Shown: positions 1 through 64,000 of the stretch, in pieces
How positions within the stretch are numbered: position 1 is the first letter of the stretch
Layout: each line of letters starts with the position of its first letter
Assembly: GCA_034530615.2 (NCBI GenBank)
Contig: JAVRCV020000033.1
Coordinates: forward strand, 92,128 to 156,127
Origin: Aulosira sp. ZfuVER01
GTDB taxonomy: Bacteria > Cyanobacteriota > Cyanobacteriia > Cyanobacteriales > Nostocaceae
DNA length: 64,000 nt
Direction: 5' to 3'
Made by a program: the position numbers and the translations under genes
Notes under the pieces: model-generated
The model's database searches: none
What the model was told of the DNA's origin: nothing
The model's input: the letters and a program-made list of their open reading frames with translations, nothing else

Positions 1-846
1 GCGGAGGTTCTGCCAGCCTTTTCCCGTAATCCCCTATTTGGCTATCGGTCATTAGCTGTTGCTTCTTTAGGTATCGCTGTAGTCAGCATTTTCGTGTGGG
101 TGCATCATATGTTCACCAGTGCTACCCCTGGCTGGATGCGGATGTTATTTATGGTGACATCAATGTTAGTTGCTGTGCCCACTGGTGTTAAGGCATTTGG
201 TTGGACTGCGACAATTTGGAAGAGTAAGCTGCACCTAGAAACACCTATGCTGTTTGCTATGGGAGGTGCTGCCATGTTTCTGCTCGGTGGTGTTACTGGG
301 GTGATGCTCGCAGCAGTACCATTTGATATTCACGTCCACAATACCTACTTTATAGTGGGGCACTTCCACTACATTGTTTTTAACACCATCACGATGGCAA
401 TCTTTGCTGCCATTTACTTTTGGTTTCCGAAGATTACTGGACGAATGTATGCTGAAGGCTGGGGCAAATTACATTTCTGGTTAACTTTTATCGGTGCTAA
501 CTTGACTTTCTTCCCTATGCTCCCACTAGGTTTACAGGGAATGGTACGCCGAATTTCTTCCTATGACCCACGCTATCAAGGGTGGAATGTGATTGCTAGT
601 CTAGGAGGATTTTTGTTAGGAGTATCAATACTACCTTTTATTGCCAATATGGTGGTTTCTTGCTTATACGGACAGAGAGCAAGTAACAATCCCTGGCTGG
701 CTACAGGGTTGGAATGGACAACCACCTCACCACCACCACAAGATAACTTTGAAGAAATTCCGGTTGTCAAAAGACCTCCCTACGATTATGGCGATCCCAA
801 ATACTCAGTGATTGAACCTCCCGATTATCATCAGCAAGAACACTAA
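1..846 (+). CDS. ctaD: Cytochrome c oxidase subunit I, 5'-truncated by window edge
   Basis: Frame is open from base 1 (AEVLPAFSRNPLFGY...). CuB ligands WVHHM and heme ligands GHFHY are present, with a typical LEWTTTSPPP C-terminus. Confidence 0.95.
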   Translation, partial: AEVLPAFSRNPLFGYRSLAVASLGIAVVSIFVWVHHMFTSATPGWMRMLFMVTSMLVAVPTGVKAFGWTATIWKSKLHLETPMLFAMGGAAMFLLGGVTGVMLAAVPFDIHVHNTYFIVGHFHYIVFNTITMAIFAAIYFWFPKITGRMYAEGWGKLHFWLTFIGANLTFFPMLPLGLQGMVRRISSYDPRYQGWNVIASLGGFLLGVSILPFIANMVVSCLYGQRASNNPWLATGLEWTTTSPPPQDNFEEIPVVKRPPYDYGDPKYSVIEPPDYHQQEH

Positions 847-889
847 GAAGTCAGTTACCAAGATGGGGGAGATGAGGGGAGTTTTTTCA

Positions 890-947
890 CAATGCCCAAT
901 GACCAATGACCAATGCCCAATAACAAATGAACAATGACTAATGACAA
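890..947. repeat. STRR-type heptamer tandem repeat (CAATGAC/CAATGCC)n
   Basis: caatgcc caatgac caatgac caatgcc caataac aaatgaa caatgac taatgac. Confidence 0.9.
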
Positions 948-1629
948 AAATTATGAACCTATGAACCGTGGCGTTATTCATGTAGATGAAAGTCCTATCC
1001 CTTTGGAACGATGGCGACAATACCTACCAAAGTGGCTAAAGCGTTTCCTACCAATTCGTGGTGGACGTTCTGAAGACCATCATGGTAAGGGGATGTTTGG
1101 GTTTACCGTCTTCCTGTTGTCGGAAAGCATAATTTTTTTGAGTTTTTTCTTCACATACATTGCCCTGCGATTGACTCACTCAAGAAATTGGCTACCACCA
1201 GGTGTTTCGGGGCCGGAATTGTCTACTTTTGTAATTATTAACACTGTAGTTTTACTCTCCAGTAGCTTTGTCATTCAACCAGCAGAAAATGCTCTCAAGC
1301 ATCATCAGTTAAATAAATTTCGCTGGTTATGGCTAATGACGATTTGCATGGGAACCTATTTCTTAATTGGTCAAGGAATTGAATGGAGTCAACTTGATTT
1401 TGGGTTAAGTACGGGACTAGTAGGTTCTACATTTTATCTATTAACAGGTTTCCACGGTTTGCACGTTCTAACAGGTGTGAGTCTACAGATAATTATGCTG
1501 GTTCGCTCTTTTATTAGAGGTAACTACAATAAAGGTCACTTTGGTGTAAGTGCAACCACTTTATTTTGGCACTTTGTAGACGTAATTTGGGTTTTACTAT
1601 TCTCACTTCTCTATATTTGGCACACATAA
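934..1629 (+). CDS. ctaE: Heme-copper oxidase subunit III (start may be ATG 961)
   Basis: FLLSESIIF, TGFHGLHV and FWHFVDVIW motifs; follows subunit I. Confidence 0.92.
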   Translation: MTNDKNYEPMNRGVIHVDESPIPLERWRQYLPKWLKRFLPIRGGRSEDHHGKGMFGFTVFLLSESIIFLSFFFTYIALRLTHSRNWLPPGVSGPELSTFVIINTVVLLSSSFVIQPAENALKHHQLNKFRWLWLMTICMGTYFLIGQGIEWSQLDFGLSTGLVGSTFYLLTGFHGLHVLTGVSLQIIMLVRSFIRGNYNKGHFGVSATTLFWHFVDVIWVLLFSLLYIWHT

Positions 1630-1650
1630 AAACATCTTTGGAGTATTTTT

Positions 1651-1896
1651 ATGAATTTATATCTTCAAGACATCCCAGCTTCAGATTTGCCTCCAAAAGC
1701 AATTCAAGAAACTCCAGCACCAGGCAAAGACCCCTTAATTGCACGTGGTTTACAAAAAGAACAGTACGTTGCTATTAGCGTATTGGCGATTATTCTTGTT
1801 GCTGCTGTGGGATTTTTTAGCCGCAGAGTTGAATACGCTATTATGTTTGCTTTTGCTCTCAGCATTGTTTTTATAGCGTTTGTTTTACTTATTTAG
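1651..1896 (+). CDS. Small 2-TM membrane protein
   Basis: 81-aa ORF with GGAG RBS and two hydrophobic helices, operonic with ctaE. Confidence 0.7.
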   Translation: MNLYLQDIPASDLPPKAIQETPAPGKDPLIARGLQKEQYVAISVLAIILVAAVGFFSRRVEYAIMFAFALSIVFIAFVLLI

Positions 1897-1923
1897 ATAA
1901 GCCTCGGTCTTATTTTTTAGTTA

Positions 1924-2017
1924 ACTATAGCAGTCATAACAAATAGATCCCCGACTTCTTGAGAAGTCGGGGATCTAAGCCTCTCGATATTTGCAAATCA
2001 AATAGGATTGCTATAGT
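1924..2017. mobile_element. Degenerate MITE-like element with nested palindromic repeat
   Basis: Imperfect terminal IRs actatagcagtc...gattgctatagt enclose AGATCCCCGACTTCT-TG-AGAAGTCGGGGATCT (1945-1976). Confidence 0.65.
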
Positions 2018-2093
2018 GACAACATAATTGCACAACCAAGGGATGAAAATCTTTTATTCCCTGTTCCCTATTCTCAAGTTAGGAGATATCTGA

Positions 2094-3476
2094 ATGAATA
2101 GCCCAGTTTATCAAACTGTGATTGTCGGCGGTGGTTTTACCGGATTATTTACAGCATTACACCTAGCTCACGAACACTATCCTCGCTCTGTAATTTTGAT
2201 TGATAAAAATGAGCGATTTTGTTTTAAGCCTTTACTGTATGAATATTTCGATGGCGAGATGGATAGTGTGCAAGTAGTACCACGATTTTCGGAATTACTT
2301 CGAGGTAGTGGTGTGATTTTTGTTCAGGATTCAGTGCAGTCAATAGACTTGCATCAACGGGAAGTCAAATTAGCTTCGGGAAACTCCTACAACTACAGTA
2401 ACTTAGTCTTAGCTTTGGGAAGTGTTACTGGCTATCATCACATTGAAGGTGCTCAAGAAAATGCTTTTCCTTTCTGGACACAAGCAGATGCGATCGCACT
2501 TGACAAACATTTACGCGACTGTTTGCAAAAAGCCTTGCAAACTGAAGATCTAGAACAACGTCGGCAATTACTCACAGTAGTTGTGGTTGGTGGTGGTGCT
2601 TCCGGTATCGAAATGGCAGCTACCTTGGCTGATTTTTTGCCACATTGGTATAGTGCTTTAGGCGGCAATCAAAGTGAAATTCGTGTAGTATTGCTCAATC
2701 ACGGTACAGAAATTCTCGATGGCGATATTAACGATCCACTACGTCCGATCGCTGAACAGGAATTAAAAAAACGTATTGTTCCGATAGAAATCATTCTTGA
2801 AGCAGAAGCAACAGCCGTTCGCCCCACCGCAGTTGAATATAAGTCTGGCGATCGCGTTGAAACACTACCAACTTACACAACAATCTGGACAGCTGGCACT
2901 TCTACTAATCCATTGATTCAAGATTTACCCATTCCTTCAGAACATCGAGATCAACACGATCGCCTCCTCGTCACTCCGACGATGCAACTACTCGACTTTC
3001 CTGAAGTCTTTGCAGGTGGTGATTGTGCAGCTGTACAAGATACTTCCTTACCACCTACAGCCCAAGTAGCGTATCAACAAGGAGCTAATATTGCCACTAA
3101 TTTGAAAGCGATCGCGCTCGGAGAAGAACCCGAACCGAAGACAGTTAATATCCGGGGAACCCTGTTGAAGTTGGGGGTAAATGATGCTGCTGCTAACTTG
3201 TTCAATGTTTTTGAAGTTGCAGGCGAACCGGCACACTTAATTCGTCAAGGCACTTATTTAACGCTATTACCAACGCCAATTCATGACTTCAAAGCCACAA
3301 CTGAATGGGTAAATGAAGAGATTTTTCACCATCACCTTGATTCTCAAGATGTAGGTAAAAAAGTGGTGCAAGCGGTGGAATTAGTTGGTGCAGGAATCGT
3401 TGGTGTTTTAGTTACGAGAAAATTATTAAAAATGTTGGGTGATGACGATAAAAAAGACGAAGTAATGGAGAGTTAA
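2094..3476 (+). CDS. Type II NAD(P)H dehydrogenase-like FAD-dependent oxidoreductase
   Basis: GGGFTG and GGGASGIEMA Rossmann motifs, FAGGDCA, PPTAQVAYQQG. Confidence 0.88.
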   Translation: MNSPVYQTVIVGGGFTGLFTALHLAHEHYPRSVILIDKNERFCFKPLLYEYFDGEMDSVQVVPRFSELLRGSGVIFVQDSVQSIDLHQREVKLASGNSYNYSNLVLALGSVTGYHHIEGAQENAFPFWTQADAIALDKHLRDCLQKALQTEDLEQRRQLLTVVVVGGGASGIEMAATLADFLPHWYSALGGNQSEIRVVLLNHGTEILDGDINDPLRPIAEQELKKRIVPIEIILEAEATAVRPTAVEYKSGDRVETLPTYTTIWTAGTSTNPLIQDLPIPSEHRDQHDRLLVTPTMQLLDFPEVFAGGDCAAVQDTSLPPTAQVAYQQGANIATNLKAIALGEEPEPKTVNIRGTLLKLGVNDAAANLFNVFEVAGEPAHLIRQGTYLTLLPTPIHDFKATTEWVNEEIFHHHLDSQDVGKKVVQAVELVGAGIVGVLVTRKLLKMLGDDDKKDEVMES

Positions 3477-3519
3477 GCTCAATACTCATAAAACATTAAC
3501 AGTACAGAGGCTATTGAAT

Positions 3520-4479
3520 ATGTCTAGCCAAACCGATGTACAGGTACAAAGAATTAGAGCTATTGGATTAACAGTGACAAACTGCGATCGCTCTTGGCAA
3601 TTTTATACAAAAGCCCTTGGTTTTGAACTCGTTAGCGATATTACTGTTGAAAGAAAGGATTATAACGAACTGGAAGGTGTAAGGGGGGCAAAAATTCGCA
3701 TTATCTCTTTGCGATTAAGAGATGAACTCATTGAATTGATGGAATATCTCAACATTCACTCTCAACCTATACCCAGCGATTCCCAAAGTAATGACCTGTG
3801 GTTTCAACATCTAGCGATTGTGGTGAGTGATATGGATCGCGCCTATTCGCATTTGCGTTCATTTCCAATTGAACCAATTTCAGTTGCACCGCAGACAATA
3901 CCGCCTGGTAATGAAGCATCTGGTGGTGTTCGCGCTTTCAAATTTAAAGACCCTGATGGTCATGATTTAGAGTTAATTTGGTTTCCACCCAATAAAGGAC
4001 AAGATAAATGGCATCAAAACAGAGATAGCTTGTTTTTGGGAATAGATCATAGTGCGATCGCTATTTCTAACACCGAGCAGAGTCTGCACTTTTACCGCGA
4101 TCTTCTGGGAATGCAAATCGATAGCCGCAGTCTCAACTGGCGTGCAACCCAAGCGCGTATGGATAATTTACCAGGAGCAGAAGTTCAAATTACAGGACTG
4201 CGACCCGCTCAAGGTGGCGTAGGGATTGAGTTGTTAGACTATCTTGTACCCCCTAAAGGTCGTCCTATACCCAGTGATTGGAAAAGTTGCGATATTGCAA
4301 CGGTGCAAGTCCAAATCATCGTTGACGACATCGAGCAGATTGTAGATAAGCTGCGTCAGCACCGAGTTCAGTTGGTTTCGCCCAAAATTGTGCAGTTTGC
4401 AGATAGCTCCCAGCCTTATCAGCAGGGTTGTTTAGTTAAAGATCCAGACGGACATAGCATATTGCTACTTGCCCAATAG
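3520..4479 (+). CDS. VOC/glyoxalase family protein (two domains)
   Basis: QHLAIVV, FKDPDGHDLEL, DHSAIAI and KDPDGH motifs. Confidence 0.85.
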   Translation: MSSQTDVQVQRIRAIGLTVTNCDRSWQFYTKALGFELVSDITVERKDYNELEGVRGAKIRIISLRLRDELIELMEYLNIHSQPIPSDSQSNDLWFQHLAIVVSDMDRAYSHLRSFPIEPISVAPQTIPPGNEASGGVRAFKFKDPDGHDLELIWFPPNKGQDKWHQNRDSLFLGIDHSAIAISNTEQSLHFYRDLLGMQIDSRSLNWRATQARMDNLPGAEVQITGLRPAQGGVGIELLDYLVPPKGRPIPSDWKSCDIATVQVQIIVDDIEQIVDKLRQHRVQLVSPKIVQFADSSQPYQQGCLVKDPDGHSILLLAQ

Positions 4480-4596
4480 TAAAACCAGTCTGAGGAGACA
4501 GTTATTTTGAGAGGATGCTCAAATTCTTTAGCTTGTTTTTGTATTTCATTGCCAATGCGATCGCAAACTATTTGCATAAATCAAATTTGCAAAATC

Positions 4597-4977
4597 TTAT
4601 CCTATCAGGCTGTATGCCAGTCCAAACAGTACAATCAGAGTCACAATTACATAGAAAAAATCTCCTAATCTAATAAAAGCTAACAAAGAAAAAGCGACTC
4701 GTAAAACTGGAGTCGCAATCAGTAGCAGTAGCCCTAGTTGAATCAGACCTCGGTTACGACCTGATAATATTGATGCTTTTAATCCATCGGGAGTGCGAAA
4801 CTCTGTCGGTTCCCCCCGAAAAAACTGGTAATTGGGAACCTCACCTCCGTGGCGAATTAAGTACAATATTCCACCTAATAGAACCAAACTCGTGGCAAGT
4901 ATCACCCCAATTCTTAAAAAGTTGCCGATAAACTGTTCAAAGCGCCGTTCGGATTTCGTCTGCTTCTTAAAAGTCAT
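4597..4977 (-). CDS. DUF1634 membrane protein
   Basis: IGNFLRIGV and GLLLLIATPVLRV motifs; usual partner of TauE. Confidence 0.82.
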   Translation of the reverse strand: MTFKKQTKSERRFEQFIGNFLRIGVILATSLVLLGGILYLIRHGGEVPNYQFFRGEPTEFRTPDGLKASILSGRNRGLIQLGLLLLIATPVLRVAFSLLAFIRLGDFFYVIVTLIVLFGLAYSLIG

Positions 4978-4978
4978 T

Positions 4979-5815
4979 CTAAAGCCTCCCAGTTAGTCCT
5001 TTGTAGATCATTTCCAGGGCTAGCACCAGAATGACACCACTAAAAATATTTCGTAAAAGTGTGACTTTAGCTCCAATCAATAACCGCGCCCCTAACACAG
5101 CACCAAACAGAACTCCTAACATTACTGGCATTGTTAATCCGGGATCGATGTAACCTCGATTAAGGTAAATTCCAGCACTAGCCGCAGCCGTTACTCCAAT
5201 CATGAAATTGCTAGTAGTTGTAGAAACTTTGAATGGGATATGCATAACTCGATCCATTGCCAGTACCTTGAGCGCGCCCGAGCCAATGCCCAGCAAGCCA
5301 GAAAGTACACCAGCAGTAAACATTAATCCAAACCCCAAAGGAACACCACGCACGTTGTAAGACTCTTCTCCCGCTTGAGTTGGATATGTACTATTGAGCT
5401 TCAAGCGCGTTGCTAGCGGATCTGGTGGTAAATTATCTATGTTTTCGGAACTTTGCTGACGAGATAAGTAGGCGCTATAAAGTAAAACAATTCCAAACAC
5501 AACAGCAATTGTTCCTGTAGAAATCTTCGCTGCTACCATTGCTCCAGCTATTGCACCAAATGTTGTTGCCACTTCTAAGAACATCCCTAGCCGCAAATTA
5601 GTGTAGCCTTCCTTTACGTAAGCGGATGCTGCTCCACTAGATGTAGCAATTACAGATACTAAAGAAGCACCGATAGCATAATGAATATCCACTCCACAAA
5701 CTACAGATAAAAAAGGAACAATTACTACCCCGCCGCCTAAACCTGTCAAAGCTCCTAAAAACCCAGCAACTAAGGAGCCAAACCATACTAATAGCGAAAA
5801 ATCTAGAATATTCAA
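4979..5815 (-). CDS. TauE/SafE (TSUP) family transporter
   Basis: GALTGLGGG, SGLLGIGSG and STTTSNFMIG motifs; TTG start. Confidence 0.88.
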   Translation of the reverse strand: MNILDFSLLVWFGSLVAGFLGALTGLGGGVVIVPFLSVVCGVDIHYAIGASLVSVIATSSGAASAYVKEGYTNLRLGMFLEVATTFGAIAGAMVAAKISTGTIAVVFGIVLLYSAYLSRQQSSENIDNLPPDPLATRLKLNSTYPTQAGEESYNVRGVPLGFGLMFTAGVLSGLLGIGSGALKVLAMDRVMHIPFKVSTTTSNFMIGVTAAASAGIYLNRGYIDPGLTMPVMLGVLFGAVLGARLLIGAKVTLLRNIFSGVILVLALEMIYKGLTGRL

Positions 5816-6094
5816 GGTTAATTCTCCATTATTGGGCTTTATACTTGAAACACAGATTATCTTGTTAGTTATGAGTTGAGCTTACTTTAGACTTGCTCAT
5901 TAATCAAAGCAAACACTCTTTATTATCAGAATAATAACAATTTAATAATATTGCATATTTAGTTATTCTAAAACTTCTGAGATTAAATCTATTATTTTAC
6001 ACATATTCTATGCCACTTTTTTCAATTTTATACAAGTCATTTAACTACTATAGTTTTATCAATTTACAGTAGTTCATTAAACAAGACTTCATGC

Positions 6095-6146
6095 CATAAC
6101 CTGGTTATAACCCTGTGATAAACACCCTCTAACTTGTGTGTATTTT
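6095..6146 (+). promoter_or_regulatory. 11-bp-periodic Pho-box-like repeats with possible extended -10
   Basis: ATAACC(6096) ATAACC(6107) ATAAAC(6118) CTAACT(6129), then TGTG-TATTTT at 6137-6146. Confidence 0.4.
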
Positions 6147-6269
6147 CTAAACATTTAATTATTAAGAACTGTCATACTTTATTCATGAAAATGACAAGTG
6201 ATTATCAAATACTTTTAATATTCTAGATAAAGTGAATGTTGTAGGCTTGTACAGTAAATCAAAAAAATT

Positions 6270-6650
6270 ATGGATAACACTTTACTTTGCCTAATTTTAG
6301 GCTTGATAGCAGGAATAGTAAGTGGAATCACCGGAATTGGTGGGGGTATAATTATTTTACCCGCCTTAATTTTTGTATTTGGTTTTTCTCAACACCAAGC
6401 TCAGGGAACTACATTAGCTTTACTTGTTCCTCCTATTGATATCTTGGCTGCATGGACTTATTACAAACAAGGTTATGTAGACATTAAGATAGCAACATTG
6501 CTTTGTATAGGTTTTGTATTAGGTGGGTGGTTTGGAGCAAAAATAGGAACGGGATTATCTAATGTAATTTTGGCGAGGATTTTTGGAGTCTTATTACTGG
6601 TAAGTGCTATCAGAGTCATGTTTATAAATCCAGGCGATGCTAATTTATGA
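6270..6650 (+). CDS. Short TauE/SafE family permease
   Basis: SGITGIGGG and HQAQGTTLALLVPP motifs. Confidence 0.85.
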   Translation: MDNTLLCLILGLIAGIVSGITGIGGGIIILPALIFVFGFSQHQAQGTTLALLVPPIDILAAWTYYKQGYVDIKIATLLCIGFVLGGWFGAKIGTGLSNVILARIFGVLLLVSAIRVMFINPGDANL

Positions 6651-6664
6651 TTTATTTCTTATAT

Positions 6665-8032
6665 TCAACAGCTTTCGCTATTATCTTGGGGAATCTTTAC
6701 TGTGAAAATTGTTCCAATACCTACCTCACTTTTTACATAAATTTCTCCCTGATGTAGTTCAACACATTTTTTCACCACAGCTAATCCTAGTCCAGTACCA
6801 ACAATTTTGCCCACATTTTCTGCTCGATGAAAAGGCTCAAATAAATGTTTCTGAAATTCCTCCGGAATTCCTAGACCAAAATCTTTAACTTGGAAAATTA
6901 TTGAGTTTGGTTCACCACTGAGAATTAACAATATATCTGCCTCTTCTGGCGAATATTTTATGGCATTAGAAAGCAAATTACTAAGAATTGAGTACAGCAA
7001 ATTTTCATCTAAAGTTGCGTGAGTACAGTTATTTTGACTGATAAATTTAATTGGGTGTTGTGGTTGATTACAAAACTGAATATCTTCAATTAAGTTTAGA
7101 CAAAATGCTTCCAAATCTATAATATCTGGATGAAATTCAAGTTTACCAGCTTCTGCCCTAGTTAGAGTCAGAATATCTGTCAGCAATTGGTTCATTGATC
7201 TAGCTGAAGATTGAATCCGATATAGATTTTTGACTTTCTTTTCTTCTGTCCACTGCTGATTACTCTGAGCTAACAATTGAGCCGAACCTAAAATAATACT
7301 TAAAGGTGTGCGAAATTCATGGGAAACCATCGAAAAAAAGCGCAGTTTCAGTTCGCTGAGTTCTTTTTCTTGAGCTAATGTCCGTTGCAAAGCTTCTGCT
7401 TGCTGGCGCTTAACCAATTGTTGATAAAGCAAGGCGTAAACAGCCAACAAAATAGCAAAACTCAGCACCGTACCCAGGAATTCAATCAACATCCGGTTGT
7501 GAATATTTTCCTGAGAATGTTTAACCGAAATTTCTAATAACTCTTCTTCTCTCACTTGCAACTGAGCTAGAGTTTGCCGAATTTCACCACGAGTTTGGTT
7601 AATTTTCGTAGCTTGCAGAGCAACTGTTGATTTGCCTAATTGCTGAAGGTTAAGCGACTCTTGAGAAAATTCCACTCTTTGAAAAATTAAGGCTTTTAGT
7701 TTTATGAGTTGCTGCTGTTGAGAGGGGTCATCAGCAAGTTGTTTTTGTAACTTTTTGACTTTGGCATTTAAGCTTTGTATTGCCTGATTGTAACGTTCTA
7801 ATTCCGATCGCTCTCCAAATAGAATATAGCCTCTACGTCCTGCTTCGGCATCAGTCAAGGTAGCGAAGATATCAATCAGGCTTTTCATTGCCTCATGTGT
7901 GTGCTTCACTTTATTGCTACTTTCAATTAACTGAGTAGCATTTTGGTAAGAAATAAAACTAACTATACCCATTAATAAGAAAGATAAACCAAAACCAGAG
8001 GCAATCCATTTCTTTTCCAATGACCATTTCAT
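6665..8032 (-). CDS. CHASE3-domain sensor histidine kinase
   Basis: TM-CHASE3 (DAEAGRRGY)-TM, H-box SHEFRTPL, NLLSNAIKY, DFGLGIP, GTGLGL. Confidence 0.93.
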   Translation of the reverse strand: MKWSLEKKWIASGFGLSFLLMGIVSFISYQNATQLIESSNKVKHTHEAMKSLIDIFATLTDAEAGRRGYILFGERSELERYNQAIQSLNAKVKKLQKQLADDPSQQQQLIKLKALIFQRVEFSQESLNLQQLGKSTVALQATKINQTRGEIRQTLAQLQVREEELLEISVKHSQENIHNRMLIEFLGTVLSFAILLAVYALLYQQLVKRQQAEALQRTLAQEKELSELKLRFFSMVSHEFRTPLSIILGSAQLLAQSNQQWTEEKKVKNLYRIQSSARSMNQLLTDILTLTRAEAGKLEFHPDIIDLEAFCLNLIEDIQFCNQPQHPIKFISQNNCTHATLDENLLYSILSNLLSNAIKYSPEEADILLILSGEPNSIIFQVKDFGLGIPEEFQKHLFEPFHRAENVGKIVGTGLGLAVVKKCVELHQGEIYVKSEVGIGTIFTVKIPQDNSESC

Positions 8033-8049
8033 AAGACTACCTTTAAATT

Positions 8050-8102
8050 CCCCGATTTTTACCCGATATTTACCCCTTATCTCTACAAGTTATTGTTAAA
8101 AT
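8050..8102 (+). promoter_or_regulatory. Box 1: triple 11-bp direct repeat plus -10 (TAAAAT 8097-8102)
   Basis: ccccgattttt acccgatattt accccttatct, 14 nt, then taaaat. Confidence 0.8.
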
Positions 8103-8108
8103 AATAAT

Positions 8109-8180
8109 TGAATTAACCTCTTTTACACTATACATTCTTCAAACTATTTTAATTACTTAGTTTGAAGAATTTTAATTTTT
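8109..8180 (+). ncRNA. Candidate small RNA, copy 1 (5' end estimated)
   Basis: No ORF follows box 1. A CU-rich 5' segment precedes a perfect 13-bp stem (8134-8146/8158-8170) and T-tract. Paralogous to 13537-13607. Confidence 0.55.
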
Positions 8181-8469
8181 ATATATCTCAACTACAAAGC
8201 TTATTATACTATTCAGATTTGATTCATCAACTTACTGATTTGATGCGCTACGGCTAGTACAAGCACGCTAGGTAAGCGGTAAATGCGTTACTGCGTTAAG
8301 CGAACCTTGAAGTAAGTGACTGTCGTTAAGGTTAGCGAAGCAGTAGCAACTTTGTGGAATTCTCTTGTTCGCTCTTGGCGTTATTTGAGGATAGAGTAAT
8401 ACAGTTATAGAATATTACAGTTTGTAATGTTTTTTTAAATCCCGTGTCTTTAATAGCTATTCAAAAATT

Positions 8470-8522
8470 ACCCGATTTCTACCCGATTTCTACCCGATTT
8501 TTTGACATATAAGGTGTAAAGT
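8470..8522 (+). promoter_or_regulatory. Box 2: triple 11-bp direct repeat plus -10 (TAAAGT 8517-8522)
   Basis: acccgatttct acccgatttct acccgattttt, 14 nt, then taaagt. Confidence 0.85.
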
Positions 8523-8573
8523 TCAAAATAGAGAAAAACTCATAAGACGATTGATTTTTTTTGTTACACTTAT

Positions 8574-8798
8574 ATGTCTAATTTTTCAGTTAATATTGCT
8601 AACATTGTACTGACTAATGAACAGTATTATAAGCTCAAATTTTATGCAAACAGTCATCATGTATCGCTTCAAAAATCAATTATATTGCTTATTGATTCTC
8701 TGCCTAGACCTTCTAAAAATAGTAAAATTTTAAAAAATAGATATTCAATGTTATCTGCTAGAAACTTTCTGCAAAGGTTTGATAATATTCAAAATTAG
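8574..8798 (+). CDS. 74-aa microprotein, RHH/CopG-like (paralog A)
   Basis: 30/47 N-terminal identities with 14024-14245; strand-helix-helix pattern; stop lies 2 nt before the PBP ATG. Confidence 0.75.
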   Translation: MSNFSVNIANIVLTNEQYYKLKFYANSHHVSLQKSIILLIDSLPRPSKNSKILKNRYSMLSARNFLQRFDNIQN

Positions 8799-8800
8799 CT

Positions 8801-10618
8801 ATGCATAAGTTTCCTAGGAGAACAAAATCTAAAATTTCTCATAATACTTTATTCAAAAAGCAGCAAAGTTTTAGACAATATATAAATAATAGGCTTGCTA
8901 CTAATACCAAAAATCAAATATCTAACACTAGAAACAGATTATTTGTAGTTTGGTGCATATTAATGTTGGCTGGGTTAAGAATAGGTATTAATTTGTATCA
9001 ATTGCAAATTGTGCAGGGAGCAAAGCTCACGAAGAAAGCTAGAGAACAGCAAATGGTAACTTTGCGGCCTTTTACACCTCGACGAATGGTTGTAGATCGC
9101 AACGATCGTGTCTTAGCTCTTGACAGGATTGTGTATACTCTATACGCCCATCCTCAACTGTTTCAAAAAAAACCAGAAGACGTAGCACAACACCTAGCTG
9201 TAATACTTAACAAAAATGCTGATGAATTAGTCAAAATATTTCAAGGAAAAAAAAGTGGCATTTTACTTGATGCTGCTGTGCCAGAAGAAATTGCGACTCA
9301 GATATTTGCATTGCATCTTGATGGCTTAGAACTAACTCAAAAATATTTGCGATTTTATCCAGAAGCAGATTTAACCGCAGATGTAGTGGGTTACATCAAT
9401 ACAGAACGTCAAGGTCAAGCTGGTGTGGAATACAGCCAAGAAAATTTACTAGCGCGTTCTGCACAAACTGTAAGACTCAGGCGACAAGGAAACGGAGCAT
9501 TGCTACCAGATGATGCACCAACAGGATTTCTCAATATTGATGACTTGCGATTACAACTAACAATTGATAGCCGCATTCAACGGATAGCGCGAGCTGCACT
9601 TAAACAGCAAGTAGAAAAGTTTAGGGCGAAACGCGGAGCCGTAATTGTGATGGATGCGTTGGATGGTTCGTTGCTCGCTTTAGTCTCTGTGCCCAGTTAT
9701 AACCCTAATGAATATTCTAAAGCTGATATTTCGCTATTTAAAAATTGGACAATAGCAGATCTGTATGAACCAGGATCGACTTTCAAACCTTTAAATGTGG
9801 CGATCGCATTGGAGACTGGTGTAATTAAACCAGACGATATGTTTGACGATCCTGGTTTTATCAGAGTGGGCGATCGCACCATTAAAAATGCCGAGCAAAA
9901 CAGCGATCGCACGATCGATATTGCTCAAATTTTACAACACTCCAGCAATGTTGGCATGGTGAAAATTATGCAGCGATTGCCAACTTCAATCTATTACCAA
10001 TGGCTACAACGCTTAGGGCTGGGGCAAACTATCCATACAGATTTGCCATTTGCGGTTAGTAGTCAGCTCAAAAGTCAAGAAAAATTTATGGCTTCACCCA
10101 TTGAGAAGGCGACAGCTTCCTTTGGGCAAGGCTTTTCCCTCACAGCACTACAGCTAGTGCAATTGAACGGCGCTTTAGCTAACGGGGGCAAATTAGTGAC
10201 ACCTCATGTAATTAAAGGATTGATTGATAGCCAAGGACAGATGCATTATTCACCCACTCTCCCAACACCACGCCAAATTTTCTCACGCATGACAACTCAA
10301 CAGGTAATTAAAATGATGGAAACTGTAGTAGAACAAGGAACTGGCAAAGCATCAAAGATTTCCGGTTATCGTATAGCTGGTAAAACTGGTACAGCGCAAA
10401 AAGCCAATTCTAGTGGTGGTTATCAAAAAGGCGCTTATATCACCAGTTTCTTGGGTATATTGCCAGCAGAATCTCCTCATTATGTAGTTTTAGCACTGGT
10501 AGATGAAGCGCAAGGAGCAAATGCTTACGGTGGTACGGTTGCCGCACCAATTGTTAAATCTTTAATCAACGCACTGATTCCCCTAGAGCAGATTCCGCCA
10601 AGCCAAGGAGCCAAATAA
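8801..10618 (+). CDS. ftsI: Class B penicillin-binding protein, FtsI/PBP3-like
   Basis: N-terminal TM, RFYP, GQAGVE, SxxK (GSTFK), SxN (SSN), KTGT. Confidence 0.88.
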   Translation: MHKFPRRTKSKISHNTLFKKQQSFRQYINNRLATNTKNQISNTRNRLFVVWCILMLAGLRIGINLYQLQIVQGAKLTKKAREQQMVTLRPFTPRRMVVDRNDRVLALDRIVYTLYAHPQLFQKKPEDVAQHLAVILNKNADELVKIFQGKKSGILLDAAVPEEIATQIFALHLDGLELTQKYLRFYPEADLTADVVGYINTERQGQAGVEYSQENLLARSAQTVRLRRQGNGALLPDDAPTGFLNIDDLRLQLTIDSRIQRIARAALKQQVEKFRAKRGAVIVMDALDGSLLALVSVPSYNPNEYSKADISLFKNWTIADLYEPGSTFKPLNVAIALETGVIKPDDMFDDPGFIRVGDRTIKNAEQNSDRTIDIAQILQHSSNVGMVKIMQRLPTSIYYQWLQRLGLGQTIHTDLPFAVSSQLKSQEKFMASPIEKATASFGQGFSLTALQLVQLNGALANGGKLVTPHVIKGLIDSQGQMHYSPTLPTPRQIFSRMTTQQVIKMMETVVEQGTGKASKISGYRIAGKTGTAQKANSSGGYQKGAYITSFLGILPAESPHYVVLALVDEAQGANAYGGTVAAPIVKSLINALIPLEQIPPSQGAK

Positions 10619-10826
10619 ATATCTGACATTAGGAATATTGCTTTGGCGATCGCTCTTAATTTACCCTAAAACTTAGGGTGCTAAATTATTTTGTAACGCA
10701 ACTACCAACAATAGGGAAATTAGAATTTTTCAGAACTAATTCCTGAATTCAATTATTTATAAATCAACTTGGTATTCTCCAAGATTTTATTTGAGTTAAA
10801 CTTACAAGTGAGGAAGTGAAATTACC

Positions 10827-12752
10827 GTGTCTTCATCTAAAACTTTTGATAAGAAACCATCACAAATTCAAACTTTACCCAGTACTGAATTTTGGAAAGA
10901 AGTTGGTCAAGTAACTGGTGGTACTCTCCTATCAATTATGTTGTTATCAACTGCTGTGATATCTGGAGGATTAGTTGGTTTAGCCATTAGTTTCCGGGAT
11001 TTACCAGATGTTAGACAGTTACGAAACTTTTTTCCCGCAGAAACAACTTATATATATGATATTAAAGGCAAGCTGTTAGCACGCATACACGGTGAAGCTA
11101 ATCGGCAAGTAGTACCTTTAGATGGAATTTCTCCCAATTTAAAACGAGCTGTATTAGCTAGCGAAGACAGTAATTTCTTCGAGCATCACGGTATTAATCC
11201 CGTTGGGATTGGACGTGCTGCAATAACTAACTTCGTAGCTGGAGGTGTACGAGAAGGTGGTTCGACAATCACCATGCAGTTGGTGAAAAATCTGTTTTTA
11301 TCCCAGAAGCGTGCTGTTACCCGGAAAATTGCAGAAGCAATATTAGCAATTAGGTTAGAGCAAGTTCTGACTAAAGACCAAATTTTAGAAATGTACCTCA
11401 ACCAAGTTTACTGGGGACACAATAATTATGGTGTACAAACGGCAGCACGCACTTACTTTAACAAATCAGCTGCAAATTTGACTTTGGCTGAATCTGCAAT
11501 GATGGCGGGATTAATTCCAGCCCCAGAAGAATATAGCCCATTTGTAAACATGAAATTGGCTAAACAAAGACAAAAAGAAGTACTGGGGCGGATGTTGGAA
11601 TTAAATTGGATTAGCCAGCAAGAATATAATGATGCTCTCAAACAACAAATCAAACTAGGTAAAATTAAATCATTTCAAGGTAGTGCTTTGCCTTATGTTA
11701 CCAATACCGTAGCTCAGGAAATAATTAAAAAGTTTGGGCGTGAAGCCTTGCTCAAAGCCGGAATGCGGGTACAAACTACAGTAGACACCAACTTCCAATT
11801 GATGGCAGAACAAACTATTAAGAAATGGCATCAAACCCTTGAAAGTGAAGGGATATATAAAAATCAAATGGCTTTAGTAGCTATCGATCCGCGCACGCAT
11901 TTTGTCAAAGCACTAGTTGGTGGTATTGATGCCAAAAAGAGCGAATTTAACCGCGCCACTCAAGCACAGCGTCAGCCTGGATCTTCTTTCAAGCCATTTG
12001 TCTACTATACTGCTTTTGCCAGTGGTAAATTCACACCCAATTCAACAATACTAGATACCCCAGTTAGTTATCGAGATGGTAGCGGTTGGTATTATCCACG
12101 CAACTATGATAATAGCTTTATGGGCGCAATATCGATTCGTACTGCCGTTGCTCTGTCTCGTAATATTCCAGCAATCAAAATTGGCAAAGCTGTAGGCATG
12201 AATAAAGTCATTGAAACTTGCCGTACCCTAGGAATTATGAGTCCAATGGTTCCGGTAAGTTCTCTGCCATTGGGGGCAATTGGTGTGACACCACTGGAAA
12301 TGGCTAGTGCTTATGCAACTTTTGCTAATTATGGTTGGCAATCACCAGCGACGATTATTGCCCGTGTGACAGATAGTAGTGGTAATGTGTTGCTAGATAA
12401 TACTCCAAAACCGCAACTAGTTCTTGACCCTTGGGCATCAGCAGCAACTTTAGATGTGATGCAATCGGTAGTGAATGAAGGAACTGGTAAAGGTGCAGCT
12501 ATCGGCCGTCCAGTCGCCGGAAAAACCGGTACAACTTCCTCAGAAAAGGATATTTGGTTTATTGGCACTGTACCGCAGTTAACGACTGCTATCTGGGTAG
12601 GGAGGGACGACAACCGACAATTAGCTCACAGCGCAACAGGTGGTGGTACTGTGGCTCCTGTCTGGCGTGATTTTATGCAGAAGGCACTCGAGGATGTACC
12701 AGTAGAAAGATTTCAGCCACCTTCTAAGTTTTCTCGTCCTAAAGCAGATTGA
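10827..12752 (+). CDS. Class A penicillin-binding protein 1A family (transglycosylase/transpeptidase)
   Basis: EDSNFFEHHG, GGSTITMQLVKN, RKIAE, GSSFK, SRN and KTGT motifs. Confidence 0.93.
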   Translation: MSSSKTFDKKPSQIQTLPSTEFWKEVGQVTGGTLLSIMLLSTAVISGGLVGLAISFRDLPDVRQLRNFFPAETTYIYDIKGKLLARIHGEANRQVVPLDGISPNLKRAVLASEDSNFFEHHGINPVGIGRAAITNFVAGGVREGGSTITMQLVKNLFLSQKRAVTRKIAEAILAIRLEQVLTKDQILEMYLNQVYWGHNNYGVQTAARTYFNKSAANLTLAESAMMAGLIPAPEEYSPFVNMKLAKQRQKEVLGRMLELNWISQQEYNDALKQQIKLGKIKSFQGSALPYVTNTVAQEIIKKFGREALLKAGMRVQTTVDTNFQLMAEQTIKKWHQTLESEGIYKNQMALVAIDPRTHFVKALVGGIDAKKSEFNRATQAQRQPGSSFKPFVYYTAFASGKFTPNSTILDTPVSYRDGSGWYYPRNYDNSFMGAISIRTAVALSRNIPAIKIGKAVGMNKVIETCRTLGIMSPMVPVSSLPLGAIGVTPLEMASAYATFANYGWQSPATIIARVTDSSGNVLLDNTPKPQLVLDPWASAATLDVMQSVVNEGTGKGAAIGRPVAGKTGTTSSEKDIWFIGTVPQLTTAIWVGRDDNRQLAHSATGGGTVAPVWRDFMQKALEDVPVERFQPPSKFSRPKAD

Positions 12753-12793
12753 AAATATTAAGGTGAGATTAGGTATCAATAAATATTTGAGAA

Positions 12794-13471
12794 ATGAGGA
12801 TTTTGGTAGTTGAAGATGATGTCCAACTAGCAGAGATGCTAATGGAAGCCCTCACTGACCGTCAATATGTGGTGGATGTAGCCCAAGACGGTGAAGAAGC
12901 ATGGGATTTTATCAAGAGCTTGGAATATGACTTAGTGGTGCTAGACATAACCTTACCTAAATTAGACGGTGTTAGTTTTTGTCAACGCTTGCGATCGCAT
13001 CACCGGAGTCTGCCTGTCCTCATGTTAACAGCACGCGATACCCTGGCTGACAAAGTTACTGGCTTAGATGCAGGCGCAGATGACTATATGGTGAAACCTT
13101 TTGAAATGCCAGAACTGATGGCTCGCATTCGCGCACTGTTGCGCCGCAATCAAAGCACAGCCTCTTTTCCTGACCTCAGTTGGGGCGAGCTACATTTAAA
13201 TTCCAGCACTTATGAAGTCACCTATGCAGAACATCCCTTACATCTGACACCAAAAGAATTTGCCCTTCTAGAACTTATGGTTTCTAGCGGTCGGCGGGTA
13301 CTCAGTCGCACTGGAATTATTGAGCGCATCTGGTCACTTAATGACCCACCCAGCGAAGAAACGGTGAAATCTCACATTAAGAGTCTCAGAAATAAACTCC
13401 GAGAAGCAGGCGCTCCTGATGATTTTATTGAAACAGTGCATGGACTGGGCTATCGTTTAAAGCAGCTTTAG
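12794..13471 (+). CDS. OmpR/PhoB-family response regulator
   Basis: REC (VVEDD, LDITLP, KPF) plus winged helix (LTPKEF, ETVHGLGY). Confidence 0.95.
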   Translation: MRILVVEDDVQLAEMLMEALTDRQYVVDVAQDGEEAWDFIKSLEYDLVVLDITLPKLDGVSFCQRLRSHHRSLPVLMLTARDTLADKVTGLDAGADDYMVKPFEMPELMARIRALLRRNQSTASFPDLSWGELHLNSSTYEVTYAEHPLHLTPKEFALLELMVSSGRRVLSRTGIIERIWSLNDPPSEETVKSHIKSLRNKLREAGAPDDFIETVHGLGYRLKQL

Positions 13472-13477
13472 AGAACT

Positions 13478-13530
13478 ACCCGATTTCTACCCGATATTTA
13501 CCCGTTAGCTCCACAATTAATTGTTAAAGT
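13478..13530 (+). promoter_or_regulatory. Box 3: triple 11-bp direct repeat plus -10 (TAAAGT 13525-13530)
   Basis: acccgatttct acccgatattt acccgttagct, 14 nt, then taaagt. Confidence 0.82.
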
Positions 13531-13536
13531 TCTACA

Positions 13537-13607
13537 AAGAATAACTCCTTTGGAACACCACAATTTCTCCAAACATCTTAATTATTTCGTTTGGAGATTT
13601 TAATTAT
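13537..13607 (+). ncRNA. Candidate small RNA, copy 2 (5' end estimated)
   Basis: AACTCCTTT segment, stem tctccaaac/gtttggaga (13566-13574/13589-13597), TTAATTA loop and T-tract; paralog of copy 1. Confidence 0.55.
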
Positions 13608-13689
13608 TAATAAACAACGCTGAATTATTTAGTGACGGGAAAATCCTTAGTTTTATCACTAACAAACTTAAGGGTACATCTACACAAAT

Positions 13690-13739
13690 AAAGTCCACCT
13701 ATCTTTGATATCGTTGGAAGGTAGGTGGACTTTGTTTTT
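13690..13739 (+). terminator. Strong hairpin / intrinsic terminator
   Basis: aaagtccacctatctt...aaggtaggtggacttt (16 bp, one G-U) followed by gttttt. Confidence 0.65.
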
Positions 13740-13919
13740 AAGATAGCGACTTTTATACTAAAATTTTAGATTTTTAATTTAGAATTTGAGATTAATAATT
13801 AGCTCATTTCAATGTTTGTTAACTCCTGAAATGCAATAGTTAACAGTCATCAGCCAATAGCAAAAATAAATATTTTTTCAAACTTAAATTTCATTTCTAA
13901 ATTATTGATTTTCATGAAT

Positions 13920-13972
13920 CACCGATTTTTACCCGATTAATACCCGATATTTTAACTTCTAGGGCGTAACAT
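13920..13972 (+). promoter_or_regulatory. Box 4: triple 11-bp direct repeat plus -10 (TAACAT 13967-13972)
   Basis: caccgattttt acccgattaat acccgatattt, 14 nt, then taacat. Confidence 0.8.
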
Positions 13973-14023
13973 CTCAGAAGACCCGCAATTTTGCAACATG
14001 GTTTCCATTTTGAGTAAATTCCT

Positions 14024-14245
14024 ATGTCGCAATTTTCAGTAAATATTGCCAATATCGTTCTCACTAGTGAGCAATATCTTAAGCTCAGAATTTATGCAGA
14101 AACTCGTCAGATATCAGTGCATGAGACGATTAGGTTACTTGTTGATTCTCTGCCAGTACCGTCCAGAGCTAGCAAAAAAATAGATAAAATCCATCCTTTT
14201 TTACTATCTAGAAAACTCCTGCAAACTTTTTTTAATGTTCAGTAA
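14024..14245 (+). CDS. 73-aa microprotein, RHH/CopG-like (paralog B)
   Basis: Paralog of 8574-8798. ATG lies 104 nt after the box start, exactly as for paralog A. Confidence 0.75.
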   Translation: MSQFSVNIANIVLTSEQYLKLRIYAETRQISVHETIRLLVDSLPVPSRASKKIDKIHPFLLSRKLLQTFFNVQ

Positions 14246-14307
14246 TTGAACTCTGAACGTCAACAGCTAATTACCAATCTTTGAATTTTGTAGGTAGGAA
14301 TTTGGCC

Positions 14308-14869
14308 ATGAATAATCTTGTTCCTCTAAGTTTAGTTGGATCTTTGGAAAATCCTATCCCAGAAACACATTCTCAACCCACTTATGCATTAATTTCAGTT
14401 CATGGAGATCCTACGGCTGAAATTGGTAAAGAAGGAGCAGGTGGACAAAATATCTACGTGCGGGAATTAGGATTAGCATTAGCAAAAAAGGGATGTGAGG
14501 TTGATATATGTGCATGGTACAACCGGGCTGTTAGTACCTCCAGGTAATCATCACGATCTAACAAGAGCTATTAGTAATTTGTTAGACAACCCTAATTTAA
14601 GGCAATTTTATGGTAATGCTGCATATAGTTGGGTTCAGTCTCATTTTAGCACTCAAGCAGTCACCAACCAAATTTACGAACTCTATCAATCACTAACGCT
14701 TTCTACGTTCGTCTAAGAAATAATTCAAACTCATAATGTAACGCCGAACTTAGAAAAGCAAATTCAAAATTTGTTGAAGTCAAAAGCTTTAAAGCCGAGC
14801 GAAATTAAAGCTCTAGAGAAATTAGTTGACTCCTTTTCTAATGGTACTGTGCAGTGGGTTAATAGTTAA
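14308..14869 (+). pseudogene. GT4 glycosyltransferase (sucrose-phosphate synthase-like) with large internal deletion, frameshift and probable nonsense
   Basis: N-terminal ISVHGDP...AGGQNIYVRELG joins out of frame to C-terminal TGLLVPP...QIYELY. The frame stays open 50 codons past TAA 14714-14716. Confidence 0.8.
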
Positions 14870-14978
14870 TTAAGAGAGAACGGGGAAATCCGCATAATTC
14901 AAATCAAATTTGCTGCCAGCTTATCTATATCGTTGCCTAGGTTGCTGAATTACAAACTTATCTGTATACATCTGTCTT

Positions 14979-15109
14979 GAAAAGTTTTGCGCCGGGAAAC
15001 CCGGACGCGCAACGCCAGTTGCTTTAAGTCGGGGAACCCGACGACAGTCGCTTCAAGTCGGCAAAGCCGCCCACAGCGCTGTCTCCCCAACGCACTGGCT
15101 CAACTTTTC
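14979..15109. repeat. Triply nested small dispersed repeats
   Basis: Outer IR gaaaagtt/aacttttc; a 45-nt element at 15012-15101 is interrupted by a homologous 45-nt element at 15041-15085. Confidence 0.75.
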
Positions 15110-15385
15110 GCTGCGTCCATCCTTTTCAATCAGCGGTTAATTATTTCTTGTTCTCACCAATGTAGAAAGTGCTATGTAACAGATCGTCTTGATGTTCATG
15201 AGGATTTATCATGCTGGAATTAATTTATGAAATTTTAAATAGCGAAGAATGCATTGATTTACGTCAATTTTTACACTAACTGCAACAACAAAATAAACAA
15301 TTTTGAATTGGAGAAATCCCTGTATTTTATCCAGATATGCAGATTTTTTATTATTATCAAACTTGCTAAAGTTAAGGAATTAAAG

Positions 15386-16156
15386 ATGAAACTACTTCTA
15401 GTGATTGACTTAGACAATACTCTGCTTGAAAAAGACCAAGGTACTACGGTTTTAAACCAAAGGTTAGCAGGATTCCGCAAGTATATCTATTTGCTCTATG
15501 TTACAGATAGCTCTTATACTTCTAGTCGTAAATTTATAGCAAAAGCAAAGCTCTTGAAACCAGATTACTTAATTGCTAGTTTAGGTACTGAGATTTATCA
15601 ACAGGGTTTGATTTTAGAACAGGATTGGGCACATTACATCTCAAAAGACTGGAATAGAGATACAGTTTGGGCAATTGCTAGCCAATCTTCGAGATTGAAA
15701 CTTCGCTCTAAAAGTGAACAAACTCGTTGGAAAATTAGCTTTAAGCTAGATACGGCTGCTGAACTTCATGTTATTGATGATTTGCAAGATTTATTAAACT
15801 TTGCGGGATTATCGGCTCAGGTTATTTTCAGTAATGGGCGCGATGTTGATATCGTACCCAAAAGCAGTAATAAAGGTAAAGCTACTGCATATCTGCAACA
15901 ACTGTTGCAAGTGGAACTAGAAGCAACTATTGTCTGTGGAGGTTCGGGAAATGACATTAGCCTATTTCAACTACCATCACCGGGAATTATTGTGAGTAAT
16001 GCTCAGACACAATTGCTTCAATGGCATTATAAGACGCATTTCCCTTGGCACTATTTAACTCATTACCCTCATGCTGCTGGTATTCTGGAAGGACTGGTTT
16101 ATTTTAATATTTTGCCATTCCCTAACAGCTGGCGATCGCAACCCATTTCCAATTAA
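15386..16156 (+). CDS. spp: Sucrose-phosphate phosphatase-like HAD-IIB hydrolase, possibly inactive
   Basis: DLDNTL, KPDYLIASLGTEIY and NKGKA are present, but YVTDSS replaces TGRS and CGGSGND replaces CGDSGND. Confidence 0.75.
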   Translation: MKLLLVIDLDNTLLEKDQGTTVLNQRLAGFRKYIYLLYVTDSSYTSSRKFIAKAKLLKPDYLIASLGTEIYQQGLILEQDWAHYISKDWNRDTVWAIASQSSRLKLRSKSEQTRWKISFKLDTAAELHVIDDLQDLLNFAGLSAQVIFSNGRDVDIVPKSSNKGKATAYLQQLLQVELEATIVCGGSGNDISLFQLPSPGIIVSNAQTQLLQWHYKTHFPWHYLTHYPHAAGILEGLVYFNILPFPNSWRSQPISN

Positions 16157-16178
16157 CTTTGATGATAGGCATAAATCA

Positions 16179-16213
16179 GCGTAGACACGAAGTGGCTTGT
16201 CGTCAGACATCGC
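16179..16213 (-). repeat. 27-nt small dispersed repeat inserted in a HIP1 site
   Basis: Minus strand reads GCGAT+GTCTGACGACAAGCCACTTCGTGTCTA+CGC. Confidence 0.75.
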
Positions 16214-16334
16214 TTATATTACAACTCTTACTGATTCATAGGGTGCATCTTCAAAAGCCTCTGCTAAGTAGCAGCGTTACTCGTTCTTTGCTTTACAGCC
16301 TATATTTCACAACTTCTCAACAGAGGCTATTGGT

Positions 16335-16604
16335 TTAGTAGGCTCTGCGGGTAAAAGTGTAATAAAGCCATAAACCAATAATGGCACCAATGATTGAGAC
16401 GATAATACCGCCAATACTCAATCCTGCTGAGGTAAAGGCTAACGTTCCTGTGGTTAACAAAGTGTATACACTTCCACCAATGAGCGCACCAATCATTCCC
16501 AGGAGTATTGTGCCGAAAATGTTACCCCCTTGATGTCCGGGATAAATCATTTTTGCGATCGCACCTGCAATCAGTCCTAAAACGATCCAAGCTAGAATAT
16601 TCAT
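16335..16604 (-). CDS. GlsB/YeaQ/YmgE (transglycosylase-associated) stress membrane protein
   Basis: MNILAWIVLGLIAGAIAK...GMIGALIGG. Confidence 0.9.
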   Translation of the reverse strand: MNILAWIVLGLIAGAIAKMIYPGHQGGNIFGTILLGMIGALIGGSVYTLLTTGTLAFTSAGLSIGGIIVSIIGAIIGLWLYYTFTRRAY

Positions 16605-16885
16605 AAGTTTTCTCCATTAACAACTTATTTCGTTTAACTCACCGACAATCCAAGTAGAAACTCTGCCTGTGTTTGTAATCAGGCAAAAATTATTATTTCT
16701 CTTGTAGCCGACGAATTCAGCCCGTCCTTTTAGCTATGTATAGAATATTATTTCCGTCAATACGATTTCCACTATCTGAAGTAAGAATATCTATCTAATA
16801 AACGTCAACAAACCAAAACTGGCTTATTCAGAAATAAGATGAGCTTGCCTCTAATACCAAGATACTTATTTTAGTGTGAGTATAA

Positions 16886-16957
16886 ATAAAAGCTTGTGCT
16901 GATATGTGCCATCGCTGTGCTGAATTTTGTCGGCAAATGTCAATGGCCACTGCATAA
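16886..16957 (+). pseudogene. C-terminal remnant of four-helix-bundle Cys-rich copper storage protein (DUF326/Csp3-like)
   Basis: Translates IKACADMCHRCAEFCRQMSMATA*; in-frame TAA immediately upstream (16883); hairpin downstream. Confidence 0.6.
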
Positions 16958-17600
16958 GTCATTGTAAATACTCGCTGGCTCTTGTAATCTTGTAGTCAGC
17001 CAGTGTCGCAGTTTAAAAGTAGGCAGCAGATAAAAACTAACGACTTTTGAAATAGGAAAAGAAGCATTCAATCACAGCAGTGCTGTTAAGGGGTTATAAG
17101 TCCACTAATTACGCCGGAAATAGTTAGATAACAGCCCAAGAAATAGAACGATCGCACCGATCGCCGTGATTAATATATTGAGTTCATCCAAAGCTTAGTA
17201 ACCGATGTTGATACTGATTTTCTCACTGTGCCAATATAAATATATTTATGTGGTTACTATCAAAGACCGCATCTACCAATAGGAGAATAATCATATTTAT
17301 CTCTTTGGTTGATACCAGATTTTGATAATTGATGATTATCAGTCAAAAAATGAAAATTTTTAAATAAAATATACCAAAATATAAAAAGGCGATCGCTTGT
17401 TTTTGTGAAAATATGGTAGTGGGATCGAAAATTCAAGCAAATTAAATATCCAAGAGCACATAACAGACTTTAGGAGGATGATTATTCAGGCAAAAACAAT
17501 TAAAAGTGAATGCAAGAAGCTGCAAGCAAGCTGCTATCTACAAATCCCGACTACTTTGACTTTTACAAGCATGATTAATCACAATCAGCGATGAGCAAAA

Positions 17601-18623
17601 ATGGCAGATACAGACAATGGTTACTCTCGATTAACTCGTGGCGCACCTTTGGCAGTAATGCTTGCAGCGTCACTCTACATCCTGTACCAACTTTTACCAG
17701 TATTAGAACTAGTAGCTATTGCCGCATTAATTGCTTTAGTTTTGCGAACAATGTTGCGGTTTTTGCAAAAGCTGGTTAAATCACAGGATGCTGCCGTTGT
17801 GCTATTAATTGGATTGATCCTTGGCTTTGGCCTATTGCTTGCTACGGTAGTGATACCTAACGCTACATTTGAAGTTCAAAATTTACTAACCACCTTGCCG
17901 ACTTATCTCAATACATTGACAGGAGATGTTGAGCGACTGCGGCACAAATTTACCTTTGTTCCTGACATTTCCTTATCACTAATACAATTGCGGAACTTTA
18001 TCAACCAATTACTAGGGGGAGTACCAGTTTTTTTGGGTCAAGCCTTTAACTTCACACTAGAGTTAGTGGCAACAGTAATTCTAGCGCTATACATGGCTTA
18101 CGATCCTAATTCTTTGGTAAATGGTACTTTACGGTTAGTTCCCCGCCAACATCACCAACGATTCACACGAGTCCTCAAGGCTTGTCGAACTAGACTACGT
18201 GGTTGGATTTTTGGTACAGGAATTGCCATGATATTTCTCGGTGCAGGAGCCGCCCTTGGGCTGTGGATTTTAGGAATTCCGTCAGCATTTGCCTTTGGTA
18301 TTATTGCAGGTTTATTCGAGATTATTCCTTACTTTGGTTCGATTGTTGGTACTTTTTTACCTGCATTAGTAGCACTGAGCATTTCACCGATAAAGTTAGT
18401 ATTTGTTCTCATACTATTTTTAGTTCTCAATCAGATAGATGCTCATATTGTTCAACCATTGGTAATGGGACAGCAAGTTAATATACATCCTGTGATGGTA
18501 ATTGTGACGTTTCTAGTCATGGGTAAGCTATTTGGATTGATTGGGGTGCTGCTTGCAGTTCCAGCGGCCGCTATCATTGTTACGCTAATAGATGAATTCA
18601 CGCTTCAGCAGTCTGAAACGTAA
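17601..18623 (+). CDS. AI-2E family transporter
   Basis: EIIPYFGS and PLVMGQQVNIHP motifs. Confidence 0.88.
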   Translation: MADTDNGYSRLTRGAPLAVMLAASLYILYQLLPVLELVAIAALIALVLRTMLRFLQKLVKSQDAAVVLLIGLILGFGLLLATVVIPNATFEVQNLLTTLPTYLNTLTGDVERLRHKFTFVPDISLSLIQLRNFINQLLGGVPVFLGQAFNFTLELVATVILALYMAYDPNSLVNGTLRLVPRQHHQRFTRVLKACRTRLRGWIFGTGIAMIFLGAGAALGLWILGIPSAFAFGIIAGLFEIIPYFGSIVGTFLPALVALSISPIKLVFVLILFLVLNQIDAHIVQPLVMGQQVNIHPVMVIVTFLVMGKLFGLIGVLLAVPAAAIIVTLIDEFTLQQSET

Positions 18624-18646
18624 GTACCTCAAGCATAAGTGATGAT

Positions 18647-19189
18647 TTACCGACCAAATATCAAAGCATCTAAGGAATAAGCACCAGGGCCTAAAACGGC
18701 GATCGCAATCAACATCACGCAGTACATAAATGCCTTTTCCCAGCTTGGTGGTTCACCTTGTCCGTTAGCTCCTTGATATTGATTTGGCGGAATTAAGTAT
18801 GGATCTTGAGCTACAAAAGGTTTATTCCCCGCAATGTGTAAATAGATCGCAAAAATCATTGAGCAGAGAATAGGTAAGGTTCCTAAGAGAGTCAAAAATC
18901 CCACAATCAGAAAAATTCCGCCGCCTAACATAGACGCAGCTGAGAAAAAGCATAGAAAGACAGGCATTTTTAGAGACTCAGCCCACTGTCGGAGATGGGT
19001 TATTTTCGGATAGCCGTGTAGGATAAACAACCCGCCAACACTAACTCTTAGTAATAAAAGTGCTAAACCTGGGAAGTTGTCAGGATACACATTATATATA
19101 GCACTCAATAGGTGTGGGCCTATCTGTGGGAAATTAAATGCAGCTAGCAAAAAAGCGATCGCTACACCCAGCGCAAATTTATAAATCAT
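18647..19189 (-). CDS. DoxX family membrane protein
   Basis: LLLLRVSVGGLFILHGYPK and GPGAYSLD motifs. Confidence 0.88.
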   Translation of the reverse strand: MIYKFALGVAIAFLLAAFNFPQIGPHLLSAIYNVYPDNFPGLALLLLRVSVGGLFILHGYPKITHLRQWAESLKMPVFLCFFSAASMLGGGIFLIVGFLTLLGTLPILCSMIFAIYLHIAGNKPFVAQDPYLIPPNQYQGANGQGEPPSWEKAFMYCVMLIAIAVLGPGAYSLDALIFGR

Positions 19190-20091
19190 AGCTGCACACC
19201 ACGGGTATTGAGGTTGATAGCATATAAGGATTTGCCTGCTGTAATAAATAGGCGATCGCGTTCCTTACCGCCAAAAGTCAGATTAGCGCATACTTCCGGT
19301 ACGAGAATTTTCCCTAAGCGAGTTCCATCAGGAGCGTATACCTGTACGCTATCTTCCGAACTTATAAAAACATTGCCATGTTCATCAACCCGAAATCCAT
19401 CAGGTTGCCCTGGTTCGATAACTGCAAACACCCGTCCGTTTTTTGCCCATTGACCATCCACAACCTCGTAGACACGAACATGATGCGGCCCGCCAGGAAT
19501 ATTAAATGCAGCTGTATCGGAGACATACAGCAGACTTTCATCTGGGCTGAAACACAGCCCATTAGGGCGTACCATATCTGTTACTACAGGATAAATCTCA
19601 CCTGTTGCTGGATCGAAGCGATATACATAACTTCCAGGCTGTTCCTGTTCGCCGCCATAGCCTTGATTTGGTTCAGCGATCCCATAGGGTGGATCGGTAA
19701 ACCAAATTGTACCGTCGCGTTTAACTACCAAATCATTGGGACTGTTGAGGCGTTTGCCTTGGTAGCGATCGACTAAAACCTTCCATTCACCATTGTGTTC
19801 GCGGCGGATAATGGCACGCAACCCAGAGGAACACGCAACCAGACGACCTTCCAAATCTCGGTAATTACCACTTTGATAATCAGATGGATCGCGTAGGACT
19901 GTTACATTCTCAGCGGGACTCCACCGTAATAAGCAGTTGCCGTGGGCATCACTCCATACAACACTATCGTCTTCACGGATGTAAACAGGGCCTTCACTAT
20001 GAACTGCACCGTTGGCCAGCTTTTGCAGTGAAGTTACTGGAGGTACAAGAACACGCAGGCGATCGTCATAAATTTCAATTGCTTCAGCCAT
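19186..20091 (-). CDS. SMP-30/gluconolactonase/LRE family protein
   Basis: SEGPV, LNSPND, WFTDPPYG, PNGLCFSPDE and PDGFRVD motifs. Confidence 0.92.
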   Translation of the reverse strand: MAEAIEIYDDRLRVLVPPVTSLQKLANGAVHSEGPVYIREDDSVVWSDAHGNCLLRWSPAENVTVLRDPSDYQSGNYRDLEGRLVACSSGLRAIIRREHNGEWKVLVDRYQGKRLNSPNDLVVKRDGTIWFTDPPYGIAEPNQGYGGEQEQPGSYVYRFDPATGEIYPVVTDMVRPNGLCFSPDESLLYVSDTAAFNIPGGPHHVRVYEVVDGQWAKNGRVFAVIEPGQPDGFRVDEHGNVFISSEDSVQVYAPDGTRLGKILVPEVCANLTFGGKERDRLFITAGKSLYAINLNTRGVQL

Positions 20092-20362
20092 AGTAATCTC
20101 CTGTTATCTAACTTGGTGGCTGACAAAAAATCGCCAGTTCAAGTCAATAATCAATTGCTGTAAAGCTGCACTAAATTTTTGTTAACAACTAGATTTTGTA
20201 TAGATTTAATTCTGATTTTATTGATTTATGTTTACCTCAAACTAAAGAAATAAAATATTCTCATTTTAATATTTCAATAATTTACAATTAACTAGCTTAA
20301 TAAAGCCTTAAATCAATTTAGTTCCACTTAAATTCATTGCAATATTTTTCATCATATATGCA

Positions 20363-20383
20363 AAAAATGAAATTAAAATGAAA
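20363..20383 (-). promoter_or_regulatory. TTTCAT-N5-TTTCAT direct repeat (RppA/CopR-type box)
   Basis: Plus strand ATGAAA at 20367 and 20378, facing the gluconolactonase gene. Confidence 0.5.
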
Positions 20384-20585
20384 TTCTTTACTAACTTTAG
20401 ATGAAAAAAATCATAATACCTCAGGTAGAAGAATTATTAAAATTAAAGTTTTAGGCTTAAAATAAGAATCTATCTTTAGAGCTATTTGACATTTCCAAAA
20501 CTTCAAAACTAACTCAAAATATTGCTACATTACTTTACAGAAAACAGCAGAGTGAGACTTTTTTACTCGTAATAAGTATGAAATT

Positions 20586-22187
20586 ATGACGAGCATCACA
20601 GATCGTTACGACATCATTATTATCGGTACAGGCGCAGGTGGCGGGACTTTGGTTCACCGCCTTGCACCTACGGGTAAAAAAATCCTAGTGCTGGAACGAG
20701 GCGACTTTTTACCAAGAGAAAAAGATAACTGGAATCCACAGGAAGTTTATCAAAAACATCGCTATCATACCGATGAAGAATGGTATGACAAAGAAGGTAA
20801 AGCTTTTAAACCCCAAACAGGTTACTGGGTTGGCGGTAATACTAAACTTTACGGTGCAGCCTTAGTTAGATTACGAGAGCGAGATTTTGAAAAGGTAATT
20901 CATCAAGATGGGATTTCTCCAGAATGGCCTTTAAAGTATCAAGACTTTGAGCCTTACTACACCCAAGCAGAAAAGTTGTATGACGTGCATGGAAAGGCAG
21001 GGGAAGATCCAACAGAACCGCCTCGTAGCGAGCCATATCCTTATCCGTGTGTGAGTCATGAGCCGGATATGCAGTCTATTGTTGATGGTATCCGCGAACT
21101 GGGGTATTACCCATTTCATCTACCTATAGGATTAAAGTTGAATGAGAGCGATAGCGAAGCGCTGCTGCTTTCAGCAGATCGCATTAATAGCCCTTGTATT
21201 CGCTGCGATACTTTTGACGGCTATCCTTGCTTAGTACACGCCAAAGCCGATGCTGATGTTAACGCTGTTCGTCCGACTCGTGAAAAGTATGCCAATGTTA
21301 CCCTCCTCACCAATGCTAAAGTGTTGCGGCTGCATACTAGTGAGTCAGGACGAGAGGTGACGAGGGTAGAAACAGAAATTGCTGGGGAACAGCACCACTT
21401 TTGGGGCGATATTGTAGTTGTTGCTTGTGGTTCTGTGAACTCAGCCGCTTTGCTGTTACGTTCTGCAAATGACAAGCATCCTAATGGATTGGCAAACAGT
21501 TCCGATCAAGTAGGGCGAAATTTCATGAAACAGTTGGAAACAGCTATAGTTTCCATCCATTTAGACGTAAATCACGCTAAGTTTCAAAAAACCATTGCTG
21601 TCAACGATTTTTATTGGGGAGAACCAGATTTTCCCTATCCGATGGGTATGGTGCAGAATACGGGCAATGTGCTTGCAGATATGATACCCGCCGAGGCTCC
21701 GCCACTGATGGCTCCGTTTATCAAGCTAATTCCTCACTTTGAGCGCCATTTGTTAGCCGAACGTTCGGTTGGCTGGTGGTTACAAACAGAAGATTTACCA
21801 TATCCAAATAATCGGATTCGTGTGGTAGGGGAGAAGATTCACATTGACTATAGGCCTAATAATATTGAAGCCAGCGATCGCCTAATTCACCGATGGACAT
21901 CTGTACTCAAATCAATCCCGCGTTCTGCTAAACACGTCCTGCCATTTAGTATTTATCCCCGCACTCACATACCAGAACAAGCAGTTGCCCATCAATGCGG
22001 TAGTTGTCGATTTGGTACAAATCCCAAAACTTCAGTTCTGGATATTAACTGCCGTACCCATGATGTCGATAATCTTTATGTTGTAGATAGTAGTTTCTTT
22101 CCGTCAAATTCCGGCGTTAACCCGACGCTGACAATTATGGCCAATGCCTTGCGCGTAGGCGATAGCATAGCTGAACGATTAAAGTAA
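20586..22187 (+). CDS. GMC family oxidoreductase
   Basis: GTGAGGG, VGGNTKLYG, HQCGSCRFG and NPTLTI motifs. Confidence 0.93.
   Translation: MTSITDRYDIIIIGTGAGGGTLVHRLAPTGKKILVLERGDFLPREKDNWNPQEVYQKHRYHTDEEWYDKEGKAFKPQTGYWVGGNTKLYGAALVRLRERDFEKVIHQDGISPEWPLKYQDFEPYYTQAEKLYDVHGKAGEDPTEPPRSEPYPYPCVSHEPDMQSIVDGIRELGYYPFHLPIGLKLNESDSEALLLSADRINSPCIRCDTFDGYPCLVHAKADADVNAVRPTREKYANVTLLTNAKVLRLHTSESGREVTRVETEIAGEQHHFWGDIVVVACGSVNSAALLLRSANDKHPNGLANSSDQVGRNFMKQLETAIVSIHLDVNHAKFQKTIAVNDFYWGEPDFPYPMGMVQNTGNVLADMIPAEAPPLMAPFIKLIPHFERHLLAERSVGWWLQTEDLPYPNNRIRVVGEKIHIDYRPNNIEASDRLIHRWTSVLKSIPRSAKHVLPFSIYPRTHIPEQAVAHQCGSCRFGTNPKTSVLDINCRTHDVDNLYVVDSSFFPSNSGVNPTLTIMANALRVGDSIAERLK
21148..21182 (+). repeat. 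27-nt in-frame repeat insertion in a HIP1 site inside the GMC gene
   Basis: GCGAT+AGCGAAGCGCTGCTGCTTTCAGCAGAT+CGC, adding SEALLLSAD. Confidence 0.75.
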
Positions 22188-22193
22188 AAAGCT

Positions 22194-22694
22194 ATGAAAA
22201 GAGAGACATCACAGGATTCCTTGATTAGTTTGATATTGCCCATAGCACTCATCTTCGGGCTAGTTCTGCTATTGAGTTTGAATGTAGGAGGTGGCGGAGA
22301 GAGCAGAGAAACTACTCCTTTAGAAATAGGGCTGAAAGTGATTGTCGGTTATTTGGCAGCAGGCACAGAAATTGCCGCAGCAATTGTGATTGGTGGAGCC
22401 GTTATCCGAGGTATTGCTTCCTATTTGCGCTTGTTGTTTTCTCGTTCCAAACAACATTTTGATGCTACCGAAGGAGTGCGTCTGCAACTGGGGCGAGTCT
22501 TAGCATTGGGGTTGGAATTCACTGTTGCTAGCGATATTCTGCGGACAGCCGTAGCACCCACGCGGCAGGATATTTTAAATTTAGGAGCGATTGTCTTGCT
22601 GCGAACCTTGCTGAATTATTTCTTAGAACGTGAGATTCAACAGGGAGAGCAACGCCGTTTACCAGAGTCGGAACTGGACAGGAGTATACGATGA
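22194..22694 (+). CDS. DUF1622 membrane protein
   Basis: LGRVLALGLEFTVASDILRT and RTLLNYFLERE motifs. Confidence 0.88.
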   Translation: MKRETSQDSLISLILPIALIFGLVLLLSLNVGGGGESRETTPLEIGLKVIVGYLAAGTEIAAAIVIGGAVIRGIASYLRLLFSRSKQHFDATEGVRLQLGRVLALGLEFTVASDILRTAVAPTRQDILNLGAIVLLRTLLNYFLEREIQQGEQRRLPESELDRSIR

Positions 22695-23221
22695 AATCCC
22701 ATCTTTCCAGCTTAAAACCTTTAGAAGGTGCAAATCGAGCGCTCCGTCGCCGCCTCAATTGGAAAGGTGAGTTGGCATTAGCTACTGCTCCAACAATAGT
22801 CATCTTGAGCGTGTTTGCTCTAGTTGAAGTCTTAACCCGTCAGCGTTTGTTGTTTGCTTCTCTGGCTTCTAGTGCCTTTCTAATTTATCTAGATCCCCAG
22901 CACGGTACAAATACGATGCGAACTCTAGCTATCTCCCAAATGATGGCAGCTGGAATCGGTTTTGTAACATATATGCTCTTAGGTTCGGGCTATCTGTCTG
23001 GGGGTACTGCAATGATTAGCACAATCGTGCTGATGATCCTCTTAGATGTGATGCATCCTCCCGCCGTTGCTACATCCTTAAGCTTTGCTTTAAAAGCTGG
23101 TAATGAAAACAACCTCGTTTTGTTTGGGTTGGCTGTGGGTATCACTGCTCTGTTGGTGGGACTAGAACGCTTTGCTTTGTGGTTGCTGGTATACCTGAGT
23201 CCGAAAAACTCAAAATTTTAA
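22691..23221 (+). CDS. HPP family protein
   Basis: SLASSAFL and MHPPAVAT motifs. Confidence 0.85.
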   Translation: MKSHLSSLKPLEGANRALRRRLNWKGELALATAPTIVILSVFALVEVLTRQRLLFASLASSAFLIYLDPQHGTNTMRTLAISQMMAAGIGFVTYMLLGSGYLSGGTAMISTIVLMILLDVMHPPAVATSLSFALKAGNENNLVLFGLAVGITALLVGLERFALWLLVYLSPKNSKF

Positions 23222-23235
23222 CTAAGGACAGACAC

Positions 23236-23586
23236 ATGAACAACGAAGAAAACTCTACTTCTAACCAAGAACATGAAAATCAAGCGCCATCAAATGCTCA
23301 TCCGATTGCAACGGGATTGGGCGCAGCCGGAGGTGGAATTGCCGGAGCCGCAATTGGTCGCTCCATTGGTGGTAAAGTTGGGGCGGCGATAGGTGGGGTT
23401 GCAGGTGCGATCGCACTTGGCGTTGCAGCCAATGAACTAGCAGAATACGCTGAAGAATTTATTGAAGAACTCCAACCGACGGTAGGCTTAGGATTAGGAG
23501 CCGATCATAAACCAATTGAACTACCCCGCCATTACACTTGGGAAGAATTACAAGCATTATCAAAACCCCAAAGTGATAGCAATTAA
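23236..23586 (+). CDS. Glycine-zipper hypothetical protein
   Basis: AAGGA RBS; GAAGGGIAGAAIG...GAAIGGVAGA. Confidence 0.7.
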   Translation: MNNEENSTSNQEHENQAPSNAHPIATGLGAAGGGIAGAAIGRSIGGKVGAAIGGVAGAIALGVAANELAEYAEEFIEELQPTVGLGLGADHKPIELPRHYTWEELQALSKPQSDSN

Positions 23587-23619
23587 AAATCCAAAATCTA
23601 AAATCCAAAATCTAAAATT
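23586..23619. repeat. STRR heptamer repeat (AAAATCY)n
   Basis: aaaatcc aaaatct aaaatcc aaaatct aaaatt. Confidence 0.85.
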
Positions 23620-23630
23620 GGTTATTAATC

Positions 23631-24386
23631 ATGTTTCCACTTTGGTTAAAAGCAGGTTTTTGGGGTTTAGTCGGCGGTTCAGCACTGCTGTTGGGTTCTG
23701 CCGTGGGTTACTATGTCAAAATTCCCCAAAGAGCGATTGCCGCAGTTATGGCTTTTGGTGCTGGCGTGTTAATTTCTGCCCTAGCCTTTGAATTGATGGA
23801 TGAAGCTTACAAGCGTGGTGGCTTTGACTCAACAGCGATCGGATTTGTGAGTGGTGCAGTTGTTTACACAGCTGCCAACTGGTTTCTATCCTATCAAGGT
23901 GCAAAGCATCGCAAGCGTTCTGGCGAGCAGCAGCCATCAGAGGAAGAAAATAGTGGTAGTGGACTTGCCATTGCAGTCGGTGCATTACTCGATGGTATTC
24001 CCGAATCTATCGTGATTGGTGTCAGTATGATTGGCGGCGGCATTGTTAGTTGGGTGACAGTGGCGGCGGTTTTTCTGTCTAACGTTCCCGAAGGACTTTC
24101 TAGCGCTGCGGGGATGAAAAAAGCTGGACGTTCAACTGCATATATCTTTGGTGTGTGGGGAGCGATCGCCATCATCTCTGGTATAGCTGCACTTCTGGGC
24201 TATAGTTTGTTCAGTCACTTCTCACAAGAAGTTATCGCCGCCACTACTGCTGTAGCTGCAGGTGCGATTTTAGCGATGATTTCAGACACCATGATTCCCG
24301 AAGCTTTCGAGCAAGCCCATGATTTTGCTGGGCTAATTGTTGTCTTTGGATTTTTGGCTGCTTTTGTTCTGAGCAAACTTGCTTGA
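23631..24386 (+). CDS. ZIP family metal transporter
   Basis: MAFGAGVLI, LDGIPES, SNVPEG and DTMIPEA motifs. Confidence 0.88.
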   Translation: MFPLWLKAGFWGLVGGSALLLGSAVGYYVKIPQRAIAAVMAFGAGVLISALAFELMDEAYKRGGFDSTAIGFVSGAVVYTAANWFLSYQGAKHRKRSGEQQPSEEENSGSGLAIAVGALLDGIPESIVIGVSMIGGGIVSWVTVAAVFLSNVPEGLSSAAGMKKAGRSTAYIFGVWGAIAIISGIAALLGYSLFSHFSQEVIAATTAVAAGAILAMISDTMIPEAFEQAHDFAGLIVVFGFLAAFVLSKLA

Positions 24387-24553
24387 GAATTAGAGCTTCA
24401 ACCGTTTGAAGTAAATGGTTAATTTGAGGTGCAACCTGACAAATAAAAGGGAAAGAAAAACCTTTAAAATTCCAAACAAAATTCACAGTTCAAAATGCTA
24501 TATCTTGCAGTATTGATACTGTCTTATTGTTTCTATCTAAAGTAGAATCAAAA

Positions 24554-24574
24554 TTTCATAGTAATTTCATTTTT
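24554..24574 (+). promoter_or_regulatory. TTTCAT-N5-TTTCAT direct repeat upstream of rppA-like gene
   Basis: tttcat agtaa tttcat tttt. Confidence 0.6.
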
Positions 24575-24618
24575 GCGTGAAAGCGTAATAAAAGAAGGCT
24601 TTTAGCACTAGGTTCACT

Positions 24619-25350
24619 ATGCGGCTGATATTAGTTGAGGATGAAGCGGATTTAGGCGCAGCAATCAAAGAAGTCCTGAGTCATGAGGCGTATGTAGTTG
24701 ATTGGTTTTTAGATGGTACTCAAGCATGGCAATATCTAGAAACTGGCTGGACTGAGTACACCCTAGGGATTTTTGATTGGATGCTACCTGGAGTTTCCGG
24801 GGTAGAGTTGTGTAGATGGTTGCGATCGCGCCAATTAATTCTGCCTGTTTTGATGTTAACTGCAAAAGACCGCATGGAAGAGAAAATTATTGGTCTAGAT
24901 AGCGGTGCAGATGACTATTTAGTTAAACCATTTGATATGGCAGAACTACTAGCAAGATTAAGAGCATTACAACGCCGTGCTTCTTATGTAGGCACAACAT
25001 TTACACCCCAAATTCAACCCCGACGCTTACAAGTAGGTTGTCTGACTCTCAATTACATCACACATGAACTTACTCGTCATTATCCTAATGGGGAGAAGCA
25101 ATTATTATCTTTAACTGCCAAAGAATTCCAATTGTTGGAATATTTCATGCGGCATCCTAACCAAATTATCAGTCGCGATCGGATTATTAATCAACTTTGG
25201 GAAATTGGTGTAGAACCAGTTAGCAATGTAGTAGCTGCACAAATTCGCTTATTAAGACGCAAATTGGGAGAAGAAGACAGCGAATCTTTGATAGAAACTA
25301 TTTATGGTGTGGGCTATCGCCTCAATATTCATGCTGCTGATTTTTGTTAA
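24619..25350 (+). CDS. rppA: RppA/NrsR/CopR-like OmpR-family response regulator
   Basis: FDWMLPG, SNVVAAQIRLLRRKL and ETIYGVGY motifs. Confidence 0.88.
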   Translation: MRLILVEDEADLGAAIKEVLSHEAYVVDWFLDGTQAWQYLETGWTEYTLGIFDWMLPGVSGVELCRWLRSRQLILPVLMLTAKDRMEEKIIGLDSGADDYLVKPFDMAELLARLRALQRRASYVGTTFTPQIQPRRLQVGCLTLNYITHELTRHYPNGEKQLLSLTAKEFQLLEYFMRHPNQIISRDRIINQLWEIGVEPVSNVVAAQIRLLRRKLGEEDSESLIETIYGVGYRLNIHAADFC

Positions 25351-25385
25351 CTTGACAGCGACACTTGGAACAAGGTTATAAAAAT

Positions 25386-26714
25386 ATGCAACGCAATCCC
25401 ATTTTCCATCAGACTCGGTTGCGGCTAGCAGCTTGGTATACCCTCGTGATGGGTGGTATTTTAGGGTTATCTGGACTGGGCGTGTATAGTGTAGTTGCCC
25501 ATACCTACTATGAAACCATAGACCAGGGATTGCAATCAGTAGCAAAGGCATTACATCAAAGTATTGAACCTGCTTGGCAGCAACCTGGACATTTAGAGCA
25601 ACTTGCGAAAGAACTTTCCTTAGAATTATGTATAACTCAAACAAACTGTTTGCCGAAAACAACTCTTATTAAGCAACCAATCGCAGAGGCAGCTAATTCA
25701 GTTAATTACTATATACGCTTATTGGATAGTTCGGAAAAAATATTTGCTATTGCCGGTATGTCATTTGATAAGTTACCGATAACCTCACCATCAAAGCGTT
25801 GGCAAATCCTTAAAGATTTAGATGGCACTAGATATAGCCAAATTACTTTACCTCTATATACTCACAACCAGCTTTCGGGTTATTTACAAGTAGCGCGAAG
25901 CCTCACCGACTTAGACCAACATCTTACTTATTTAAGATTAACTTTATTGCTGGGATTGCCAATTTCCATGATTTTTGTTGGTTTGTCAAGTTGGTGGTTG
26001 GCAGGAAGGGCAATGCAACCTGTATATCATTCGTATCAACAAATGCAACAATTTACTGCTGATGCTGCCCATGAGTTCCGCACACCTTTAGCAGCAATGT
26101 ATTCTACTATTGAAGCTGCTATTAAGTTACAGCAAGAACCAAAATCAAATAGTGGAATTTTAGATGTACTCAAACGTCAGAATCGCCGCTTATCTCAATT
26201 AGTTGGAGATTTACTGCTATTAACAAGAATAGACCAAAAACAACTAACAGCAGAATATCAACCTTGCTGTTTAAATGATTTAATTAGTGACTTAATTGAG
26301 GAATTAGCGTTTTTAGCTGTAGAGACTCAGGTAAATCTATCTAAGCAGATGCAAGTTGCAAAAAAACTGTATGTGATGGGAAATGAAGAACAGCTTTATC
26401 GCCTAATTTCTAACTTAATTATGAATGCGATTCAAGCAACACCTAGTGGGGGAAAAGTTACAGTTTTTTTAGAAAATAGCGAGCATTACGCTATTATCAA
26501 AGTTCAAGATACTGGAATTGGCATTGCTGTTGAACATCAAGCGCGAATTTTCGATCGCTTCTATCGAGTCGATCGCGATCGCTCTCGCACCTCTGGCGGT
26601 TCGGGTTTGGGTTTAGCTATAGCTATGGCGATCGCTCAAGCACACAAAGGCAGTATTCACGTTCAAAGTCAACCTGGGCTAGGTAGCACATTTACAGTCC
26701 GGCTTCCTTTATAA
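25386..26714 (+). CDS. rppB: RppB/NrsS/CopS-like sensor histidine kinase
   Basis: TRLRLAAWY, QQFTADAAHEFRTP, FDRFYRVD and GGSGLGL motifs. Confidence 0.88.
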   Translation: MQRNPIFHQTRLRLAAWYTLVMGGILGLSGLGVYSVVAHTYYETIDQGLQSVAKALHQSIEPAWQQPGHLEQLAKELSLELCITQTNCLPKTTLIKQPIAEAANSVNYYIRLLDSSEKIFAIAGMSFDKLPITSPSKRWQILKDLDGTRYSQITLPLYTHNQLSGYLQVARSLTDLDQHLTYLRLTLLLGLPISMIFVGLSSWWLAGRAMQPVYHSYQQMQQFTADAAHEFRTPLAAMYSTIEAAIKLQQEPKSNSGILDVLKRQNRRLSQLVGDLLLLTRIDQKQLTAEYQPCCLNDLISDLIEELAFLAVETQVNLSKQMQVAKKLYVMGNEEQLYRLISNLIMNAIQATPSGGKVTVFLENSEHYAIIKVQDTGIGIAVEHQARIFDRFYRVDRDRSRTSGGSGLGLAIAMAIAQAHKGSIHVQSQPGLGSTFTVRLPL

Positions 26715-27026
26715 TTAGAGATTTGCTTTTTTGAGGTACTGAGCAAAGCAAAACAAATTTTCTAATAATACATTTTTACACTATTCATCCAATTCTGAAA
26801 TTTTTGTTACGCAATTTCTTTGTAATTAACTATAACTTGGGAAAGATGTTTTACAACCAAAAATTTAGTTATGTTGTGTTGTTATCTAGAAATTTTCCTG
26901 ACCTCAGCTTGTTTGAACAACAAGCTAGAAAATTACTAATTATTTCTCATATTTGCAATTAGTCATAGCTGATGCTACTGACTAAAAATATTCATAAAGT
27001 AGCAGACGAGATTGTGAGTAGAAAAG

Positions 27027-29324
27027 ATGAAACAGACACGTGATAGCATTGCTGACATTTGGGGCGATCGCACTCCCTATTATGGCGAATGGCCTGTGCG
27101 AGTAGATGAACACATTATTGATGAACCCGATCAATGGGTGCAATCTGCCTGCATACTTTGTTCCAATGGTTGCGGTATGGATATTGGCGTGAAAAACGGC
27201 GTAATTGTAGGAGTGCGGGGTCGTGCTGTAGATGCAGTTAACCACGGACGACTCGGCCCCAAAGGATTGCATGGCTGGGTTGCCAATAATAGTATAGATA
27301 GACTTACCCAACCGCTGATTCGTCGTCATGGGCAGCTAGAACCAGCAAGCTGGGACGAGGCGATGAATCTCATAGTTCAGCGTTCTCAAGAAATTCGTGA
27401 CAAATATACGAGTGGGGCGATCGGTTTTTACACCTCTGGACAGTTGTTTATAGAGGAATATTATACATTGGGGGTAATTGGTAAAGCTGGACTGGGAACG
27501 CCACACATGGATGGCAACACGCGCTTGTGTACAGCAACGGCTGCGGCTGCACTTCAAGAAAGTTTTGGCACAGATGGTCAACCAGGTTCATACACTAACC
27601 TTGATACTACCGAAGCAATTTTTCACGTTGGTCACAATATTGCTTCTCAGCAAACTGTTCTCTGGATGCGAATCTTAGATCGTCTTGCTGGCCCCAATCC
27701 ACCCAAGATAATTGTGATTGACCCGCGTGAAACGCAGACTGCCAAAAAAGCGGACGTACATTTACAACTCAAAGTTGGCACAAATATCCCCGTGATGAAT
27801 GGACTGCTAAATTTGATGATTCAAGCAGGAAATATTGACCAAGCTTATATTAATGCCCATACCGTAGGTTTTGAGAAGTTACAGCAAACTGTCAGTAAGT
27901 GGACACCAGAACGGGTGGAACTAGTAGCAGGAGTCGCTGCCAAAAAACTCTACGAAGCCGCAGAGATTTTAGGAGCGACGAAAACCCTAGTATCTACAGT
28001 TCTTCAAGGCGTTTACCAGTCAATGCAAGCAACTGCCGCAGCTTGCCAGGTCAATAACCTCCACCTCATCCGGGGATTAATTGGTCGTCCAGGCTGTGGT
28101 ATCTATCAAATGAACGGTCAACCCACCGCTCAAAATACCCGCGAATGTGGTGCTGATGGTGCGCTTCCGGCTTTTCGCAACTGGGATAACCCAAAACACA
28201 TTGAAGAATTAGCCAAGTTATGGAATGTGCATCCCGATGTGATTCCCCACTGGTCGCCACCAACCCATGCTATGCAAATCTGGCGTTACTGCGAACAAAG
28301 TTCAATCAAATTGCTCTGGATTAGTGCCACAAATCCAGCAGTCTCTTTACCAGAATTGGCAAGAGTTCGGCGCATTCTGGAGAAAGATGATTTGTTTGTA
28401 GTGGTGCAGGATGCCTTCATGACCGAGACAGCAAAATTTGCAGATGTCGTCTTACCTGCGGCAATTTGGGGCGAAAAAACAGGCTGTTATACTAACGTGG
28501 ATCGAACAGTGCATATTTCCCATAAAGCTGTTGAACCACCAGGGGAAGCACGCTCTGACTTAGATATTTTTCTTGATTATGCTCGAAGAATGGATTTTCG
28601 CGATCGCGATGGCGCACCATTAATTAATTGGGGTAATTCCGAGGAAGCATTTGAAGCTTGGAAAGAATGCACGCGCGATCGCCCTTGTGATTACACAGGG
28701 TTGAGCTATGCAAAACTCACAGGTGGATCGGGAATTCAATGGCCTTGTAACGAACAGCATCCCGATGGTACTCCCCACCTTTATACCGATGGTGTATTCA
28801 ACACTGACCCTGATTATTGTGAAAATTACGGTCACGATCTCGATACTGGTGCTGCTGTGACACCTGAAGAATACCGCGCCAATAACCCGGCAGGTAAAGC
28901 TGTTTTGAAAGCAGCCGACTACATCCCACCCCACGAACAACCAGATGCCGATTATCCTCTTTGGCTAACAACTGGGCGGCTAGTCTACCATTTTCATACT
29001 CGGACTAAAACAGGGCGATCGCCAGCACTCAATGATGCGGCTCCTGATGCTTACGTGCAAATCTCTAAGGAGGATGCAACTAAGTACGGGATTGCTAGTG
29101 GCGATCTGGTTGAGGTTGAGTCTCGCCGGGGTAAGGTAGTAGAACCTGCCACGATCGGTGATATCGAACCAGGGTTAGTGTTTATTCCTTTCCACTATGG
29201 TTATTGGGATGAGCCAAATCGAAGTCGTGCAGCCAACGAACTCACAATTACTGAGTGGGACGCAGTGAGCAAACAACCCCACTTCAAATACGCAGCAGTT
29301 CGCATTCGCAAAGTAGAGGCTTAA
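27027..29324 (+). CDS. Molybdopterin oxidoreductase (assimilatory nitrate reductase/formate dehydrogenase-like catalytic subunit)
   Basis: CILCSNGCG Fe-S motif, DGNTRLC, GQPTAQ, LTTGRLVYHFHTRT, SKQPHFK. Confidence 0.88.
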   Translation: MKQTRDSIADIWGDRTPYYGEWPVRVDEHIIDEPDQWVQSACILCSNGCGMDIGVKNGVIVGVRGRAVDAVNHGRLGPKGLHGWVANNSIDRLTQPLIRRHGQLEPASWDEAMNLIVQRSQEIRDKYTSGAIGFYTSGQLFIEEYYTLGVIGKAGLGTPHMDGNTRLCTATAAAALQESFGTDGQPGSYTNLDTTEAIFHVGHNIASQQTVLWMRILDRLAGPNPPKIIVIDPRETQTAKKADVHLQLKVGTNIPVMNGLLNLMIQAGNIDQAYINAHTVGFEKLQQTVSKWTPERVELVAGVAAKKLYEAAEILGATKTLVSTVLQGVYQSMQATAAACQVNNLHLIRGLIGRPGCGIYQMNGQPTAQNTRECGADGALPAFRNWDNPKHIEELAKLWNVHPDVIPHWSPPTHAMQIWRYCEQSSIKLLWISATNPAVSLPELARVRRILEKDDLFVVVQDAFMTETAKFADVVLPAAIWGEKTGCYTNVDRTVHISHKAVEPPGEARSDLDIFLDYARRMDFRDRDGAPLINWGNSEEAFEAWKECTRDRPCDYTGLSYAKLTGGSGIQWPCNEQHPDGTPHLYTDGVFNTDPDYCENYGHDLDTGAAVTPEEYRANNPAGKAVLKAADYIPPHEQPDADYPLWLTTGRLVYHFHTRTKTGRSPALNDAAPDAYVQISKEDATKYGIASGDLVEVESRRGKVVEPATIGDIEPGLVFIPFHYGYWDEPNRSRAANELTITEWDAVSKQPHFKYAAVRIRKVEA

Positions 29325-29325
29325 T

Positions 29326-29784
29326 ATGCACATCGGAAATTATCTCGGATTGGTTCACCATAGCGAGCAACAACTTGCTGATGCTTTGATGACTATTGCC
29401 AATCATCATCAAGATGAACCAGACATTGAAGAAATTTGTCAGCTACTTTCATATTGGTCACAGCAGCATCTCCAAGCACTGAAACCGATGCTTGAACGTT
29501 ACTCGGAAGAAAAAAGTGAAGAACCAGAAAGATTGACTCAAATCTTGTTTGAAGAACCGAGAAGCGGTAGCCTAGCACTCTTACGAGATCTACATGATTT
29601 GTGGCTACTGGCAAACGAAGTACAACTGTGCTGGATAGTTATTGAACAAGCAGCAAGAGCACTAAGAGACGAAGAGTTGTTAACAATCTGTAAGCAATGT
29701 ACCGAACAGACCAAACGCCAGCTTTCTTGGTTGATGCATCGGATTAAACAATCAGCTCCTCAAACACTTGTGGTTGCTGCTTAA
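29326..29784 (+). CDS. Helical hypothetical protein coupled to the molybdoenzyme gene
   Basis: ATG follows the oxidoreductase stop directly; LLRDLHDLW ferritin-like helices. Confidence 0.75.
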   Translation: MHIGNYLGLVHHSEQQLADALMTIANHHQDEPDIEEICQLLSYWSQQHLQALKPMLERYSEEKSEEPERLTQILFEEPRSGSLALLRDLHDLWLLANEVQLCWIVIEQAARALRDEELLTICKQCTEQTKRQLSWLMHRIKQSAPQTLVVAA

Positions 29785-29804
29785 TAGTTTAGGAAAAGTA
29801 ACCT

Positions 29805-30272
29805 ATGTCAGTAAATTCTGCTCCCAAATTTTTCCAATTTGAAGCTGATTTCGTGGCTTCTCTGCGCTGTATCCCTATGCAGGTACGCTTTAAATTGGAC
29901 ACCTGCGGCATTAAATTGAAATTGTCTGACTGGCACAAGTTCACTCAAGAGGAACGCCAACAATTAGTAGACATACCCTGCTCCACGCAAGCAGAAATTC
30001 AAGCATATCGGGAACTGCTTAGAGAACTAGTTGCAGCTTATACCAACGAACTCCCTAAAGATTTGCCTGTCGAAGCCTATCCCCTTTGGTGTGATGAAAC
30101 AAGCATACCTCCTAGCGTTCAAGAGAAAATCCTAGGATTAGAAGTAAGTATGAGCCTAGAGCAATGGGCAGCTTTGTCTTCTTTAGAGCGATTTGTGCTA
30201 ATTAAACTCAGCCGTCCCAGCCACGAAAATAAAAACTTTTACCCTGCCCTTCAAGAGTTTCATCTTGCCTAA
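29805..30272 (+). CDS. narM: Nitrate reductase-associated protein (NarM-like)
   Basis: FFQFEADFVASLRCIPMQVRFKLDTCGIKLKL and KLSRPSHENKNF motifs. Confidence 0.85.
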   Translation: MSVNSAPKFFQFEADFVASLRCIPMQVRFKLDTCGIKLKLSDWHKFTQEERQQLVDIPCSTQAEIQAYRELLRELVAAYTNELPKDLPVEAYPLWCDETSIPPSVQEKILGLEVSMSLEQWAALSSLERFVLIKLSRPSHENKNFYPALQEFHLA

Positions 30273-30341
30273 AACACCCAAATCTTCAGTCAACAGACCT
30301 CCCTAACCCTAACTCAGCCACGAAAGTCAATTCTCAAAAAT

Positions 30342-30887
30342 ATGACGAAAGAACAACACAAGCAAACCAATGCTTCATCAAATCAGCGATCGCCCTCAAA
30401 AGTGCCTGACATTATTTGGGCACCATTGACATCTGCGGCATTAATCCTGATTGTAGGGCTTTTAGGGTGGGTAGCACATCAACCGTGGCTATTTCCGAGT
30501 CTGGGGCCAACAGTATTCTTGCAAGCAGAACAACCACAATAACCCACAGCTCGTTTCTATAACGTAGTAGTGGGACATTTGCACGGATTGATTGCTGGTG
30601 TATTAGCAGTTCTATTATTGGGGGCGAACAATGCGCCGTCGGTTTTATTAACAGGCGAACTTACTTTAGTGCGTGTTTGGGCTGCTGTCTTAGCGATCGC
30701 GTTGAATATGCTCTTAGGATTTTTACTCAAAGCTTCTCATCCACCAGCAGCAGCTACTACTCTGTTGTTTGCTTTGGGAGGTCTTAAACCAACAGTGCAT
30801 GATGGATTAACCGTCACGATTGGTGTATTAATTATTGCCGTGCTAGGTGAAGGGGTGCGGCGATTTCGACTTGGACAAATTAAGTAA
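30342..30887 (+). pseudogene. HPP family protein with in-frame nonsense codon
   Basis: PSLGPT...PQ*PTARFYNVVVGH...HPPAAAT; TAA 30540-30542 splits one reading frame. Confidence 0.85.
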
Positions 30888-31021
30888 TATTTTCAGTAGC
30901 TACTAACAGTAATACTACTGAAGTAGGCTTTAATAATAAGTTTGGCGATCGCTCAAATCATTTAAACCTCGCTCTTATCTTAAATTTAAATAATTAACAT
31001 CTATCTTTTGATAGATAGGAA

Positions 31022-31044
31022 TTTCATTTGATTTTCATTTTTTT
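31022..31044 (+). promoter_or_regulatory. TTTCAT-N5-TTTCAT direct repeat upstream of ClC gene
   Basis: tttcat ttgat tttcat tttttt. Confidence 0.55.
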
Positions 31045-31123
31045 ATGAAACGCTATTGATAGTAGAAAAAACATTTTAAGTATTTCTAATACGATCGCTG
31101 CTTAAAAGCGATCGCTAAAAATT

Positions 31124-33727
31124 ATGTTAGTGAGGGGAAAAATTCTTTGGTTGAGGCTTTCTCGCCAGATGCTGCAACCAAGGCGCTTGGCTTTTGTTGA
31201 GGCGTGCGTAATTGGTTTAGTTTCTGGGCTGGCGGCAGTTGTGTTAGGACAAGCAGTGGACTGGGCTGGAGCATGGCGAGTTCATGTTTCTTACCTTTGG
31301 CCTGCCTATTTAGTGTTACCTGCTATTGGACTCTTAGGAGGAGTCTTAGCTGGTTGGCTAGTAGAGCGCTTTGCACCGGAAGCATCAGGTAGTGGGATGT
31401 CGGAAGTGAAGGCGGTACTAGCTCGTGTACCGATGCCTTTGAATTTGCGGATTGCTCTAGTCAAATTGATCGGTGCCACCTTAGTACTGGGTTCTGGGAT
31501 ACCTTTAGGAAGGGAAGGGCCGACTGTGCAAATTGGGGCGGCTTTAGCCAATCAACTGAGTAATTGGGTGCCGACTTCCCCAGAACATCGTCGTCAACTG
31601 ATCGCCGCCGGAGCCGGAGCAGGGTTAGCCGCAGCTTTTAATGCGCCGATCGCAGGTGTTTTATTTGTAGTGGAAGAACTACTCCAAGATGTCTCAGGTA
31701 TTACCCTTGGCACTGCAATTCTGGCTTCTTTTATCGCCTCAGTCATCTCCCGCCTCTATGGCAGTCATAGCCTCGATCTGAACATAAATTTAGCCGTTAC
31801 CCATACAACATTCTTTGCGCAGGAAATCCCTTTCTACTTGATTTTGGGAGTGCTGGCTGGGCTACTAGGAATTATCTTTAATAAAAGCGCGATCGCTAGT
31901 TTGGCACTCAACCGCCGCCTGCTACGCCTGAGTTTACCCTGGCGAATTGGATTTGTTGGGTTAATTACTGGTATTGTTATTGCGCTTTTACCTGTAGCCT
32001 TTCGCAATCATGCTGGATTGCGAGATATGTTACTGACAGGTACTAGTGATTCAGTGTTGGCTGCGATCGCTTTTGTTGTCCAATTTAGCCTAATTATTTT
32101 AACATACAGTTCTGGCGCACCAGGAGGTTTGTTAGTTCCAACCTTGGTCTTAGGTGCTGCCCTTGGCTACTTAGTAGGTGCTACGCAAGAGAGTTTGCTA
32201 GGAATGAGTGCAGCCACAACCTATGCCCATGTGGGTATGGCGGCATTTTTTAGCGCTGTCTCGAAGGTGCCAATTACTGCTGTTGTCATTGTATTTGAGA
32301 TGACAACAGATTTTAATCTGGTGCTACCGTTAATGATTGTGTCTGTAGTTGCCTATTTAGTTGCAGAAAAAATAGACCATAGGTCACTTTACGATTTGCT
32401 ACTAGAATGGAAAGGCATTCATATAAAAAAAGAACCCGTTGCAGAGGGACTTTTAGCGCAGTTAAGTGCCGCAGATGTCATGCAGCGCCGTGTCGAAACT
32501 CTCTCGAGCAAAATGAGTATTGAGGAGGCAGTACAGGCATTTTCCCATTCTCACCATCGCAATTTCCCGGTTGTCGAGAATGGCAAACTTGTTGGACTTG
32601 TCACTCAAAAAGATTTAGTCAATACTGGCTCACAGCAGTTAGCTCGTGATACACCTATCGATCGGATTATGACACCAGAGCCAGTTACAGTCGGCCCTAC
32701 AGCTACACTGGCTTATGTGCTGCATTTACTCAATCGTTATAACTTGAGCTGTTTGCCTGTTACAGAAAATCGCAAACTCATAGGAATTATTACACGCACT
32801 GATATTATCCGCGTTGAAGCCGAACGACTCAATGGCAATGTAGACAAAATCGAGCCGACGACGACATTACAACCTTCTTATGTAATTTACCAAACTCGCG
32901 CTCCTGCTATTAGAAAAGGCAGATTGTTAGTACCATTGTCTCATCCGCAGACAGCCGAGACTTTATTAGAAATGGCCGCAGCGATCGCTAAACAGAAAAA
33001 TTACGAAATCGAATGTCTGCAAGTAATTATCGTGCCACGCGATCGCACTCCCGCGGAAACACCAGTGCAAACTTACAAAAGTCATCGTCTTTTGCAACAA
33101 GCTGTACAGTTAGGAGAAGATTGGCGAATTCCTGTGCATACACAGATTCGGGTTGCCCATGATGTTGCTGGGGCAATATTAGAGACTGTCAAAGAGCGAC
33201 ATATAGATTTAGTACTGATGGGTTGGAAAGGTAATACTTCCACTCCGGGCAGAGTTTTCAGCCGAGTTGTTGATACTGTCATTCGCCAGGCTGCTTGTGA
33301 TGTTGTGTTAGTGAAATTAAACGATCAAAAAGGTTTTGAGCGTTGGTTACTACCAATGGCAGGTGGCCCCAACTCCAGCCAAGCCATTCAGCTATTACCT
33401 GCGCTAACTACTCTGAGTTCATCACCTGCTATTAAGCTATATCAGGTTTTTCAACCTACTGAATCTAAACCTGACACCACATTGCTTGACAACTGTGTTC
33501 GCTTTCTTCAGCCGAGAGTTAGCGGTAAGGTAACTGCTACTCCAGTCTGTGCTAGTTCAGTTCCTGAAGCTGTCATTGATTGTGCCCAAAAAGACCACAG
33601 TGATGTGATTATCTTGGGCGCTAGTCGTGAAAGTCTTCTCAAGCAGGCAATTCACGGCAATATTCCCGAAAATATTTCTCGTAAGAGTAATTGCACAGTT
33701 ATTTTAGTACGGAGTGCAACAGCATAA
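31124..33727 (+). CDS. ClC chloride channel/H+-Cl- antiporter with CBS pair and Usp domains
   Basis: GSGMSE, GREGP, AFNAPIAG, GGLLVP, a CBS pair and two Usp-like domains. Confidence 0.92.
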   Translation: MLVRGKILWLRLSRQMLQPRRLAFVEACVIGLVSGLAAVVLGQAVDWAGAWRVHVSYLWPAYLVLPAIGLLGGVLAGWLVERFAPEASGSGMSEVKAVLARVPMPLNLRIALVKLIGATLVLGSGIPLGREGPTVQIGAALANQLSNWVPTSPEHRRQLIAAGAGAGLAAAFNAPIAGVLFVVEELLQDVSGITLGTAILASFIASVISRLYGSHSLDLNINLAVTHTTFFAQEIPFYLILGVLAGLLGIIFNKSAIASLALNRRLLRLSLPWRIGFVGLITGIVIALLPVAFRNHAGLRDMLLTGTSDSVLAAIAFVVQFSLIILTYSSGAPGGLLVPTLVLGAALGYLVGATQESLLGMSAATTYAHVGMAAFFSAVSKVPITAVVIVFEMTTDFNLVLPLMIVSVVAYLVAEKIDHRSLYDLLLEWKGIHIKKEPVAEGLLAQLSAADVMQRRVETLSSKMSIEEAVQAFSHSHHRNFPVVENGKLVGLVTQKDLVNTGSQQLARDTPIDRIMTPEPVTVGPTATLAYVLHLLNRYNLSCLPVTENRKLIGIITRTDIIRVEAERLNGNVDKIEPTTTLQPSYVIYQTRAPAIRKGRLLVPLSHPQTAETLLEMAAAIAKQKNYEIECLQVIIVPRDRTPAETPVQTYKSHRLLQQAVQLGEDWRIPVHTQIRVAHDVAGAILETVKERHIDLVLMGWKGNTSTPGRVFSRVVDTVIRQAACDVVLVKLNDQKGFERWLLPMAGGPNSSQAIQLLPALTTLSSSPAIKLYQVFQPTESKPDTTLLDNCVRFLQPRVSGKVTATPVCASSVPEAVIDCAQKDHSDVIILGASRESLLKQAIHGNIPENISRKSNCTVILVRSATA

Positions 33728-33807
33728 ATGTTTATTATGCAACGCCTATTTAACCAGTCACAATCTAAAAATTTCTGACAAATAATTTGGCAATCGACAA
33801 AATCAAA

Positions 33808-33879
33808 AGCGGGTGATGGGACTCGAACCCACGACGTTCACCTTGGGAAGGTGACATTCTACCACTGAATTACACCCGC
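33808..33879 (-). tRNA. tRNA-Gly (anticodon CCC)
   Basis: GCGGGTGTAATTCAGTGGTAGAATGTCACCTTCCCAAGGTGAACGTCGTGGGTTCGAGTCCCATCACCCGCT folds as a cloverleaf; CCA not encoded. Confidence 0.96.
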
Positions 33880-33942
33880 AAATAGCGGCTAGCCACAAGC
33901 TATAGCTAGGCGCTATTATACCACAATCTGCCAAGACTGAAT

Positions 33943-36900
33943 TTAAGAAGCAGATTTTTCCCGCTCTGATGGCAGGCTAATAACTTCATGTTCGCCAGAT
34001 GAAGGACGGGGTGGTTTTTTGCCGAAGCCGTAGCGCAATGTATTGAGCAGCCAGTTTTGGAAGTTGTCAATATAGCTAAATATCACTGGTACAACCACGA
34101 GAGTCAGTAGTGTAGAAGTTGTAAAACCACCCATAATCGCAATTCCCATTGGTTGGCGGACTTCTGAACCGACACCAATTCCTAAGGCTAGAGGTAGAGT
34201 ACCGGCAATTGTAGCTAACGAGGTCATCATAATTGGGCGCAAGCGTGATATACCAGCTTCTATGAGTGCTTGACGTTGGCTTTTGCCTTCTTGCATGTTG
34301 ATGATTGTATAGTCCACTAACAGAATTGAGTTTTTAGTAACAATCCCCAACAGCAGTACAATCCCAATTAAAGCATAGAGTCCTAAGGGTTTTTGCATTA
34401 CCATCAAGGCTACAAGTGCGCCGCCTAAACAAAAGGGCAAGGCTGCCATAATCGAGAATGGATGCAGGAAGTTGTTATATAGCAACACGAGAATTGCATA
34501 GATGCACAAAATTGCTAATCCCAAGGCGCTACCAAAACCTCTGAAGATGTCTTGCATAATTTTTGCACCGCCGGAGGGTTGCTGTACTACTCCTGGGGGC
34601 AAGTTTTGCATGATTGGGAGTTTATTGACTGCTTGGACTGCTTCTCCGAGAGCGATACCTTGCAAGTTGGCTTCTACTGCAACTTGACGGGCGCGATCGT
34701 AGCGGTTGATGGTTGCAGGGCCGCTACCAAAGCGGATATCTGCAACGGCGAGGAGGGGAACTAAGCTGCCGTTTTGACTGGGGACTTGGAGATTTTTAAT
34801 ATTGTTGATGTCTGCACGTGCTCTAGGATCGATTTGTATTCGGATGGGAATTTGCCGATCGCTTAAATTATATTTAGCTAAATTCGCATCATTATCACCA
34901 ATAGTAGCGAGGGAGGCAGTACGCGCGATCGCTTGCACTGTTACACCCAAATCGGCTGCACGTTGCGCATCGGGAATTACCAGAATTTCTGGTTTCACCA
35001 AACTGGCGGTAGAAGAGACTTCCACTAATCCGCTTAAGGTTCGCATCTGCTTTTCTAGTGCCTCAGCAGCTTGTCTGAGAGCTTCGGGATTTTCACTCCG
35101 CAGAACTATTGATAAACCTTTACGGCTATCACCAGGTACTTGACTTTGGAAACTGACTCTCGCTCCTGGTATTTGCTGGAATAAAGGGCGTATTTGTTCC
35201 TCAAACTGTTTTTGCGAAATTTTCCGTTCTTCTTTGGGTTTGAGATTGACAGCGAGGTTAGCTGTATTTAGATCTTCAGTAGCTAGCACCTGTTCAACTA
35301 CAGGGTTTTTTAGGAGGATATTAGTTGTCTGTGTAACTACCTGATTCATGTCTGCCAAGGTGGAACCAGGTGGAATTTCTATAGCTATGCTGGAAAGACC
35401 GTAGTCACCATCATCAACGAAACCCTTGGGAATTAAGGGAACTAGCATCAGACTAGCAATAAAGAAAGCTAGGGCGATCGCAATTGTTGTTAATCTATGG
35501 CGTAATGCCCATTGCAACAGCAATTTATAAGGCTGAAATGTCCGAGGCTTAAGAGTGCTAAGTTTTTTGTTTTTGTTGTGGCGCGTGGGTATTTTAAATT
35601 TAAAATTTGAAAATGGGGTAAATCTAGCCTTTTTCTGTGTATGGTCTTTATCCTTGAGCAAATACGCCCCCATCATTGGGGTTACCATCCGAGCGACTAA
35701 AGTTGAGAAAATTGTGGAAATAGCAACCGTAAAGCCAAAGGGTTGGAAAAATTGCCCAGGAATACCACCCATAAAAGCTACGGGCATAAATACAGCAATA
35801 ATTGTTGCGGAAGAAGCCATTACAGCTAATCCCACTTCTTCGGAAGACTCATAAGCCGCTTGCATAGCTGATTTGCCCATTGCCATGTGCCGTTCCATGT
35901 TTTCAATTTCCACGACGGCATCATCGACTAAGTTACCGACGGCTAGGGCTAATGCTAGCAATGTCATGTTGTTGAGGGTGTAACCTAATGCTTGCTGTAC
36001 AGCAAAGGTGGGAATCATTGATAGGGGGAGGGCAACGGCGGTAATCAATGTTGCGCGCCAGTCCCGTAAAAATAGCATGATCACAATGACCGCCAGCACT
36101 GAAGCCTGAATCAATTCATCGATGGTGCTTTCATAGGATTGGCGAACAACATCAGCCCTGGTAAAAACTAAATCCAGCTTCACATCTGGGGGGAGGGTTT
36201 TTTCCAGTTCTTTAGCTGCGGCTTTCACTCCGGATTCCACTGTTACCATGACGCTACCAGTGCTGCGGAGAACCTGAAACGCTACCACTGGCTTATTATT
36301 CAAGCTAGCAGTTTGTCGCACATCACCAAACTGATCTTCAACAGTCCCCAAGCTGGATAAGGGTACAGAACCACCTCCGGGTAGGATGATTTCGTAGGTT
36401 TTCAAAACATTGACACTGGCAGCGCTACCTAATGTGCGAATACTTTGTTCGCTACCACCTAATTCTGCACGTCCACCGGGTAAGTTAATGTTCAAAGCGC
36501 GGATTTGATCGTTTACCTGGGTGGCAGTGATACCTAAAGATTGCAAGCGATTCGGATCGAGGTTAATTCTGATTTCTCGATCAACCCCACCCACACGTTT
36601 AATTTGGGCAACACCTTTAACTGCTAACAAGGCGCGGCTAATAGTTTGGTCTACGAGGTTGCTTAACTCTTCTACAGAACGGCGATCGGATTTGACAACG
36701 TATGTCATGATCGGCCCGCCAGCAAAGTCTAGGCGTTGGACAACTGGATCGTTGATATCTTGGGGCAAACTTTGGCGAATTTGGGCGATCGCATTCCGCA
36801 CATCATTGGTGGCGCGATCGCTATTTGTCCCCAACAAAAAATTGATCGTCGTTGTGGAATTGCCATCTGTCACCTTGGATATCATGTTATCGATATTGCC

Positions 36901-37128
36901 CAACCCAGCCACAGCATCTTCAATCTTTTTCGTCACTTGAGATTCAAGTTCCACCGGGCCTGCACCCGGTTGTGTGACTGTTACTGAAACTGCGGGAATA
37001 TCAACATTAGGGTTGGTATCAATTCCTAAAGAAATGAACGAAAACCAACCGACTATCGTTAAAATTAAAAATAAAACTATCGTGGGAACAGGTTTTTTAA
37101 TCGACCAAGCAGAGATATTGAAGGACAT
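33943..37128 (-). CDS. RND efflux permease (AcrB/AcrD/AcrF family)
   Basis: GNLVDDAVVEIEN, KNSILLVD and RLRPIMMT motifs. Confidence 0.95.
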   Translation of the reverse strand: MSFNISAWSIKKPVPTIVLFLILTIVGWFSFISLGIDTNPNVDIPAVSVTVTQPGAGPVELESQVTKKIEDAVAGLGNIDNMISKVTDGNSTTTINFLLGTNSDRATNDVRNAIAQIRQSLPQDINDPVVQRLDFAGGPIMTYVVKSDRRSVEELSNLVDQTISRALLAVKGVAQIKRVGGVDREIRINLDPNRLQSLGITATQVNDQIRALNINLPGGRAELGGSEQSIRTLGSAASVNVLKTYEIILPGGGSVPLSSLGTVEDQFGDVRQTASLNNKPVVAFQVLRSTGSVMVTVESGVKAAAKELEKTLPPDVKLDLVFTRADVVRQSYESTIDELIQASVLAVIVIMLFLRDWRATLITAVALPLSMIPTFAVQQALGYTLNNMTLLALALAVGNLVDDAVVEIENMERHMAMGKSAMQAAYESSEEVGLAVMASSATIIAVFMPVAFMGGIPGQFFQPFGFTVAISTIFSTLVARMVTPMMGAYLLKDKDHTQKKARFTPFSNFKFKIPTRHNKNKKLSTLKPRTFQPYKLLLQWALRHRLTTIAIALAFFIASLMLVPLIPKGFVDDGDYGLSSIAIEIPPGSTLADMNQVVTQTTNILLKNPVVEQVLATEDLNTANLAVNLKPKEERKISQKQFEEQIRPLFQQIPGARVSFQSQVPGDSRKGLSIVLRSENPEALRQAAEALEKQMRTLSGLVEVSSTASLVKPEILVIPDAQRAADLGVTVQAIARTASLATIGDNDANLAKYNLSDRQIPIRIQIDPRARADINNIKNLQVPSQNGSLVPLLAVADIRFGSGPATINRYDRARQVAVEANLQGIALGEAVQAVNKLPIMQNLPPGVVQQPSGGAKIMQDIFRGFGSALGLAILCIYAILVLLYNNFLHPFSIMAALPFCLGGALVALMVMQKPLGLYALIGIVLLLGIVTKNSILLVDYTIINMQEGKSQRQALIEAGISRLRPIMMTSLATIAGTLPLALGIGVGSEVRQPMGIAIMGGFTTSTLLTLVVVPVIFSYIDNFQNWLLNTLRYGFGKKPPRPSSGEHEVISLPSEREKSAS

Positions 37129-37132
37129 AAAT

Positions 37133-37163
37133 AATTCAAAATTCAAAATTCAAAATTCAAAAT
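37133..37163. repeat. STRR heptamer repeat (AATTCAA)n
   Basis: aattcaa x4. Confidence 0.85.
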
Positions 37164-37179
37164 GAAGCAACTTTAAACG

Positions 37180-38673
37180 TTATCCTTCATCCTTGAGCGG
37201 GCTTGTAACTACTAGTACTTTGTCACCATCTTTGAGATAACCTGCACCTTTAACTACCACGCGATCGCCTAATTTCAATCCGCTTTTGATTTGCACCCTG
37301 TTACCGTTGATAGGTTCTCCTAGTTCTACTTTTTGGGCAAGAACAATGTCTTCACCCGATAGCATGAATACAATTACACTGCCATCTGGTTGGGCTTGTA
37401 CTGCTTTTTGCGGTACTGTCATCCCCAGTGCTGAGTTGGTGCTAATCGCTGCGCGGGCAAACATTCCTGATTTGAGTAAGTTTGTCGGTGGTAAGTCAAT
37501 TTTTACTGTGGCTTCCCGCCTTTGATCGTTGACTAGTGGTTGTATTTCTCTAACTTTCCCCTGCAACTCGATCCGGCGATCTAAATCGGAAGTAACTTCT
37601 ACAGTTGCACCAACTTTCACCTGGGGAAGTTGAATTTCTGGAACTTTTGCTTGCAGTTCTAATTTGCGATCGCGAATAATCGAAAACAGCTTTTGCGTAC
37701 CGCCAATAATATTACCTACCTGCGTTTGTGGTGGTACACCTGTGACATCCCCTACTCTTGCTAGTTTTTCGGCAATAATTCCGGAGACAGGTGCAATCAC
37801 TAAAGTTTGCCCCAATTGCGTTTGCAACTGTACTACTCTCGCCGCACTACTGCGAACATCGGCTTCGGCTTTAGTCACATTCGCTTGGGCAATACTAATA
37901 TTTGCTTGACCGTTACCAACGTTTGCTTGCGCGCTACGCACATTTTCTTGGGCGACGCGCACGGACTCTTTAGCTGTTTTTACAGTGTAAGAACGAGTAT
38001 CGAGTTCTTGTTGACTAATTGCACCTGAGGCGGCAAGTTTTTGATAGCGTTGAAAATTCTTTTCCGCTTCTTCTAGCCTCGCCTGTGCTTGCGCTAAATC
38101 TGCTTGTCTTTGCTTGACTACTGCCAAGTTTGATGCAGCAGTAGCTTGTTTAGATGCTACATCTGCTTGCTTAGATTCCACATCTGCTTGCTTGGATTGC
38201 ACATCTGCTTTGGCTTGGCTAATTTGAGTTTGCAGTACAGAATCATCTAACACCGCCAGCACTTGACCTTTTTTGACGAAAGCTCCTTCTTTGACATTAT
38301 CGGGAATTTGTTTGATTTGCAGTCCGTTTGTCTGCGGTAGCACAGGAATTAAATCGGATGCGGCCACAGTACCTGTAGCGTTGAGAGTCTGAGCAATACT
38401 GGCAGATTCTACAGATGCAATGGTGACAGTCATCGATGGGTTAGCTGGGGATGCTGATTTATTCGCTACAGCTTTTTGTTGAGGAGCTGCTTGATTTTTG
38501 AATGCACCTACACCACCAAGAGCGATCGCAAAACCTAAACCCGTCCCTAGCAACAATGGCATTAACCATTGCCGAGTTGGTTTATCATCTAATTTTCTGG
38601 TAAAACTAGCATCCTCAGATATCAAAGGTTCTTCTATTTCGACTTCTGATGGACTTTCATCACCCGCGTTCAT
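37180..38673 (-). CDS. RND periplasmic adaptor subunit
   Basis: Lipoyl halves (VKKGQVLA, APVSG), long coiled coil and GLKLGDRVV. Confidence 0.92.
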   Translation of the reverse strand: MNAGDESPSEVEIEEPLISEDASFTRKLDDKPTRQWLMPLLLGTGLGFAIALGGVGAFKNQAAPQQKAVANKSASPANPSMTVTIASVESASIAQTLNATGTVAASDLIPVLPQTNGLQIKQIPDNVKEGAFVKKGQVLAVLDDSVLQTQISQAKADVQSKQADVESKQADVASKQATAASNLAVVKQRQADLAQAQARLEEAEKNFQRYQKLAASGAISQQELDTRSYTVKTAKESVRVAQENVRSAQANVGNGQANISIAQANVTKAEADVRSSAARVVQLQTQLGQTLVIAPVSGIIAEKLARVGDVTGVPPQTQVGNIIGGTQKLFSIIRDRKLELQAKVPEIQLPQVKVGATVEVTSDLDRRIELQGKVREIQPLVNDQRREATVKIDLPPTNLLKSGMFARAAISTNSALGMTVPQKAVQAQPDGSVIVFMLSGEDIVLAQKVELGEPINGNRVQIKSGLKLGDRVVVKGAGYLKDGDKVLVVTSPLKDEG

Positions 38674-39474
38674 GCTTCTACCTCATATTGCATATAAGAT
38701 ACCCTACTGAGATTTTCTTAAGAAAGATTGAAAATTATTAATGTATATTAAATATGACACTTTTTTGCAGATTCTGACTGTCATGCTTCCCAGTATCCGA
38801 ACATGACGGAGGTCATCTTTTTATTTCAGGCAAAGAATATTCGCAATATATTCAGACATTTGTAATATTGTCAATAAGTATTTGCACCGTAATATCCAGT
38901 AGTTTGAGGTATTAAAATACGAGTAACTTTGATTGCTGATGGAATTCAGATCGTGTGTGTGCAGATAATCACCATTTTTCAAAAATTGTCACTTCTCCAA
39001 CTAGGAACAAGAATTTTTAAGTATTATTACTTTGCTCCGGAAATAGTTAGATTAATTTTGCTACGAATTGTAGAAAAATTGTCGTTCCTATATCTAAGAT
39101 TAGGCATCAAAATCTGTGATTGTCTAGAGTAATTACTTTAATTGAGGTGGCAAACCCCTTGTATCTAGATTTATGCTGCTTAAAAAATAAATGCTAAAAA
39201 CTAATGAGGCCACGATCCATCTATACAAACGTCAATAAGCAATGTATCTTACTATTCCAACCTGCTATATGACTCATGTTCTCAGTAAATATTTTGCACA
39301 CCGATGAAAGGATAGCGTATCTTGTGGGAAAAATAGAAAAATGAATAGTACTAAAATCTCTAATTGAGCTACAGAGGAGGAAATCTCCATTGTCGTCAAT
39401 TCTACCCACAGCGGCACTAATATGGCAGTTTGCAAATAATCAATAAATTCTTATTACAAGTGAGTAACCACATT

Positions 39475-40344
39475 ATGTTCAATGCCACAGAAATTTTAAT
39501 TGATTCTTTTGTTAATCAACTTCGAGAAGGCTATCGTCGTACCTATGGCGCTTTCAAACATGATTATCAAGATATTATCGCCTGGGCTGGGAGCATGGCT
39601 TTGGAAAACATTGCTAATAGTGACGCCCTATATCACAACGTCGAACACACTATTCTCGTTACCCTTGTAGGACAAGAAATTTTACGGGGCAAACATATCC
39701 GTGAGGGAGGTGTTTCCAGTGACGATTGGTTACATTTTATTATTTCTTTAGTCTCTCATGATATTGGCTATGTTAAAGGAGTTTGTCGGCAAGACCAAGA
39801 GACAGAAGGCTTATATGCTACAGGTAAAAATGACAGAATGATTTCTCTACCTCCTGGTGCTTCTGATGCCAGTCTCATACCCTATCATGTCGATCGGGCA
39901 AAACTTTTTATTGATGAACGTTTTGGTGGACATAAGTTAATCGATGCTGAAGTAATTAAAACTAATATTGAATTAACTAGGTTTCCTGTACCAGCGGCGG
40001 AAGATCATCAAGATACAAATAACTTTGCTGGTTTAGTACGAGCAGCAGACTTGATTGGACAATTAAGCGATCCACGTTACTTAAAGAAAATTACTTCTTT
40101 ATTCTATGAGTTTGAAGAAACTGGCATGAATAAAGTTTTAGGTTATCAAACCCCAGCCGATTTACGGAAGAATTACGCCAAATTTTACTGGAATGGGGTT
40201 TATCCTTATGTGCAAGATGCACTACGTTATCTATCGCTGACACAGCAAGGTAAACAAATTCTGGCTAATCTTTACTCAAATGTGTTTGTTGTAGAACATG
40301 ACAAACAACAAGAGGAACAGCGGTATGTAGTTAATAGTTATTAG
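39475..40344 (+). CDS. HD-domain metal-dependent phosphohydrolase
   Basis: YHNVEH, SHDIGY, YHVDR and RAADLIGQ motifs. Confidence 0.88.
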   Translation: MFNATEILIDSFVNQLREGYRRTYGAFKHDYQDIIAWAGSMALENIANSDALYHNVEHTILVTLVGQEILRGKHIREGGVSSDDWLHFIISLVSHDIGYVKGVCRQDQETEGLYATGKNDRMISLPPGASDASLIPYHVDRAKLFIDERFGGHKLIDAEVIKTNIELTRFPVPAAEDHQDTNNFAGLVRAADLIGQLSDPRYLKKITSLFYEFEETGMNKVLGYQTPADLRKNYAKFYWNGVYPYVQDALRYLSLTQQGKQILANLYSNVFVVEHDKQQEEQRYVVNSY

Positions 40345-40576
40345 TCAAGAGTCAAGAGTCAAGAGTCAAAAGTTACAGCATTTTTCAGGCAAATGAAGTG
40401 CCCTGACGATAATCTGTACATCACTTCTTTGCAATCTGCTGTAAGAGCTAAAATTAATGATGCTTGGCTAAAAATTCTTAATTTTGAATTCTTAATTCTG
40501 AATTTTGAATTATCCAGAGGGGTTGACTATTGACCCTTGAACCTTGACTATTACACTATTAACCCTTGACTATTTA
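40344..40576. repeat. Cluster of STRR heptamer arrays, (AGTCAAG)n, (AATTYTK)n and (TTGACYN)n
   Basis: agtcaag x3-4 from 40344; aattctt/aattttg from ~40472; ttgacta/ttgaccc from ~40524. Confidence 0.8.
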
Positions 40577-40584
40577 ACAAAACT

Positions 40585-41700
40585 ATGGATTGGTGGCAAC
40601 GACTTAAAAAGAATCCTTTGGCGCGATTTGGGGCGATTTTGCTATTATTTTTCTATTTAGCGGTAATAGCTGCTGATTTTGTCGCCCCTTACGATCCTTA
40701 TGCGTCACAACCAAATGGTTCGTTGCTACCACCAACCAAGATTTACTGGGCTTCACCCTCAGGGCAGTTTATTGGCCCCCATATTTATCCTACGACTCAG
40801 GGAGACACAAATTTAGAAACAGGCGATCGCAAACTGATCGTAGATTTCAAAAAGCCCTCACCCCTGCGTCTATTTGTCTCTGGGCCAGAGTACCGATTTT
40901 TGCAGATTAGTTTCCCACTACCACCCAAATGGGATGAAGTTACTATTTTCCCTGGTATACCTTTAAATTGGCATTTGTTTGGCACCACTGGGGAGGCAAA
41001 ATTTAACATCTTAGGTACAGACGATCAAGGCCGCGACCAATTTAGCCGTTTAGTGCATGGAGGTCGTATTAGCCTGTTTATTGGTATTTTTGGCGTTATC
41101 ATCACCTACCCCCTCGGTTTACTCATCGGCGGTATTTCTGGTTATTTTGGCGGTATAGCAGATACCACGATCATGCGCCTAGCAGAAGTGCTGATGACTT
41201 TTCCTAGCATTTATCTTTTGGTGACTTTGGGAGCCGTATTACCAGCTGGTTTAAGCAGTACCCAACGCTTTTTACTAATTGTGGTAATTACTTCGGTAAT
41301 TAGCTGGGCAGGTTTAGCAAGAGTAATTCGCGGACAAGTGCTTTCCATTAAAGAACGAGAATTTGTGCAAGCAGCACGAGCAATGGGAGGTAAACCGCTA
41401 TATATTATCCTGCGTCACGTGTTGCCACAAACTGCTACCTATGTGATTATTTCTGCTACCTTATCTGTTCCTAGTTTTATTAGTGCCGAAGCTGTATTAA
41501 GTCTCATCGGCTTAGGAATTCAACAACCAGACCCCTCTTGGGGTAATATGCTCTCGTTGGCAAGTAATGCTTCGATTTTGGTACTGCAACCTTGGCTAAT
41601 TTGGCCGCCAGCATTGCTAATTATCCTCACTGTTCTAGCTTTCAATTTACTGGGCGATGGGCTAAGAGATGCGCTCGATCCTCGGAGTTTGCGACGTTAG
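40585..41700 (+). CDS. Peptide/nickel ABC transporter permease (OppC/DppC-like)
   Basis: LGTDDQGRD, EFVQAARAMG and FNLLGDGLRDALDP motifs. Confidence 0.92.
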   Translation: MDWWQRLKKNPLARFGAILLLFFYLAVIAADFVAPYDPYASQPNGSLLPPTKIYWASPSGQFIGPHIYPTTQGDTNLETGDRKLIVDFKKPSPLRLFVSGPEYRFLQISFPLPPKWDEVTIFPGIPLNWHLFGTTGEAKFNILGTDDQGRDQFSRLVHGGRISLFIGIFGVIITYPLGLLIGGISGYFGGIADTTIMRLAEVLMTFPSIYLLVTLGAVLPAGLSSTQRFLLIVVITSVISWAGLARVIRGQVLSIKEREFVQAARAMGGKPLYIILRHVLPQTATYVIISATLSVPSFISAEAVLSLIGLGIQQPDPSWGNMLSLASNASILVLQPWLIWPPALLIILTVLAFNLLGDGLRDALDPRSLRR

Positions 41701-41717
41701 ATGACCTACACTTTGCA

Positions 41718-41737
41718 GGGTTTAGCAATGCTAAACC
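41718..41737. repeat. REP-like palindrome GGGTTTAGCAATGCTAAACC
   Basis: Identical core recurs at 44226-44246. Confidence 0.7.
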
Positions 41738-41986
41738 TCCAAAATAGATTTGGTACTTCTTGTCAATGCCTAATTACTAATAATTTTGGCTTGATAATTT
41801 CTCATTTACAGCCCCCCATTTCAGTTGTGGGCTATTAATTACGAATTACGAATTATCAATTACTAATTATTTTCGATTCTTCCTCAAGGATGCTACTCAA
41901 ACACCTTTGGGCAGATGACGCTAACTAGGGAATCAGTATCCAATATATCTGAGGCAGGCAATAGCTGGGATAAGGAGACTGATGTA

Positions 41987-42997
41987 ATGAGGTGGCAAGC
42001 GATTTGGAAATTATTCCAAGAGACTTTTAAAGAATGGAGTGAGGATAAAGCCTCACGATTAGCGGCAGCATTGGCTTATTACACGATTTTCTCGATCGCG
42101 CCGTTGTTGATTATTGTAATTGCGATCGTTGGTGCAGTCTTTGGAGAAGAGGCCGCTAGAGGTGAAATTGTTCGACAAATTCAAGGTTTAGTTGGCAGAC
42201 AGGGCGCAGAATTTATCGAAACAGCGATTCAAAATGCTAACCAACCAGAGACTGGAACTATCGCTTCAATCATTAGTATCTTCGTTCTGCTTTTAGGTGC
42301 TACTGGTTTATTTAACGAGTTACAAGATGCTCTCAATACAATTTGGGAAGTCAAGACAAAACCAGGAGCAGGCGTGAACAATATGGTGCGCCAACGCGCT
42401 TTATCGTTTGCGATGGTTTTAGGAATTGGATTTCTCCTTCTAGTTTCTCTAGTAATTAGTGCAGGTTTGACAGCACTGGTAACTTTTTTTAGTAACTTAG
42501 TACCAGGTTTTGATTGGATTTGGCAAATTGTTAACTTCCTATTGAGTTTTGCTATCACGACAGTACTGTTTGGACTCATTTTTAAAGTTCTGCCCGATGT
42601 CAAAATTACTTGGAGTGATGTTTTAATTGGTGCGTCTATCACCTCACTTCTATTTTCTATCGGTAGATTTTTGTTAGGACAATATCTAGGTAACGGCAGT
42701 TTTGGATCAACCTATGGTGCTGCTGGTTCAGTGGTAGTTATCTTAGCTTGGATTTATTACGCTGCTCAAATTCTATTTTTCGGGGCTGAATTTACTCAGG
42801 TTTATGCTAGAAGATATGGCAGTGGTATTACCCCAACTAAGAATGCTGTACCTCTAAATCATCCAGAAACGCAAGATAGCGATCCTAATCAAACGAGGAG
42901 GCCTGCTGCTAATAAAAGACCATCTTCTAACATTATTAGTCGCATCATGCGCTCTTTTACTAAACCCAAGGGTATGAAAAAGAGAAGAAGAAGTTAG
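41987..42997 (+). CDS. YihY/virulence factor BrkB family protein
   Basis: AAALAYYTIFSIAP, STYGAAGS and FFGAEF motifs; AGGAG RBS. Confidence 0.9.
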   Translation: MRWQAIWKLFQETFKEWSEDKASRLAAALAYYTIFSIAPLLIIVIAIVGAVFGEEAARGEIVRQIQGLVGRQGAEFIETAIQNANQPETGTIASIISIFVLLLGATGLFNELQDALNTIWEVKTKPGAGVNNMVRQRALSFAMVLGIGFLLLVSLVISAGLTALVTFFSNLVPGFDWIWQIVNFLLSFAITTVLFGLIFKVLPDVKITWSDVLIGASITSLLFSIGRFLLGQYLGNGSFGSTYGAAGSVVVILAWIYYAAQILFFGAEFTQVYARRYGSGITPTKNAVPLNHPETQDSDPNQTRRPAANKRPSSNIISRIMRSFTKPKGMKKRRRS

Positions 42998-43036
42998 CAA
43001 TAAGCCATCATTTCAACGGGTATTTTTAGTGGGTCG

Positions 43037-43846
43037 TTGACTGTGGAGTTAGTAACAATAGAGGGACAGCCAGCAAGTATTCTGGGTTTAGCAGGTCAAT
43101 CGATAGATGCTGCAACTGTTTTGTTGGCATTTGAAGCGGGAATCAATTATTTTTTCTTTTACAATTTGGAATCAGAAAATTTTTTGAGTGGCTTAAAATC
43201 TCTGTTGGCAGCAAATCGCGAGCAAGCTTTGGTGGCAACGGGAAGTGAAAACCGAGATATACAATCTTTACGCAATTACTTGAACTCTGTGCGCCATTGT
43301 TTAAATGTCGATCGGGTGGATATATTTTTTACTGAATATGTCTCCCCTGCTGATGACCTGACTCAGGTTCAGGCAGTACTAGACGAACTTCGTTTATGGA
43401 AGGACTCTGGAGTGGTGCGCTATGTGGGAGTCACTACCCACAACCGAGCTATTGCTTTAGAAATGATCGAGCACCATCATTGTGATGTGTTGATGCACCG
43501 TTATAATATGGCACATCGGAAAGCTGAAGAAGACGTTTTACCAGAAGCTCAAAAAGCTAGTGTTCCTGTGGTGGCATTCACTTGCACCCGTTGGGGAACG
43601 TTACTCCAAGGTCATCCTCACTGGCAAGATAAACCACCACTAGCAGCAGACTGTTATCGCTATGCCCTAAGTAATTCAGCAGTACGTTTGGCACTGACTG
43701 CCCCAAAAACTAGGCAGGAATTACAAGAAAATCTTGCTGTGTTGCACGCGCCCCAACTTTCAAAGCAAGAACTAGCCCATTGGCAAGAATATGGTGAGTT
43801 GATTTACGGTAATGGGCAAGATTCATTTGATACTCAATGGATTTAA
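43037..43846 (+). CDS. Aldo/keto reductase family protein
   Basis: GVVRYVGVTTHN and MHRYN motifs. Confidence 0.75.
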   Translation: MTVELVTIEGQPASILGLAGQSIDAATVLLAFEAGINYFFFYNLESENFLSGLKSLLAANREQALVATGSENRDIQSLRNYLNSVRHCLNVDRVDIFFTEYVSPADDLTQVQAVLDELRLWKDSGVVRYVGVTTHNRAIALEMIEHHHCDVLMHRYNMAHRKAEEDVLPEAQKASVPVVAFTCTRWGTLLQGHPHWQDKPPLAADCYRYALSNSAVRLALTAPKTRQELQENLAVLHAPQLSKQELAHWQEYGELIYGNGQDSFDTQWI

Positions 43847-43910
43847 CTAGTAATGAGGCAGACACAACCACAGCACCGAGAAAAAAAGCGTGACCATCTA
43901 TGACTTTGAA

Positions 43911-44114
43911 CTATTCTGGCTTTTTATGCCATTGTCCATCATCACCTTTTTCGTAATCGCGTTTTACTGCGCTCCAAGCTACACGAAAGGCACGTTCTTC
44001 TTCCCCATATTCTTCTAAAGCATTGTTGAATGCAGCTCGAAAGATTTCTTGGGCGTGCTTAGGTAAATGTTCTCTGACTGAATCTGGTAAATCCTCAATC
44101 TGTTGATAAGGCAT
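43911..44114 (-). CDS. chaB: ChaB family protein
   Basis: MPYQQIEDLPDSVREHLPKHAQEIF...AWSAVK. Confidence 0.92.
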   Translation of the reverse strand: MPYQQIEDLPDSVREHLPKHAQEIFRAAFNNALEEYGEEERAFRVAWSAVKRDYEKGDDGQWHKKPE

Positions 44115-44225
44115 ATATTAGACTCCTATTTGAGAAGGGATTACGCAAGTATCAGAAAAAATTGGATTTTTTCTGTGTAGTAATACCAATTCACAAGAAT
44201 CCCTATCCAGATAGATTTTCTATGG

Positions 44226-44246
44226 GGGTTTAGCAATGCTAAACCC
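44226..44246. repeat. REP-like palindrome, second copy
   Basis: gggtttagcaatgctaaaccc, within a larger imperfect IR (tccagata...tatctgga). Confidence 0.7.
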
Positions 44247-44294
44247 TTACCAGGTATTTGCTTATCTGGAAATTGTGTAATTAATTATTGATGC

Positions 44295-44738
44295 CTACAA
44301 ACTAATGGTTTGTTGCTGAAATTTCGATTGAGTTTCCCAATAATCAGCCCTGTTGATTTTTATCTTCAGCAAAGCAAGATTGGGTTCGTCTAATCCTTGG
44401 GGAAACCAGGCTTTGAGTTTCGGCTTCCATAACTCTTGCATTTTATTTTGGTCTTTTACAAGTTCTGCAATACCTGAGATGGAAATATATCGCTGCTTGT
44501 CAGGTGATGTGAAGCTGAGATTGACGTGCTGACGATGCTCAATCTCAAATACTTTATGGGTACTTGCGTTGGTAAAAAACCAGAGTGTGCCATCAGGCTG
44601 GATTTCGCTAGTCTTGTCCATAGGACGACTGTGTAAGCTGTTATCGTCATCGACTGTGGTTAACATCGCACAGTCGATATCTTGAATCAGTCCACGCAGC
44701 TTATGTATATGTTGATTTTGGTCGGTAGAAGTTGTCAT
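44295..44738 (-). CDS. Pyridoxamine 5'-phosphate oxidase-like / general stress protein 26
   Basis: AMLTT...LHSRPM, LWFFT and WFPQG motifs. Confidence 0.88.
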   Translation of the reverse strand: MTTSTDQNQHIHKLRGLIQDIDCAMLTTVDDDNSLHSRPMDKTSEIQPDGTLWFFTNASTHKVFEIEHRQHVNLSFTSPDKQRYISISGIAELVKDQNKMQELWKPKLKAWFPQGLDEPNLALLKIKINRADYWETQSKFQQQTISL

Positions 44739-45043
44739 TTACCTTACTCTGTTTTGATATTGCTTACAAAGTTAAAATTTTTGACTACAACCAATTGCTG
44801 TGGTTAGTAATTTCCTATTTCAGTATCAACATTTTTTCTTTTTAATTGCATGAGCCTAAAGATATAGTTTTGCTGAGATTCACTTGCAAACTTATACAGA
44901 TAAACAAAAACTAGGCAAAAGAAAGATTAACTTTCTAACTTCTGAATACAAGAAATTTTATTCCAATTGGATGATGAAAAGAAATTGGAACAATGCCGGA
45001 ATGGTAGTGTTACATCCACACATCAATTGTTTTAACAAAACTT

Positions 45044-45487
45044 ATGCAAGTTCAAGAACAACAATCAGAATATGTTGACCCTACTTTGACTAACGACATG
45101 GCAGCAGTTACAAGTTCTGAGCCAGGAAATCTGTCAAAGCTAGCAAGTGCTGATAGATCTAATGATAAAGTTTCAGAAATCGGCAGAAGTATTTCAGAGT
45201 TTCTGGAGAGATTGCCACAAAACATAGTTAGTTTCTATAACGAATATCGGCTGCCAGTTGTTAGCTTTGCTGTGCTAATTGCAGCAATGACTGCCCTGAG
45301 AATATTACTAGCAATCACAGATGCCTTAAATGATATTCCGTTGGTTGCTCCATTTTTTGAATTGATTGGATTTGGTTACGTAACCTGGTTTGTGTTTCGC
45401 TATTTTCTCAAAGCTTCTACTCGCCAAGAGTTAGCTGGAGAGATTGACATGGTTAAGAAGCAGATTACAGACGACAATGCTTCCTAA
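45044..45487 (+). CDS. CAAD/CURT1-like thylakoid membrane protein
   Basis: DALNDIPLVAPFFELIGFGYVTWFVFRY...RQEL. Confidence 0.88.
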   Translation: MQVQEQQSEYVDPTLTNDMAAVTSSEPGNLSKLASADRSNDKVSEIGRSISEFLERLPQNIVSFYNEYRLPVVSFAVLIAAMTALRILLAITDALNDIPLVAPFFELIGFGYVTWFVFRYFLKASTRQELAGEIDMVKKQITDDNAS

Positions 45488-45622
45488 TTACATGGTGCGA
45501 TCGCGAGTATAGACAACACAGAGGGAGTAGCTGTGAATGCGTCCCTCTGTGAGCGATCGCTAACTAGAACTTAGTATAGTTAGATTTGAGTAACATAAAA
45601 AATAAAACCAAATTTCTACAAG

Positions 45623-45817
45623 ATGCAACAAGACTCAGTATTTGTCATATTTCTTGTCTTCGGGTTTATCTGGCTGCTGATGGGAGTTGGCGGTTGGATT
45701 GCGCTGCTTAAATCTGAAGGTGAGGAGATTAAGGTTGGCAAATGGGGACTGATAGTTGCTATCCCAATTTTGATACCGATAATTATTACCCTGATTATTG
45801 GCATAATTTACCGTTAA
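45623..45817 (+). CDS. Small membrane hypothetical protein
   Basis: 64 aa with two hydrophobic helices. Confidence 0.55.
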   Translation: MQQDSVFVIFLVFGFIWLLMGVGGWIALLKSEGEEIKVGKWGLIVAIPILIPIIITLIIGIIYR

Positions 45818-45849
45818 ATCGGGTGGGATTTCCCCACCCCAAGTTTTAA

Positions 45850-46275
45850 TCAAGTCGGTTGAGGTTGTTTTTGAGCATAAAGTTGATCGCAGTAGATTGC
45901 CCAAGCAACTCCAAATAAACCACTGAGAGAACCTGCGATCGCCGCGACTACACCCCATCCTAATGGCCCAGTCCAATTGGAAATCTCTTTGAGAATTGCC
46001 GTACTGACTTTGCTGACAACATAAGCTGTTCCTGTTGCAGCAACTGTAACTATTCCCAACTCTGCAAGAATCTCCACAAGTTCTTTTTGGGATAAATCCT
46101 CTGCAAAATAAATTTTCCAAATGCTGGTGTACATCAAGACATCAGAAGCAGTTAAAAGAATTTGTTTAGGAATTTCTCCCCCAGGAGTTGGCGCTGCTGA
46201 GGCTGTACCACTACCAATAGCATAAGTAGCGATCGCTAAAGTAGCGTCTAATCTTTTTTTACCCAGACTACTCAC
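45850..46275 (-). CDS. Hypothetical membrane protein (DUF697-like)
   Basis: AAPTPG...LTASDVLMY pattern; GGAG RBS. Confidence 0.6.
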   Translation of the reverse strand: MSSLGKKRLDATLAIATYAIGSGTASAAPTPGGEIPKQILLTASDVLMYTSIWKIYFAEDLSQKELVEILAELGIVTVAATGTAYVVSKVSTAILKEISNWTGPLGWGVVAAIAGSLSGLFGVAWAIYCDQLYAQKQPQPT

Positions 46276-46418
46276 AGTCTTGTCTCCATAATTATTTAAA
46301 TCTATTGTGGCAATTTAATTTTGGCACTTCTGATTTTTCGGGTTGTAGCTAAACCATGTTCCATAATTCAAAGATGAGAGTCTCACCGTCAGGACTGCTT
46401 GATGATGTATCAAACTAA

Positions 46419-46688
46419 CCCACCGCGATCGCGGCTGAGGATGTGGTTTTAGTAGAAGACATTGTAGATACTGGGATTACCACTACCACAGCTTTAGAAT
46501 ACCTGAAAAGTTACCAGCCAGCTTCCTTAAAACTGTGTGCTTTGCTGGATAAACCTGCTCGTAGGCAAGTGCAAGTCACGATTGATTATTTGGGACTAAC
46601 CGTGCCTGACCGTTTGATCGTGGGTTATGGCATCGATTTTGACCAGAAGTATCGGCAACTTCCAGCTATTTATACTATCGAGTCTTGA
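46419..46688 (+). pseudogene. hpt: Hypoxanthine phosphoribosyltransferase, C-terminal half only
   Basis: VVLVEDIVDTG, LLDKP and VGYGIDFDQKYRQLP; in-frame TAA at 46416 and no N-terminal half. Confidence 0.85.
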
Positions 46689-46965
46689 GAATTTTTTAAC
46701 CTGCTACCATCTGCGTAAAAAAATATTACGGGGCGTACTTTATTGATTTACTAACTTGCCCAAAAATGGTAGATATACATGGAAATTTTTGCACAATACA
46801 ATTAACTCTTCACGCTATTTAGTTTCTCTAACTTGCGCATTAATGAGATAATTCCGTAGAGCGCTCGCCTTCGTTGCGCCAACGGCAATTTTTTTGTAGT
46901 TATACTTAAGCCCATAAAGTAACAATAATTCTTTAATTTTTCAATTTATTCAGTAACATATCACA

Positions 46966-48132
46966 ATGTTTAAGTTATTCAGAATCAAACACGGATTAAT
47001 ATTGCTGGTTTCTTCTTTAATTATAATTTTCTTGATTATCTTAGGAACAAGTAAAATTAGTACAGCAGCCCAAAAACATGAAGTACGGGGTGTGTGGATT
47101 ACTAATATTGATAGTGAAGTACTTTTTTCATCTCACAATCTAAAAAATGCTTTAAATCGTCTTGCCAAATTAAATTTTAATACTATTTATCCTACAGTTT
47201 GGAATGGTGGTTATACACTTTATCCTAGTAGCGTTGCTCAAAGAGTATTAGGTCAATCTATCCAGCCAATTCCCGAATTAAAAGATAGAGATATTCTTCA
47301 AGAAGTTCTTAAAGAAGGACATAAAAAAGGTTTAACTGTGATTCCTTGGTTTGAATTTGGGTTTATGACTCCCATAGATTCAGAATTAGCTAAACGACAT
47401 CCCGATTGGTTAACTAATCGTTATGATGGTACTAAAGTTGATAATCATAATCAAGTTTGGCTTAATCCTTTTCATCCAGAAGTTCAGCAGTTTATGATTG
47501 ATTTAATCACAGAAGCTGTAGCTAGATACGATCTCGATGGAATTCAATTAGACGATCATTTTGGCTTACCTTCTGAATTTGGTTATGATGATTATACTGT
47601 AGCAATGTACACAAAAGAATTAAAGGGTTTAGTTCCTTCTAAAGATTTTTATGAAACTTTTTGGGTGCGTTGGCGGGCTGATAAGATTAATGAATTTATG
47701 AAACATTTATCAGCTAAAATTAAAGCTGTTAAACCAGATTGTATAATTTCTATTTCTCCTAATCCTTTACATTTTTCTTTACCTGCGACTTTACAAGATT
47801 GGTTTACCTGGGAAAGACGAGAATATATTTCCGAAATAGTTTTACAAGTCTATCGTTCCGACTTAAATCGTTTTCTAACAGAATTAGAAAGAGCAGAAGT
47901 TGATTTAGCTAAAACTCATTTACCTGTTTCTGTTGGCATTTTAAGCGGTTTAAAATCTAAATCTTTACCGATTAATCAAATTAAATCGCAAGTTGAAGAA
48001 GTCCGCCAACATGGTTTAGCCGGAGTCTCATTCTTTTTCTATGAAAGCCTTTGGAATTGGTCAGACGAAGCCCCTATTGTACGAGAAAAAGTTATTCAAA
48101 GAATGTTTTCTAATTCTGTATCTCGCGGATAA
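46966..48132 (+). CDS. Glycoside hydrolase family 10-like (GHL10/DUF187) secreted protein
   Basis: Signal/TM, EVRGVWIT, PWFEFG, WLNPFHPEV, DGIQLDDHF. Confidence 0.88.
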   Translation: MFKLFRIKHGLILLVSSLIIIFLIILGTSKISTAAQKHEVRGVWITNIDSEVLFSSHNLKNALNRLAKLNFNTIYPTVWNGGYTLYPSSVAQRVLGQSIQPIPELKDRDILQEVLKEGHKKGLTVIPWFEFGFMTPIDSELAKRHPDWLTNRYDGTKVDNHNQVWLNPFHPEVQQFMIDLITEAVARYDLDGIQLDDHFGLPSEFGYDDYTVAMYTKELKGLVPSKDFYETFWVRWRADKINEFMKHLSAKIKAVKPDCIISISPNPLHFSLPATLQDWFTWERREYISEIVLQVYRSDLNRFLTELERAEVDLAKTHLPVSVGILSGLKSKSLPINQIKSQVEEVRQHGLAGVSFFFYESLWNWSDEAPIVREKVIQRMFSNSVSRG

Positions 48133-48215
48133 GTACCTAAGCAGATGCCCTGGACCTTTCTTGGCCATACAATGGAATTAAAGGATGCGATCGCTTTGAC
48201 CTGAGGAGGTGGGCG

Positions 48216-49856
48216 ATGTCCAGCTTTAGTATTTCTGGCAATATTGTAGATGTTCTCCACAAAACTATCTTTCCAGGAACAGTCTGCATTGAAGGGGGAC
48301 GCATTCACTCGATTCTGCGTCAAGATGGGCGAAACTACGACCAATATATCCTCCCCGGTTTTATTGATGCCCATGTTCATATTGAAAGTTCGATGCTTGT
48401 ACCATCAGAATTTGCTCGTCTAGCAACAGTGCATGGTACGGTGGCTACAGTTTCTGACCCTCACGAAATAGCTAATGTTTTGGGTATTTCTGGCGTGCGC
48501 TTCATGCTGGCCAATGCTACACAAACACCATTTACCATTGCTTTTGGTGCGCCATCTTGCGTTCCTGCAACTGAGTTTGAAACCGCAGGTGCAGAACTCA
48601 CCGCAGCTGAGATTCGCCAACTCTTTGAACAAGATGGCCTTTCTTACCTGAGTGAAATGATGAATTTCCCTGGTGTTCTAGGAAGAGATCCGCAGGTGAT
48701 GGCAAAAATCCAGATTGCTGAGGAATTGGGACTTCGCATTGATGGCCATGCACCGGGGTTGTGTGGTGAGGCGGCACGAAGCTATGCGGCTGCGAAGATT
48801 ACCACTGACCACGAGTGCTACACCTTAGAGGAAGCCTTAGACAAACTTGCAGTGGGAATGAAGATTTTGATTCGTGAGGGTTCAGCAGCCAAAAATTATA
48901 CAGCCCTACACAGCTTAATTGATTCCCATCCCGACCAATGTATGTTCTGTAGTGATGACAAGCATCCTGATGATTTGGTGCGGGGACATATCAATGAATT
49001 GGTGCGCAGGTCGGTAACACTAGGCCACGACTTGATGAATGTGTTGCAAATCGCCTGTGTGAATCCGGTGTTGCACTACAATCTCAACGTTGGACTATTG
49101 CAAGTTGGCGATGCGGCTGATTTGATTGTAGTTAACAATTTGACGGAATTTAACGTGCAGTCTACTTATTGTAAAGGTATCTTGGTAGCGAAAGAGGGTA
49201 AAGCACTATTACCATCTGTGACAGTTACACCCATCAACCGCTTTGCGACGCAACAAAAGCAAGTAGCAGATTTTCGCTTACCTGCAAAAGGTGCAACTGT
49301 ACGAGTAATTGAAGCGTTTGATGGACAGTTGATTACAGCAGAACAACACCTGTCGGCTCATATTCAAAATGATCGCGTCATTGCTGACTTGGAGCATGAT
49401 ATTTTGAAACTTGCAGTGGTGAATCGTTATCAAAATCTACCACCCGCGATCGCACTCATCAAAAATTTTAGATTGCAGCGAGGTGCAATCGCTTCTAGTG
49501 TTGCCCACGATTCCCACAATATTGTCGCAGTCGGCACTAGCGATGAGGAAATCTGCAATGCTGTTAATGCTGCGATCGCGGCACAAGGCGGTATTGCTGT
49601 CGCTGAAAATAGTCATGTTGAGGTACTACCCCTACCTGTGGCTGGACTGATGAGTGCGGCAGATGGCTATCAAGTTGCCAAACAGTATGCTGAACTAGAT
49701 GCTTGGGCAAAACGCCTCGGTTCAACACTTTCCGCACCGTTTATGACTCTTTCATTTATGGCGCTGCTGGTAATTCCTGAATTGAAATTGAGCGATAGGG
49801 GATTATTCAATAGTCAGGATTTCCAATTAGTGCCTTTGTGGATTAATAGCTTTTGA
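48216..49856 (+). CDS. ade: Adenine deaminase
   Basis: DAHVHIESS, DPHEIANV, EMMNFPG, DHEC, CSDD and SVAHDSHN motifs. Confidence 0.95.
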   Translation: MSSFSISGNIVDVLHKTIFPGTVCIEGGRIHSILRQDGRNYDQYILPGFIDAHVHIESSMLVPSEFARLATVHGTVATVSDPHEIANVLGISGVRFMLANATQTPFTIAFGAPSCVPATEFETAGAELTAAEIRQLFEQDGLSYLSEMMNFPGVLGRDPQVMAKIQIAEELGLRIDGHAPGLCGEAARSYAAAKITTDHECYTLEEALDKLAVGMKILIREGSAAKNYTALHSLIDSHPDQCMFCSDDKHPDDLVRGHINELVRRSVTLGHDLMNVLQIACVNPVLHYNLNVGLLQVGDAADLIVVNNLTEFNVQSTYCKGILVAKEGKALLPSVTVTPINRFATQQKQVADFRLPAKGATVRVIEAFDGQLITAEQHLSAHIQNDRVIADLEHDILKLAVVNRYQNLPPAIALIKNFRLQRGAIASSVAHDSHNIVAVGTSDEEICNAVNAAIAAQGGIAVAENSHVEVLPLPVAGLMSAADGYQVAKQYAELDAWAKRLGSTLSAPFMTLSFMALLVIPELKLSDRGLFNSQDFQLVPLWINSF

Positions 49857-49988
49857 AACATCTGGGGAGCTAGCACTCACCAATTATGTAAAGGTAGTTA
49901 AATAATCAATGCAATTTATTATACAAACTCAATTGTTACTTTGAATTGGGAAAACTAAGAAAATCTAAAATTACCCAGGTTTTACTTA

Positions 49989-51527
49989 GTGACAAATAAT
50001 ACGATTGGTGATTATCACACTTTACTCACATCAAGTTCTCAATTTAGTAACGATAGCAGTTTGTTATCAATAGTTAATCTGCTTGCTGACACATTGGGGA
50101 TATACATCCCTTCACAGCATCAAAATGGCTTAAAGAAAACCATCCTCGAACGAATCAACGCCTTAGGATTATCATCAGTTAACGACTACTACCAGTATTT
50201 AGTCATAAAAAAACGGCTGCTCCCTACTGAAGCAGAGTGGCAAGAACTGATCCTGCGGTTAAGTGTGACTGAAAGTTATTTCTTTCGAGATCGAGGACAA
50301 TTTGGGTTGCTGAAAAATCAAATTTTCCCAGAATTAATTGAGCGCAAACGACGGCTACATTTAGCTCAGGCTGCCAATGGACAAAAACCTACATTACGGC
50401 TGTGGAGTGCTGGCTGTTCTACGGGTGAAGAAGCTTACTCTCTTGCCATTATCTTAAAAGAGTTGGTCTTTGATTATCAGGCGTGGGATATTCGGATTCT
50501 GGGGACAGACATTAACCAATCTGCGATCGCGCTAGCTCAACAGGGAATTTACAGCGATTGGTCTTTTCGGACAATCGATCCAGCAATTAAAACCCGCTAC
50601 TTTCGATCGCACCGCAAAGACTGGGAAATCGATCCCAACATTCGGCAAATGGTCTCCTTTCAACCCGGAAATCTCATGCAACCCTTTCCAGATAGCCTAT
50701 CTGGAATTTACGATTTAGATTTAATTATTTGCCGCAACGTGTTTATTTATTTTGATTGCAGTGCGATCGCTCAAGTTATACAAAAGTTTTATCATTCTCT
50801 AGCACTGGGTGGATTTCTCCTTACAGGTCACACAGAATTGTACGGGCAAAAAATTGCGCCGTTTCAAGTTAAAAGTTATCCGCAATCTGTGATTTACCAG
50901 AAGGCAAACGACTATTTAGATCCTCGACTCTTTGAAAAAATCGGGGATCTCAATCCAACTTCTCCTCCACGCTCCAACTTGGGAGAAAAGCCAGGGTTTC
51001 AGCGTCAGCCTTCAGCCGAACAGGTCAGGGCAAACACGCAGCAAGCCCTTTGGGAGCAAGCGCAACGATCGTTCGCTCAAAAAGCCTATGCCGATGCCAT
51101 TCAAACTACAAAAAAACTGATTGACCTTGCTCCTAAACACTTTCAAGCACACTGTTTAATCGCAGAGGCTTACGCAAAATTAGGTCAATATTCCCATACT
51201 ATGCAAGCCTGTCAACAAGCACTCCAAATCAATCCACTAGCTATCGAACCCTATTATTTTTTGGCTCAAATTGCTGAAGAACAGGGTGATATTGAGCAGG
51301 CAAAATTATACTTAAAACGTATTATTTATCTAGCTCATGATTCTGTCTTTGCATATCTAAAATTGGGTTTTATCTATGAGCGCGAAGGAAATGCCAAACA
51401 AGCTCAAAAAACCTGGCGATCGCTTTTAGAAGTTTTGCGAGCTTTACCCCAAGAGCAAGTGATTGATTCTAACAATCAGCAAACTGTTGCTGAATTAAAA
51501 TTACAGATTATTAAGTACCTGAATTGA
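49989..51527 (+). CDS. cheR: CheR methyltransferase with C-terminal TPRs
   Basis: TESYFFRD, WSAGCSTGEE, GTDIN, CRNVFIYF and a TPR region. Confidence 0.92.
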   Translation: MTNNTIGDYHTLLTSSSQFSNDSSLLSIVNLLADTLGIYIPSQHQNGLKKTILERINALGLSSVNDYYQYLVIKKRLLPTEAEWQELILRLSVTESYFFRDRGQFGLLKNQIFPELIERKRRLHLAQAANGQKPTLRLWSAGCSTGEEAYSLAIILKELVFDYQAWDIRILGTDINQSAIALAQQGIYSDWSFRTIDPAIKTRYFRSHRKDWEIDPNIRQMVSFQPGNLMQPFPDSLSGIYDLDLIICRNVFIYFDCSAIAQVIQKFYHSLALGGFLLTGHTELYGQKIAPFQVKSYPQSVIYQKANDYLDPRLFEKIGDLNPTSPPRSNLGEKPGFQRQPSAEQVRANTQQALWEQAQRSFAQKAYADAIQTTKKLIDLAPKHFQAHCLIAEAYAKLGQYSHTMQACQQALQINPLAIEPYYFLAQIAEEQGDIEQAKLYLKRIIYLAHDSVFAYLKLGFIYEREGNAKQAQKTWRSLLEVLRALPQEQVIDSNNQQTVAELKLQIIKYLN

Positions 51528-51715
51528 ATAATTACTAATTCGTAATTCAAATAAAGATACAATCGCCTTAATTTATCAATGGATAAATAAAATACATAGC
51601 ATCAATCTTTCAAACCCATGTCTTCAGATATGAGGCAATAATTACGAATCAAGCTGACAACAACTCCGTTGTTTTTCAATTGAACGATATAAATTACTTT
51701 CCAAGGATTCAACAA

Positions 51716-53164
51716 ATGTTAAACAATTTCAAGCTCAGAGGACAAATATTTTTGGGATTTTCACTCCCCGTGACATTGCTGATTGGCTTAAGCGGACTGA
51801 TTGTTGTAATTGGCAATCAAACCGCCCAAACCTTTAAAGAAGTTGGACGTGTTCAACAGGTAATTATTTCAACGGATGACATGGTTTTACGAACATCGAT
51901 GATGGCTCGTCAGGCACGAGGGTATCTCCTAGTTCAAAATAACGATCCAGTACAAGAGTTTGATAAACAGAAACGACTTTATGAGGAGGCGGTAGCAACT
52001 GCAAAACCATTAATTGATGACGAGAAGCAAAAACAAGTTTTTGACCGAATGCTCAAACTTGGAGAAGAGTATGATGATATGTGCAAACAAACCTTCCGCC
52101 TGATTGAGCAAGGCAAGCTCAAAGAAGCCACAGATCTGTACTTGCGAGAATCGAAAGTGCTTGTGGGAGAGCTGGATCAACTGGGGGAAGAATTCAATAA
52201 GCGTGAGCAAGAAATTTTGTCTGGACTGACGCACAATACTATAAATTCAATGAGCTTTTTAATATTTGGCGCGATCGCTGTCGCTCTTTTAGGGCTGATC
52301 CTTTCGAGTGGAGCAGCTTCTCTGATTTGGGCGAAAGTAACTAAAACGGTGAATCGTTCGGTGGAGGCGATCGCTAGTTCTACATCAGAAATTGCCGCAG
52401 CAGTGGAACAACAGGAACGAAGTGCAAATCAGCAAGTAACGGCCGTCAGCCAGACTACAGCTACGATGGATGAACTCAAGGCTTCCGCACGACAATCGGT
52501 GGAGCAGGCTGACGCAGCCACAGTCAGCGCTCAACAGGTGTCTACTTTAGCATCCTCAGGAACTAAGGCAGTAACGCATAGTTTAGAAGATATGGCAGTT
52601 CTCAAACAGAACGTGGAAAAGATTACTGAACAAATTCAGCGATTGAGCGAACAAGCAGGACAAATCAGTGTCATTTCTACGTTAGTTGGCGATCTTGCCA
52701 GTCAAACCAATATGTTAGCTCTGAATGCAGCTGTCGAAGCAGTGCGGGCTGGAGAACACGGTAAAGGTTTTACGGTTGTGTCTGGAGAAATCCGCAAGTT
52801 GGCAGATCAAAGTAAGCAGTCTGCGGAAAAAATTCGCGTGCTGATCAAAGAAATTGAAACTGCGATTAATACCACGGTTTCTGTAACCGATGAAGGAGCC
52901 AGACAAGTAGAGCAAGGTGTAAAAACAGCTAAGGGAACGGCTGAAACTTTTGCTGGAGTTGCCGATGCCATTAGCACAATTGTCTTTAATAATCAGCAAA
53001 TTTCCCTGACTGCCAAACAACAATTGATCGCAGTTCAGCAAGTAGTTGAGGTGATGAGCAACCTCAGAATAGGAGCCGATCAAACAGCTTCTGGCATTAG
53101 TCAAACGAAAGTTGAAACTCAACAACTCAATGAAGTTGCCCTGAATCTCAAAGCAGTGGTTTAA
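51716..53164 (+). CDS. Methyl-accepting chemotaxis protein 1 (CHASE3-like sensor)
   Basis: TM-sensor-[25 protein letters not shown]. Confidence 0.92.
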   Translation: MLNNFKLRGQIFLGFSLPVTLLIGLSGLIVVIGNQTAQTFKEVGRVQQVIISTDDMVLRTSMMARQARGYLLVQNNDPVQEFDKQKRLYEEAVATAKPLIDDEKQKQVFDRMLKLGEEYDDMCKQTFRLIEQGKLKEATDLYLRESKVLVGELDQLGEEFNKREQEILSGLTHNTINSMSFLIFGAIAVALLGLILSSGAASLIWAKVTKTVNRSVEAIASSTSEIAAAVEQQERSANQQVTAVSQTTATMDELKASARQSVEQADAATVSAQQVSTLASSGTKAVTHSLEDMAVLKQNVEKITEQIQRLSEQAGQISVISTLVGDLASQTNMLALNAAVEAVRAGEHGKGFTVVSGEIRKLADQSKQSAEKIRVLIKEIETAINTTVSVTDEGARQVEQGVKTAKGTAETFAGVADAISTIVFNNQQISLTAKQQLIAVQQVVEVMSNLRIGADQTASGISQTKVETQQLNEVALNLKAVV

Positions 53165-53265
53165 AAAGGCAGAGGGCAGGAGGCAGAAGGAAATGCTGAT
53201 TTCTAGCTTCTGCTTCACCCGCTACCTAATGTCCTAACTCTGTAGTTTCAACATCCAAAATTGCC

Positions 53266-54276
53266 ATGAACACTCAATCCTACTTAATGTTCAAACTGAA
53301 TCACTCACGCTATGGCATTCCGGTTACAGCCGTGCAAGAACTCTTTTTTCTGCCAGAGATAACGGCGATCGCCAAAACTCCACCAGGCGTTTTAGGTGCA
53401 ATCAACCTGCGGGGAGAACTTTTGTCTGTAATCGACTTACATCAGCAATTAGGAGAACCCCGTTCGCCCTTTCAACTTACCGATAGTACGATCGTGCTGG
53501 AGTGGCAGACTCAACGGGTGGGAATTATCGTCAATCAGGTGGATGAGGTACAAGCGATCGCTTTGGCTCAAATCACTACTAACTTATATGGTGAGTCACA
53601 AGCTGGATTAACAGTCGGTATCGCCACTGTTGAGAATGAAATTGTGACGCTGCTCAATCCTGAAATACTAGTGCAGCATAGGACTGAATCGGTAAATGAC
53701 GCACTCAAACATACTAATGATTCAGGCTTTGCTCAGGGACTATACAACCATTTCGACGCACAGGCACGACAGGTTTTAAGAGAACGAACTTTTGGGTTGC
53801 AAGATGCGATCGCCGAGCAAGAATCTGTCGGACTGATGCCTTTAGCGGTTGTGGGTTTAGGCGGTGAATACTTCGGGTTTGAATTGGAAACGGTGCATGA
53901 ATTTACCGAGATTCATAAAATTACCCCAATTCCCTGCTGTCCCCCGCATATTGTCGGCAACATCAATTTACGCGGTGAAATTGTCACCTTGATCGATATC
54001 AGTGATGTAGTTGATTTGTCGATGAATGCAGTGCGATCGCAGCTACAAGCAGTAATTGTCCGCCTAGAACAAAGAGTTGCCGGAATTGCGGTGGATGACA
54101 TTTTTGATGTTGTCTACATTCATCCATCGCAAATGGCCACAATTCCAGTGGCCATGCATTCTGCTAAAGACGACTATCTCCAAGGAGTTGCACCCTACCA
54201 GGACAGGATGATGAGCATCATTAATTTGTCCAAACTTTTAACTTCAGACGTGTTAGTTGTAAATCAAGAAGTTTAA
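53266..54276 (+). CDS. cheW: Tandem two-domain CheW
   Basis: GAINLRGE and GNINLRGE motifs. Confidence 0.9.
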
Positions 54277-54277
54277 T

Positions 54278-55732
54278 ATGCAATACAACTTTAAGCTTGG
54301 TCGGGTTGTGACGTTTGGGTTTAGTTCAGTGTTTTTGGTTATGGTTGTCATTGGCATTGTCTCCAAATTCACAACCAGCAAGTTAGTAGAGTCTAATGGT
54401 TGGGTCAGTCATACCTACCTGGTAGAAGGAAATCTAGAAGATATTACTAAGCTTCTGATCGATGCTGAAACTGGACAGCGCGGCTTTATGCTGACCCAAA
54501 AAGCCAACTATTTGGAGCCTTACCACAAATCTTTTGCCAATTTTGAGGCAACCTTTGATGAGGTCAGCAAGCTGATTCAGGACAACCCAGAACAATTAGC
54601 GCGGTTGAATCAGGTTAAGCGACTGGCACAAGAAAAAATGGCAGAACTAACCGAAACCATAGAACTGACACAAGAGGGAAAACGCCAAGCGGCAATGAAT
54701 ATTATTGTTTCCAATAGAGGCAAACAAATTATGGATGAAATCCGCGACAAACTGGCACAAATGACCCAGGTTGAGGAGCGCTTGCTGGCAGAAAGACAAC
54801 AGACAGCAAAGCAAACCGCATTCTTGTCAGATCTGGTTTCCTTGGGAGGAACTGCGATCGCGCTGTTATTTGGCTCATTGGTGTTGTTCTTTATTGCCCG
54901 TGAAATTGTGCGACCGATTAACCAAGTTGCTAATGCGATCGCCTCCTCATCCAATGAAATTGCGGCTACTGTCGAGCAACAAGAGCGCACTGCCACCCAA
55001 CAGGCAATTTCGGTCAATGAAACCACCACCACTATCAATCAACTCAGTGCCTCTGCCCAACAGTCTGCCCAACAAGCAGAAACAGCTTCTATCAGTGCTC
55101 AACAGGTTTTAAATTTAGCGGATCGAGGCAATCAAACAGTGACCCGCACCCTGGAAGGAATGATAGTTCTGAGCCACAAAGTGAATGCGGTGGCAGATCA
55201 AATGCTGCGCTTGAACGAACAAACTATGCAAATTGGCAGTATTTCTGAATTGGTAAGCGATCTGGCAAATCAGACTAATATGCTGGCGTTAAATGCTGCG
55301 GTAGAAGCAGTCCGGGCTGGAGAACAAGGTAAGGGATTTGCCATTGTTGCCGCTGAAATTCGCAAGCTGGCAGACCAGAGCAAGAAATCGGCACAAAAAA
55401 TTAATGGACTGGTAAACGACATTCAATCTGCCATCAACTTGACCGTTACCATGACCGACGAAAGCACAAAAACTGCTGCTCAAGGAGCGGTAATGACTGA
55501 GCAGACCGTTGAAGTATTTGCCGATGTCACGAATGCTGTTAGCAGTATGGTGCTAAATATTCAACAGATATCGCTCAATGCCAAACAGCAAGCCACTGCG
55601 GTTGAGCAAATCTTACAGGTAATGAATTCGCTGAATGTAGGTGCTAAAGAAACCGCTAGTGGTATCAGTCAGACTCGCGTTAGCACTCACCAACTCAACG
55701 ATGCTGCTGACAAGCTACAAGCTGTTGTGTAG
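54278..55732 (+). CDS. Methyl-accepting chemotaxis protein 2 (CHASE3)
   Basis: [15 protein letters not shown] and the MCP signalling tip. Confidence 0.93.
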
Positions 55733-55849
55733 ATCGGGCTTTCGCTAAATGCAAAAACCGGATGAATTCAGAAGTCTCATCATCAAGGATAGAACTGATG
55801 GAAACAGCTACGAATTTTTTACCTCATTTACCCTACTAGAGATAGACAG

Positions 55850-57256
55850 ATGGAAATTAAGCAAAATTGGAGACTGAGATACTGGATTATTGGCGGGTAT
55901 GCTGTGCCAGTACTAGCATTGGTTGTGTCTGCGAGCGTGACGCTTTTCAATATCAATATTGTCAGCCAGCGATCGCAAGATTTGGTTTCGTCTTATGACA
56001 TTAACTCATTGTTTAATGACGTGGCTGTTAATGTTCAAAGCAGTTCTAAATCAGTGCGCGGCTATTTATTAGAAAAGAATCAGCAATCACTGAATAATTA
56101 CCAGGAGTCCTACGCAAACCTCAAAGAATTTTTAGCAAAATTGATGAAACTTGCCAGAACTGAGCAGGAACGAAAGTCCTTGATTAAGCTTGAAGAGATG
56201 CTCCATCAACTGGCTCAGATCAATGATGATTTGATTGTAAAGGTAAATCAGGGCAAAACCAAAGAAGCGATTGAAACCTGGAGCAAGAAGAACGCACTAA
56301 CTCTAGTAGAGAATATCACTACTTCGGTTGAAGAAAAGCAGCATCAAGAAGACCAAAGAGTTGCAACTGCTACAAAGCAACAGCAAGATGCGATCTCCCT
56401 TCTAAAAGTGACGATTGTATTCGCAAGTGGAGTATCGTTGCTGTTATCAATTTTGATTGGGATCTGGGTAATTCGCCGAACTGCCCAACAAATGAACGCC
56501 TCAGCCAGTGCGATCGCCTCCTCTACAACTGAAATTGTCACAACGATCGAGCAGCAAGAACGTACTGCCCTTCAGCAAGCCACTTCTGTAAATCAAACCA
56601 CTACCACAATGGATGAGTTGGCAGCTTCCTCACGCCAGTCTGCGGAACAAGCAGAGGCCTCCGCCGTTGGTGCCCAACAGGTGTTGCTACTAGTCGATGG
56701 TCGGACTCAAGATGGGCAAACTAACCAATCGAGTTTGCGTGAGAAAGTCGGAGATATCGCCAGCCAAATTCTCCACCTGAACGAACAAACCAGCCAAATT
56801 GGTATGATTTCCACCCTTGTGAGCGACTTGGCAAATCAAACCAATATGCTGGCATTGAATGCGGCTGTAGAAGCAGTACGGGCAGGGGAACAAGGCAAAG
56901 GCTTTGCGGTTGTCGCTGCCGAAATTCGTAAACTGGCAGACCAGAGTAAGAAATCAGCCGAAAAAATCAATGCACTGGTCGTAGACATTCAACGTTCGAC
57001 GAATTCCACTGTCATAGTCACAGATGAAGGCACTAAAACCGTGGAAAAGATTGTCGATGCGATGAAAACCATCGCTTTGAATGGTCAACAAATTTCTCTC
57101 AATTCCAATCAACAGGCGATCGCCGTTCAACAGGTTGTAGCAGCGATGAACTCGCTCAACATTGCTGCTAGAGAAACTGCCTCTGGCATCAGTCAAATTA
57201 AAGTTGGCACCCAACGTCTTAACGATGCTGCTCAGAATTTAAAAGACATTGTTTAA
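55850..57256 (+). CDS. Methyl-accepting chemotaxis protein 3 (shortened signalling domain)
   Basis: TM-sensor-TM and MCP tip; lacks 14 residues relative to MCP1/2. Confidence 0.9.
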   Translation: MEIKQNWRLRYWIIGGYAVPVLALVVSASVTLFNINIVSQRSQDLVSSYDINSLFNDVAVNVQSSSKSVRGYLLEKNQQSLNNYQESYANLKEFLAKLMKLARTEQERKSLIKLEEMLHQLAQINDDLIVKVNQGKTKEAIETWSKKNALTLVENITTSVEEKQHQEDQRVATATKQQQDAISLLKVTIVFASGVSLLLSILIGIWVIRRTAQQMNASASAIASSTTEIVTTIEQQERTALQQATSVNQTTTTMDELAASSRQSAEQAEASAVGAQQVLLLVDGRTQDGQTNQSSLREKVGDIASQILHLNEQTSQIGMISTLVSDLANQTNMLALNAAVEAVRAGEQGKGFAVVAAEIRKLADQSKKSAEKINALVVDIQRSTNSTVIVTDEGTKTVEKIVDAMKTIALNGQQISLNSNQQAIAVQQVVAAMNSLNIAARETASGISQIKVGTQRLNDAAQNLKDIV

Positions 57257-57421
57257 AAAAATACCATTTTCGATTTGGGATTTTAGATTGTCAATTGTTT
57301 ATTAACATAAGATTTTTAGCAATCTATCTGTTGAAATCCTTTACAAATTAGTATAAAGAATCACAAATAATCCTAAGCTAAATTCGCAATTCCCAATTCT
57401 GAAGTAACCGGAGCTAACCCC

Positions 57422-59842
57422 ATGATGATCGATGATGAAGAATTGAGAGCCGTTTTCAAAGCAGCCAGTGAAGAACATCTGCAAAACCTGGATGACGGAT
57501 TGTTGTATCTGGAAAAACATCCCAACGATCTGGCTGTTCTGGAAGCCTTAATGCGCGAAGCACACTCCCTCAAAGGAGATGCCAATATGCTGGGAATCAA
57601 AGATATAGGCACCTTAGCGCACCAAGTTGAACATGTTTTGACGCAACTCAAGCGGCCAGAATTGCCTGCTGTAAATGCCGGGGATGCTTTGGCGGAAACA
57701 CCCTATGAACGCCTTGCCCACGCGATCGCCACCATCCGCAAACTCGTTCATCAAGCTGTTACCGGAGAACCTGCTGGGGTGAATACGTTTCAAGCTTTGG
57801 CAGAGTTGATGAGAACAGGGGGACAGGGGAGCAGGAAAGCAGGGGAAGCAGAGGAGCAGGGGGGCAGAGGAGAAATTAATACTTTTGAAAGTAGTGAGGA
57901 GGAAAACGAACCAATCCAAAATCTTCACACGCCATCCCCAACTCAAGTCGAGGAATCCTTACCGCAGTCTCTCATGGAGAGCCACTCCGTTGCTTGGGTT
58001 CCCCCCGTGGAAGCTCCCCAGACCGCTCTACCACATCCTGCACCAGCGTCTACAGCAGTAGCGCAAGACTCTGCTTACCGCATTGAAACCATCCGCGTCG
58101 GCACGCGCAACCTGGATACGTTAATGACTCAGGCAGGAGAGTTAACGGTAACTAAAATTCGGATTGCTCATCGGTTGGGAGAAATTGAAGCGATCGCTAA
58201 TTTATGGGAAGAATGGAACCGAGATTTGTTTGTCAATCGTTTTGCACTCACTCAGGCACAGCAGCGTAACGGTATATCCCAGAAGTTAAAATCCTTCCAC
58301 GATCGCACTGAGGAACGATTAGAGCAGTTAGGGCAGTTGGTTAAAACCTTGCGGGGTTCACTTTCCGAGGACACAACTCGCTTGGAAAAACTAAGCGGCG
58401 ATCTAGAAGAAGGAATTCGCACTCTGCGATTGTTACCGTTTTCCACAATCTTCAACCTCTTTCCCCGGATGGTGCGGGATCTGGCACGGCAGCAAAAAAA
58501 ATCCGTAGAGTTAATTCTGGAAGGCAAAGATACCCAGGCTGACAAACGTCTGTTGGAAGAAATGAAAGATCCGCTGATGCATATTTTGCGGAATGCGATC
58601 GATCACGGCATTGAATCACCCGAAGAACGGCAGCGGTTAGGTAAACCGACAACGGCAACCATTCGATTAAAAGCTTACCAAACTGCTACTAACATCGTTA
58701 TAGAAGTCAGTGATGACGGACGCGGAATTGATTTAAACAAAATCAAACAAACGGCTCTTAGACGAGGAATTTGTCGGGAGGATGAATTAGCGGTAATGAC
58801 TCCTAGGCAGATCCAGACATTGATATTTGCACCAGGATTTTCGACTGCACCCTTAATCACAGAAGTATCAGGACGCGGTGTGGGACTGGATGTGGTGCAA
58901 ACCAATGTGGAGAAATTAAAAGGTGCAATCGAGGTGGAATCCATTCCCGGACAGGGATGTACGCTGCGGATCAACCTTGGCATCACCCTAGCAACGGCTC
59001 ATGTCTTGATTGTGCAAATCAATGAAATGCCCTACGCGATTCCGGTTGAGTTTGTGCAAACTGCTTGTTTAATTCGGTCAGAGGAAATTTTTACTCTAGA
59101 AGGACACGACACGATTATTCGAGATAGCCAACCCCTTTCTATTGTGCAACTGGCCGATCTGCTAGAACTACCAGCCCCATCCTCTGGATTGACGCAACAA
59201 ACGAGCCTTTCCTGTATCATTCTTCAAGTCGGGCAAGAACAATTAGGTGTAATTGTCGATGCTTTAGTCGATGAGCAAGATGTGCTCATTAAACCGCAAA
59301 GTCAGTTGCTAAAACGAGTGCGTAATGTTTCTGGTGCAACAATTTTGGGTACGGGAGAGGTATGCATGGTGCTGAATCCTCAGGATTTGGTGAAGTCTGC
59401 CCGATTGCGATGCCTGCGGCGGGCTACGCCTACTCACTCCATCTCTGCCACTCAAAACCGTCAACCCGCACCCAGCAAACTCACCGTTTTATTAGTCGAA
59501 GATTCCATTGCCACCCGCACTCAAGAAAAGCGAATTTTAGAAACCGCAGGCTATCAGGTAATTACGGCGGTGGATGGATTAGACGGATTTAACAAACTGC
59601 GATCGCACAATAATGTAGATGCTGTTGTCAGCGATGTGCAGATGCCAAATTTAGATGGGCTGGGATTAACCGCCAAAATCCGGGAATACCAGGAATATAA
59701 CGAGCTACCGATTATTCTGGTAACATCCCTAGCCAGCGACGAAGATAAACGACGGGGTGCGGAAGCCGGAGCGAATGCGTACATTGTTAAAGGCAGCTTT
59801 AATCAAGATATCTTGCTGTCAACTCTCAAACGTTTAGTATGA
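57422..59842 (+). CDS. cheA: Hybrid CheA (Hpt-dimer-HATPase-CheW-REC)
   Basis: AHSLKG, RNAIDHGIE, DDGRG, SGRGVGLDVV and a C-terminal REC. Confidence 0.94.
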   Translation: MMIDDEELRAVFKAASEEHLQNLDDGLLYLEKHPNDLAVLEALMREAHSLKGDANMLGIKDIGTLAHQVEHVLTQLKRPELPAVNAGDALAETPYERLAHAIATIRKLVHQAVTGEPAGVNTFQALAELMRTGGQGSRKAGEAEEQGGRGEINTFESSEEENEPIQNLHTPSPTQVEESLPQSLMESHSVAWVPPVEAPQTALPHPAPASTAVAQDSAYRIETIRVGTRNLDTLMTQAGELTVTKIRIAHRLGEIEAIANLWEEWNRDLFVNRFALTQAQQRNGISQKLKSFHDRTEERLEQLGQLVKTLRGSLSEDTTRLEKLSGDLEEGIRTLRLLPFSTIFNLFPRMVRDLARQQKKSVELILEGKDTQADKRLLEEMKDPLMHILRNAIDHGIESPEERQRLGKPTTATIRLKAYQTATNIVIEVSDDGRGIDLNKIKQTALRRGICREDELAVMTPRQIQTLIFAPGFSTAPLITEVSGRGVGLDVVQTNVEKLKGAIEVESIPGQGCTLRINLGITLATAHVLIVQINEMPYAIPVEFVQTACLIRSEEIFTLEGHDTIIRDSQPLSIVQLADLLELPAPSSGLTQQTSLSCIILQVGQEQLGVIVDALVDEQDVLIKPQSQLLKRVRNVSGATILGTGEVCMVLNPQDLVKSARLRCLRRATPTHSISATQNRQPAPSKLTVLLVEDSIATRTQEKRILETAGYQVITAVDGLDGFNKLRSHNNVDAVVSDVQMPNLDGLGLTAKIREYQEYNELPIILVTSLASDEDKRRGAEAGANAYIVKGSFNQDILLSTLKRLV
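59407..59435 (+). repeat. 21-nt in-frame repeat insertion in a degenerate HIP1 site inside cheA
   Basis: GCGAT+GCCTGCGGCGGGCTACGCCTA+CTC. Confidence 0.7.
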
Positions 59843-60942
59843 AGCAATCTACTCCCATCCGTGTCTTTCTAGTTGAGGATTCGCCCGTCGCCTTAACCAT
59901 CCTCAAGCGAATTCTGGCGAGTTCTACCGAAGTCAGCGTGGTAGGAACTGCCCCGAATGGTGTGGAAGCATTGGCGCAAATTCCCACTGCCCAACCCCAG
60001 GTAATTTGCACCGATCTGCACATGCCCCACATGAATGGTTTAGAACTGACTCGTCGGCTGATGGCAGACTATCCCCGTCCCATTCTCGTAATTAGTGCTT
60101 CCGTCAACACCCAAGAAGATTCGCGCAATGTGTTTGAACTACTGCAAGCTGGTGCTTTGGATGTCTTTCCCAAACCCACCGTTGGCTCACTTTCAGACTA
60201 CGAACAAATCAAGCAGGACTTAATTAACCGGATTAAAGTTTTAGCGGGAGTTAAAGTTTTTACCCGTCACCCGACAAGAATTGAGAGTGCAGAGTTAACA
60301 ATCAAGTCTGTGAAACCCAAAATTGGCAATGAAGCATTCAGCCCAACACCTGCTAGGACTTCTCAATTCTCTCCATTGAAAATCGTAGCGATCGGAGCCT
60401 CTACAGGCGGCCCCCAAGCATTGCACACGATTCTCAAACAGTTGCCTGCAAACTTTCCTGTGCCCATTTTGTGTGTACAACATATTAGCGAAGGATTTTT
60501 ACTTGGGCTGGTTGACTGGCTAGCAGCAGAATGTTCCCTGCGCGTCACGATCGCCCAGCCAGGAGACTTACCCAAACCAGGCACTGTTTATTTTGCGCCC
60601 GAACGAAAACACCTGCAACTAGATGCTCAAGGACGATTTCTCACTAGTAGCACACCTGCTGTTTCCGGTCATCGTCCCTCCGTAACCGTACTATTTCAAG
60701 CCCTTGCTACCTGTTACCCGCGATCGACTGTTGGCATTCTCCTAACTGGTATGGGACGCGATGGTGCAGATGGACTAAAGGCGATCGCCTCTTCTGGAGG
60801 TGACACCATTGCCCAAAATGAGCAAACCTGCGTTGTATTCGGGATGCCAAAGGAAGCGATCGCTCTGGGAGCCGCCCAACAGGTTTTGCCAATTCATGAA
60901 ATTGCGCCGATGCTTTTGTATCGAGTTTTGGCAATGAAGTAA
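59839..60942 (+). CDS. cheB: CheB protein-glutamate methylesterase
   Basis: REC plus intact triad motifs GASTGG, VQH and TGMGRDG. Confidence 0.94.
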   Translation: MKQSTPIRVFLVEDSPVALTILKRILASSTEVSVVGTAPNGVEALAQIPTAQPQVICTDLHMPHMNGLELTRRLMADYPRPILVISASVNTQEDSRNVFELLQAGALDVFPKPTVGSLSDYEQIKQDLINRIKVLAGVKVFTRHPTRIESAELTIKSVKPKIGNEAFSPTPARTSQFSPLKIVAIGASTGGPQALHTILKQLPANFPVPILCVQHISEGFLLGLVDWLAAECSLRVTIAQPGDLPKPGTVYFAPERKHLQLDAQGRFLTSSTPAVSGHRPSVTVLFQALATCYPRSTVGILLTGMGRDGADGLKAIASSGGDTIAQNEQTCVVFGMPKEAIALGAAQQVLPIHEIAPMLLYRVLAMK

Positions 60943-60955
60943 CAATTGATTTGAT

Positions 60956-61354
60956 TCACGAACAAACAGCCGAGGTAACGATAAACTTCCGTACTATTTC
61001 TTGCAATTGTTCAGCATTAAAGGGTTTGGCTAGATATTCTGTTGCCCCTGCCAATTGTCCTTTGACTCGATCGAACGGAGTGTCTTGAGAAGTTACCATA
61101 ATTATCGGTAAATGCTGAAACTGAGGCAAGCCGCGTACTGTACGGCAAAACTCTAACCCACTTACATCGGGCATCTGCACATCTAATAGCAGCACTGAAA
61201 TCGGTTGATGATAAATAATCGACAAAGCATCAACCGCATTATCGACTGTTATCACCCGATATTTCGATTCCAAACTCCGCTTAATCAGTTGATGAATTAC
61301 AGGGCTATCGTCAAGCGCAAGAACCATCGGTGAACTTGTCGTACTATGTGGCAT
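60956..61354 (-). CDS. Single-domain response regulator (CheY-like; start uncertain)
   Basis: LDDS, LDVQMP and KPF motifs. Confidence 0.85.
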   Translation of the reverse strand: MPHSTTSSPMVLALDDSPVIHQLIKRSLESKYRVITVDNAVDALSIIYHQPISVLLLDVQMPDVSGLEFCRTVRGLPQFQHLPIIMVTSQDTPFDRVKGQLAGATEYLAKPFNAEQLQEIVRKFIVTSAVCS

Positions 61355-61499
61355 AGCTGGTAAGTGGATGAGCTTTATTTTCATCATTCCCAAAGCAACA
61401 CCCTAAAGATAGATATTTAATAAATTTTTATTAAAATTTTAAGGTTCTGAAAGAGCAAAGGCTGTCACTGGCGCTAATGAATTGATTTTTGTTAATGTT

Positions 61500-61531
61500 C
61501 ATCTCCCCGATTTCTTTGAGAAATCGGGGAA
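61500..61531. repeat. Palindromic dispersed repeat flanked by 9-bp direct repeats
   Basis: tccccgatttct ttg agaaatcgggga, with gttaatgtt at 61491-61499 and 61532-61540. Confidence 0.65.
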
Positions 61532-61539
61532 GTTAATGT

Positions 61540-63582
61540 TTAAGTACTTTTAACTAGAGACTCAACCGGAATTTGAATCAAGAACTCGCTGCCTTGTCCC
61601 AGTTCTGATGAGCAATTGAGGATGCCACCATGTTTTTCAACGACAATTTGATAGCTGATTGAGAGTCCTAGCCCAGTGCCCTTGCCGATCGGTTTTGTAG
61701 TAAAAAATGGATTGAACAGCTTTTGCCTGACGGTTTCTGTCATGCCAGAACCATTATCTCGAATTTGAATTATTACACTGTCCGCTGTTGAGAGTTGTGA
61801 AAGCTCGACATCGTTATTTTTTTGTCCTTTAATGAGTTGCGTTTGAATGATAATTGTAGGATTTGATATTTCATCTAAGGCATCGATCGCATTACTGAGA
61901 ATATTCATAAAAACTTGATTCAACTGTCCCGCATAACATTCAACGGGGGGTAAATCTCCATATTTTTTAATTACTTGAATCTCAAATTTAGCGCTGGTTA
62001 ATTTCAAACGATTTTTTAAAATCAACAAAGTATTATCAATGCCTTCGTGGATGTCCACTGCTTTCCGTTCGGCTTCATCCAGGCGGGAGAAATTCCGCAG
62101 AGACAGCACAATTTGCCGAATCCGATCGCCTCCCATCCGCATAGACGATAATAAACTAGGCAGATCTTCACTCAAGAAATCCAGGTCGATCGTCTCTATC
62201 TTTTCCTCAATTGCGGCGATGGGATGGGGATAGGCTTCCTGGTAAAGATGCAATAGTTCCAACAAATCCCGGACATAATTGCTTGCATGGGCAATATTGC
62301 CATTAATAAAGTTGACCGGGTTGTTGATTTCGTGAGCAACTCCGGCTACCAATTGCCCTAAACTCGACATTTTCTCTTGCTGCACCAGTTGCATTTGGGT
62401 TTGCTGTAACTGGTGCAGCGCGTTCCCTAGATGGGTTGCTTGAGTTTGAGCGGCAAAGGCGGCGGCGCGTGTTTGCACAAGCAATTCTGCTTGGTCAAGG
62501 GCGATCGCCACTTGATCGCTAACTGCTTTGAGTAACCGAACTTCACTATTAGTCCAGGTACGAGAACCGCTACATTGATGGCAAATAATGGCACCCAGTT
62601 GACCAGCGTGGGTTCTCAGGGGAAGCAGTAGCATCGAGGTTGTTTCCAGTTGGTGCAGGAGTGCCAAATCCTGAGGGGTCAGCGCTAGGGTGGTAACAGC
62701 AACATTCTCAATCTGGAGCATATCTAGATTTAAGATGGTTTCTGCCAGAAGAGAACCTTGCCCAACTGGAAGTTCACCCAAGGCGCTCTTAATCTCTGCG
62801 TTTATCGCCTCGTGCGTCACCGTAAAGCAGAAGCGATCGCCATGTGGTAGACACCAAACAAAGCCACAGCGATCGACATGCAATAAGGTGTGAATTTCAT
62901 TAACCGCTGTTTGTAAAATCGTATCCAAATCTAAAGAATTGCGGATTTGATTTGCCAGATTAAACAGAATTGAATCTTGTTGACTAAGTAATTCTTGGGT
63001 AATCAATTGCTGTTTGAGTTGTTTAATTTCGGGAATAATCTGACGTAGTTTTGTGGTGTTGCGCTTTAACTCCAGCTGCGTCACCACTTGCTGGCTGAGG
63101 GTCTGCAACGCTTTGAGTTGTTTCGTGTTCAAATCACGCGGTTTGGAGTCCATGACGCAAAGCGTACCCAGGATACAACCACCAGCGGTGACTAGAGGTA
63201 CTCCGGCATAAAACCGGATATGGGGAGCTTGAGTGACCAAGGGATAGGTCGCAAACTGCGGAACATCCAGGGTATCTGGAATTATAAAGACATCTGATTG
63301 GCGAATAGTATGGTTACAAAATGTCTGGTCTCTGCGAATTTCTCTGATGGTGATGCCAACTTTAGACTTTACCCACTGGCGATCGGTACTGATAAAACTC
63401 ACTAATGCGATTGGGGTTTGACAGAGATCGGCCGCTAATTCTGTCAGGTCATCTAATGCGGAATTAGGTTCAATTTCTAACATCTGAAACTGATACACTG
63501 CCTTAAGCCGAGTTAGCTCGTTGGTGCAGGGGATGGTTGTGCAGGAGAAAACGGATTCGAGTTGCAGTTCAGGTATTTTCAT
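61540..63582 (-). CDS. GAF-GAF sensor histidine kinase
   Basis: IRFYAGVPL GAF, second GAF, AHEINNP and FFTTKPIGKGTGLGL. Confidence 0.93.
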   Translation of the reverse strand: MKIPELQLESVFSCTTIPCTNELTRLKAVYQFQMLEIEPNSALDDLTELAADLCQTPIALVSFISTDRQWVKSKVGITIREIRRDQTFCNHTIRQSDVFIIPDTLDVPQFATYPLVTQAPHIRFYAGVPLVTAGGCILGTLCVMDSKPRDLNTKQLKALQTLSQQVVTQLELKRNTTKLRQIIPEIKQLKQQLITQELLSQQDSILFNLANQIRNSLDLDTILQTAVNEIHTLLHVDRCGFVWCLPHGDRFCFTVTHEAINAEIKSALGELPVGQGSLLAETILNLDMLQIENVAVTTLALTPQDLALLHQLETTSMLLLPLRTHAGQLGAIICHQCSGSRTWTNSEVRLLKAVSDQVAIALDQAELLVQTRAAAFAAQTQATHLGNALHQLQQTQMQLVQQEKMSSLGQLVAGVAHEINNPVNFINGNIAHASNYVRDLLELLHLYQEAYPHPIAAIEEKIETIDLDFLSEDLPSLLSSMRMGGDRIRQIVLSLRNFSRLDEAERKAVDIHEGIDNTLLILKNRLKLTSAKFEIQVIKKYGDLPPVECYAGQLNQVFMNILSNAIDALDEISNPTIIIQTQLIKGQKNNDVELSQLSTADSVIIQIRDNGSGMTETVRQKLFNPFFTTKPIGKGTGLGLSISYQIVVEKHGGILNCSSELGQGSEFLIQIPVESLVKST

Positions 63583-64000
63583 ATTGCAATGCTTAAGTGG
63601 AAGCAGCAGGTGCAGTCAGCCATAGTCATACCAATTAACATCATGTTTGCGACATATAAGATTATTCATAAGGAACGTGTTTCCTACCCATCTGTCGCAT
63701 TCTTTTTTCACCTTAATATCAGTTCAATCTACTCACAAACTCAAGGTTGATCAACTAAGTTTCCATTGAGTGTGTGAAACTGCTTCATATATTTTCAAAT
63801 TAGCTCGAAATTTTGAATATACTAAGAGCTATTCGTTTATCTACAGTAAGCCTAGATACTTCAAGCTGCGTCGTGTAATCTCAATTCGCGCAGGTGCATC
63901 TTCTGGTGTGCGGAAGTTAATAGTTGTGGCAAAAAAATAAACATTATTATCCCTCTTTTGTTACTTCAGGGAAAGAAAAATAGTCAGAAATTCAACTGGC

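Follow-up and report, generated by a model that had tools for sequence, protein, structure and literature searches.

A CHASE3 kinase and CcaR-like regulator cassette with its own triple-box promoters in Aulosira, putatively responsive to salt or osmotic stress

Introduction

Among the described systems that most resemble the locus reported here are OrrA, a regulator of the NarL type, and the EnvZ/OmpR pair, whose small RNAs are MicF and OmrA/OmrB. OrrA and Dsp1-OrrA are described as exerting two-component control of sps and sus under salt or drying in Anabaena PCC 7120 and Nostoc flagelliforme, with Dsp1 presented as a PAS-PAS kinase and OrrA as controlling scattered housekeeping genes (PMC9804601, PMC13131328, PMC6753628). 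The salt sensing upstream of cyanobacterial sucrose synthesis is called largely unresolved (PMC6753628). CfcA, KipF, RsfS and RsbK carry a TM-CHASE3-TM sensor on a histidine kinase; for the first three, responses to salt or ionic strength are reported from other phyla, with the sensing mechanism there described as unsettled, and RsfS and RsbK are reported to signal via PP2C phosphatases to sigma factors (PMC10950880). Phosphorylated CcaR, the regulator of CcaS/CcaR, is reported to activate via a direct-repeat G-box (PMC5737509, PMC8256508).

The locus occupies positions 6665-16156 of a 64,000-nt window, the whole stretch of DNA analysed, from Aulosira sp. ZfuVER01 (GCA_034530615.2, contig JAVRCV020000033.1, 92,128-156,127 of the forward strand). 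Its gene order by Pfam is a CHASE3-HisKA-HATPase kinase, an FtsI-type penicillin-binding protein (PBP), a PBP1A, a REC-wHTH regulator, GT4 fragments and an S6PP-family gene. Compared with Dsp1-OrrA, the kinase is of the CHASE3 rather than the PAS-PAS type and the cassette carries its own paralogous sps. Like EnvZ/OmpR it is an OmpR-family system, putatively osmotic, with duplicated small RNAs and envelope genes among its outputs, but the sensor domain, operator and RNA family are different and the regulon is packed into one exchangeable cassette. In contrast to RsfS and RsbK, the island kinase has a DNA-binding regulator of the OmpR type as its partner. An earlier note on this DNA had not recognised a described system, and in the literature searched we likewise found no description of a CHASE3 kinase/CcaR-like regulator/triple-box system. 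The case made below is built on observed sequence, geometry, conservation and the co-variation of boxes with regulator. Taken as a whole, the locus seems best explained, with modest confidence, as a salt-osmotic cassette of a CHASE3 kinase and a CcaR-like regulator with its own promoters.

Results

The kinase gene (6665-8032) lies on the minus strand; all other features given here lie on the plus strand, apart from one unstranded repeat. It encodes a 455-aa membrane sensor in which two TM helices (at about residues 10 and 185) enclose CHASE3 and are followed by HisKA and HATPase, these three being the only domains found by Pfam. Its ortholog in the model strain Nostoc punctiforme PCC 73102 is ACC81549.1. 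The hallmarks of a two-component pair are present on both sides, with an intact His in the kinase motif SHEFRTP and an intact Asp in the receiver of the winged-helix, OmpR-type regulator (12794-13471). As first described, the pair flanks two intact PBP genes, both with their catalytic motifs preserved.

Four promoters share three 11-bp ACCCGAT repeats, 18 nt and then TAnnnT. Promoter A1 (8050-8102), which starts 18 nt from the kinase ATG, has boxes at 8050-8078 and a -10 element TAAAAT at 8097-8102, and promoter B1 (8470-8522) has boxes at 8470-8498 and TAAAGT at 8517-8522. Promoter A2 (13478-13530; boxes 13478-13506, TAAAGT 13525-13530) begins 7 nt past the regulator stop codon and is followed by promoter B2 (13920-13972; boxes 13920-13948, TAACAT 13967-13972). 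Transcription starts are predicted at ~8109, ~8529, ~13537 and ~13979. Several particulars of the earlier note are borne out by these coordinates, namely repeat-box promoters, box-to-box gaps of ~420-440 nt (420 and 442 nt) and microprotein ATGs placed 104 nt from the box start in both copies.

The box pattern has five matches in the window against none in each of 100 shuffles. Six of the seven genome-wide matches to CCCGAT-N5-CCCG fall inside the locus, the genome-wide total being not above that of other spacings (range 1-16). A weight matrix built from relatives only (the near loci defined below) scored the four sites at 45.9-54.5 in the 8-Mb genome, against 12.1 for the next site and 12.7 in a reversed-genome control, and these are the only strong box sites present. 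The proposed regulon is likewise local in 5 other near-complete genomes, where 6 of 6 box matches lie within the cassette. TAnnnT stands exactly 18 nt past the boxes in 80 of 87 sites (next-best spacer, 19 of 87), and direct repeats about one helical turn apart at a fixed distance from the -10 are a hallmark of OmpR/PhoB activators.

Boxes accompany 56 of 59 regulators whose recognition helix carries K (EETVKSH), leaving three K-type regulators without them, and none of the 17 with R or T, which form one clade (support 100/99). Given this co-variation with its recognition helix, the boxes very probably belong to the local regulator, as had been suggested before, and we are confident from these patterns that it would bind the triple boxes and activate the promoters. 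A box lies at most 500 nt after the regulator in 33 of the 33 near loci that include it. In a blind check of evenly drawn genomes, three of four box-pattern matches had both a kinase and a regulator of 62-64% identity within ~3 kb.

The closest paralog of the regulator in the genome (63% identical) sits with phycobilisome linker and cpeS/cpeT genes next to the best genomic G-box match (20/22), and this context identifies it as CcaR. The regulator's grouping is beside CcaR: of the 4 paralogs sampled (one CcaR and three others), CcaR falls just outside the entire 57-row family, as its sister. The operators of the two systems have in common an 11-bp period, a CCGATTT core and a position directly upstream of the -10, and both regulons are compact and local. 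The island box reads ACCCGAT where the G-box has TTCCGAT or TTACGAT, however, and the island sensor is a membrane CHASE3 kinase without a GAF/bilin domain (Pfam). The putative island targets comprise genes for wall, sucrose and ion functions as well as small RNAs, rather than phycobilisome linkers, and no phycobilisome target was found among the cargo identified in box loci. The four sites match 14-17 of 22 positions of the G-box (17/22 for B1 against the printed CcaR G-box), a likeness that is weak alone since 18 genomic sites reach 17 or more. With CcaR encoded in the genome and the core and period in common, the boxes could be read by another regulator such as CcaR, the local pair being a passenger. 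This is highly improbable given that the boxes follow the clade and helix residue of the local regulator and stand directly after its stop codon, and that the genome's own G-box scores below 12 under the island matrix. The CcaR kinship and G-box likeness, together with the degenerate island sucrose-phosphate phosphatase (SPP) described below, had been overlooked in the earlier note.

A synteny check of the kind proposed in that note found the kinase/regulator and boxes conserved across several cyanobacterial families. Boxes are present at 64 of 85 related loci, 38 near and 26 distant; as the matrix was trained on the near loci, the 38 of 38 among them is to some degree circular, and related loci are not independent observations. 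Near-locus cargo is dominated by PBP1A (28/38) and sucrose-phosphate synthase (SPS; 22/38). Among distant box loci a P-type IIA-like ATPase is commonest (12/26); SPS is found in 5/26, including a Kovacikia megaplasmid, a linkage that recurs in three families. MscS occurs in several lineages (4/26 distant, 2/38 near) and ClC mainly near (11/38, against 1/26 distant), most near-clade ClC genes facing the kinase with no box detected for them. Several distant box loci also carry peroxiredoxin-2OG oxygenase, RND and ABC importer genes of no clear osmotic role. The cargo can change from one lineage to another, and what unites it in our reading is the balance of ions, water and turgor.

In Aulosira the first protein cargo is a second FtsI/PBP3-type transpeptidase (8801-10618; Pfam), 69% identical to another genomic copy and with a dN/dS of 0.19. 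It is followed by an extra PBP1A (10827-12752; TIGR02074 over cut-off), with two other genomic copies 81-82% identical and a dN/dS of 0.08. Both keep SxxK, SxN and KTG, and PBP1A also EDSxF. The locus had been viewed as a cell-envelope or beta-lactam module, and the same regulator and boxes might indeed answer cell-wall damage or a beta-lactam, with the spare PBPs as their purpose. Apart from the PBPs, no enzyme cargo in Aulosira is intact with all its catalytic motifs; the PBPs are also under purifying selection in near loci (where FtsI is found in 12/38) and remain linked after rearrangement, for example downstream of spp in L064; the small-RNA seed, furthermore, resembles that of Yfr1, described as a controller of wall genes (PMC6974561). 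As the core of the system this view is not supported, for none of the 26 distant box-bearing loci has a PBP. The PBPs are moreover paralogs of the usual kind, related to housekeeping copies and distant from PBP2a-type models, and the sensor domain is CHASE3 rather than a penicillin-binding domain, making a wall-damage signal quite unlikely.

The sucrose arm behind promoter B2 is degraded. The sps is a pseudogene (14281-14867) that lacks ~880 nt at 14507/14510 relative to three relatives, which supports the earlier claim that it was formerly intact. An unstranded multicopy repeat (14955-15110; 65 blast pieces in the genome) takes the place of a STAS anti-anti-sigma gene in relatives, and a sucrose synthase remnant (15177-15301) keeps only the gene start, with ~2.4 kb deleted (L021 intact, 805 aa, TIGR02470). 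Island sps is 50% identical to the other SPS of the genome. The intact SPS of the relative L021 matches TeSPS 6KIH (E 3.5e-127) and keeps seven of seven TeSPS residues, including the catalytic His/Glu and phosphate-binding Arg as given in PMC7264703, while scoring below the TIGR02472 cut-off. The last gene (15389-16156) is an open frame for an SPP-like HAD protein in which motif IV GGSGND replaces GDSGND. The first Asp of HAD motif IV is catalytic in sucrose-phosphate phosphatase, and it is changed to Gly in 15/16 island SPP sequences, so that the cassette would need a housekeeping SPP; the L021 SPP nonetheless passes TIGR01485. The island SPP-like protein is probably weak or inactive. Judged by its sequence, the sucrose arm is dead in Aulosira, and what remains are the spare PBPs, the two RHH-like proteins and both predicted RNAs.

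Each type-A promoter precedes a predicted small RNA of ~70 nt. RNA A1 (8109-8178, predicted ends) has an unpaired AACCUCU..ACACUA seed, a terminator-like hairpin and a U-tract, and A2 (13537-13607) a AACUCCUUUGGAACACCACA seed and a terminator-like hairpin. Downstream of A2, a strong 20-bp hairpin with a T run (13686-13737), similar in the loci of 4/5 close relatives, is likely a second terminator insulating promoter B2. A terminator-like hairpin follows 71 of 144 distinct box promoters, and 55 of these 71 have both seed motifs. The hairpin is 96% paired, with four pairs changed on both sides; its sequence is replaced between clades while the unpaired seed stays, and L107-L109 carry three to four type-A units in tandem. 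An own promoter, a conserved unpaired seed and a covarying terminator-like hairpin are small-RNA hallmarks, and the seed conservation and covariation support the earlier prediction of small RNAs here; the type-A elements are probably trans-acting.

In Yfr1 (RF01116), likewise a short RNA, an unpaired ACUCCU..ACAC(C)AC seed precedes a terminator, and the type-A RNAs score a mean of 13.5 against its core (local score) versus 10.5 ± 0.9 for shuffled cores. The Yfr1 hallmarks are given as an invariant ACUCCUCACAC and two stem-loops (PMC2190773), whereas in type-A RNAs the motif is split by 1-7 nt and there is one hairpin, without the 5' stem. Yfr1 is described as near-constitutive (PMC6974561), whereas the type-A RNAs stand behind regulator boxes. 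An Rfam search of type-A RNAs gave no match, and true Yfr1 is encoded elsewhere in the genome. Porin targeting by the window's RNA copies was looked for and is not supported, porin leaders not ranking as their targets, unlike those of Yfr1.

The elements may alternatively be attenuated leaders or plain terminators, the motif serving as a protein-binding or DNA site. Target scans gave nothing above controls beyond anti-SD pairing, several Nostoc loci have a type-A element directly before pbp1A with no second box, and the copy after the regulator could merely end the regulator's operon. We consider this reading the less likely one, as the seed is kept on replaced hairpins and in tandem units, no transcript comes before the kinase-side copy on its own strand, and the likeness to the Yfr1 core exceeds its anti-SD part (2/300 shuffles).

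Type-B promoters precede genes for RHH-like microproteins of 74 aa (8574-8798; dN/dS 0.37 vs L020) and 73 aa (14024-14245; dN/dS 0.12), 53% identical to each other. The monomer model has two helices at pLDDT above 90 and no strand. The RHH-like assignment made earlier is supported by a structure search, in which RHH proteins make up most of 50 rows although no Z exceeds 4.6, and by a CopG cluster match at 0.93, with RHH_1 on 10% of cluster members and weak single-member Pfam matches. The claim that one regulatory cassette occurs twice stands for its ends, where box A with the RNA is 74%, box B with the leader 63% and the microprotein gene 68% identical. It fails for the ~300-nt middle, which has no homology between the two copies (48% versus 46% shuffled).

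Discussion

Our results suggest a model in which the CHASE3 membrane kinase senses salt or osmotic stress and phosphorylates the CcaR-like regulator, which would bind its three ACCCGAT repeats across the -35 and activate no promoters outside the cassette. The protein cargo, RHH1-ftsI-pbp1A-regulator and RHH2-sps-(STAS-sus)-spp-like, would be expressed from type-B promoters, and ~70-nt small RNAs whose anti-ribosome-binding seed resembles that of Yfr1 would come from type-A promoters. Co-transcription through to the regulator and RHH autoregulation are conceivable, though we hold them at somewhat less than even confidence. The positive feedback on the regulator proposed earlier would be confined to some lineages, as compact loci (e.g. 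L062-L064, L029, L087) have no box upstream of it.

Salt or osmotic stress is favoured over a beta-lactam or wall damage because of the distant cargo and the reported salt sensing of CHASE3, and on this analysis it is moderately likely to be the signal sensed; that PBP1A rather than SPS is the commonest cargo of near relatives counts against it. The kinase might instead sense a specific cation (Ca2+, Na+ or Mg2+) or the membrane energy state, sucrose and wall genes having been recruited later. The lead of P-type IIA-like ATPases among distant cargo would fit this, and RsfS is reported to respond to ionic strength, pH and respiration and barely to sucrose-imposed osmolarity (PMC10950880). Such a signal appears unlikely in view of the recurrent SPS linkage and the spread of MscS, and as all cargo ATPases fall below family cut-offs, profiles do not support a substrate assignment.

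The finding also hints at a family of small RNAs, their seed similar to that of Yfr1, that a two-component system would control. By supplying the kinase, the regulator, the exact operator and predicted starts, the cassette makes the question of salt sensing directly testable. A non-light sensor on a CcaR-like regulator could offer synthetic biology a chemical way of driving the CcaR promoter design, which is in wide use; such wiring also poses the question of whether it cross-talks with the G-box. More speculatively, the ancestral CcaR-type regulator and operator may be a modular switch for varied sensors (bilin, CHASE3, CHASE, PAS), the CHASE3 version giving terrestrial and filamentous cyanobacteria a second salt sensor, independent of OrrA. 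Among its most persistent outputs would then be a new inducible Yfr1-like RNA family that retunes Yfr1-type envelope control under salt or drying, with wall, sucrose and ion genes swapped behind a copied promoter.

Box promoters and their regulator

The genes and repeats lie where the earlier note had placed them, from a CHASE3 kinase (6665-8032, minus strand) through RHH1, ftsI, pbp1A and an OmpR-type regulator (12794-13471) to RHH2, degraded sps and sus genes and an SPP-like gene, up to 16156. Three ACCCGAT-core 11-bp repeats form each of four sites, starting at 8050 (A1), 8470 (B1), 13478 (A2) and 13920 (B2); type A precedes a predicted RNA of ~70 nt and type B the protein genes. At every site a plus-strand TAnnnT hexamer stands exactly 18 nt past the triple repeat, which places the third repeat over the -35 position. 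The repeat pattern gave five matches in the window and none in 100 shuffles, and a weight matrix trained on relatives alone scored the four cassette sites 45.9-54.5, with no other strong match in the 8-Mb genome: the next-best site reached 12.1 and the reversed-genome control 12.7. Scans with generic sigma-70 and terminator patterns gave no signal above chance. The proposal that one regulatory cassette occurs twice holds for both ends, which are homologous, and fails for the middle, where cassette-to-cassette comparison found no homology.

Across 85 loci, one per locus set, boxes are present in 64, comprising 26/47 distantly related loci and 38/38 near ones, the latter figure being partly circular as the box matrix was derived from near loci. 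Seventeen otherwise similar pairs, forming one clade (support 100/99), carry R or T in place of a recognition-helix K and have no boxes (0/17); K-type regulators have them in 56 of 59 cases, leaving three K-type loci without. In the remaining nine of the 85 the regulator is absent from the DNA stretch compared, and because related loci are not independent none of these counts amounts to a statistical test. In a blind check of 300 evenly drawn genomes, three of four box-pattern matches adjoined a 62-64% identical regulator paired with a CHASE or PAS kinase, the fourth being a lone site in one of the same genomes. Five further near-complete genomes gave six box matches, all inside the cassette, with one genome having zero.

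Box-less CHASE3 kinase-regulator pairs occur at loci L094, L095, L099, L114, L116-L119 and L121-L131, with the recognition helix changed in most. Two loci (L037:697 and L023:1884) carry one more box promoter, placed at the far cassette end and running on the opposite strand; the one in L037 faces a gene for a transglycosylase-associated protein (PF04226). Up to 16604 the window has no scoring site of this sort. Another OmpR regulator with its kinase, at 24619-26714, lacks boxes of the cassette type.

Relationship to CcaR

The nearest paralog of the regulator in this genome (63% identical) lies among phycobilisome linker and cpeS/cpeT genes and adjoins the site that, of the whole genome, best matches the CcaR G-box (20/22), taken as printed in PMC8256508. 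By gene context this paralog is CcaR, and in a tree with four paralogs it is sister to the whole cassette-regulator family. Box B1 agrees with the G-box at 17 of 22 positions and has an identical period. Alone this score is weak, 18 genomic sites reaching it, but protein relatedness and operator likeness point the same way. The own-genome CcaR locus (L151:8295-10273, contig C36) holds a CcaR-like regulator and a G-box adjoining phycobilisome linker genes, with no kinase ORF within the 18 kb examined. Unlike CcaSR, the cassette has neither a GAF sensor nor phycobilisome targets; it is not a CcaSR member but should work in a CcaSR-like manner. Dsp1-OrrA was weighed and rejected.

Distribution

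The kinase sensor half has a match in 90 of 389 genomes of the family at E <= 1e-45, with >=68% identity in 50 of the 90, and in 13 of 301 genomes sampled from the order; a two-box search pattern proved too strict (2/389 matched). Genera with matches include Nostoc, Calothrix, Tolypothrix, Fischerella, Pelatocladus and Goleter, the kinase is also found in N. punctiforme PCC 73102, as ACC81549.1, and a Kovacikia megaplasmid carries kinase, regulator, boxes, SPS and an MscS-like gene. The cluster is conserved across related genomes, patchily within genera (9/14 genomes of the window's own) and with differing flanking genes. At its simplest it consists of a kinase and a regulator in divergent orientation, a box promoter lying directly past the regulator stop codon and often past that of the kinase as well. 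The window form looks like a derivative in which the box-RNA/box-RHH unit was duplicated and the PBPs were inserted between kinase and regulator. Elsewhere an ABC-2/HlyD exporter set sits between kinase and pbp1A (L048, L061), and TauE genes lie inside some Nostoc cassettes (L044, L050, L053, L054, L060); two TauE/SafE genes, one short, adjoin the window cassette at 4979-6650. The literature searched, which did not extend to N. punctiforme locus tags, subscription papers or supplements, gave no account of the system. A review of how sucrose synthesis evolved may already list the N. punctiforme sps/spp paralogs.

Microproteins and predicted small RNAs

The microproteins, with 23 aligned homologs, have no Pfam family and gave no PDB sequence match. 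A structure model, a fold search and a language-model search each weakly point to the ribbon-helix-helix type that had been proposed. In 20 of 23 cases the ATG lies 102-106 nt from the box, and from family behaviour one might guess that these proteins autoregulate type-B promoters. Weak microprotein matches at L030 and L031 were dropped, the cassette being absent there.

Past 71 of 144 distinct box promoters, a hairpin below -7 kcal/mol with a U-rich tail lies within ~125 nt, and an unpaired seed is complete in 55 of these 71 leaders, its two parts being AAC(U/C)(C/U)CU then ACAC(C/U)A (loose patterns). The hairpin of near relatives is 96% paired with four pairs changed on both sides, a covariation score reached by 0/500 shuffles (25 sequences, with no correction for relatedness); distant lineages keep the seed with a different hairpin sequence. 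Tandem arrays of three to four RNA units occur at L107-L109, and a covariance-model search of this genome recovered the two known copies and no others. Unfiltered leaders were scored against the core of this genome's Yfr1, a known cyanobacterial small RNA (RF01116), and reached 13.5 vs 10.5 +/- 0.9 for shuffled cores; 0/300 shuffles scored as high, or 2/300 when the anti-SD part was retained. Box promoters without a hairpin have no such likeness (8.4 vs 8.8). The predicted box-promoter RNAs are not Yfr1.

Targets were sought by scanning 5,849 crude gene calls of this genome for RNA duplexes. As a control, Yfr1 ranked 6/10 porin leaders within its top 4%; A1 ranked one of the ten there and A2 none, and a Yfr1 paralog repressing porins was therefore rejected for this strain. 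A2 shares 18 of the Yfr1 top 100, where seeds retaining the anti-SD part alone give 14-19, and a bipartite TGGTGT..SD motif showed no enrichment (11 vs up to 10 in permutations). No cassette gene ranked above the top 10% for A1 or A2. The two small RNAs proposed for the window would be box-driven transcripts with a conserved seed and covarying hairpin, members of a candidate family; in the scans the window copies single out no porin or cassette target.

Several leaders carry Yfr1-related sites. The pbp1A leader at 10808-10821 has a GTGAGGAAGT site in the top 3.4% for Yfr1 pairing, found also in the leader of one housekeeping pbp1A paralog. Leaders past boxes at L087 and L092 contain stretches resembling GTGAGGAG, which complements the Yfr1 motif, and are possible Yfr1 targets or sponges. 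Bipartite TGTGGTGT..AGGAG leaders at C51:41617-42666 and C60:52686-53549 of this genome rank high for Yfr1, A1 and A2; their genes may encode hopanoid-pathway enzymes.

Discussion

Positive feedback, as formerly suggested, may apply to the window, where the regulator lies downstream of B1, but not to compact loci, where boxes are absent from the upstream side of the regulator. The intervening gaps in the window are 2, 208 and 41 nt, and the 208-nt gap contains a hairpin at which termination might occur. With 18 nt between the kinase ATG and box A1, the kinase promoter has to overlap with the boxes or with the opposite-strand RNA, an arrangement that could give negative feedback.

Cargo is exchangeable between lineages. 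Among the 38 near loci, where truncated stretches make the counts lower bounds, PBP1A occurs in at least 28, SPS in at least 22, RHH in at least 21, SPP-like genes in at least 17, FtsI in at least 12, ClC in at least 11, SuS in at least 4 and MscS in at least 2. The 26 distant box loci instead hold P-type ATPases (12), SPS (5), MscS (4), RND (2), RHH (2) and ClC (1), and the 21 box-less loci one SPS and one ATPase. PBPs, common in near loci, are found in 0/26 distant box loci, making wall synthesis a genuine but lineage-specific output; the cell-envelope module of the earlier note is not supported as the core of the system. Purifying selection acts on both window PBPs, which are intact, and one branch of the PBP1A tree splits island copies from two housekeeping copies (FastTree 0.98, one outgroup). 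Wall damage as the signal ranks third in our assessment, behind a specific ion or membrane-energy state.

Salt or osmotic stress ranks first as the candidate signal. PMC10950880 reports salt or ionic-strength responses for CHASE3 kinases of other phyla. The suggested former osmolyte-synthesis arm is upheld by an intact island SPS, in the relative L021, that retains 7/7 residues named for TeSPS and by a window sps that has lost ~880 nt, beside a sus stub and an absent STAS gene; other SPS and SPP genes and two SuS genes lie elsewhere in this genome. Glucosylsucrose synthase was likewise weighed and rejected. Against a salt or osmotic signal, some genes carried at box loci lack a clear osmotic role, no box was detected for most near-clade ClC genes, and the motif-IV Asp is missing from island SPP in 15/16 sequences, the SPP-like protein being expected to have little or no activity. 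This is a real, conserved and apparently undescribed two-component cassette. Its mode of regulation is of a familiar kind, its operator is exact, its cargo can be exchanged, and it carries a candidate family of small RNAs.

Follow-up and report, generated by a model that had tools for sequence, protein, structure and literature searches.

A two-component system of Aulosira that may switch on sibling small RNAs against murC alongside two penicillin-binding proteins

Results

Gene content of the locus

The DNA analyzed here, hereafter the window, is a stretch of 64,000 nucleotides forming part of contig C33 of the Aulosira sp. ZfuVER01 genome (8.0 Mb, 41% GC). It holds a two-component system, genes for wall synthesis and sugar metabolism, four repeat boxes and two sRNA-like units, arranged as follows.

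6665..8032, minus strand: CHASE3-HisKA-HATPase sensor histidine kinase (Pfam PF05227, PF00512, PF02518), divergent from the other genes
8050..8078, plus strand: Box 1, three 7-bp direct repeats with consensus ACCCGAT and an 11-bp period
8094..8102, plus strand: extended -10 (TG-n-TAAAAT) of sRNA copy 1, with TAnnnT phasing
8109..8180, plus strand: predicted sRNA copy 1, with predicted start at 8109/8110, leader, 13-bp hairpin (8134-8170) and U-rich tail (8171-8180)
8470..8522, plus strand: Box 2 (8470-8498) and phased -10 (8517-8522), preceding a small ORF and the pbp genes
8574..8798, plus strand: 74-aa ORF directly behind a box, paralogue of 14024-14245
8801..10618, plus strand: class B penicillin-binding protein (PF03717 and PF00905)
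10827..12752, plus strand: class A penicillin-binding protein, transglycosylase plus transpeptidase (PF00912 and PF00905)
12794..13471, plus strand: OmpR-family response regulator (PF00072 and PF00486)
13478..13530, plus strand: Box 3 (13478-13506), located 6 nt past the stop codon of the regulator, and extended -10 (TG-n-TAAAGT, 13522-13530)
13537..13607, plus strand: predicted sRNA copy 2, with predicted start at 13537, leader, 9-bp hairpin (13566-13597) and U-rich tail
13920..13972, plus strand: Box 4 (13920-13948) and phased -10 (13967-13972), from sequence pattern
14024..14245, plus strand: 73-aa ORF directly behind a box, paralogue of 8574-8798
14281..14716, plus strand: family-4 glycosyltransferase gene reduced to a remnant by a large internal deletion (the version of one relative encodes 478 aa)
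15386..16156, plus strand: sucrose-phosphate phosphatase (TIGR01485, 233.7 bits against a cut-off of 183.65), a recurrent cluster member by synteny

The closest named relatives of the regulator are Tolypothrix, Calothrix and Nostoc records, which places the genome among the heterocyst-forming cyanobacteria, and the protein fell below every NCBIfam named cut-off displayed (RppA, 236.9 against 250). In most orthologous loci the kinase is divergent and lies beside or near the regulator, and by this synteny the two are likely partners. The widespread gene order is kinase, regulator, box, sRNA, box, small ORF, glycosyltransferase and phosphatase, while pbp genes and a second sRNA copy are found between kinase and regulator in some lineages only. 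A box precedes a GlsB/YeaQ-like gene in one relative. Taken together, the cluster neighbours (PBPs, glycosyltransferase and sucrose-phosphate phosphatase, and the GlsB/YeaQ-like gene) suggest a role in envelope or osmotic stress.

The pair of 73-74-aa ORFs is conserved within the cluster, with a Pfam family absent for both. Pfam and NCBIfam searches with the 74-aa ORF gave no match, and the 73-aa ORF had an Atlas neighbour named CopG family (score 0.93; RHH_1 in 10% of members), a weak lead by which both ORFs could possibly be ribbon-helix-helix regulators. The glycosyltransferase behind Box 4 is about 0.9 kb shorter than the versions of relatives, and an RNA contig from one relative carries 879 additional letters at 14507-14509. 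Truncation also affects the class B pbp gene or the small ORF in several relatives. Farther along the window, ORF translations alone delineate a chemosensory cluster at 49989-63582 (CheR-like, several MCPs, CheW, CheA, CheB and CheY-like).

Two sibling sRNA-like units

The original prediction had placed paralogous, unannotated small RNAs at 8109-8180 and 13537-13607, and both elements were recovered there. Their paralogy was borne out as well: within the 8.0-Mb genome neither has a good match apart from the other (blastn E 7e-5), and their global alignment score of 42.5 exceeded that of all 1000 shuffles (mean 26.9, sd 2.4, maximum 36). The leader of copy 1 contains CCUC and ACAC halves, with a predicted pairing region at 8117-8133, and that of copy 2 contains ACUCCU and ACACCAC halves at about 13543-13561. 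The hairpins fold at -14.0 kcal/mol (z -5.8) in copy 1 and -12.6 kcal/mol (z -2.8) in copy 2. A terminator scan called neither hairpin, both being A/U-rich with long loops and interrupted U-tracts.

Several structural details had also been proposed. Leaders described as single-stranded were predicted to be unpaired in copy 1, but weak 3-bp self-pairing appeared in the leader of copy 2. On the plus strand no ORF of at least 20 aa begins in either leader, consistent with the claim that Boxes 1 and 3 drive no ORF; a TTG ORF of 31 aa begins within the copy-1 hairpin. The compensatory U-A/C-G change between the two stems is real, but covariation in an alignment of 27 distinct sequences did not rise above shuffles (111/500), and the pair concerned is U-A in a single sequence (copy 1 of the window), U-G in five and C-G in 21; the change is a recent one. 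Similarly, the TTAATTA loop is common to the two window copies but varies across the family.

Public RNA data came from four runs of one study, which held 5% of the words, and the contigs derive from a relative. These contigs cross the locus continuously and are uninformative on ends, strand or level.

Promoter boxes and the adjacent regulator

Matches to ACCCGAT-N4-ACCC with one mismatch numbered seven in the window, against 0.33 expected, and all fell within the four boxes. Of 68 distinct triple boxes (the window plus 40 fetched loci), 56 carry TAnnnT, with variable middle bases, at an offset of exactly 47 nt from the first repeat, while any other offset from 30 to 64 was found in at most 13 boxes; several of the 12 off-phase boxes were called one repeat out of phase. 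Because the -10 sits 47 nt after the first repeat, the third repeat falls at the -35 position, as is expected of an OmpR/PhoB-type activator site. The end of Box 1 and the start codon of the kinase, on the opposite strand, are 18 nt apart.

We inspected the 400 nt behind the stop codon of 80 regulator homologues, and found a CCCGA-type box in 56, a TGCAC-type box in eight and neither, by the rule used, in 16. A recognition helix with H-x-R-G was present in all eight TGCAC-type loci and in none of the 56 CCCGA-type loci. Since box type tracks recognition-helix residues, the adjacent OmpR-type regulator is likely to bind the boxes, with the proviso that each box type may represent a single clade.

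The TGCAC-type 11-bp repeat replaces the CCCGA type behind a paralogous H-x-R-G regulator at L171, L178, L179, L192, L196, L198, L199 and L204, and this exchange is possibly a natural specificity switch. The TGCAC-type box may resemble the RcaC L box, a likeness for which a literature search gave no paper. Elsewhere in the Aulosira genome, a single contig (G000:C56:23137-31107) carries a cluster of five promoter-like sites whose repeat (CCCCTAGTTCTCCCCGAT type) is related to the box repeat yet distinct from it; they suggest a second regulon, that of a paralogous regulator. A strict, exact box pattern run on 301 genomes of the phylum matched the Aulosira genome alone; this pattern was too strict, with few carriers sampled, for the result to show absence.

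Distribution and conservation of the units

The units, whose unpaired leaders span 25-45 nt, are conserved across many filamentous cyanobacteria; carriers among the named records include Calothrix sp. NIES-2100, Fischerella sp. PCC 9431 and Nostoc flagelliforme FACHB-838. Strong matches to the units were present in 10 of 14 other genomes of the same genus, nine of them with both copies. A covariance model built from 29 sequences (R1) had matches in 17 of 150 family genomes at E <= 0.05, and on inspection 14 of these were behind the regulator or a box. Applied to 80 named loci, R1 returned 55 plus-strand matches in 39 loci; among the 41 loci with a regulator identity of at least 80%, 39 carried a unit and 16 had two copies. 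The named-locus and family-genome sets partly overlap, such that their counts are not additive, and the genomes are related, so that the counts are not independent. The position of copy 2, directly behind the regulator, was the most widely common across genera. Weak R1 matches in G137, G078 and G022 and on contig C52 of the Aulosira genome lacked a box and were set aside on inspection, while a weak match in G114 sits behind the regulator and a box.

A second model made for distant members (R2) had strong matches in seven genomes. In distant genera the leader was kept, the upper stem was replaced and the hairpin was largely different. Three genomes of one genus (G165, G074 and G131) carried four tandem units behind the regulator, each with box, promoter, leader and hairpin, about 150-200 nt apart and with diverged leaders (L050:10030-10650, L051:9850-10535 and, on the reverse strand, L052). 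Units 2 and 3 of these arrays pair poorly or unevenly with murC, the predicted target considered below, and may have other targets. A few lineages (L133, L134, L135, L139, L143 and L167) have 100-150 nt inserted between the -10 of the box and the conserved leader, an arrangement that would give a longer RNA or hold a second promoter.

Conservation ended at the U-tract. Orthologue identity drops to about 0.3 shortly after it; measured from the start of the 3' arm, the fall is complete within 30 nt in copy 2 and within 50 nt in copy 1, whose set includes one copy-2 row. Across 52 distinct plus-strand sequences, 94% of stem cells were paired and two-sided changes occurred at seven of 12 pairs. 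Over the nine core pairs G-U outnumbered A-C by 39 to 7, which identifies the plus strand; this alignment had been fitted to the model and is biased in its favour, with seven minus-strand rows of A6 dropped, and in a smaller MAFFT alignment the two stood at just 12 to 7 over all 12 pairs. Covariation in the stem is modest.

Other classes of element were considered and rejected. A closed ORF of at least eight codons occurred in just 10 of 47 units and leader indels were not multiples of three, which speaks against a small protein-coding gene; a 21-aa minus-strand ORF (8070-8135) kept its ATG in five of 11 other copy-1 rows, and a conserved start codon and reading frame was not found across the family on either strand. 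A mobile or repeated element was discarded with only two copies in the genome and no match among 72,556 plasmids.

Collectively, the phased -10, the conservation that ends at the U-tract, the strand-specific G-U pairs, the tandem arrays, the retention of the leader while the hairpin changed, and the specific predicted envelope target support the reading as sRNAs. This comparative evidence favours the proposal of trans-acting RNAs of about 70 nt with an anti-SD-like seed, and both elements are likely conserved promoter-leader-terminator units encoding sibling small RNAs of that length. That the units are functional sRNAs we regard as highly probable.

Predicted pairing with murC

A simple codon model called 6,390 genes, of which 6,360 start regions were scanned; this caller gave a wrong start for mraY, and other targets may be missed. 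In an accessibility-aware scan murC, identified by TIGR01082, ranked first for copy 1, third for copy 2 and third for Yfr1, the last serving as a positive control that also recovered alr, omp85 and two porins in its top 28. When the window from -35 to +10 was used, the ribosome-binding region of murC came first of 6,360 for both copies, and it was first for 10 and in the top three for 13 of 15 leaders (13 hand-picked for diversity plus the two window copies). Among 23 shuffled leaders murC was never first (best ranks 3 and 5, median 178). Averaged over the 15 leaders, murC had a z of -5.4 against -3.9 for the next gene.

The computed duplexes lie over or next to the SD, and comprise 17 bp at -20.7 kcal/mol for copy 1 and 16 bp at -23.3 kcal/mol for copy 2; one family member would form 18 contiguous pairs. 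Full shuffles matched the real murC score in 1/45 cases for copy 1 and 4/45 for copy 2, and when the anti-SD part was kept and only the ACAC half shuffled, the score was matched in 1/45 for each. Against the murC leader of their own genome, 38 of 44 units from 26 genomes beat all but at most three of 300 background regions, as did one of 18 control leaders, while six of the 44 units pair poorly. The murC leader consists of two or three UGGUG units, a short spacer and the SD, and owing to this composition differing inserts can pair in different registers. It is also G/U-rich and sticky, such that shuffled seeds still reach a mean z of -2.1 to -2.9, and of 39 distinct leaders just 22 outscored their own shuffled versions against it (p <= 0.05). 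The seeds do not follow the small spacer polymorphism of murC exactly. Further, the same murC site is present in four genomes of the genus that lack a strong sRNA match, so Yfr1 alone explains the conservation of the site. In Nostoc PCC 7120, Yfr1 is described as constitutive and as repressing murC at the ribosome-binding site, on experimental grounds (PMC6974561, available portion).

Other candidate targets fared less well. Pairing with mraY was weak (-16.9 and -13.6 against -24.8 for Yfr1), and neighbouring genes ranked from about 275 to about 5,950 of 6,360 by raw duplex for both copies. Porins and Yfr2 found little support as partners: the porin rank was about 200 for both copies, against 16 for Yfr1 and 3-6 for two candidates with an intact motif, and duplexes of the window copies with Yfr2 reached about -12 to -14 kcal/mol (p 0.28 and 0.16 against shuffles). 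Pairing with alr was weak.

Relationship to known sRNAs

The original prediction held that copy 2 loosely recalls the Yfr1 core without matching it. The likeness proved stronger, in that both motif halves are present in both copies, but an insert splits them. The units share with Yfr1 (RF01116) the CUCCU/CCUC and ACAC halves and a terminator hairpin at the 3' end, and they are predicted to pair at the ribosome-binding site of murC, a validated Yfr1 target; they differ in that a variable-length insert divides the motif and the 5' hairpin is absent. Moreover, Yfr1 is constitutive and found phylum-wide, whereas the units lie behind a regulator box and are patchy. The Yfr1 motif is described as an uninterrupted CUCCUC part plus ACACC part (PMC4734099, in the section available). 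The genome's own Yfr1 is on contig C65 (61.9 bits, the only match; gathering threshold 38 bits), and Rfam gave no match in the window at gathering and none at E <= 10 over 8000-14100. The exact 11-nt core had 10 matches in the genome and none in the window; in the units, only the 3' hairpin of the two stem-loops that flank the Yfr1 motif was predicted. Membership of Yfr1 was therefore rejected, on the covariance threshold, the uninterrupted motif and the two stem-loops alike. Some Nostoc members repeat the ACAC part. The mode of action is likely the same as that of Yfr1.

The Yfr10-like group, comprising Prochlorococcus Yfr10, Synechocystis SyR5 and Nostoc TSS 2515196r and 3750139f, comes close in several respects. 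In these short RNAs the Yfr1 motif recurs within a different structure and at a different locus, with targets described as overlapping but distinct (PMC6778093), and the two Nostoc representatives appear in Table S3 of PMC4734099 as a leader plus a single terminator. Their motif is intact, while that of the units is split, and with no intact Yfr1 motif outside the Yfr1 locus in the units, membership of this group was rejected too. The regulators of yfr10 are stated to be unknown in PMC6778093; the units adjoin a two-component system and its box. The Aulosira genome has three Yfr10-like candidates with an intact motif and terminator (G000:C8:227186 and 227594, plus strand and about 400 nt apart, and C33:18086, plus strand), and three Yfr2/Cyano-1 matches on C73 and C34.

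Two systems outside the phylum offer an analogy only. LhrC1-5 of Listeria monocytogenes are described as multicopy, CU-rich sRNAs that depend on the two-component system LisRK, are induced by envelope stress and block translation of an envelope gene (PMC4132741, available portion); they are near-identical copies of 111-114 nt with three CU motifs, whereas the units are diverged siblings of about 70 nt with one leader. Streptococcus pneumoniae csRNA1-5 are five similar sRNAs under CiaRH, a regulator tied to beta-lactam resistance and cell integrity, and are reported to pair at the target SD (PMC4507080, available portion), although the studied target, comC, concerns competence. Like both, the units are multicopy, with two or more related members that each have a separate promoter and terminator, and each promoter has a putative regulator-type direct-repeat site with a fixed -10 phase.

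Rfam, literature searches and string searches of the Nostoc PCC 7120 sRNA table yielded no description of the family; a 2026 screen for conserved RNA structures in 202 cyanobacteria (PMC12873609) might list the hairpin. The available part of a Fischerella TSS table (PMC5580265) had no match, and neither the regulator nor the RNA is described in the accessible text of two N. flagelliforme papers (PMC13131328, PMC12157317). The units thus represent a conserved and apparently undescribed sRNA-gene family tied to a two-component system.

Discussion

We consider it reasonably probable that the CHASE3 kinase/OmpR pair switches on sibling sRNAs that block translation of murC, alongside two penicillin-binding proteins, a proposal drawn from comparative sequence and modelled duplexes. 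From synteny and the neighbouring genes, the kinase would phosphorylate the regulator under envelope or osmotic-type stress. Activation of four local promoters would follow from binding of the regulator to the triple box, which stands in place of the -35; the phasing is read from sequence and the binding and its sign are presumed. Transcription would end at the hairpin and U-tract, whose structure and strand are supported, and the leader with its two Yfr1-motif halves would pair over the ribosome-binding site of murC, according to the computed duplexes, and block translation. The UGGUG units, spacer and SD of murC would accept differing insert lengths. The outcome would be an inducible, narrower layer atop constitutive Yfr1, in which peptidoglycan precursor supply falls while the co-regulated PBPs and sucrose genes rise.

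Several other explanations were weighed. The units may be regulator-controlled sRNAs whose real targets are other strong-SD mRNAs, or a set such as omp85, hpnH and alr, the fit to murC being a by-product of a Yfr1-derived or generic anti-SD seed. In keeping with this, 14 (copy 1) and 10 (copy 2) of the top-40 predicted Yfr1 targets are within the top 100, omp85 and hpnH score better than shuffles with 13 and 14, respectively, of 39 leaders, the poor pairing with murC of array units 2 and 3 comes from one genus, and the gene starts are imperfect. Nevertheless, the mean z of murC over 15 leaders is well clear of that of the next gene, and a generic anti-SD seed hardly accounts for the rarity with which shuffles of the ACAC half matched the murC score, and on balance we find this explanation unlikely. 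We hold it to be very unlikely that the hairpins act only as terminators or insulators, with copy 2 ending the pbp-pbp-regulator mRNA, copy 1 being a duplicated passenger and any short transcripts functionless. Copy 2 is indeed 66 nt behind the regulator's stop codon, a position common across genera, and copy 1 arose with the duplicated box-ORF module; however, copy 1 lacks a co-oriented upstream gene and yet persists in 16 loci, a separate box and phased -10 accompany every unit, a four-unit array would have no need of extra terminators, and it is the unpaired leader rather than the hairpin that survives in distant genera. The hairpin of copy 2 may, in addition, terminate the pbp-pbp-regulator transcript that arrives from upstream. 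Another strong hairpin (-26.7 kcal/mol), with T-rich sequence at its tail, lies at 13690-13733, about 80 nt beyond copy 2, and may be the main terminator of the upstream operon.

Least probable, to our minds, is a local or RNA-directed action, whereby copy 1 would exert antisense or interference effects on the promoter and leader of the kinase, or both copies would be decoys for Yfr2 or an RNA-binding protein. The short distance from Box 1 to the kinase ATG means that the kinase leader may overlap copy 1 on the opposite strand, and minus-strand -10-like hexamers lie at 8151-8146 and 8208-8203, but several relatives have 300-450 nt between kinase and box, and the widespread single copy is behind the regulator, far from the kinase leader. 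As for decoys, Yfr2 is described as binding the Yfr1 motif (PMC6778093, available portion), but pairing with two Yfr2 5' ends beat shuffles for just 5/39 leaders each.

Returning to sRNAs that act on murC, we tentatively extend the proposal, at somewhat less than even confidence, to an envelope-stress regulon in which the kinase/regulator pair drives a cassette of one to four Yfr1-like sRNAs. Their inserts would retune the seed to murC and away from porins and Yfr2, making them an inducible arm of the Yfr1 network, and the same box would turn on PBPs and sucrose genes. How control of wall synthesis by a constitutive sRNA is modulated is a question raised in the Nostoc Yfr1 paper (PMC6974561, in its available part), and the units provide a testable answer in the form of regulator-linked siblings aimed at one common mRNA. 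An uncharacterised two-component system would in turn gain a binding box, a post-transcriptional output and, in the PBPs, sRNAs, glycosyltransferase and sucrose-phosphate phosphatase, a local regulon. The arrays show promoter-plus-sRNA units duplicating and their seeds diversifying.

Finally, we observed related arrangements in a few non-heterocystous cyanobacteria, where a box of related type, a short leader (in many cases containing UACUCC or UACCCC) and a strong terminator come after the regulator, without an R1 match (L164:7672-7800, L168:4290-4450, L183:4140-4300, L200:650-820 and L182:7680-7840). These diverged, box-driven and terminator-ended units suggest that the arrangement is older than Nostocales. 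For three of them, murC ranked 698, 45 and 6.
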